Notes: generated by a model not told the origin, from the sequence alone. 32,000 nucleotides of DNA from an uncultured archaeon (GCA_964354495.1 CAYHAA010000010.1:78016-110015), one strand, 5' to 3'. Counted from the stretch's first letter, positions 1-32,000 are shown. Program-made: numbers and translations.

Positions 1-1166
1 CGCTGAAGAATAGTCACGACGATATTGTTACCAAACCCACCAATGTTGTGAGTAAGACCAATACCCGGGTTATCTACTTGGAGCCCTTTGGGAGCCTCTC
101 CTCTCAATTGCGTGACAATGTCGCGTATCTGAGCTACTCCAGTGGCGCCAGTGGGATGACCTCTTGCCTTGATACCACCTGTAGTGTTGACAGGCATCTC
201 TCCCCAGACCTCCGTTAGACCCTCCTTTACCGCATGAATTGCGCTCCCACGTTCGACTAGACCAATATCCTCCATATTCACAAGTTCGAGGATGGAGAAA
301 GCATCATGAAGCTCGCACACATCAATCTCTTGAGGACTGATACTAGCCATCTTGAAGGCTTTCTCTGCAGCTACTACTGAAGCATCAAAAGAGGTCAGAG
401 CAGATCGATGTTGAACAGCAAGATAGTCGGTTCCATGACCAATACCTAGGACCCGTATTGCTCTATCTGCAAGACCATGTTCTTCCATCGTGCTTTCGGA
501 CGCAACAACAATAGCTGCTGCACCATCGCTCGTAGGGCAACAATCGTACAGGGTAAGAGGGTCTGCAACAACTCTTGCTGTGTTCACCTGTTCAATGGTG
601 ATCTCCTTTTGAAAGTGAGCCAGGGGGTTCTTCGCTCCATTTCGGTGGGCCTTCACAGGAATGAGAGAGAGTTCGTCCCGCGTCAGACCATAGTCATGCA
701 TGTACCTACGGGCAATCATAGCCGCGAGTGCAATAGGCGTGGCACCGTATCGAGTTTCGTTTTCGTAGGACATCATTTTGGCCAGAATCCCCGATGCTAC
801 CCCTCTGTCGACCTCGGACATCTTCTCCACGCCAACCACAAGAACAAGATTCGCCATGCCTGCGGCGACCAATGCGAAGGCGGACTCGAAGGCACTCGAC
901 CCTGAGGATGGACCAGTCTCAACTCGAATAGCGCCTGCTGGAACCAATCCAAGGCGGTCCGCCAGTACAGATGAGAGATGTCCCTGGCCTACGAACTCAT
1001 CGGGATTCTGGGCACCCACGACAAGACGATCGAATCGTGCCTCGACCGTTGAGGAGTCTTCCATCGCCTCAAAGGCAGCACTCTGTGCGAGATCTAGTAT
1101 AGAATCATCGAGCACACCGAACCTTGTCATTCCCGCTCCAACGATATAGACAGGATCCACGATCAT
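1..1166 (-). CDS. Thiolase-fold protein (archaeal/SCP2-type acetyl-CoA acetyltransferase family); 3' end runs off the window; nucleophilic Cys replaced by Pro
   Basis: Hand translation from ATG 1166: MIVDPVYIVGAGMTRFG...RVETGPSSG...VGVEKMS...DCCPTSDGAAA...ELHDAFSILE...VNTTGGIKARGHPTGATGVAQ...GLTHNIGGFG. Absent from the ORF track because the stop lies outside the window. Confidence 0.95.
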   Translation of the reverse strand, partial: MIVDPVYIVGAGMTRFGVLDDSILDLAQSAAFEAMEDSSTVEARFDRLVVGAQNPDEFVGQGHLSSVLADRLGLVPAGAIRVETGPSSGSSAFESAFALVAAGMANLVLVVGVEKMSEVDRGVASGILAKMMSYENETRYGATPIALAAMIARRYMHDYGLTRDELSLIPVKAHRNGAKNPLAHFQKEITIEQVNTARVVADPLTLYDCCPTSDGAAAIVVASESTMEEHGLADRAIRVLGIGHGTDYLAVQHRSALTSFDASVVAAEKAFKMASISPQEIDVCELHDAFSILELVNMEDIGLVERGSAIHAVKEGLTEVWGEMPVNTTGGIKARGHPTGATGVAQIRDIVTQLRGEAPKGLQVDNPGIGLTHNIGGFGNNIVVTILQ

Positions 1167-1172
1167 GCTCCC

Positions 1173-1697
1173 TCACACAATGAGAACCAGGAGTTCCGTC
1201 GGTGTCACCATGGTCCCCACCTTGACATTCACTTCCTTCACGGTGCCGGAGGTATCTGCCTTCAGTTCATTGAACATCTTCATCGCTTCAAGTATGCAGA
1301 CTGTCTGACCGCTCTTGACAGTGTCACCCACTTTCACACGGACTTCAGTAATCTTGCCAGGCATGGGGGGATAGATGCCACCAGCCACTCTTGGGCCTGC
1401 CTGGGAGGTGCCAGGAGCCTTTTTCTCAGCTTCTTGCTTTCTGACACGTTCCCACTCAATCTCTCGTTCCTGGCCATTTATCTCAAGACTCATGGTCTTC
1501 CCTGTTCGTTTCACGATTCTCACGGGATAGTCAGTGGTGGTATCATTTACAATCCATGAACCATCATCAGCAAGAGTCGGTTTCATTGTGAAACTCTGGT
1601 CAGCAACCTTCACAACAAGCAAGCCGCCCTCATCGAGCATCTTAACTTCAACAACGAAAGGCTTCTCATTGAGAGTGACCCTGTATTCCGGACTCAT
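1173..1697 (-). CDS. Biotin carboxyl carrier protein (biotinyl-domain subunit)
   Basis: C-terminal biotinyl domain with EAMKM motif (PMPGKI...VKVGDTV...ILEAMKMFNEL). The start overlaps the stop of the upstream carboxyltransferase. Confidence 0.95.
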   Translation of the reverse strand: MSPEYRVTLNEKPFVVEVKMLDEGGLLVVKVADQSFTMKPTLADDGSWIVNDTTTDYPVRIVKRTGKTMSLEINGQEREIEWERVRKQEAEKKAPGTSQAGPRVAGGIYPPMPGKITEVRVKVGDTVKSGQTVCILEAMKMFNELKADTSGTVKEVNVKVGTMVTPTELLVLIV

Positions 1698-3283
1698 TAT
1701 ACGCCCTCCTGGCTGCGTCCTCTCATCATATCCTTCCTACCAGCAGAGCCCCATGGTGTCGTGGACTGCTCCCACTTTCCAGCTCCATATTGCACTGTTC
1801 GTGCAGTAACGAGACCACTTCGACCCATGTCTGTCCATGCATCGCCTCGAGTGACTGCTGTTTCCGGCCCGCTTGGAGTAATCCCATTCATATGAAGAAT
1901 GGCCGCAGTGATTGCTACCTCCAATTCAGGTGTCATTTGACCTGCGACTTTTTTCCGAGCACGACGTTTCAAGAAGTCCAGAGCATACTGCGGGAATAGG
2001 GCATAGGATATTTCATCACGTGGCAGATGTGGTACGTCTTTGAGGGCTTCCCGTGCTGCTGGAAGTTCTGGCTCAAGAAGATCAGCAGGCCTGCAATCAA
2101 GAGGCTTTTCATTGCCAATCGCCATCTCCCTGACTGCAGCATCAATCTCAGCTGGGGGTCTTCCGTAATAACCGCGGATGTACTGTTTTACCTCAGTTGG
2201 AATCGTGCTGTATCTCTTTCCGGTCACAACATTGAGTGTTGCCTGAGTTCCGACAATCTGACTTGATGGTGTCACAAGGGGGGGATAACCAAGTTCTGCT
2301 CGCACACGCGGGACCTCTGCAAGCACCTCATCGTACTTATCCAATGCACCCTGTTCACGGAGCTGATTGTCAAGGTTAGATAGCATCCCTCCAGGAATCT
2401 GAAACTCGAGGACCTGTGGATTGACTCCCTGAAGACTGCCCTCGAACTGTGCGTACTTCCTGCGAATTCTACGGAAGTAGTTGGCAATCTCAGAGAGTTG
2501 GGTGATATTGAGACCTGTATCACGAGGAGTACCTTTGAGTGCCTCGACAATAGATTCAGTGGCAGGTTGTGATGTTGCCATTGACAGCGCAGATATCGCG
2601 CAGTCTACTACGTCCACCCCTGCTTCTGCTGCCTTGACATATGCCATTGCAGCCATCCCACTGGTGTAGTGAGAGTGGAGCTGGACAGGAAGGTCTACCT
2701 CGTCTTTGATTCCTGCTACTAGGTCATACGCAGCCGTGGGAGAAATGAGTCCTGCCATGTCCTTGATACAGATTGAGTCAGCCTCCTTTTCATAGAGCTC
2801 CTTTGCCATCTGGACAAACTTCTCATTTGTGTGAAAGGGGCTCAGGGTGTAACTGATGGCTGCTTGAACATGACCACCCTCACGCTTCACGAATCTCATT
2901 GCAGCCTCCATATTCCGAACATCATTCAGTGCATCAAAAATCCTGAAGATATCGATTCCAACTCGGACTGCCTCCACAACGAAGGCTTCCAGAACATCGT
3001 CCGCATACATATGATACCCAACGATATTACTTCCCCTCAACAACATCTGAAATGGCGTCTTGGGCATTGTTTCTTTGAGTAGTTCGACACGCTCCCAAGG
3101 GTCCTCGTCAAGAAAACGCATCATAGAGTCGAAGGTAGCCCCACCCCACATCTCAAGCGAATGGTACCCGACTTTATCAATCTTCTCACATATGGGAAGC
3201 ATGTCCTCTGTTCGCATTCGCGTAGCAATAAGTGATTGATGTGCGTCTCTCAGTGTCGTATCAGTTATCAGAAGCTTCATCAT
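1697..3283 (-). CDS. Pyruvate/oxaloacetate carboxyltransferase subunit (transcarboxylase 5S / OadA / PycB family) with a C-terminal epsilon/PccX-like extension
   Basis: [38 protein letters not shown] and GYPPLVTPSSQIVG motifs. There is no fused biotinyl domain. Confidence 0.95.
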   Translation of the reverse strand: MMKLLITDTTLRDAHQSLIATRMRTEDMLPICEKIDKVGYHSLEMWGGATFDSMMRFLDEDPWERVELLKETMPKTPFQMLLRGSNIVGYHMYADDVLEAFVVEAVRVGIDIFRIFDALNDVRNMEAAMRFVKREGGHVQAAISYTLSPFHTNEKFVQMAKELYEKEADSICIKDMAGLISPTAAYDLVAGIKDEVDLPVQLHSHYTSGMAAMAYVKAAEAGVDVVDCAISALSMATSQPATESIVEALKGTPRDTGLNITQLSEIANYFRRIRRKYAQFEGSLQGVNPQVLEFQIPGGMLSNLDNQLREQGALDKYDEVLAEVPRVRAELGYPPLVTPSSQIVGTQATLNVVTGKRYSTIPTEVKQYIRGYYGRPPAEIDAAVREMAIGNEKPLDCRPADLLEPELPAAREALKDVPHLPRDEISYALFPQYALDFLKRRARKKVAGQMTPELEVAITAAILHMNGITPSGPETAVTRGDAWTDMGRSGLVTARTVQYGAGKWEQSTTPWGSAGRKDMMRGRSQEGV

Positions 3284-3311
3284 CTCTAACCAGCATAGCG
3301 CATGTTAGATA

Positions 3312-3331
3312 GGTATTTAGTCGTTCTGTTA
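3312..3331 (-). promoter_or_regulatory. Putative BRE/TATA promoter of the 5S gene
   Basis: Minus strand TAACAGAACGACTAAATACC, 29 nt upstream of ATG 3283. It matches 6495-6514 at 19/20 nt, with the same spacing to the fragment's ATG. Confidence 0.6.
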
Positions 3332-3519
3332 GTACTCTCTCTTATTCTTTTGATACACATCTGATTGCCAGCGGCGAACGAGAAACTCGAAATTCCCTCC
3401 AGATTCGCGGTTTCATACTCGACTGACTCATCGAAGTTCTCTATGCTATCCAGCAAGAGAGGATTATGCCTTATTCTAGTAGGGTGGATTTACGACGAGT
3501 CGGATATTATTCCACGCTT

Positions 3520-3712
3520 CTGTCAGGTGCAAGTCATGCTTCCAACATGGACCTCTCGGACCTGCCATGTATGTGGTGAGAGAGGGGTGTGGGCGGAGGG
3601 CGTGACCTCAACTGATGAGCGGCGTGGGAGTGATTACTTCCATTGTTCAATGTGCGGTGAGCACTTCCGTGCTGATACGAATGCCACACGGAGTGTTATG
3701 CATGTTCAATAG
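3520..3712 (+). pseudogene. tnpB: IS200/IS605 TnpB C-terminal (zinc ribbon/RuvC-III) remnant
   Basis: PTWTSRTCHVCG...FHCSMCGEHFRADTNATRSV matches the TnpB pattern TSxxCxxCG...FxCxxCG...ADxNAAxNI. The N-terminal two-thirds is absent. Confidence 0.75.
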
Positions 3713-3785
3713 TCTGAGCAAGTTGCGGCCCCTAGGCGTACAGCAGGACGTCCGAGTTTTGCAGCTGAAAATGGACTGTTCGCAA

Positions 3786-4373
3786 TTAGGCTCTTCGGCG
3801 GTATATTATATAAAGTACTGGTAGAATCACAGCCACAATGGTCACCGAGATTATGATTGAGATTTGAAGCGGAATGTCGGCTGTGGTGTTTGTTGAGCCC
3901 TGCCTGCAGAATGATATTCGATGCAAGCTGGATGTATTCCAGTTGTTGAGGCTATCATTTGCATAGAACATGATATCCCAGATAACTAAAGAGTTTGCTC
4001 CAATAATCGTGAAATTCAGAGGCCAAGCTACAAAGTCGTCTGGATCACTTGTAAAAGCATCTCGACTCATAGAAACATTGTTCCAGTTGCTACTCGAATT
4101 GTTATTGTAACTTCCAATAACATTACTCACTCCATCGGGGTCTGTTACTCCAACTCTGAGTTCAAGGGTCAAGGTCACAGGTTCGGTGCTAGGAACAAGA
4201 TCCATGAACACCCATGGAGTGAGTTTGAACGAAGGACCTGAAGACTGACATACCTGAAACGAGGATGACAGAGATGACTGATTGCTCACAGCTGCCCCTC
4301 CTGCATTTGGCATCAGTGATGTCAGTGCAACTAGAATCAAAACAGCGTATCTAAAAGTCATTATCATCTTCAT
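3786..4373 (-). CDS. Secreted/membrane-anchored surface protein (signal peptide, Ig-like domain, C-terminal TM helix)
   Basis: N-terminal hydrophobic signal, VTDPDGVSNV...Y...WNNVSM beta-rich segment, C-terminal TM helix followed by YRRRA. Confidence 0.7.
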   Translation of the reverse strand: MKMIMTFRYAVLILVALTSLMPNAGGAAVSNQSSLSSSFQVCQSSGPSFKLTPWVFMDLVPSTEPVTLTLELRVGVTDPDGVSNVIGSYNNNSSSNWNNVSMSRDAFTSDPDDFVAWPLNFTIIGANSLVIWDIMFYANDSLNNWNTSSLHRISFCRQGSTNTTADIPLQISIIISVTIVAVILPVLYIIYRRRA

Positions 4374-4461
4374 GTTTCTCCCTTAATGTACGTCCTAAGC
4401 TATCTCTACACCTTTCATTATCATTTCTATATACGAGTTCTTTTTTCTTGCCTCCAATTTG

Positions 4462-6102
4462 TCACCAATAGCTCCGAGCATATGCCAAATACTGGTCCCA
4501 ACTGCTACAATGATAATAATGATATGAGAGGTCACGCTCCGATCCATATATATCAGGTACGCCACCTGAACTTTCGGCCATTCCTTCAACATGACCATAC
4601 TCATGCATTAAAATCCATTGTCTATAATTCTGAAGATAATACGAGGCTTCATCGCCTATTGCAAATCCAAAGCCCCATATTCCAAATCCCCAAATGTTGC
4701 TAGGATCTATGTAATGAGCAAATAAACCATATACCCATCTGGTCTGTCCGATATGATTGAAATACATATCGCGATAGTTGGATTCGTACTCGTCCCCGTT
4801 AATGTCATATTCAAAAGGAACGCTCGAACTCTGAACAAATGTCACTCTTCTGTAGTCATGGACTATCCAATATGCTTGGAGATAATCAAAGATAGAAACA
4901 GGTTGCTGATGATTATAGCTGGTTCCTCCATGAACTCCAACCATCCAATCAACTTCGACGTTCCTATAATAGTAATTGATCCACCAGTGCGTCAAAGCCT
5001 TTGGATTCGTCCCGTAATTGCCATAGTACAGAACAAACTTGATTTCATGCATACCAGGTGTTGAATAACTTGGCAATTGAATATGATAGGTACCAGGAGC
5101 AGTAAGTGTGCTGTGAAGCTGACCGTCTACATAGACGTATAAGTATCTGTAAAACGGATCATGAACATTGACGCATTGTATGTCTAGGTATGTGCTAGGA
5201 CCCATCGGTGTGCGGTATCTGAGTTCCGAATAGAGCGCGTTTTGAAAGTTCTCTTCTGTCGTATCATAAGGTTGACCCGAAGAATCAAAGAGGTGGTAAT
5301 ATCTGAGCTGCCATCCTTTATCGGATATACCTCCATTGTAGATTTCAAGTGTTATTGTCAACCATCCAGTGTAGATTAATGATATATCACCTTCCCAGTA
5401 GGGTTGTGTGCTATAGATTACTGTATTTAGTATCTGAACATATCCCACATACACCCGAAAGTATCTAGAGTAGGTATCTAGATCTCTCTCCACTCTTATG
5501 TGTGCCTTCATCCCGGACTGAATATATGCTTGATATGAGATCCTTGCATATGTGGACTTTGGAAACCAGTGCCCCTCCATTGCAGGAGTCACAGGTACTG
5601 CGCGCGTATTTCTATCATGAGGACCGAATTCCGAGCCCCAAGTATGTCCAGTGAAGTAACCACTGACAAGTGGAGTTGACTCTTTTTCTGATTCTATTAT
5701 TATTTCTTGAGATACATTCATTGCTTCAGGTATACAATCAGCGGAAACAAATGGAGGCATTTGATTAATTCTCTCAATCTCTGGAGAGATTGAAGCATTC
5801 ATCATTTGAACTTCCTCAAGTGTTGGGATTTTTGTTCCGAAATCCGTTTCTAGATAATTCAGGGTCGTAGGATCTCTCTCAGAGGTAGTTACCATATTGT
5901 TCCAAGGGATATCTGCATTCTGCGTAGTCATGGGACTTTCGGAAAACGCAGCTATTGCCAAAGCTCCCGGAATCTGATTGATAGTGCATACTAGCACCAC
6001 AATCACAACAATCCTGATTGCAGAAAGAAAACGATCCTTTTTGAAACTCCATTTACCAGTCTTGAAATTCATACCACATACTTCCTCAATCAATCGTTCC
6101 AT
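4462..6102 (-). CDS. Secreted zinc metallopeptidase-like protein with two repeated beta-rich domains
   Basis: N-terminal hydrophobic segment and HEYGH zincin motif near the C-terminus (4591-4605). Likely start ATG 6072. Visibly AT-rich. Confidence 0.7.
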   Translation of the reverse strand: MERLIEEVCGMNFKTGKWSFKKDRFLSAIRIVVIVVLVCTINQIPGALAIAAFSESPMTTQNADIPWNNMVTTSERDPTTLNYLETDFGTKIPTLEEVQMMNASISPEIERINQMPPFVSADCIPEAMNVSQEIIIESEKESTPLVSGYFTGHTWGSEFGPHDRNTRAVPVTPAMEGHWFPKSTYARISYQAYIQSGMKAHIRVERDLDTYSRYFRVYVGYVQILNTVIYSTQPYWEGDISLIYTGWLTITLEIYNGGISDKGWQLRYYHLFDSSGQPYDTTEENFQNALYSELRYRTPMGPSTYLDIQCVNVHDPFYRYLYVYVDGQLHSTLTAPGTYHIQLPSYSTPGMHEIKFVLYYGNYGTNPKALTHWWINYYYRNVEVDWMVGVHGGTSYNHQQPVSIFDYLQAYWIVHDYRRVTFVQSSSVPFEYDINGDEYESNYRDMYFNHIGQTRWVYGLFAHYIDPSNIWGFGIWGFGFAIGDEASYYLQNYRQWILMHEYGHVEGMAESSGGVPDIYGSERDLSYHYYHCSSWDQYLAYARSYW

Positions 6103-6201
6103 ACGCGGTAATCAGTTATTAGCCTTCGGTTTGTTGAAATGATCCGAAAATCATATCACCGGACTCACGTGATTGAGGACTCTTTCCAGTCCCATTTGAT
6201 G

Positions 6202-6466
6202 CAACGATATTAGACCCTCTCAGGAGCATCTAGAACTTGGTCCTTGGCATTGCATCCTTGAGCAGCTCCACGCGCTCCCAAGGGTCTTCATCCAAGAAAC
6301 GCATCATACTGTCAAAGGTCGCACCGCCCCACATCTCAAGGGAATGGTACCCAACATTGTCAATCTTCTCGCATATGGGTAGCATGTCTTCAGTTCGCAT
6401 TCGTGTGGCAATGAGAGACTGATGTGCGTCTCGCAATGTTGTATCGGTAATCAGAAGCTTTGCCAT
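6202..6466 (-). pseudogene. Diverged 5' fragment (about 88 codons) of the 5S carboxyltransferase gene
   Basis: Over codons 3-79 there are 44 differences in 231 nt against 1697..3283 (about 81% identity), with only 6 amino-acid changes. One is CAG->TAG at 6230-6232. Homology continues past this stop (MLLRGSNIV) and ends abruptly at about 6202. Confidence 0.95.
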
Positions 6467-6494
6467 TGCTGACCAAATCAGTAGGTAGTTGATG

Positions 6495-6514
6495 GGTATT
6501 TAGTCATTCTGTTA
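6495..6514 (-). promoter_or_regulatory. Duplicated promoter of the 5S gene, retained with the fragment
   Basis: TAACAGAATGACTAAATACC, 19/20 identical to 3312-3331 and 29 nt upstream of the fragment ATG. Confidence 0.6.
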
Positions 6515-6663
6515 TTGCGCTGCACATTCCATTCGTCCTCAGTCAGCGCCTCGATGTCTCATCCATTGACCGCGAAGGCAGATTATAGCCAGAGAATAAG
6601 ACTTGGAGGCAGCCACCAGACTCTCCTCTCAGGACTGGTGAAGCGTAGCCCAGATGTGGTGAG

Positions 6664-7206
6664 TCACTTACTTTGTTTCTTGACCCACCTCTCAATGATA
6701 TCTGCGGCTACATCGTCAACAGCGGTCATTCTTACCACAACTCCGGTGACACTGTCAGTGACAAAGATGTTGTAGTAGTGTCTGCGACTGCTCTTTTGAG
6801 CCCATACGGTCTTCAAATACTGCTCAGGCGCCAACCGCTTCAGATTCGACCTAAGTATCTCTTTCTTTATGGACTTGCCCTGTACTTCAATCAGTCGCTC
6901 CGAGGTGAGATAGTACATGGTCCGTTTCATCTGGACAAACAAGTAGATCACATAGAGAAGAAGTACAAAGAATGCAATCACCGCGATTATGTCGAAGATA
7001 ACAACGATGAGTAGAAGGCCGGCAGGTGAACCTTGAGCAAGATTGCCCAATACTGCTGCAACCACGACTAGAAGCAACATCGGGAAACAGCCATTGCGCA
7101 TGAGAATCATGATGCCAATTCCTGCTCTCTGACTCCACTCGATGGTCTCGCCATCATTCAGCCCTTGAACTGGTGAGTCGGGTGTTGCGACATCGTTACG
7201 CGGCAT
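6664..7206 (-). CDS. Membrane protein with two TM helices and a bacterial PH-like domain
   Basis: GETIEWSQR N-terminus, two TM helices, then YYLTSERLIEV, typical of bPH-domain membrane proteins. Confidence 0.65.
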   Translation of the reverse strand: MPRNDVATPDSPVQGLNDGETIEWSQRAGIGIMILMRNGCFPMLLLVVVAAVLGNLAQGSPAGLLLIVVIFDIIAVIAFFVLLLYVIYLFVQMKRTMYYLTSERLIEVQGKSIKKEILRSNLKRLAPEQYLKTVWAQKSSRRHYYNIFVTDSVTGVVVRMTAVDDVAADIIERWVKKQSK

Positions 7207-7418
7207 ACTACGATTCCCATGTCACAGCATCTAGGCGGGTATTTGAAGATTATCACGGAGAATAGCATGTGAGAGGTGGTGATCATGGCACAGGCATGAG
7301 TCTTAAGATGATCTCCGGAACGAGCTATCAGAGAAACCAACAAAGCATTTAACGGACCAAGTCAAGGAGGCAGGAATAGGACAACTCCGCAGAGAATGAC
7401 GGACGAAAGGCGAGGATC

Positions 7419-8090
7419 ATGAGAAGAAGGTCGATGTGCCTGCTATTTGTGCTTCTACTGGTCACTGCTTCGATTATCGGTGGCCTCTACGTGTTACTCA
7501 CCCAAACAGAGCTAGTTGAGTATGATGAAACGGTGGTCATTTACGAGGACACCTATCCTGCTGCGGAGAATATCTCGATCTATTACGATGTTTGCTTCCA
7601 CAACGTCACATTCAACGTGGTTGACGACCCTGGATTCATGATTAGAGTCAACTGGAAGCTCACTGTCCTAGTCGAAGGAGCAAAGGGAAAGAATACAGGT
7701 CTTCAAGTGACTAATACCTCATCGGATGAGTTTGTGTACATTCAGATACTGAAAGAGAACCCCAGTGATGTATGTGCACTGAATGCAGGAGATGCGCGAG
7801 CGTTCGTGAATGTCACGATCAACAGGGCATATACGATTGATATTGAGGCGTCGGCAGGACATGGCAATATCAATATGACTGCAAGTAATGCAACGTTCCA
7901 GAACGTGTACTTCCATCATGGAATCAACTGCCCAGGCAACAATGGAATCAACATGACGGATTCAACGGTATATGGCGACCTTACCTGTCAGGTCTCGACA
8001 GGATACTACTGGGTGAGGCTTGAGAATGTTGATATCGGAGGCACATTGTCATGTGCGCCAGTGGAACGTGGAACACTGATTGTACTCTGA
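7419..8090 (+). CDS. Membrane-anchored/secreted beta-rich hypothetical protein (DUF4097-like C-terminus)
   Basis: N-terminal signal/TM helix and repetitive GNINMT/NGINMT beta-strands. Confidence 0.6.
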   Translation: MRRRSMCLLFVLLLVTASIIGGLYVLLTQTELVEYDETVVIYEDTYPAAENISIYYDVCFHNVTFNVVDDPGFMIRVNWKLTVLVEGAKGKNTGLQVTNTSSDEFVYIQILKENPSDVCALNAGDARAFVNVTINRAYTIDIEASAGHGNINMTASNATFQNVYFHHGINCPGNNGINMTDSTVYGDLTCQVSTGYYWVRLENVDIGGTLSCAPVERGTLIVL

Positions 8091-8173
8091 GATGAGCTTC
8101 ACGAACCTGAATTTTCCTCCTGGCCAGTCTCCCGACGTACTCCGCAAGTCTTTTCACATCGTTAGACACAGGA

Positions 8174-9637
8174 ATGTCGTGTGACAGCCTCATGACGGAT
8201 TCCAGCATGTCGACCTATCCAGATGTCGGAGAGATTTACAGAAGACTCGACGCCCTGATGCAATTGCCCGTTCACGGGATCAGACCGGACGCGATGACAA
8301 AATACCTGAAATACTTCGACACTCATTGTACGAAGTCGAAGGAGATTGTCACAAAGGCCCGGGAGTTCATACCCGGCGGCGTCCAGCACAACCTGGCATT
8401 CAATCACCCATTTCCCATCGTGATAGAGAAGGCAGATGGGGCGTATCTGTGGGATATCGACGGCAACAGATACATCGACTTCCTTCAGGCTGGCGGTCCC
8501 ACCATGCTGGGCAGTAACTACAAACCCGTGCGTGACAAGATTATCGAGCTCATCAATGAGCAGGCACCGGTGACCGGTCTGTTCTCAGAGTACGAGCTCC
8601 TGCTTGCAGAGGAAATCAACAGGCACGTGCCCTCAGTCGAGTTGTTCCGTATGCTGGGAAGTGGAACTGAGGCAGTGATGGCTGCGGCCCGCGTTGCTCG
8701 TCTGGCAAGCAAACGAAAGAAAGTGATCAAGCTCGGAGGTGCATACCATGGTTGGAGTGACCAGATGGTCTACGGACTCCATATTCCTGGCACACGCGGG
8801 TTCGAGGCTCACGGCATTCCCAAGAGCTACAGGAAGCACACTCAGGAGGTCTATCCAAACAGCATTAGCGCTCTGAAGAAGAATCTCTCTGTGAACAAGC
8901 TGAAAGGAGGAACAGCTGCAGTCATCATCGAGCCGATGGGGCCAGAATCCGGTACTCGTCCGGTAGACCGTGAGTACAACAAGCAGGTCCGAGAACTATG
9001 CGACCAGCATGATGTCTTTCTCATATTCGACGAGGTAGTGACATTCGGAAGGATTGGACTATCTGGTGCCCAGGGCTACTTCGGTATCAAACCCGACTTG
9101 ACCGTCTTTGGAAAGGTGGTGGCAGGCGGATATCCCGGTGCAGGTGGGCTGGGAGGAAGGAGAGATATCATGGAACACCTCGCAGCCGGAATAGAGAGCG
9201 GAAAGAAGAGGGCCTATGTTGGAGGCACACTGGCAGCAAGTCCAATCAGTTCAGCGGCTGGATACTACGCCATTCAGGAGATTGAGAGGACGAATGCCTG
9301 CCAGAAGGCAGGACGTGCAGGCGACCGTATGACTGTTGGTCTTGAGAAGCTCATCGAAGAGCGGAACCTGCCCTATGTGGCGTACAATCAGGGTGCGATA
9401 TGTCACCTTGAAACTGTTGGAGCGATGTTTGTGAAATTGAATTATCTGAAAATCCGCTCTGTGCTCAAGGAGATTAAAGAGAGGAAGTTCGCAATGGAGG
9501 AGATGGGCGCGGCCTACATGGCGGAGGGTGTCATAACGCTCGGAGGCTCAAGAATGTACACCAGCATGGCTGACACTGACGAGGTCGTGGACGATGCTTT
9601 GACTCGGTTCGCACGAGTCTTCGACACTGCGAAATAA
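8174..9637 (+). CDS. Class III PLP aminotransferase, glutamate-1-semialdehyde aminomutase (HemL)-like; possible 3-aminobutyryl-CoA aminotransferase
   Basis: GAYLWDIDGNRYIDF, SGTEAVMAA, GAYHGWSD, IFDEVVT, TVFGK (PLP lysine) and YVGGT motifs. Confidence 0.9.
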   Translation: MSCDSLMTDSSMSTYPDVGEIYRRLDALMQLPVHGIRPDAMTKYLKYFDTHCTKSKEIVTKAREFIPGGVQHNLAFNHPFPIVIEKADGAYLWDIDGNRYIDFLQAGGPTMLGSNYKPVRDKIIELINEQAPVTGLFSEYELLLAEEINRHVPSVELFRMLGSGTEAVMAAARVARLASKRKKVIKLGGAYHGWSDQMVYGLHIPGTRGFEAHGIPKSYRKHTQEVYPNSISALKKNLSVNKLKGGTAAVIIEPMGPESGTRPVDREYNKQVRELCDQHDVFLIFDEVVTFGRIGLSGAQGYFGIKPDLTVFGKVVAGGYPGAGGLGGRRDIMEHLAAGIESGKKRAYVGGTLAASPISSAAGYYAIQEIERTNACQKAGRAGDRMTVGLEKLIEERNLPYVAYNQGAICHLETVGAMFVKLNYLKIRSVLKEIKERKFAMEEMGAAYMAEGVITLGGSRMYTSMADTDEVVDDALTRFARVFDTAK

Positions 9638-9766
9638 CGTGAGGGAATCAGTGCAGTAGATGTAGACCAAGCAGGGCGACTGGTCTGCGATGAGGGAAAA
9701 GATTCAGCCCAAGTATCAGGTAGAATATGCCAAGATACTATCACAAAACAAGAGTGGACGGTTTCT

Positions 9767-10234
9767 CTATCTCATTGTTCCAGCATTCACTGATTTCGAC
9801 CAGATAATCTCAGGATGAGAATCATCTGTGAATGATTGAAACTTATCATATGTCACAAGATGCATCCTGAGGCTGTCAATGCATGCTTTCAGTTTGGATT
9901 CGCTGTCAGGATGACCTAGACTGAATGAGTTGGGTTCTAGAGGGCGACCATGCTTGAATGCAGTGTAGAAACACGCTTCAATTCCTTTTGCCCCGAGGCT
10001 GTGGGCCCGTTGACCGACAGTCATAATGAGATCGAGATCTTCCTGAGTTTCAATCGCCATATAGTATGCAGGGCGAAGTGGATGCGATCTGTCGGTGAAC
10101 TTGACGATGCGAGAACCCTCAGGAAATTCAGCCCCTAAGCAGCTGTTGCATCTCCACTTGCCGCCCTCACTGGACAGGTCATAGACATACTGCAGGTTTT
10201 CAGTGGATCCACATACACCACATTGATTGGTCAT
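9767..10234 (-). CDS. Hypothetical protein with N-terminal CxxC...CxxC zinc ribbon
   Basis: CGVC and CNSC pairs; 155 aa open frame. Confidence 0.55.
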   Translation of the reverse strand: MTNQCGVCGSTENLQYVYDLSSEGGKWRCNSCLGAEFPEGSRIVKFTDRSHPLRPAYYMAIETQEDLDLIMTVGQRAHSLGAKGIEACFYTAFKHGRPLEPNSFSLGHPDSESKLKACIDSLRMHLVTYDKFQSFTDDSHPEIIWSKSVNAGTMR

Positions 10235-10470
10235 ATCATCGTCCCACTGTCTTCTTTAACAGGAGAAAGGAAAGAAACCAAAGAACAAGAGTTGTTATGT
10301 TCTCTGCGTGTTACAGACAAAACTGGGTGTTTGAGCTTCTTAGCCCAAATAGTTGGTGCAGAGATACAGACTGCCAAACGACTATGGACCATTGCCACTG
10401 TAGAACCGCACTCAGAATTCGTCTGTGATGATACATACCTACTGAGAATCAAGACCGAGTATGATTTGTC

Positions 10471-11301
10471 TTACTTTGGACTACTGAGTCCCAATATCCT
10501 CCGCGTATCGTCTGGCTTGGCCACTTCGCGACCCAGTGTTTCAGCCAAGCGCCGAATCCTGGCTACAAAATCCTGATTGGGAGCAAGCAGGCCCTTCGAC
10601 AAGTAGATGTTGTCTTCAAGCCCGACTCGGACATGCCCACCAATACTGACAGACAGACTTGTCATGTTGAGCTGGCATTTGCCAACTCCGGCCACTGTGA
10701 ATATAGATTGTTCTGGCAGTTGTCTGGTCATATGAATGAGATTCTCGGTCGTCCCTGGAATACCACCATCAACACCCATGACCAATTGGAATGCGGAGGG
10801 TTTCTCAATCAGCCCCTGCTGTAGCAGCTTGGTGCCCTGATGAATGAAACCAACGTCAAAAGCCTCCAGCTCTGGCTTGATCTTCAGCTGCTGCATCTTC
10901 GTGGCAAGGAATGTCACGGTTTCCCAGCTGTTGATGTACACACGCGAGGGTTTTCGTCCGGCGAAGTTCAACGAATTGGTGGTTAGACTCGCCATTTCGG
11001 GTTTTGCCCTGAGAGGCCAGGCGCGTTCCTCATCAGACTTCCCAGCTACACCGCTGGTCGAAACCATCACAACGAGACCTGTCCGTTTACGTATCTTGTC
11101 CACGGTCTCCTTGAAGAGATGAGAGTCGGACGTAGGTGCTTCACTCTCGTCACGACAGTGCACATGGACGATGGAGGCGCCTTCCTGCTCACAGAGATAC
11201 GCTGCCTCCGCAATCTCATCCGGTGTAGTGGGGAGATATGGTGTGTCCTTCTTTGTAGGAACGGATCCTGTAGGCGCCACAGTGATTATCAGCTTCTCCA
11301 A
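10471..11301 (-). CDS. kce: 3-keto-5-aminohexanoate cleavage enzyme family (BKACE/DUF849)
   Basis: IITVAPTG, zinc-binding HVH (ASIVHVHCRD), PEMASL...NF, KPELEAFD and GGHVRVGLEDN motifs. Confidence 0.92.
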   Translation of the reverse strand: MEKLIITVAPTGSVPTKKDTPYLPTTPDEIAEAAYLCEQEGASIVHVHCRDESEAPTSDSHLFKETVDKIRKRTGLVVMVSTSGVAGKSDEERAWPLRAKPEMASLTTNSLNFAGRKPSRVYINSWETVTFLATKMQQLKIKPELEAFDVGFIHQGTKLLQQGLIEKPSAFQLVMGVDGGIPGTTENLIHMTRQLPEQSIFTVAGVGKCQLNMTSLSVSIGGHVRVGLEDNIYLSKGLLAPNQDFVARIRRLAETLGREVAKPDDTRRILGLSSPK

Positions 11302-11472
11302 CGATGAGCCTCCTCAGATACAAGGCAATACTAGAGGGCGGTATGAGGAATACTTGTATCTTAACTTACTGATTCTACACAGTGACTAAATGCCATGAGA
11401 AAGTTTCTATGGGACTCGTATCTTGATTATGGGGTAACATGCGTGAAACCCGGAGAGTGAGAAGGTGGTAGT

Positions 11473-12762
11473 ATGCTCCTAGCAACGGTCAGCAAGAAGA
11501 CGAAGCACTCAGCAACGTTAGCCATGAACGAAATGGTGACGCAACTTCGAAAGAGCGGAAAAGAAGTGTACCACCTGGGTTTTGGCGAATCACCGTTTCC
11601 AATTCATCCCATCATCCAGAAGGCGTTGCGTGACAACGCAGACCAGAGGAGCTATCTCCCCACTCAGGGTATCCTACCCCTTCGCGAGCAGATCTGTAAG
11701 TTCTATGAGAAGATGTTTGGATTGTATATTGCACCAGAACAGATCATTGTAGGACCGGGGAGCAAGATACTACTCTATAATGCAATGATGGCACTTCAAG
11801 GACCACTCTTCGTCCCTACTCCCTCGTGGGTGAGTTATGATGAGCAAGCCCGGCTCTTGGGCAAGGAGGTATACTATGTCAGCACGAGCTCAGACACGTC
11901 GTATTTGATGACTGCGGAGGTCTTCGAAAATGCGCTTCGAAAGCACAGCTCTGGTTCCGAGAAGCAGCGACTGCTGGTCATAAACTATCCATGCAATCCA
12001 ACTGGACAGAGTTACTCCGCAGCACAACTGAAAGAGTTGGCTGATGTGGCACGACAAAATGACATCGTTGTCTTATCAGATGAGATCTATGCACTTCTGA
12101 CATTTCAGAGCCATGAGCATCATAGCATTGCCGAGTATTATCCTGAGGGCACCTTGGTAACGGGAGGTCTCTCCAAGGACCGGTCAGCAGGAGGATTCCG
12201 GGTTGGTGTAATCATACTTCCACCACAGGAACATGAACTACGAAACGCCATGCTCACAATGGCAAGCAACATCTGGTCTTGTGTGGCTGCGCCCATACAG
12301 TATGCTGCTGTCGAGGCATACAGACCGAACCAAGAGATTTCAGACTATATCAGAGACTGTACCGCAGTCCATGAGATTGTGACAACACATCTTCATCAAA
12401 AGCTCAAGAGTTTCGACGTCAGGTGCCCTGCTCCTCAGGGAGCATTCTATCTATTTCCAGACTGGAATAAAGACCGCAAGATCTTAGCCGCCAAAGGGAT
12501 CAAGACATCGATGAATCTCTCGAAATCACTTCTCCAGGATTGGGGTATCGCTACACTGCCAGGATCAGATTTTGGCATGTCCCCATCGGAACTCTGTATT
12601 CGAATCGCCACAGTCGACTATGACGGAGAGTTCGCTTTGAAACAGTACGTAGGAAACAGACAGAAGGCGAGGAGCAGTCCCGACTTGTTTGTCAACAAAG
12701 TGGCACCGCGTCTAATCACAGCTATGGGCCGTCTTCAGAAATTCACAGAGTCATTCAGGTAA
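11473..12762 (+). CDS. Class I/II PLP aminotransferase (aspartate aminotransferase-like)
   Basis: LGFGESPF, PSWVSY, INYPCNPTG, SDEIY, GGLSK...GGFRVG and PQGAFY motifs. Confidence 0.92.
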   Translation: MLLATVSKKTKHSATLAMNEMVTQLRKSGKEVYHLGFGESPFPIHPIIQKALRDNADQRSYLPTQGILPLREQICKFYEKMFGLYIAPEQIIVGPGSKILLYNAMMALQGPLFVPTPSWVSYDEQARLLGKEVYYVSTSSDTSYLMTAEVFENALRKHSSGSEKQRLLVINYPCNPTGQSYSAAQLKELADVARQNDIVVLSDEIYALLTFQSHEHHSIAEYYPEGTLVTGGLSKDRSAGGFRVGVIILPPQEHELRNAMLTMASNIWSCVAAPIQYAAVEAYRPNQEISDYIRDCTAVHEIVTTHLHQKLKSFDVRCPAPQGAFYLFPDWNKDRKILAAKGIKTSMNLSKSLLQDWGIATLPGSDFGMSPSELCIRIATVDYDGEFALKQYVGNRQKARSSPDLFVNKVAPRLITAMGRLQKFTESFR

Positions 12763-13064
12763 GATCACTACGTAAAGTGAAACTTTCTCCAAGGCTATTT
12801 TCGAATGCATGTGAAGGCCGAAGCATATGACTCAGCGAACAATTGACTTGGCGGCAACAACAAATGAAACTGAGTAGCGAGTAATCCTATCTCTTCTTAC
12901 CTGTTCTTGCTTTCCTCTTTATGGGCGGTATCGGCCCGGCCATAGATCCTATGTTTCCGGGCTGATATGAATCATCAACTTGTTTCTTGCCACTCTTACT
13001 CATTAATCAGCCTCCTAGTTCTTCGTCGTCCTTCCCTTTTGTTGATACTCCTCGGCATCCTCAT

Positions 13065-13100
13065 AGGGAACAATAATAGGATTGTTCCCTTTGCTTTTTA
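13065..13100. terminator. Perfect 10-bp stem hairpin followed by a T-rich tract, between convergent genes
   Basis: AGGGAACAAT (13065-13074), loop AATAGG, ATTGTTCCCT (13081-13090), then TTGCTTTTTA. Confidence 0.4.
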
Positions 13101-13146
13101 GTTCATCTATTCTATCATCGCTTGCTCAAAATCCAAGTCAAAAAAA

Positions 13147-14307
13147 CTAGATGAATCGGTCCATCAGGCTGTCAACAACAAGGTCGATGTTCTGAGCGGT
13201 TATACCTTGGTCTAGCGCAATCTGACGAGTCCTCTCAAGCCTTCTTTCGTCATTCATATCGCCCAGTCCGTCGAAGAACCCGAGCCTTCTTCCAAGCCGG
13301 AATAGTAGCTGCTGCTCAGGAGTCATAGCCAGAAATTCACGAAGTATGGAGAGCATTCGCTCCTTGTCGTCAGGAAGTCTTCCCTCTAGGTCAGCAAAGA
13401 GGTTGAGAATGTGGTCACTCAGAATCATACTCGTGATTCCCTCAAGTCCTTCAATGAAGAGGAGCAGCTCTCTGGCAATCTCGATATCATTGCATTTTGT
13501 GAAATTCCCCTCTTCCTGTTTCACGTATAGAGGAGCTCTCGAAGTAACAGCAAGAGGTCTGAGTCTAATGAAGTCCGCATTGATCTGATTCAGAGCGTCT
13601 GCAGTCTCGTTTGCGTGCACGGAAGAGAGTCCTCTTCCGCCCAGACCAGGCATGACATACTCAGAGAGCTCAAATCCGACTCTCTTCGTCATGACACCAG
13701 CACGTACATGCATGTCCTTCGTCGCTCCTTTCTTGACAAGACGGAGAACAGCATCCGATCCTGACTCGAGTCCCACATGGATTCTATCCAGTCCAGCATC
13801 CTTGATTGTCCTTAGTCCATCCTCACCAACCTTCAAGATGGTGCTTGAGCGGGAATACGATGTCACGCGGTCAATCCAGGGGAACCTATCATGAAGATGC
13901 TTGAGGATGGTAGCAAGATTCTCAGCACCGATAACAAGTGAGTCTGAGTCCTGTAAGAAGACAGACTGCATCCCATCACTATACCACTTGAGCGCATAAT
14001 CGAAGGCGGGAAGCTCAATAGGATTCACACTCTGAGTGAGTGACCATAGTTGCTGTGCAGATATCTCATAGGGAGACTTGAAAGAATCACGAATGGTGGT
14101 GAGATGCTTGCTGAGCAAGTCTATGTCGGAGATCACTTCCTCAACAGCTCTGGCTGAGAATTCCTTGTTCTTATAGACTGGACAAAAGGTGCAGCGGTTC
14201 CATTGGCAGTTTCTAGTGACTCGAATCAGTAGGCTCTTTGCTTCGCTCGGAGGGCGAATTGGTCCAACCTCAAAACTGATGGGTTCACTCACTGCAAACA
14301 CTGACAC
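13147..14307 (-). CDS. Radical SAM protein
   Basis: IRPPSE...CQWNRCTFC cluster motif, FLQDSD, GLESGSD and YVMPGLGG motifs. Confidence 0.9.
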   Translation of the reverse strand: MSVFAVSEPISFEVGPIRPPSEAKSLLIRVTRNCQWNRCTFCPVYKNKEFSARAVEEVISDIDLLSKHLTTIRDSFKSPYEISAQQLWSLTQSVNPIELPAFDYALKWYSDGMQSVFLQDSDSLVIGAENLATILKHLHDRFPWIDRVTSYSRSSTILKVGEDGLRTIKDAGLDRIHVGLESGSDAVLRLVKKGATKDMHVRAGVMTKRVGFELSEYVMPGLGGRGLSSVHANETADALNQINADFIRLRPLAVTSRAPLYVKQEEGNFTKCNDIEIARELLLFIEGLEGITSMILSDHILNLFADLEGRLPDDKERMLSILREFLAMTPEQQLLFRLGRRLGFFDGLGDMNDERRLERTRQIALDQGITAQNIDLVVDSLMDRFI

Positions 14308-14450
14308 TTGACCGATTTGTTATTGTATTGTGTTGTTCTGTGATACACATATCTGTTCCTCAAGAGTACATTAATGGACTCTGGGAGTCTTGATGAGCGT
14401 CCCAACAGAAGAGCTTAATTCGCCGGTTAGTTCAACATTCGGTAGGTGGT

Positions 14451-15116
14451 TTGCCAATGAAAGCAGAAAGACCAATCTGTTGTAAGGAACTCATGAAAGC
14501 AGATGTTCTCGATTCGAAGGGTCAGAAGATAGGCAGAATCGGTGATCTGACTTTCAAATTCGATGGAGAGCTGAAACTATCAAAATTCATCTTGGCTGGT
14601 CCCCGGTGGGAGGAACTGCTTGAGTCACTGAAAATCAAGAAAGACAGAGATCCAGTGTTTGATGGTTCCAAGATTAGGCAGATTGGCGACAATGTGCATC
14701 TTGATACGTCCATCAATGAACTCAAGACCACCCTTGACAAGGATGCCATTCCTAAGGGAGACATTAGGTACTCAGCACTGGAAAAGATGGAGATCATTGA
14801 CAAGCACGGGAAGAAAGTCGGCCACGCACTTGATGTGGATTTCGATGTGACAGGTGCTGTGTCGATGATTGCAGGCGGAGGCCTCATCGAGGAGAAGCTT
14901 GAGGCGTCGGGGCTGAAAGCAGACGTAGATGTCATCGTGCCGGGAGATGTCATCTCCTCAATCACTGACAAGATTCATCTCAAAGTCTCCAAAGATGAAC
15001 TTGCGAGAACAATGGAACAGGCTATCAAGACCGATAGGGCAAAGAAGGCACGAGATACGAAGCAAGTGGCTCAGCAAGTGACAAAGGTCAGACTGTTTAC
15101 ACAACGGCCGATGTAG
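14451..15116 (+). CDS. Tandem PRC-barrel domain protein
   Basis: Two repeats: DVLDSKGQKIGRIGDL and EIIDKHGKKVGHALDV. Confidence 0.8.
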   Translation: MPMKAERPICCKELMKADVLDSKGQKIGRIGDLTFKFDGELKLSKFILAGPRWEELLESLKIKKDRDPVFDGSKIRQIGDNVHLDTSINELKTTLDKDAIPKGDIRYSALEKMEIIDKHGKKVGHALDVDFDVTGAVSMIAGGGLIEEKLEASGLKADVDVIVPGDVISSITDKIHLKVSKDELARTMEQAIKTDRAKKARDTKQVAQQVTKVRLFTQRPM

Positions 15117-15202
15117 TACGCAGCATCTCGGCTCCGGCATCCTCTGAGTGATTGCCCTCAAGCCTATTTGGATGTCCAAAATGACGTCGGGAAGTATCTA
15201 AA

Positions 15203-16960
15203 GTGATTCGGAAAAGGTATGCAGCATTACTGATCCTCCTCGTTATTCTCTCGCTCTCGCTCTACGCAAGCTGGCATAGTCGAAGAGCCTTTGGCGATAT
15301 CGTTATTGAAAAACAGGATATTGTGAGGAGCAATGGAAGAACCGTCAGTTTCAGAGTCTATCAACCATCAGTCATCACTTATGGCGAGCCACTTCCAGCA
15401 GTCCTCACAATTCATGGCATCTCCAGTTCGGGAGCGATGATGGACGCGTACAACATCGAACTTGCGAGAAGGAATTTTACAGTCGTGTCGGTGGACTTAG
15501 CAGGGCATGGTAGGTCTGCAGAGCGATTTGGCTTTGATACATTCTTTGAGGGAGTAATGGATGCCTACGAGGCCGTCAGGTATGTACAGCTGAACGATCC
15601 AGAAACCAGTGATGCGGTCTATGGCGTACTGGGTCACTCTCTGGGTGCTGGCGTTTCACTTCTCTTCAACAACATGACAGTGACCCCATCCTGCACAGTG
15701 ATTATTGGGGGAGGTATGGGAATGGAATTCGGAGGGCTTTCTCTGACGATTGATGAACTTACTCCGAAGAATCTCATGATTGCCTCAGGAATCTATGATG
15801 AGCTGGTAACGCAGGAAGTAGCACTTGATACGCTGAGGTCTGCAACTGGACTTGCTGACCCAATCGCCGGTGTGACCTATGGAAACTTTACCGAGGGGAC
15901 TGCTAGGAGGCTTGTTTTCAGTCTCACAAATCACCTCTTTGAGATGTCTGATTCAGAGATAGTCACTGAGTCTGTCGACTGGCTTGGAAGATCGCTCCAA
16001 GGAGAGGGTCAGGTCGATCTGGCGATGTTGGACCCTTCGCTGCATGTGTACAATATCTGTTCTTTCTTTGACCTGATTGCATCGATCTCTTTTGTTTTCA
16101 CAATCTTCCCGATAGTGCTCATCACATACTATCAACTGCCTGACAGTCATAGACCCAGAAGACTTGATAATCTGCCTGCACCTCTTGGGCAGAAAGCCGC
16201 TGTTAGATACAGTCTTGTAGTTGGTATGGTCACTGCTGCTCTCTTCCTGCTACTAATGCTGCTAGGCTTCGTCTTTGAGTTCGCTGGAGTCACCCTCATC
16301 CCTGTGTCCTTTGGCACCGCCCTGTCACTGATCTCACTCATGACAGCTCTTGTTGTCGTTTGGGTAACCAAGAGATTTCGGGGAAGGGATAGTGCGAAAG
16401 CACTGATGGCAGATCTTCACTCTGGTCGAAATCGCCTCACAGATGATTTCATCAAGACTCTGCTTGTGCTGCTGCCAACGCTCCTCTGGATATTCGCATT
16501 CTCATTCATTGCAAGAGTCGGGCTGGACAATGGAGTCGCGTTCACCTTTGCAGTGGATAGCGGAGCGGCCGTCTTTCGATTCGTCTACATGATGGCTCTT
16601 GTATTCCTCATGTTACCAATCTTCTATACCGATACACTATGGTTGAATTCGTCTGTCGGGACTGTTTCAGGTTGGAGCAATTTGAGAGAACTCATGCGCA
16701 AGACAGGTCGGGCATTGTTCAGTAGACTCATTGGCTTTGCGATTGTAATTGCCTCTCTCTATCTTCCCTTCCTTGCAGGCGTTCAGCTTGGATTCGTCAT
16801 GTTCATTGCATTACTGATGTTGCCTTTTGCAGCCCTATTTGGTCTGACCATACTTGTCACGGTTTGGGTGGGCGGTATCACTAGAACCAACTTTGGCCCA
16901 GCACTAATGAATGCGATACTCTTTGCCATTGTGATAACAAGCACATTCCAGTTAGTTTGA
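15203..16960 (+). CDS. Alpha/beta hydrolase fused to a multi-TM C-terminal domain
   Basis: HGISS oxyanion segment, GHSLG nucleophile elbow, candidate Asp (IYDELV) and His (TNHLFE), and about 8 C-terminal hydrophobic helices. Confidence 0.85.
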   Translation: MIRKRYAALLILLVILSLSLYASWHSRRAFGDIVIEKQDIVRSNGRTVSFRVYQPSVITYGEPLPAVLTIHGISSSGAMMDAYNIELARRNFTVVSVDLAGHGRSAERFGFDTFFEGVMDAYEAVRYVQLNDPETSDAVYGVLGHSLGAGVSLLFNNMTVTPSCTVIIGGGMGMEFGGLSLTIDELTPKNLMIASGIYDELVTQEVALDTLRSATGLADPIAGVTYGNFTEGTARRLVFSLTNHLFEMSDSEIVTESVDWLGRSLQGEGQVDLAMLDPSLHVYNICSFFDLIASISFVFTIFPIVLITYYQLPDSHRPRRLDNLPAPLGQKAAVRYSLVVGMVTAALFLLLMLLGFVFEFAGVTLIPVSFGTALSLISLMTALVVVWVTKRFRGRDSAKALMADLHSGRNRLTDDFIKTLLVLLPTLLWIFAFSFIARVGLDNGVAFTFAVDSGAAVFRFVYMMALVFLMLPIFYTDTLWLNSSVGTVSGWSNLRELMRKTGRALFSRLIGFAIVIASLYLPFLAGVQLGFVMFIALLMLPFAALFGLTILVTVWVGGITRTNFGPALMNAILFAIVITSTFQLV

Positions 16961-16977
16961 TTTCGGAAGCCGCGCCT

Positions 16978-17394
16978 CTATGCAAACCATAGGCTACAGG
17001 CATCAATATGTAATCTAGAGACCACATATTTGCCATACTTGATGAGTGTCGGCACACCGATGGCAATAGCGTACCAGGTAATAGCTACTCGCCAATTGGA
17101 AACCTTCTTCAGTAGTGCTCTTGAGCCAGCTTCTCCATAGTTCATTCTGTACACAATGAATGCTGAGAGGAGTGGTCCCCACACTGCTCCGATTGCAAGA
17201 AAAGGCCAGAGAATGAGGTGGTAGTGTCCCTCAGAGATTAATTGTCCAAAGTCCGCACCTATTCCAAGAGATGTGAGTATAGCATCCATTACAAGCCATC
17301 CACCCCAGGTGATCGAGAAAGCTATGATGTAGAAAATCGGGATGTCATGCTTTTTGAATAGCGCTCTGAGCCGTGATGGTGCCTCTGGGATCAT
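16978..17394 (-). pseudogene. Truncated CPBP (CAAX protease/Abi) family membrane protein, N-terminal part only
   Basis: FYIIAFSITW...GAVWGPLLSAFIV...LLKKVSNWRVAITWY is a typical CPBP N-terminus. The frame ends before any EExxWRG catalytic motif. Confidence 0.65.
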
Positions 17395-17514
17395 TTGTAA
17401 CCACCCATTTCGGCCAAGCTAGTGGTCATATTAGGCATTTCAGCTGAGTATCACTTAGGAATTGCGGGAATCCACAGCGGATTTCAACAAATTCATTCAT
17501 TGATGATACTGGTC

Positions 17515-17638
17515 GAGCGGAGTATTCTCATGCTTCATTGGAGGTCTACTCCGCTCTTGCTGGCAAGCATTTCGAGCCCCTTGCAGATGAGCGCACGAGT
17601 CTCTCGTGCCAAGATAATCTTGTCAGTGTAGCCGAGTC
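17515..17638 (-). pseudogene. pccB/12S 3' fragment, copy F (frameshifted, stop lost)
   Basis: Minus strand reads [26 protein letters not shown], then after a 1-nt shift RSRPPMKHENTPL. Compare [40 protein letters not shown] in copy D. Confidence 0.9.
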
Positions 17639-18894
17639 TGACCGCTCCTTATTCTGTGGAAGAACCTCTCAGTGATACGCCTACCACGTGTTGTTGAGAA
17701 ACGTCGGTCCAGTTCTTCAATGAACGACTCTAGTGCGTCTGCAAGATCACTCAGATCGTCTGGGGTCATACTCTCTTCGAGAATGCACCGAACGTGCATC
17801 CTATCTGTGAGCGTGACTCTATATACTCGCGGATGCCATTTTGCCAGACTCCGGCGAATTGTTTCAAAGGCCTCTTTCATACTCTTATTACCGATAATCC
17901 GGGCGCCCTCAAGAACCTGAGATGAGAGAATGGACTCGTCGTGTAGTACTCGTCGTTGCTCCGATGAGATTCTCTGAATGACGCCTCTATTGAACAGCGT
18001 GCCCAGTTCGTCCAGAAGCACCTCAAGGTCTTGGGCAGGTAAGCCCTCTGTCAATTGAGACACAGACGTACGACCATCAAAGCGCCCGGCCACACACAGA
18101 CTAACGTTAGACAGTCCCAGAGGATTGTTTTTCTGGAATAAGATCGCTGATGATTTCTGAGAGAGAATAAGTATCTCATCATCAGGAGGAACATACTTCA
18201 GAAAGACAGCATCATGCCAGTAGGCTTGAGAAACAATGTCAATCGTTTGCTCCATATCGATACCCAGGAAGTCGGCTACTTCCTTGACAGTCCGTGTTTC
18301 ATCAAGCCCTAGCAGAATCTTTGACACTGAAAATGATGTGCTTGGCAAGTCGAACACAAAGGGCGAGTCTCTCGTCTCAGGTCTCCTCGATACAAGAGTC
18401 CTGCCTGTTACCTGATCGTTCACGAAGGCCCTCCTAACAAATCGGTCAAAATCACCAAACGCGCTGCCTTCAATACCATCTGAGTCTCTGAGGACTGCGA
18501 AGCAGTCTTCAAACTCTCTGACAACATTCCTCAATCTGGTACGACTCACAGTCGTTTCTCTTGATACAAGAAGGACTCCGATGGCCCATGCTCCATGTTC
18601 TACAAGAAGCATTGACTCTGCACCGTATTCTGTCTTCCAGCTCGTCTGTTGCCCGCCCATCACAACACCCATGAAGGTGGCCATTGCGGAGATGAAACCC
18701 GATATGATCTGGGGGTCCAGGCTGCTCTTGCTGAATTCATGAGAATAAGGAGCCAGGCCACTAATCTTGTTCAGAATCATAATCAGTTTCTCGTTAGCGG
18801 CGAAACAGTCATAGGAAATGTCTGGGGCTGTCACATTGAGAGACTCTTTCGGTGTCTTCGAGAGTCTCTCACTGAGGTCATCGGTCAATCTCAT
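17623..18894 (-). CDS. Longin-like N-terminal domain plus winged-helix-like domains (Asgard-type protein); start uncertain (18894 or 18780)
   Basis: ILNKISGLAPYSHEF...DPQIISGFISAMATFM resembles the Asgard longin pattern (SGL.L(Y/F)...D..LISGF.SA...F). TVKEVADFLGI and FDGRTSVSQL are helix-turn-helix-like segments. Confidence 0.65.
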   Translation of the reverse strand: MRLTDDLSERLSKTPKESLNVTAPDISYDCFAANEKLIMILNKISGLAPYSHEFSKSSLDPQIISGFISAMATFMGVVMGGQQTSWKTEYGAESMLLVEHGAWAIGVLLVSRETTVSRTRLRNVVREFEDCFAVLRDSDGIEGSAFGDFDRFVRRAFVNDQVTGRTLVSRRPETRDSPFVFDLPSTSFSVSKILLGLDETRTVKEVADFLGIDMEQTIDIVSQAYWHDAVFLKYVPPDDEILILSQKSSAILFQKNNPLGLSNVSLCVAGRFDGRTSVSQLTEGLPAQDLEVLLDELGTLFNRGVIQRISSEQRRVLHDESILSSQVLEGARIIGNKSMKEAFETIRRSLAKWHPRVYRVTLTDRMHVRCILEESMTPDDLSDLADALESFIEELDRRFSTTRGRRITERFFHRIRSGQTRLH

Positions 18895-19951
18895 CCCTTC
18901 CTTCTGCGCCTTGCACAATGGTTCTCTTGCACCAAATGTGCTTGTATATCTCTTTGAAACCATACTTCTCATAGAGAGAAATCGCAGCAGTGTTAGAGCT
19001 TTGAACAACAAGTTCAGAGGACGTATGTCCTTTCATGTATGCTCGGTTGAGAATCTCGGACAACAGTGCGCGAGCATACCCTCTTCTTCGATACTCTGGC
19101 GAGACGCCCATCCCCTCGATCTTGAGGATTCTCTCTTTGGTCGAAGACTCCACCGAAAAGCCCAGGCAGTATCCGACGGGCCTAGAAAAGTATGAACAAA
19201 CCACTACTAGGTTTGGGTCAAAGGTGCAGTGCGTGACAATAGAAGCAAGAGTTTCTGTGCTGACGGGCTCATAGCCAGGGAAGTTTCCGAATATCCTATT
19301 CTGGAGCTGTGCCCACACCACGGATTCCCTCTTGACATTGAGCGGTCGCACAATCAATCCCGGCGGAGCTGGTCTGGATATGGCAGGATACTTGAGCTCA
19401 ACACGCATTTTCAACCACATATATTCATGGTGAAAGCCATGTTCTTCCAGAAAAGACGCAACATATGGACGGAAACTTGGGAACCTGCATACAAACTCAG
19501 AAGAGCCTCGCTTCAGCCCGACCTGTATTAGGCTGTTCAGAACTTTGGAGCCAATACCTTGACACCTGTACTGGGGATGGACTTGAACCATCAACCTTGA
19601 AGTCAGCGAGGGACTATTCTCCGTAAAGATTGTCCCTGCCGCTATCAGATTTCCTGCAGAATTCCGTACCAGAAGAAAGTCCTCAGACAGATCAACATTG
19701 GGAGATGAGAAAGAGGACTGAAAGTACTCAGCCGGGAGTTGAATATGGTCAGGGTCATCAAACGACCCCACTGTATTATGCAGGGCTGCGTAGTCTTCCA
19801 TCATTTTCTCATCTCCAGGCGCTAGTGCAAGAGTTTCTACGTTACACACTGTTACAGCCCACCGTCTGAATTCCCTCTGAAACGCGACCTGTGAAGGAAT
19901 CCCACACACGTCGTTTCCTAATCTGCTTGTGATGGAGTATGATAGATCCAA
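18878..19951 (-). CDS. Tandem GNAT N-acetyltransferase (MshD-like); true start probably about 19800-19860
   Basis: Two acetyl-CoA motifs: VHPQYRCQGIGSKVL and GVSPEYRRRGYARALL, plus NTAAISLYEKYGF. Confidence 0.9.
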   Translation of the reverse strand: MDLSYSITSRLGNDVCGIPSQVAFQREFRRWAVTVCNVETLALAPGDEKMMEDYAALHNTVGSFDDPDHIQLPAEYFQSSFSSPNVDLSEDFLLVRNSAGNLIAAGTIFTENSPSLTSRLMVQVHPQYRCQGIGSKVLNSLIQVGLKRGSSEFVCRFPSFRPYVASFLEEHGFHHEYMWLKMRVELKYPAISRPAPPGLIVRPLNVKRESVVWAQLQNRIFGNFPGYEPVSTETLASIVTHCTFDPNLVVVCSYFSRPVGYCLGFSVESSTKERILKIEGMGVSPEYRRRGYARALLSEILNRAYMKGHTSSELVVQSSNTAAISLYEKYGFKEIYKHIWCKRTIVQGAEGRDEIDR

Positions 19952-20540
19952 GTTCTGTTATGTGAACCTGTTTCGTCCCCGCAACTCGGTTTCTTTCGAT
20001 ATAACCTGCAAGCTCCAGATCACGAATGTGTCTGGAAATACCAGATTGCCGGATTCCAGTGTTTCGTGAGATCTCCTTCTGTGCAATCGGGCAGCCAGAA
20101 TTCTCAAGATGGTCAAGGATCTCGCGTTTCTTATGCGTGAGATGGACCAGCTCAGATGGCCAGACTTCAGATATCTGAAGTGGCCCGGTTTGTGTTGTGC
20201 AGAGGATTGATGCTCTTACAATCGCCGCAGCTACACAAGCAGCCAGAGTCATCATACAATGTTCTGATGCTATGCTGAACTCAATTTGATACGCATCAAT
20301 TCTGCGATGGTTCAAGGCGGACAATATCAGTGAAAGAATGTTATGGAAATCGTCCGGCACAATGCGGACTAATTCAACAACGATTCCAAGATTCGAAAAA
20401 TGCGCAAATACCTTATCAGCAAGCTCTGTTTCTTCTTCGGCATATACAATAATCAGCTCATCAATACTCCGCCTGATTGCGAGCTGCTCCAATGACTCTT
20501 GCTTCCCTAGTAATGCAACATGTATCTTTTGCTTCGTCAT
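19842..20540 (-). CDS. CARF-like (Csa3/DUF6293-type) domain plus winged-HTH transcriptional regulator
   Basis: Rossmann-like N-terminus (IHVALLG, DELIIVY, VELVRIVPDDF, FSIASEHCMMTLAAC) then LTHKKREIL...QKEISRNTGIRQSGISRHIRDLELAGYIER. Likely start ATG 20540. Confidence 0.7.
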   Translation of the reverse strand: MTKQKIHVALLGKQESLEQLAIRRSIDELIIVYAEEETELADKVFAHFSNLGIVVELVRIVPDDFHNILSLILSALNHRRIDAYQIEFSIASEHCMMTLAACVAAAIVRASILCTTQTGPLQISEVWPSELVHLTHKKREILDHLENSGCPIAQKEISRNTGIRQSGISRHIRDLELAGYIERNRVAGTKQVHITELGSIILHHKQIRKRRVWDSFTGRVSEGIQTVGCNSV

Positions 20541-20906
20541 ATGCTTCAAACTCCGGGTGCACATCATGATCTCATGATTTTTCAGCATCCTAGATTGCTT
20601 TCGCTTTCCGCGATTACTTGGATGCCATCGGGTGCCAAGGCATTTAGAATGGGAGTTTGAATTCTCCACATTCCTGAAGGTTTCCCCCCTCCCCGGATGT
20701 TCTTCGTTTCAGGAACCCTCGCATCAAACGGTCCTTGGTCCCCAGACATATCGTGTTTTCTTACCATATAAGCACTCGATGATGCCCCAAGACTGAACTA
20801 TTCTGAGGAATAAGACGAGTTTCACAGGAGAGATGCCTGAGAATTGGTAGCATATATTGACGATTTTCGTAATATCAAAGAACGCCGCTACCTGAATTCG
20901 ATGTCG

Positions 20907-22622
20907 TTAGTGCCGTCGAGATATCGCGCGGTTGCGTGAGGCGGAGGGTGCTTTGACTGTCAGACTCTCACTTTCCTCTACAACTCTCTCCAGCCACACT
21001 GCGATTTCATCTTTTGGAGCCTGCCAGCACTGATTCTCGACATCCCACAGATTATAGGGTAACTGCCAATGACCCCAGATTCCGCTACTGAGGGGTGATA
21101 CCGTGACAGGCCATCCAAGGGTACGAAGTGTGTCCATAAGCTGTGTAGAGCCTCCTGCAGGAAGATCAGTCATCATGAGTAGATTCCGATTCTCTTCATA
21201 GCGTAAGAAGGCTCGCGGCAGCTCTCTGGCCCAGGTATCGAGAATATCGGCAGTATTTCTATCACTTGCCTGTATTGCTACTCGCTCAACCAGACCTATG
21301 TTCTGGACACTCCAGATATGATGAATCAGACCCTCTGCCCTAAGTCGTTTGATGCGAGTTGAGAGTTTGGTCTGCCCGACTGAAAGCCTCTTTCTCAACG
21401 CTCTTGAAGAAGTGATTCCGTCCTGCACTAATGCAAGGATTTCCATATCAAGAGAATCAAGGTATACATCTGTGGTCTTTGCAGGTAGGTCAATGCGATC
21501 AATAAGATGATGAAGCGACTCCTCTGTTATTCTGTGGCCCCAACCTCTCATCGCAACCCAAGGAATCTCCCACCTATGGTTTTTCGCATTATAGTGGTAG
21601 AATGAGTTCGATACGCCAACTGAATAGGTCTCCGCAACATCAGCAGCTACACCATTGTCATTGAGTGTTGATGACATCTGGTCTAAGGACCGAGTACTTT
21701 CAGGACTGTCCGGGACGGCGAGACGTGCAATTATCTGCCAAGGACCATTAAGGATTGAACGCATTTCGTAAACGAAGGGACACTCATCAAGGATTTTTGA
21801 AGGCTCACTCCAAGAGGGACCAGCCAGCAAGACATGAAATGTGCGTATCCCAATTCTGGAGAAGGGAGTGGTCGTGATGTCCATCAGCATATGCTTTTGT
21901 TTGAGACGATTGATCCGTGTACATACCCAGGACTCACTCAATCCAGCAACCTCAGCGACTCGACGGTAAGTGGCCGTTTCATTTTTCAGTAGGACATCCA
22001 CAATCTTTACGTCAGCCTTGCCAAGTTCGACAACAATATTCTGAGTTCTGAGAAGCATGTAATCGACGTACTCATTGAAGTCTAGCGATATGCCATATCG
22101 AGCCATACTCACAAATTCGTGCACCAGGGAGTCCAATTCACCCAGACCACCAAGGGCAATAATCCACTCCATCATTGTATAGGAAGTATAGAGCAGGTTG
22201 ACACGGACCCTTTCTGTCGGAATCCTTTGCCACTCTCTTACCCATTCGATTCTCTCAGGTCTCTTCAGCATTTGTCGAGCGAACTCTGAGGAAAGGTCTC
22301 GTTTTGCCTCAAAGCAGAGCTCAGGGGGCAAAGAGTGGAAGAAACATTCACTATATACAATGCCGGCGATCGGAATCGTTTCATGCAATGCTTCGGAATG
22401 GACCTGAAGCTCGTTTTTGGCGGGGTCATAGTGTCCACCCATTTGTGAGATGTCATGTGCTTCGATGACCTGAACTGACTTAGGCACAGGAGGTGTCTTG
22501 AGCCCAAAACGTTGAGCTATTATTCCCGAACAGTCAAGCCACAACGCCGCAATCTGAGATTGAGTGTCAGTCATCAAGTTTGTTGAATGATATTCCAACT
22601 TAAGGACTTCTTGTTCGAACAA
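20907..22622 (-). CDS. Large regulator-like protein with two Lrp/AsnC-type HTH + RAM-like repeats
   Basis: DVKIVDVL...TYRRVAEVAGLSESWVCTRINRL and DSLDMEIL...SRALRKRLSVGQTKLSTRIKRLRAEGLI. Confidence 0.75.
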   Translation of the reverse strand: MFEQEVLKLEYHSTNLMTDTQSQIAALWLDCSGIIAQRFGLKTPPVPKSVQVIEAHDISQMGGHYDPAKNELQVHSEALHETIPIAGIVYSECFFHSLPPELCFEAKRDLSSEFARQMLKRPERIEWVREWQRIPTERVRVNLLYTSYTMMEWIIALGGLGELDSLVHEFVSMARYGISLDFNEYVDYMLLRTQNIVVELGKADVKIVDVLLKNETATYRRVAEVAGLSESWVCTRINRLKQKHMLMDITTTPFSRIGIRTFHVLLAGPSWSEPSKILDECPFVYEMRSILNGPWQIIARLAVPDSPESTRSLDQMSSTLNDNGVAADVAETYSVGVSNSFYHYNAKNHRWEIPWVAMRGWGHRITEESLHHLIDRIDLPAKTTDVYLDSLDMEILALVQDGITSSRALRKRLSVGQTKLSTRIKRLRAEGLIHHIWSVQNIGLVERVAIQASDRNTADILDTWARELPRAFLRYEENRNLLMMTDLPAGGSTQLMDTLRTLGWPVTVSPLSSGIWGHWQLPYNLWDVENQCWQAPKDEIAVWLERVVEESESLTVKAPSASRNRAISRRH

Positions 22623-23257
22623 ATCGCAGTTCAGGAGAAACAGATTAGTGTCACTGACGTGAGAGTTGCGTTCCAGAAAGCAAGTTTCGTTTCAGAATAT
22701 CAGTTATCTCGTCTGGCTTTGAATAGTCTATTACCCTAGTACAATCGATTACTATGAACGATCCTCCAAAGAATCCCCCAGAACCATGGTAGTGCAAACC
22801 ATAGATTACCGGGCGAGAAGGCAGCGCGTGAGTTGTACTACGCCAGACCCTTGAAGTCGCTCCTGCTCCTCGTTGTAGCGAGAACGGCCCTCAAGACTGC
22901 TGTCTTAGTAGCGGACCTGTTCATTTATGCTGAGCTGAGCGTGGCTATCACGAGATGAGTCCAGGTAGCCTTCTCGCGCCGGACCCATCTCCGTTCCACT
23001 TACTCGTACAATTGTCAATACTGCTTCCCGTGACCATAAGATTCTCACGAGATCAGTGGCTAAATGAAGAGGGTGGCGACCACACAGGAATCGTGGTAGG
23101 AGGGGGGAGTTTCGTAATTGAGGGCATGTAACGAAAACTAGCCTGTGTGCTCGCCATGGAATTGATTGAAATCTCCTACTCAATATCCAGTCTGCACAAT
23201 TCCTAATAAAGGACTATCGTATGTGCACAGTCTATTCCAGTCCTCTAATCTCGACAA

Positions 23258-23345
23258 TCACAGCGGAATATTCCCATGCTTCTTCGGAGGCCTACTCTTT
23301 CTCTTACCGGCAGGCATATCTAAGCCCCAGCAGATCAAGAGTCTC
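23258..23345 (-). pseudogene. pccB/12S 3' fragment, copy E (strongly degenerate)
   Basis: [26 protein letters not shown]. Weaker in-register similarity extends to about 23395 (IAANVTHFDRV versus [11 protein letters not shown]). Confidence 0.9.
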
Positions 23346-23436
23346 CTATATCGTAGGAGTGTCACTCTGTCAAAGTGCGTTACATTCGCCGCGATACACT
23401 CCACGTCCTCCGACAACTGAGGATATGCTCGCTGAA

Positions 23437-24249
23437 TCAGTCCCAAGTCCACCTGATTTCTCGCCCTGCTGCCAGATTCTCAAGGCTCAATGGTAGTAGT
23501 GGAATCAAGAGTGCGCTTGGCAATCCAAACATGAGGACTGCCGGCAATCGTCTTATGACTAACTCCTCCACTGGATAGTATTGCCAGGCTTCGCTAGCCA
23601 TGATGCCCGCGATGAGTGGATCTAGAAACGCGGATATGAGAATGCCCATAGACACGAAAACGAGCCAGAGCTGATGCTGTCGGCAACACCTCTTCATGAA
23701 TCGAAGTGGATTAGCCGAGTGTATCGCTCCAGCAGTGACCAGGTATGCGTAGACTGCTAGCCACAACACGACACCAGCAGCGATAGCAGACATCACTGTG
23801 AATGAATCGAAGAAGTACCGCACCGACCATGCAACAGGAACGAGAAGAACAAGTGCCAGCAGTATCAGAACAACTGCCACTAGAAGGGGATTTCTCTCAA
23901 CGGCAATTGTTCCCAGATGACCTCTCACCTTCTTCATATTGGCAAACATGACTGCCATCAGTGGCACCACAACAAGAAACAGAACAAGAAGTCCGTATTC
24001 AGGATCCGTAGCGTACAGCCAGTTTATGTCTGCACTAGTGACCAACTGCAGAATCGTGATAGAGACTGCGAGAGAGATCCAGTATGCTATGGCGAAGAGC
24101 ACATGGATCTTCACATACCGATTGATGCTTACCGACATCCCGCTTTGCGGCGGTGAGTCGACCACTGGTGCTTCTCGTGATTCGGGAGCGCTCGATGTCG
24201 TTTCCCCAGCCTCGCGGAGCCCTCTTCGAGCTGAAAGAGAGCAAGTCAA
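23437..24249 (-). CDS. Polytopic membrane protein of unknown function
   Basis: About 6-7 hydrophobic helices; the start may be the internal ATG (MSVSINRY). Confidence 0.7.
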   Translation of the reverse strand: MTCSLSARRGLREAGETTSSAPESREAPVVDSPPQSGMSVSINRYVKIHVLFAIAYWISLAVSITILQLVTSADINWLYATDPEYGLLVLFLVVVPLMAVMFANMKKVRGHLGTIAVERNPLLVAVVLILLALVLLVPVAWSVRYFFDSFTVMSAIAAGVVLWLAVYAYLVTAGAIHSANPLRFMKRCCRQHQLWLVFVSMGILISAFLDPLIAGIMASEAWQYYPVEELVIRRLPAVLMFGLPSALLIPLLPLSLENLAAGREIRWTWD

Positions 24250-24369
24250 TTCAAAATGTACTAGGTCGACTTCCTAGATAAGCCTGACGAGCCAACTTCT
24301 TCGGGAGCTGCAAATGTTTCGGTTATGCAACAGGGAGCGATCCAGCCAAATCGTAGGAAGTATACGGGC

Positions 24370-25375
24370 CTAGAGGGGTATGTTCCCATGCTTCTTGGGC
24401 GGTCGCGATTTCCTCTTGCTTGCCAGCATCTCAAGACCGCTGCATATGACCGGTCGGGTTTCATGCGGGAAGATGACCCTGTCAATGTAGCCAAGTCCTG
24501 CAGCAACGTAAGGATTGGCAACCTTGTCCCTGTGCTCCTTCACAAACTCGGCTCGCTTCTTCTTCTTGTCCTTTTCAACCTCAATCTCCTTGCGGAAGAT
24601 GATGTTGGTCGCACCATCTGGGTCCATGACAGCTATCTCAGCTGTGGGCCATGCGTATACGAGATCCGCTCCGATACGCCGCGAGGACATGACATCGAAC
24701 GCACCCCCATAGCCCTTTCTCGTGATGATGATGATAAGAGGAACTGTCGCCTCTGCAAAGGCGTAGAGGATCTTCGCTCCGTGGCGAATGATGCCGCCCC
24801 ACTCCTGAGCGGTTCCAGGGAGGTAGCCAGGGAGGTCCATGAAGGTGATGATTGGAATGTTGAAGGCATCGCAAAAGCGGACGAAACAGGCGCACTTGTC
24901 TGAGGCATTGATGTCGAGAGTGCCTGCGAGATGGGCGGGATTGTTCCCAACAATCCCCACTGAACGGCCATCGAACCTGGCAAAACCAACGACCATGTTC
25001 TTCGCCCAGTGCTCATGGACCTCAAAGAACTCGCCATTATCGACAAGTTTTCGCACGACATCGCGCATGTCATATGGTTTGTTAGGACCGTCTGGGATTA
25101 GGTCGTCGATTGATTCATCAACACTATCAGGGGCGTGACCAGTATCAACTCTCGGTGGTTCCTCGAGATTGTTCTGAGGTATGTAACTGAGGAGTATCTT
25201 GGTCTGCTCAAAACAATGATCCTCATCCTCGCCAGCGAATTGTGCGACACCGCTCACTGAGTTGTGGGTCATTGCACCCCCCAGCTCCTCGAAGGTCACC
25301 TCTTCCCCTGTGACAGTCTTGATGGCATCGCGGCCTGTGATGAACATAATGTTTGTACTCTTAACTATGAATGCG
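24370..25375 (-). pseudogene. pccB/12S carboxyltransferase 3' fragment, copy D (about 1 kb; N-terminal ~35% missing)
   Basis: MFITGRDAIKTVTGEEVTFEELGG...[20 protein letters not shown]...[11 protein letters not shown]...HGNIPL*. Substitutions at normally conserved positions (TGP->TGR, MGP->MDP, Y->H, F->V). Upstream sequence is the AbiE promoter, not pccB. Confidence 0.93.
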
Positions 25376-25422
25376 AGATTAGTTCTTTTCTTATTGATGG
25401 CGGCATTGAATGTACACATTGC

Positions 25423-25459
25423 GTTACATTAATATGGCTTAAAACATAATTATTGCAAC
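25423..25459 (+). promoter_or_regulatory. Imperfect inverted repeat bracketing a TATA-like box; candidate AbiEi operator
   Basis: GTTACATTAATATG (25423-25436), GCTTAAAA, CATAATTATTGCAAC (25445-25459; reverse complement GTTGCAATAATTATG). TTAAAA lies about 30 nt upstream of ATG 25474. Confidence 0.55.
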
Positions 25460-25473
25460 AGAGTGTGTATATT

Positions 25474-26325
25474 ATGGTTTCAAAGACTGAGCAGATCTAT
25501 CTTCAGATGCTTGACAAAGGAATCGTTACTTTGGAAGATGTGGACCAAATTGCACATGAAGTCCTTCGTCGCAGAGTCACTCGCGCATACCTTGAGAGTG
25601 AATTCTTAACCCGTCTTCGTAGCGAGGGCAAGGTTCATTCCATCCGTCGTGGGCTATATCACGTTGTTCTCCCATCCGGTGATACTGACACACCAGATCT
25701 ATTTCTCGTTGCCTGCAGAGTTCAACCCACTAGCTTCTTGGGATTCCATACTGCATTGGAATTCTATGGTGTTGCTCACTCAGCGTATTACAATGAAATC
25801 TACATCTGTGGACCTGCAAAAAAACGATTCAGACCCTTCACGGTTCACGGTGTCAAGATTAGACCAGTTGTTCTACAAGATAACGAATCAGGTATCAACA
25901 ATCTTCAATATAATGAGGAGAGAATCAGAGTTAGTTCCTTAGAGCGTACCTTAATTGATTGTATTGAAAGACCAGAATACTGTGGCGGATGGGAAGAAAC
26001 ACTGAACAGCCTGATGAAGGTTGGAAATCTAGATTTCAGAGTAATTCGGCAACTGCTTCTCAAACGAAAAAATCAGTTCCTTTTGCAACAGGTAGGAATT
26101 GTTCTAGACATTTTACGAGAAGCCTCACCACTAATCAGAGAGAGCATCAGTGATCAACAATTGCTTGGATTGACTAAGTATGTCAAGGGATCTGCGAGAT
26201 ACTTCTTTCAAAATAAAACCAATACACCATACTACAGAGGAAAGAAGGCCCTCCGGTATAATAGACATTGGAGAATGTACGTCCCGGTCTGGCTTACAAC
26301 TATTCTAGGGGAAGGGCTTGTTTGA
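25474..26325 (+). CDS. abiEi: Type IV TA antitoxin, AbiEi family
   Basis: N-terminal wHTH (IRRGLY), SFLGFHTALEFYG, RVSSLERTLIDCIERPEYCGG. The stop overlaps the next gene. Confidence 0.9.
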   Translation: MVSKTEQIYLQMLDKGIVTLEDVDQIAHEVLRRRVTRAYLESEFLTRLRSEGKVHSIRRGLYHVVLPSGDTDTPDLFLVACRVQPTSFLGFHTALEFYGVAHSAYYNEIYICGPAKKRFRPFTVHGVKIRPVVLQDNESGINNLQYNEERIRVSSLERTLIDCIERPEYCGGWEETLNSLMKVGNLDFRVIRQLLLKRKNQFLLQQVGIVLDILREASPLIRESISDQQLLGLTKYVKGSARYFFQNKTNTPYYRGKKALRYNRHWRMYVPVWLTTILGEGLV

Positions 26326-27284
26326 GGACACGAAATACACCCTCTCCCAATCTTCAGTTCGACCACAAATACCTTCAACGCATGGAGATCCTCTTGAAGA
26401 TTCTCGAAGAATTCTATAAGAATCAGATTCTCAGAGATCATCTATCCTTAATTGGTGGAGCAGCATTTCACTTAGTGCACTCGAAAACATATCCACCTCC
26501 TCGTTTAACAATGGACGCAGATTTCAATTTTCGAGATGTGAGCACACTAGACAATTTACATATGCTGGAGATCTCCAGGAAGAAAATAGATACTGAGATC
26601 AAGAAGATACTGTTGTCGATGGGAGCCGAGGAGAGTGACATAAAGATAGATGCTAAATATCCGCTCAGTAGATTTATTGTTAGTCTTCATGACAGGGATA
26701 ACAAACCAGTAAGTGTTCTTATAGAGATTGGATATACCAAGAGAATCTCGTTATTGGGAGACTCATGTTTGCCACTTTCTAAGACTTCTGTTCAAGTCAC
26801 AACTCCTGTTGCTGAAGAGCTTCATGCTGGTAAGCTTGCCGCACTTTTCTCACGTGCAACTCCAAAAGATATGTTTGACGTTTGGCTTATTTCACAAGCG
26901 GCTGACTTGGATTTCGTCAAATTCAAGAAATGCTTCATAGTAGAGTCTCTGGCGTCTCTTGATCTCCCTCTCTTCGAGATTAATCTCCTCGACCTACTAG
27001 ATTCAATTCCGTTCGACTCAGGCCTCCAGAACCTTCTCCCCAGAAATGTGTATAGTAAAGAGCAACTCAAATCAATCAGAGAAGAAGTCAAAGATTTCAT
27101 CATGAAGCTCATCACTCATCTCACAGAAGATGAGAAGGAAGGAATAATCAAGTTCTATAGTAGTCTTATCTTCGACCGCAACCTCATTGACCCTTCGAAA
27201 ATACTTCATGAGCGGGTCAGTGAATATCCTGCATTGACATGGAACCTTGAAAAGATGCGGCGAGAACGAGGAAACTCAGAATAA
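26322..27284 (+). CDS. abiEii: Type IV TA toxin, AbiEii-family nucleotidyltransferase
   Basis: LIGGAAFHL, PRLTMDADFN and GKLAALFSRATPKDMFD motifs. Likely TTG start overlapping the abiEi stop. AT-rich. Confidence 0.9.
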   Translation: MRTRNTPSPNLQFDHKYLQRMEILLKILEEFYKNQILRDHLSLIGGAAFHLVHSKTYPPPRLTMDADFNFRDVSTLDNLHMLEISRKKIDTEIKKILLSMGAEESDIKIDAKYPLSRFIVSLHDRDNKPVSVLIEIGYTKRISLLGDSCLPLSKTSVQVTTPVAEELHAGKLAALFSRATPKDMFDVWLISQAADLDFVKFKKCFIVESLASLDLPLFEINLLDLLDSIPFDSGLQNLLPRNVYSKEQLKSIREEVKDFIMKLITHLTEDEKEGIIKFYSSLIFDRNLIDPSKILHERVSEYPALTWNLEKMRRERGNSE

Positions 27285-27397
27285 CTTGTAGAAGAACTGG
27301 GAATACTGAGATACTCTGGTAGCAAGAACTACGTTCAACTCTTATTGAATAAGATGACTCCTGACTAGCACATTCGGGAAATCGAAGCTCGAAATAG

Positions 27398-27655
27398 CTA
27401 GAGGGGAATATTCCCGTGCTTCTTGGGGGGTCGCGATTTCCTCTTGCTTGCCAGCATCTCGAGACCGCTGCATATGAGTGGACGAGTTTCTCGTGGGAAG
27501 ATGGCCTTATCGATGTATCCCAGTCCAGCTGCAACATACGGATTCGCGAACTTGTCCCTATATTCCTTCACAAGCTCTGCTCGCTTCTTCTTCTTGTCCT
27601 TCTCAGCCTCGATTTCCTTCCTGAAGATGATAATGACTGAAGCATTGATGTCGAG
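27398..27655 (-). pseudogene. pccB/12S 3' fragment, copy C (with internal deletion)
   Basis: [77 protein letters not shown]. It is preceded directly by a 19-nt piece (27637-27655) from the LDINAS codons, about 300 nt further upstream in the gene. Confidence 0.93.
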
Positions 27656-27828
27656 TTCTCATTTCAGAATTCAAACCAATATTCCTCCTTGGAAACGAGT
27701 GTCCGGTTAAAATAGCCGTATTCTAGTGAATCAAACAGGCAAAGAGTATGATCTTTCCATCCATCCTCATGAATCTCCATCCACCTTACATTATTAACAA
27801 GAAGCTCAGTCTTGAACCATACTCAAGA

Positions 27829-28398
27829 CTAAACGGTTATTCTCCATTTCGCGGCTCGTCTTCGTTTGACATCTGAATCGGCGTACATTGGTAGAAGCAT
27901 CCACCTCTTCATGTCCGTCATCGTAAACAGTACTCGTGGAATAACCATGCCTAGCCCAAAGCCATAGAATACGGCTGAAGTATAATAGTATGGTAGACCG
28001 ATATCTATCAGACTGAGCAGCAGAGCCAGAGTTACAACAATAAAAACGAATGGTATGCCAAGAACCACCATTAGACGCTGGGGGGATATCAGTACGAATC
28101 CCTCGTTTCTGATGTCATCTCTGACCTGACTCAGCATATGCCAAGAAACCACGAAACCTATAGGAACCAAGAATAGAAACAATGCCGCTGCTTGAGTACC
28201 AGTCAGTATAAAATCCCACAGTGTGCCTGATGGTACTTGATTGAAGTAGGAGAGGACGATTGCAGAACTCAGGATGGACAAGAGAGAATCCACCCAGATG
28301 GACCCTGTAAATCCGATATTGCGTATCAATGGCTTTGATACATCTTCAGAAGGGGTAAGTTTGTCATTAGCCATGTTGATCACCATCTCTCTAGTCAT
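27829..28398 (-). CDS. Membrane protein (about 4 TM), possibly the partner of the upstream secreted protein
   Basis: Four hydrophobic helices; starts 7 nt after the stop of 28406..29293. Confidence 0.7.
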   Translation of the reverse strand: MTREMVINMANDKLTPSEDVSKPLIRNIGFTGSIWVDSLLSILSSAIVLSYFNQVPSGTLWDFILTGTQAAALFLFLVPIGFVVSWHMLSQVRDDIRNEGFVLISPQRLMVVLGIPFVFIVVTLALLLSLIDIGLPYYYTSAVFYGFGLGMVIPRVLFTMTDMKRWMLLPMYADSDVKRRRAAKWRITV

Positions 28399-28405
28399 TA
28401 TCTAT

Positions 28406-29293
28406 CTATAGGGACCCTGACGTATCGTACGCGTAGTACCAGATGTCTCTCCATAGTCCATGCGACATCTGAATCCATCCATTTGTACCTAAGTAGGAGT
28501 AGGACCACGCGTCACCCTGTTCAGTCTTCCAGACTAACTCCACCCATAAGACAACCAATGCCGCCCATACCGCAATGAATACGAGTGTCACAGCGAGGAT
28601 TTTTATAGCAAGTGCAGTTATTGTGATGCCAAGAATGCCGTATAGACTTATCAAGGCACGAGCTATCGTCGAAATACCAGCCCAGAGACTTGCAGAAACT
28701 TGAGTCTGGTATACAACATATTCGGATACATGAATTATCGAATATCGTCCAATCTTTTGGGACCAGTCTAGATTCCATTGTTCTGGGTGGTATGTATAGT
28801 AGTTGTCAGGATGATCATACTTGACAGGCTGTTTTGAACTACCAGGAACAGACACGAATTTGAAGGAATTCCAGTAGTATGTCGTGAATGTCCCCCAGTC
28901 GGTGGCAGTTGCAAAGGATTGCTCTGGTTCCTCGGGAGCAGCTGCAGTATCCGATATCCTCGCGACCTTCGTTGATTGTACTGTGATCTGCCGAGAGATC
29001 TCTCGGTCGAGATCATCCAACACAATCAAGGTCTGTTGAAACTCGACGAAGATATAATCCTCTCTTTCCTCTGCATTCCCAGACACAATTAGCCTCATCC
29101 GAACTCCATCATGTTCGAAGGTCTCCTCTGCAACAAAAGGCCCCAATTTGGGTTTCATCGCCTTGATTCGTTCTGATGCAGTCATGAACTCCTCATATGT
29201 CGATGCAGCAGTACTGCTAGGTATGGGCGCTACGAATGCAAAAACCATCAAAAGTAAAACAAGTGAAACAATGACTCGTTTTACAGACATCAT
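28406..29293 (-). CDS. Secreted protein with a long C-terminal hydrophobic hairpin
   Basis: Signal peptide MMSVKRVIVSLVLLLMVFAFVAP...AA and hydrophobic stretch SLWAGISTIARALISLYGILGITITALAIKILAVTLVFIAVWAALVVLWVELVW. Confidence 0.7.
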   Translation of the reverse strand: MMSVKRVIVSLVLLLMVFAFVAPIPSSTAASTYEEFMTASERIKAMKPKLGPFVAEETFEHDGVRMRLIVSGNAEEREDYIFVEFQQTLIVLDDLDREISRQITVQSTKVARISDTAAAPEEPEQSFATATDWGTFTTYYWNSFKFVSVPGSSKQPVKYDHPDNYYTYHPEQWNLDWSQKIGRYSIIHVSEYVVYQTQVSASLWAGISTIARALISLYGILGITITALAIKILAVTLVFIAVWAALVVLWVELVWKTEQGDAWSYSYLGTNGWIQMSHGLWRDIWYYAYDTSGSL

Positions 29294-29956
29294 ATTCGTT
29301 CCGAAAACTCCTCTCTATGATGTCATCTGTTACATCTGTTATTAAGGGCTAGTGAATTCCTCAAAGCGTCATTCTAAGCCCTAATGAGATGTTAGACACG
29401 GAGTGCTTCTTCAAATTCCTAATTGAGTACAAAGATGTATAACGTAGGTAATACGAAACACCCCTTCTGCTTAACAAATGGCCATATCATTTCAACAGAC
29501 TACTCATCGCAAGTTGAGGGGATTGAAAGGTATGATAGTAGTCTGTGACCCTTTCGACATGGAAATGTGTTGCAGAATAAGATTCCAAATTAAGGGAACT
29601 GGAAGGGGGATGAAATGGGTTTCCCCTTCTAGCACATTCACCGTTACCTGAAACAATGGGCATGACCCCTCCCGTCCTCTGTGGACAGCAGTGGAAAGGT
29701 ATGATTGTAACACGCCTTCATCACTGATGTTTCTCGCTGTTCAATATATAGGATAGCACGTCGTGGCCAAATGACTGTAGAATGACCCCAGAACCCGCTT
29801 TGTCAGACCATCCGAATTCCACGGGTCGGATACGAGTATGGGTCTTTAATAGAGCATCCTGAAACAGAGGGCCGTCATACTCCATGGAACACTAACGGAG
29901 AAACGAACGTGTTAGTAGTTGAACTCGGATTCTCGGTCGATATGAAGATGCCAGAC

Positions 29957-30331
29957 TCACGGAGGAATGTCCCCATGCTTCTTCGGAGGGCGCGATTTCC
30001 TCTTGCTTGCCAGCATCTCCAGACCACTGCATATCAACGGTCTGGTCTCATGCGGGAAGATGACTCTGTCAACGTAGCCGAGCCCAGCCGAAACATAGGG
30101 ATTCGCAAACTTCTCGCGGTACTCCTTCACAAGCTCTGCACGCTTCTTCTTCTTATCCTTGGCTTCCTCGATCTCTTTTCTGAAGATGATGTTGATGGCT
30201 CCATCGGGGCCCATTACTGCAATCTCAGCTGTCGGCCAGGCATAGACAAGGTCAGCATCGATATGTCTGGACGACATGACATCGTAGGCGCCTCCATAGC
30301 CTTTCCTTGTGATAATCGTAATCTTTGGTAC
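29957..30331 (-). pseudogene. pccB/12S 3' fragment, copy B
   Basis: [44 protein letters not shown]...[15 protein letters not shown]. Homology starts abruptly at about 30331. Confidence 0.93.
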
Positions 30332-30447
30332 TCGTAAACCTGAGGCATGTTAGGATTGTGGCATGAATACTAGAAGGTAATAGATCTAGATTCCTAAATT
30401 GTTGTAGAATGATGTACAGCTTTATATCAATCGGATTCTATAGTACG

Positions 30448-30666
30448 GTGAGGCTGAAAAAAGTGACCATTAAGACGATTCCAGTGTCAGAGGAGGTCTA
30501 CAAACTACTTGAGAGATTAAGACTTCCTGGAGAGCGATATGATGACACGATTCTTCGTTTGGCTGGAATCAAGGCGAGAGGGAAAGACTTTGATAAGACC
30601 TTCAAAGAAGCACTTGATGCAGTTGTGAAAGAGGATGCGGAACTCCTTGAGAGACTGGCACACTAG
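30448..30666 (+). CDS. Putative antitoxin, archaeal RHH-like VapB-type family
   Basis: KTIPVSEEVYKLLERLRLPGERYDDTILRL pattern. TTTATAT box at 30421-30427; directly upstream of a Doc toxin. Start uncertain (GTG 30448 or 30463). Confidence 0.75.
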   Translation: MRLKKVTIKTIPVSEEVYKLLERLRLPGERYDDTILRLAGIKARGKDFDKTFKEALDAVVKEDAELLERLAH

Positions 30667-30691
30667 AGTGTGACCTCTGGAGTCGTGTGTA

Positions 30692-31075
30692 TTGAGATAC
30701 CTCACGTTCGATGAGATTCTACAGATTCACAGAAGAATGATACAGGTCTTTGGTGGTGAAGAGGGTATTCTCTCAGAAGAGGCTCTTGAAAATTGTGTTG
30801 CACTACCAATGATGTCTGTCTTTGGAACAGAAACAAGTAAATCATTATGGTCAAAGACAGCAACGCTTTTACATTGTATAGCTAACAGGCATCCCTTCGT
30901 TGATGGGAATAAGAGAACTGCTTGGACTGCCGCCAAGGTTTTCTTGCTATTGAATGGATTTCGATTGAGTGCATCTCTAGAAGATGGCGAGCGTACAGTT
31001 CTGGATGTCGTTAAAGGATCCATCAATCTGGAGAGCCTTGCATATTGGATTGAGACTCATTCTGAACCGGTATAG
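30692..31075 (+). CDS. doc: Death-on-curing (Doc/Fic) family toxin
   Basis: HPFVDGNKRTA Doc-type Fic motif and YLTFDEILQIHRRMI...GG..GI N-terminus. Confidence 0.92.
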   Translation: MRYLTFDEILQIHRRMIQVFGGEEGILSEEALENCVALPMMSVFGTETSKSLWSKTATLLHCIANRHPFVDGNKRTAWTAAKVFLLLNGFRLSASLEDGERTVLDVVKGSINLESLAYWIETHSEPV

Positions 31076-31100
31076 AGTATGAGTGTGAGGTTTTTCATAT

Positions 31101-31292
31101 TTGGAACAAATCAAGGCCGCACTTGCTCAACTGGGATTCGAGCTGAAGACTAGTGAACTCTTAGCCTCAGGTGTAAAGATGACCGAGGAGCCAAAGCAAG
31201 ACATCGAGTGGATTGTGGAGAACAGTGGCAGATCGTGGAGCGAGATTAGGAATGACTATCCCACACAATCCTTTTCTGAAGTTTCGTGGTAA
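31101..31292 (+). CDS. Short hypothetical ORF or gene remnant
   Basis: 63 aa protein-like frame with TTG start, converging on copy A; no motif recognised. Confidence 0.3.
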   Translation: MEQIKAALAQLGFELKTSELLASGVKMTEEPKQDIEWIVENSGRSWSEIRNDYPTQSFSEVSW

Positions 31293-31386
31293 CATAGAGA
31301 GATGAGGGCACGGGGGCTATTGTAATCAATCTGAAGTATTTCACTAGCTCTCACCATATAAAATGAGAGCCCAATAATGCAAGAGG

Positions 31387-32000
31387 CTACAGAGGTATAT
31401 TCCCATGCTTCTCTGGCGGTCGTGTCTTCCTCTTGCTTGCCAGCATATCCAGTCCACTGCAGATCAACTTACGGGTCTCATGGGGAAAGATGACCTTGTC
31501 AATGTACCCAAGTCCTGCCGCCACATACGGATTAGCAAACTTCTCACGATACTCCTTCACCAATTCCGCTCGTTTCTTCTCCTTGTCCTTTGCCGCCTCA
31601 ATCTCCTTTCTGAAAATGATGTTGATTGCGCCATCCGGACCCATGACAGCGATTTCGGCAGTGGGCCAGGCGTAGACGAGGTCCGCTCCGATATGCCGCA
31701 AGGACATGACGTCGAATGCGCCGCCGTAGCCCTTTCTCGTGATGATGGTGACAAGAGGAACCGTCGCCTCTGCAAAGGCGTAGAGGATCTTCGCTCCGTG
31801 GCGGATGATACCTCCCCACTCTTGCGCAGTTCCTGGGAGGTAGCCGGGCACGTTCCTGAAGGTGATGATTGGTATGTTGAAGGCATCGCAGAATCGTACG
31901 GAGCGAGCACACTTGTCAGAGGCATTGATGTCGAGCGTGCCTGCAAGATGGGCGGGGTTGTTTCCGACTATTCCCACTGAACGACCGTCGAAGCGGGCAA
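31387..32000 (-). CDS. pccB: Acyl-CoA carboxyltransferase (PccB / transcarboxylase 12S) 3' portion, copy A; intact gene or another fragment cannot be decided within the window
   Basis: Frame open to the window edge: [15 protein letters not shown]...PGYLPG...GGIIRHGAK...HGNIPL*. It carries unusual residues (CARSV for xARFV, FRNVPG for FxDVPG). Confidence 0.85.

Follow-up and report, generated by a model that had tools for sequence, protein, structure and literature searches.

The pccB locus

The window analyzed here is a 32,000-nt stretch from a Thorarchaeota (Asgard) genome, a 51-contig metagenome bin that is 97.7% complete (G000 below). Searches with BLAST and with a nucleotide HMM built from intact pccB genes of the genus (length 1560, the scale for the head positions given below) found six 5'-truncated pccB 3' fragments in it, all on the minus strand, as had been claimed in an earlier note made from the sequence. 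The window ends with contig C10, inside fragment A. C10 and contig C4 share 55 bp, at the end of the one and the start of the other, a match that is unique in the genome, and C4 carries the remainder of A, four further cargo genes and, behind these, a seventh and intact pccB copy encoding 521 aa (C4:5123–6688), which the earlier note had proposed looking for in flanking sequence. Given this overlap, A is 1,119 nt long, rather than the "at least 614 bp" first assigned to it. All seven copies are co-oriented and reach the stop codon, differing in where they begin, and comparison of the sequences downstream of the stop codons bore out that these are unrelated between copies. It had also been stated that every copy reaches the final HGNIPL codons; all do extend to the last bases of the gene, but B ends in HGDIPP. 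No tRNA or Rfam families were found in the window.

Fragment A (31391–32000, continuing at C4:56–~564, minus strand) begins at HMM position 440, has a frame open for 370 aa, and is 78.6% (nt) and 90.3% (aa) identical to the intact copy. Fragment B (29962–30332, minus strand, 371 nt, HMM start 1188) has identities of 85% (nt) and 95% (aa) and a frame open for 123 codons, and groups as sister of the intact copy (tree support 100/95). Fragment C (27402–27640, minus strand, 239 nt, HMM start 1321) follows 16 nt left over from pccB positions ~1012–1030, and so has undergone an internal deletion; a contig from a relative has a joint at the same two pccB places. Fragment D (24374–25382, minus strand, 1,009 nt, HMM start 551), sister of A (support 97/98), is open for 348 codons, with the first ~25 codons degenerate. 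The last two are short: E (23262–23376, extended to 23395 by tblastn, minus strand, ~115–135 nt, HMM start 1445) is decayed, with 60% aa identity and a dN of 0.33, and F (17516–17646, minus strand, 131 nt, HMM start 1428, nhmmer E=3.6e-22) is frameshifted and is the oldest copy. Decay increases with distance from the intact pccB, from the clean A and B through the deletion in C and the degenerate head of D to E and F.

Cargo between the fragments

Between A and B are genes for a VapB-like antitoxin (30409–30666) and a Fic/Doc toxin (30692–31075), both on the plus strand. The B–C interval encodes a 295-aa secreted/membrane protein and a 189-aa membrane protein (27829–29293, minus strand), and D–E a 270-aa polytopic membrane protein (23437–24249, minus strand), none of them in a Pfam family. 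Between C and D are an AbiEi antitoxin and an AbiEii nucleotidyltransferase toxin (25453–27284, plus strand). The longer E–F block (17623–23183, minus strand) encodes a 571-aa double-wHTH protein, a 275-aa MarR-like wHTH protein, a 357-aa GNAT protein, a 462-aa protein and a 92-aa ORF. Pfam matches agree with the original calls of a Doc toxin-antitoxin, AbiE, GNAT and regulators; a "longin" assignment in E–F was not reproduced. The latter block had also been counted as cargo, but it is widely conserved beside pccB in the genus, as a neighbor retained in at least six congeners. It is 86% identical over 4.8 kb to its counterpart in a relative, G012, as against 70–72% for neighboring genes of the two species.

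The Doc toxin-antitoxin pair (680 nt) is 87% identical in another genome, G002, where it lies behind 3' fragments of a different gene; the two genomes have the pair in common without any shared flank. Some cargo, at least, therefore moves by another route, and the proposal that cargo arrives together with its pccB anchor does not hold for this pair.

Related arrays

The same array architecture is found in at least 10 congeneric species, and one separately assembled population, represented by seven assemblies at 99.8–99.99% identity, bears the same kind of array, so that the observation as a whole can be extended beyond the window. Nor are diverged repeats of this kind confined to pccB. Further gene ends in G000, both 3' and 5', bear them, including one non-pccB example within the window, at identities of 92% (aa) and 79% (nt), and no sequence motif common to the anchors of different arrays was found.

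Crossover points and the search for a recombinase

The pccB fragment heads span HMM positions 428–1496, a range of more than 1,000 nt for the truncation points, and two mosaics locate crossovers at different points within the pccB tail. In the relative G015, a fragment resembles the donor over codons 187–471 but the resident gene at the five final informative sites (codons 475–494), which places the crossover ~140 nt before the stop codon. In the comparison of G000 with G012, identity is ~52% up to a point exactly 34 nt ahead of the stop codon of fragment E, rises there to ~93% and stays high through these last 34 nt and the 4.8-kb module downstream. Both the spread of truncations and the two probable crossovers fit the suggestion in the earlier note that there is no fixed crossover point.

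Its remark that the window contains no recombinase also applies more widely. None of ~60 ORFs in the cargo and flanks of this array and of those of relatives matched a recombinase family. Genome-wide, G000 has no match to tyrosine recombinases (PF00589), even at E ≤ 1, and none to rve transposases (PF00665) or Cas1 (PF01867); its sole serine recombinase (PF00239) matches are two MerR-HTH IS607-type TnpA on contigs C22 and C24, one with a TnpB-like gene nearby. G004, which also carries an array, has no tyrosine or serine recombinase matches.

It is nevertheless conceivable, if rather unlikely, that a site-specific system carries the modules as integrase-less passengers. An unrecognized or trans-acting recombinase, possibly on an element outside the assembly, would act at a core in the last ~30–40 nt of pccB, and the pccB pieces of various lengths would belong to the attachment site of the elements, much as happens when elements accrete in tandem at tRNA or gene 3' ends. 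The terminal ...RPPKKHGNIPL* codons are kept in all copies, even very decayed ones, and the sharpest crossover, that between G000 and G012, falls within the most conserved last 34 nt of the gene, as it also would with an att-like core; the conserved last ~35 nt could act as a crossover core. Third codon positions in the terminal 36 nt nevertheless vary like those of ordinary coding sequence, so no constraint at the DNA level is visible, and the G015 crossover lies well upstream. Fragment lengths across the genus range from 64 to 1,119 nt, and the many of just 64–135 nt would suit an attachment site, as would the weak recurrence of head positions between species (428/437/440, 551/558, 985/993, 1314–1331), a marginal excess (P about 0.05–0.1) that is not expected for random breaks. 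Longer heads are harder to accommodate, as element-borne sequence that was never translated should not give a dN/dS of 0.05 over 350 codons. As for the enzyme, genes for tyrosine recombinases are present in G015 and G011, on contigs other than those with the arrays, but the genomes of G000 and G004 offer no such candidate and none of the more than 10 arrays contains a recombinase. The unrelated anchors of other arrays, 5' ends included, with no common motif, also argue against a dedicated site.

Origin of the copies

Pairwise DNA identities from a codon alignment of the intact copy and A–D are 76–84%, slightly lower than the 79–89% hand-counted for A–D in the earlier note. The copies differ by 15–24% in DNA sequence, with dN/dS of 0.02–0.10 and dS above 1, and are thus not decaying local duplicates; the low dN/dS, with the open frames of A, D and B, further implies that they were parts of working genes until recently. 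At the sequence level, this supports the view that they behave like alleles of other lineages. Trees of the relatives agree. In G015, one of the two deepest clades (100/100) contains the fragment and the other the resident pccB, and an AU test rejects a single clade (p=4e-53); a common origin of fragment and resident gene is likewise rejected in G022 (p=0.004), and the value for G004 is p=0.04. In G000 itself, by contrast, A, B, D and the intact copy group together in a separate clade (93/90), so that the donors would have to be unsampled close relatives, and several such sister lineages have to be postulated. Among 5.8 billion proteins, the one most similar to D has 88% aa identity. The original reading of the copies as alleles from different lineages is therefore carried by dN/dS and by the tests in G015 and G022, with the clade in G000 counting against it.

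That clade is half of what the earlier note expected from simple duplication and decay, namely a genome-specific clade with dN/dS near 1; the other half is not seen. A more elaborate version seems improbable: the resident pccB tail would have been duplicated in place long ago, by insertion with long target duplication, and gene conversion would since have preserved the gene-like character of the copies. Long, variable target duplications without mobility genes are documented in bacteria (PMC2853133), and the head of D has some derived letters in common with that of a G015 fragment starting at position 558. A drifting duplicate, however, should show stops and dN/dS near 0.5, conversion from the resident gene would homogenize the copies instead of leaving them 15–24% different, and the G015 and G022 fragments belong to clades other than that of their resident genes.

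That the bin contigs simply chain pccB ends of co-occurring strains can be set aside as very improbable: the bin does consist of many contigs, with a break inside A, but the copies are too dissimilar (76–84%), the junctions between cargo ends and mid-gene heads have no k-mers in common with anything else and so cannot be produced by graph mis-joins, the architecture recurs in at least 10 other species bins and in the seven independent assemblies of one population, and short contigs of another run, from soil, bridge the head of B and both E junctions at 98–100% identity. That soil run may be the source sample of this genome.

A proposed history of the array

With no integrase present, ordinary recombination with DNA of related species is the likely cause. 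The reading we favor, at a probability of roughly 0.6, is serial homology-anchored insertion behind pccB with displacement of the old tail, as has been proposed for rhs and T6SS effector-immunity arrays. The array would then be a record of at least six successive insertions. In each, DNA of a related Thorarchaeota lineage, comprising part of its pccB 3' region and whatever was downstream, would enter the cell, pair with the resident pccB by homology and recombine there, while its far end would be joined without homology. Two routes are conceivable: a single Campbell-type crossover if the fragment was circularized, or homology-facilitated illegitimate recombination if it was linear. The working pccB would retain an intact, partly foreign tail, and the old 5'-truncated tail and old downstream genes would shift one step away and begin decaying. 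The enzymes would be those of the host's general recombination and repair machinery rather than an element-encoded integrase, and toxin-antitoxin, abortive-infection and surface-protein cargo would be retained by selection.

We infer this mechanism from sequence comparisons, with donors that are as yet unsampled. Recombination at only ~80% identity is inefficient in the organisms in which it has been measured, Thorarchaeota not among them, and this counts against homology-anchored insertion. Overall, the interpretation first offered for the array is partly supported: foreign alleles, the lack of a recombinase and varied crossovers favor it, while the E–F block, the Doc pair and the G000 clade do not.

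If homology-anchored insertion is correct, gene flow in these Asgard archaea can add accessory and defense genes at many housekeeping genes without mobile-element enzymes, needing only homology to relatives ~20% diverged, and this would help to explain the turnover of flexible gene content in an integrase-poor lineage. The stranded tails would be dated fossils of past alleles, and hence useful for working out in what order transfers took place and where they came from. A broader proposal, which we offer only tentatively and would not bet on, is that Thorarchaeota run a genome-wide, recombinase-free form of cassette capture. Leftover ends of many genes (3', 5', and perhaps that of an rRNA) would provide homology that can be carried along, and general recombination would add, swap and invert cassettes between species, taking the role of integrons and integrase-borne islands in a lineage largely without such enzymes.

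Comparison with known systems

Tandem accretion of integrative elements, or of cis-mobilizable integrase-less ones, at tRNA or gene 3' ends likewise gives head-to-tail modules, each bounded by a copy of the target 3' end, with the newest adjoining the intact gene and the target end restored. Such accretion depends on a fixed core and on an integrase of the tyrosine or serine type, whereas neither the array and its surroundings nor the rest of G000 yielded an integrase of this kind; the fragments are 64–1,119 nt long, and crossover positions differ. Integrons are alike in outcome, an ordered array that grows from one end by small or promoter-less accessory cassettes. The pccB array differs in lacking an IntI integrase with its attI (PF00589 is absent from the genome), in having pccB coding fragments as borders rather than attC sites (judged from the border sequences and from the lack of a common anchor motif), and in that anchors vary by array. 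Neither a TnsB-type rve transposase nor a Cas1 casposase is encoded in G000, unlike in Tn7-like elements and casposons.

The earlier statement that no equivalent is known in Asgard archaea was too strong in its implication of novelty, as the accounts in PMC5361080 (rhs, T6SS) and PMC2853133 (long target duplication) provide equivalents outside the archaea. Insertion with long target duplication was described for restriction-modification units (Furuta, Abe and Kobayashi 2010, PMC2853133), following a report by Nobusato et al. 2000 as cited there; that restriction-modification survey turned up no archaeal case. Here too there are small units without mobility genes, flanked by long direct repeats (>30 bp) of variable length; the published ones are from 46 to >400 bp, some overlapping a gene 3' end. 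Those repeats, however, are near-identical true duplications (e.g., 417/423), whereas the pccB copies are only 76–84% identical with dS above 1, and the fragments of relatives derive from other clades.

A closer likeness is to the C-terminal displacement of rhs and to the Vibrio cholerae T6SS effector-immunity modules, where homology-facilitated illegitimate recombination displaces one module after another (Jackson et al. 2009, cited by Kirchberger et al. 2017, PMC5361080). As outlined there, these arrays have toxin domains as the variable, displaced 3' parts and cognate immunity genes as cargo, in contrast to the conserved tail of a housekeeping carboxyltransferase and the unrelated cargo (toxin-antitoxin, AbiE, membrane and secreted proteins) seen here in an Asgard archaeon. 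In other respects the same outline fits: homology is provided by a conserved upstream part of the gene, its 3' part is exchanged for incoming DNA, the former 3' part moves downstream together with its partner gene so that arrays of orphan 3' pieces build up, and no integrase or fixed integration site is involved. At the pccB locus, likewise, co-oriented 3' pieces that have lost their 5' parts lie behind an intact gene, every one with downstream genes of its own, and there are other-lineage alleles, mosaic genes and no specific integration site. If the likeness reflects a common mechanism, the displacement model, so far applied to bacterial polymorphic toxin loci, would extend to ordinary metabolic genes and to archaea.

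Arrangement of pccB fragments in the source genome

On its minus strand the window has six copies of the pccB 3' end, each lacking a 5' part, according to both BLAST and a nucleotide HMM (1560 positions, built from 14 intact pccB genes of the genus). This agrees with the earlier note, and all six extend to the last bases of the gene. They differ in where they begin, given here as HMM position: fragment F (17516-17646) at 1428, E (23262-23376/23395) at 1445, D (24374-25382) at 551, C (27402-27640) at 1321, B (29962-30332) at 1188, and A, which runs from 31391 to the window end, at 440. The sequences following the stop codons are unrelated to one another, and the cargo assigned previously is likewise confirmed: Doc with a VapB-like antitoxin, two membrane or secreted proteins, AbiEi/AbiEii, a membrane protein, and a block of wHTH regulators and GNAT. 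No tRNA or Rfam family was found in the window.

Contig C10 terminates at the final base of the window. Its last 55 bases are the first 55 of contig C4, with no other occurrence in the genome, and the reading frame of fragment A is unbroken across the join (370 aa). The intact pccB gene, which the earlier note had proposed looking for in the flanks, is reached by this overlap at C4:5123-6688 (521 aa), beyond four further cargo genes encoding a nucleotidyltransferase, a 383-aa membrane protein, a 148-aa HTH-membrane protein and an S8 subtilase.

The genes between E and F had also been taken as cargo. Their wHTH/GNAT content was correctly described, but the block is a conserved pccB neighbor in at least six congeners, and is better seen as old neighborhood than as recent cargo. 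Its three central genes (GNAT/wHTH/571-aa; window 18878-22622) are inverted in G003 (L049:4444-8118), G004 (L041:9796-11431) and G005 (L045:370-2055), and a four-gene ABC-transporter block, likewise downstream of pccB, differs in its orientation to pccB between G016 (L055:1028-4175) and G008 (L053:3202-6279). No inverted pccB fragments are found at the borders of these inverted blocks. Most congeners have an 81-86-aa wHTH gene as a conserved neighbor that bounds the pccB variable region on its far side; in the source genome this gene is on another contig (C20:20863-21105), so downstream synteny is broken there.

Divergence and ancestry of the copies

In a codon alignment, the intact copy and A-D are pairwise 76-84% identical, with dN of 0.03-0.10, dS of at least 0.9 (mostly above 1 or saturated) and dN/dS of 0.02-0.10. 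Frames are open for 370 codons in A, 348 in D, 123 in B and 82 in C. Neutral drift over half that divergence would give a ratio of about 0.5 and many stop codons, so these are not decaying local duplicates, and the earlier view of them as alleles rather than simple duplications is supported. The farther a copy lies from the intact gene, the more it has decayed. A and B are both clean; about 290 internal nt are missing from C (a 16-nt remnant, positions ~1012-1030, precedes its head); D is degenerate over its first ~25 codons; E has a dN of 0.33, and F is frameshifted.

In relatives, fragments can come from lineages other than that of the resident gene. The genus tree has two deep clades (split 100/100): in G015, the resident pccB lies in one, grouping with that of G024, and a 1-kb fragment lies in the other. 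A single clade of fragment and resident is rejected (AU test, p=4e-53). The same test gives p=0.004 in G022 and p=0.04 in G004. In the source genome, a single clade (93/90) unites A, B, D and the intact copy; within it the intact copy pairs with B, and A with D, so the donors would have been nearer to this genome than any sampled species. Among 5.8 billion proteins, no donor allele of fragment D above 88% aa identity was found (best match 88%).

Two mosaics locate crossovers. In the first, a G015 fragment agrees with the donor clade at almost every informative site in codons 187-471, and with the resident clade at the final five, in codons 475-494. In the second, fragment E of the source genome and its counterpart in G012 are ~52% identical upstream; precisely 34 nt ahead of the stop codon, identity rises to ~93%, a level maintained through the 4.8-kb E-F block. 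Genes adjoining pccB reach just 70-72% identity between these genomes. The last 34 nt of pccB and the genes downstream were therefore exchanged between the two after speciation, as a block that has one of its ends within the tail of pccB. In a sliding-window analysis of A and D the nearest neighbors shift along the fragments, but the signal at 80-88% identity is too noisy for crossovers to be located.

Heads in different species, with different upstream cargo, lie within ~10 nt of one another in several cases (428/437/440, 551/558, 985/993, 1314/1319/1321/1331 and 1376/1383). Against a jittered null, clustering across species in the window and loci L040-L057 and L140 is in marginal excess (P 0.05-0.1). 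Upstream of the heads, D and the G015 fragment starting at 558, and the G011 and ENA fragments starting at 428 and 437, share short similarities that are not conclusive for a shared junction.

Arrays at other gene ends

Self-comparison of the source genome gives several other diverged direct repeats that coincide with an ORF end and bracket a few kb, known here from repeat structure. These include the 3' end of a 270-aa ORF (C10:~5-32 kb, at least four copies), gene-end repeats at two sites on C7, the repeated 5' end of a 419-aa ORF on C4, and repeat families on C30/C31 and C32/C17. The window holds one as well. A 5S-type carboxyltransferase gene (HMGL-like plus PYC_OADA; 1697-3283, minus strand) has a second copy of its first 78 codons 3.2 kb upstream, at 6230-6466, with 92% aa and 79% nt identity. 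The repeated segments (3019-3292 and 6202-6475) include a few upstream bases, and between them are two ORFs of unknown function (3786-6102; 41-42% GC). This is the same phenomenon as in the pccB array, at a gene 5' end. The anchors of different arrays have no common motif and no tRNAs.

Cargo such as a toxin-antitoxin pair also moves without the pccB anchor. The Doc pair between A and B is 87% identical, over exactly its two ORFs, to a pair in G002 that follows three tail copies from another gene, of 315 aa; no exact match to the window Doc protein is on record. At this G002 locus (L138:2400-8540; C140:~100400-106540), the last ~70-90 nt of the 315-aa ORF (L138:1577-2524) recur twice downstream, the tail copies end in stop codons with cassettes between them, and the third unit opens with the Doc pair.

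Possible mechanism and the search for recombinases

The simplest account of these patterns is that DNA from relatives would insert serially at pccB through homology, each insertion displacing the old tail of the resident gene. The intermediate could be a circularized or a linear fragment: the foreign head and resident tail of the G015 mosaic are what one Campbell-type crossover of a circle would give, and the uniform fragment A fits a linear route. The interpretation given in the earlier note is, as a whole, largely sound, though not proven.

Its main rival is a site-specific enzyme, so far unrecognized, whose target would be the highly conserved final ~35 nt of pccB. Such an enzyme would account for terminal codons kept even in decayed copies, for the breakpoint between the source genome and G012 within that stretch, and for the weak recurrence of head positions between species. 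However, third codon positions vary in the supposed core, the G015 crossover is located elsewhere, the signature of selection runs along entire fragments, the anchors are diverse, and known enzymes are absent. Pfam searches of ~60 ORFs, cargo and flanking genes of this array and of those in relatives, found no recombinase or transposase, as the earlier note had said of recombinases in the window; the content includes toxin-antitoxin pairs (Doc, PIN, MNT/HepT, AbiE), NosD-like beta-helix proteins, catalase, a histidine kinase, ABC transporter parts and methyltransferases. The integrase search was equally empty genome-wide: the source genome (97.7% complete) has no Phage_integrase match even at E<=1, and thus no recognizable XerA-type recombinase, and no rve or Cas1. 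The only recombinases seen in it are two Resolvase matches on other contigs, 200 aa with an N-terminal MerR-type HTH (IS607-type TnpA; L147:1314-1916 and L148:2746-3348). The second has a TnpB-like gene (L148:4319-5833) at a distance of two ORFs, and this is the arrangement of IS607. Array-bearing G004 (87% completeness) has no tyrosine or serine recombinase match.

Directly upstream of the intact pccB is a gene for a 1,268-aa protein (L008:6768-10574 on C4, minus strand) with an acidic, low-complexity N-terminal part, weak HTH matches, and a sub-threshold LAGLIDADG_3 match near the C-terminus (E=0.007). A homolog is directly upstream of pccB in G014, and 72%-identical DNA is on another contig in G012. 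A role as a homing-type nuclease stimulating recombination was set aside because arrays also occur at unrelated anchors elsewhere. Tn7-like, casposon, integron and tyrosine-integrase readings fail because their defining enzymes are absent from the source genome.

Occurrence in the genus and assembly checks

The genus is represented by 28 species genomes; in addition to the source genome, about ten of them have one to three extra pccB tails, counted when downstream of an intact pccB or on the same short contig (G004, G005, G011, G012, G014, G015, G019, G022, G042 and probably G006). None were found in more distant Asgard genomes, which have one copy per locus. In a related ENA population, the fragments behind intact pccB have heads at 437, 1314, 1376 and 1435, and there is an internal remnant as well; the array is the same in seven assemblies (L140-L146; 99.8-99.99% identity). 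One further contig has other genes behind the HicA cassette, for a FAD-dependent reductase-like protein and VIT1; the difference sets in near the position of a pccB tail fragment and is a candidate cassette polymorphism.

This recurrence in the genus and in the seven-assembly population makes an assembly artefact very unlikely, as does the form of the junctions, since the joining of a cargo end to a mid-gene head cannot come from k-mer overlaps. Short contigs from one soil run, at 98-100% identity, span the B head and both E junctions; this may be the source sample. Any one of the sequencing runs searched held at most 7% of the sampled words, and the contigs were mostly pccB of other organisms; window parts left uncovered are uninformative. 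A metagenome scan for near relatives of the pccB tail gave, among the matches listed, generic pccB at up to 74% identity and no useful loci.

Comparison with known systems

The earlier note knew of no described equivalent in Asgard archaea, but the array is less unprecedented than this implies. For rhs C-terminal displacement and T6SS effector-immunity arrays, homology-facilitated illegitimate recombination has been proposed (PMC5361080), with the same logic of insertion and displacement as proposed here for pccB. "Insertion with long target duplication" (PMC2853133) resembles the pccB array in lacking mobility genes; its repeats are near-identical, whereas the pccB copies are not.
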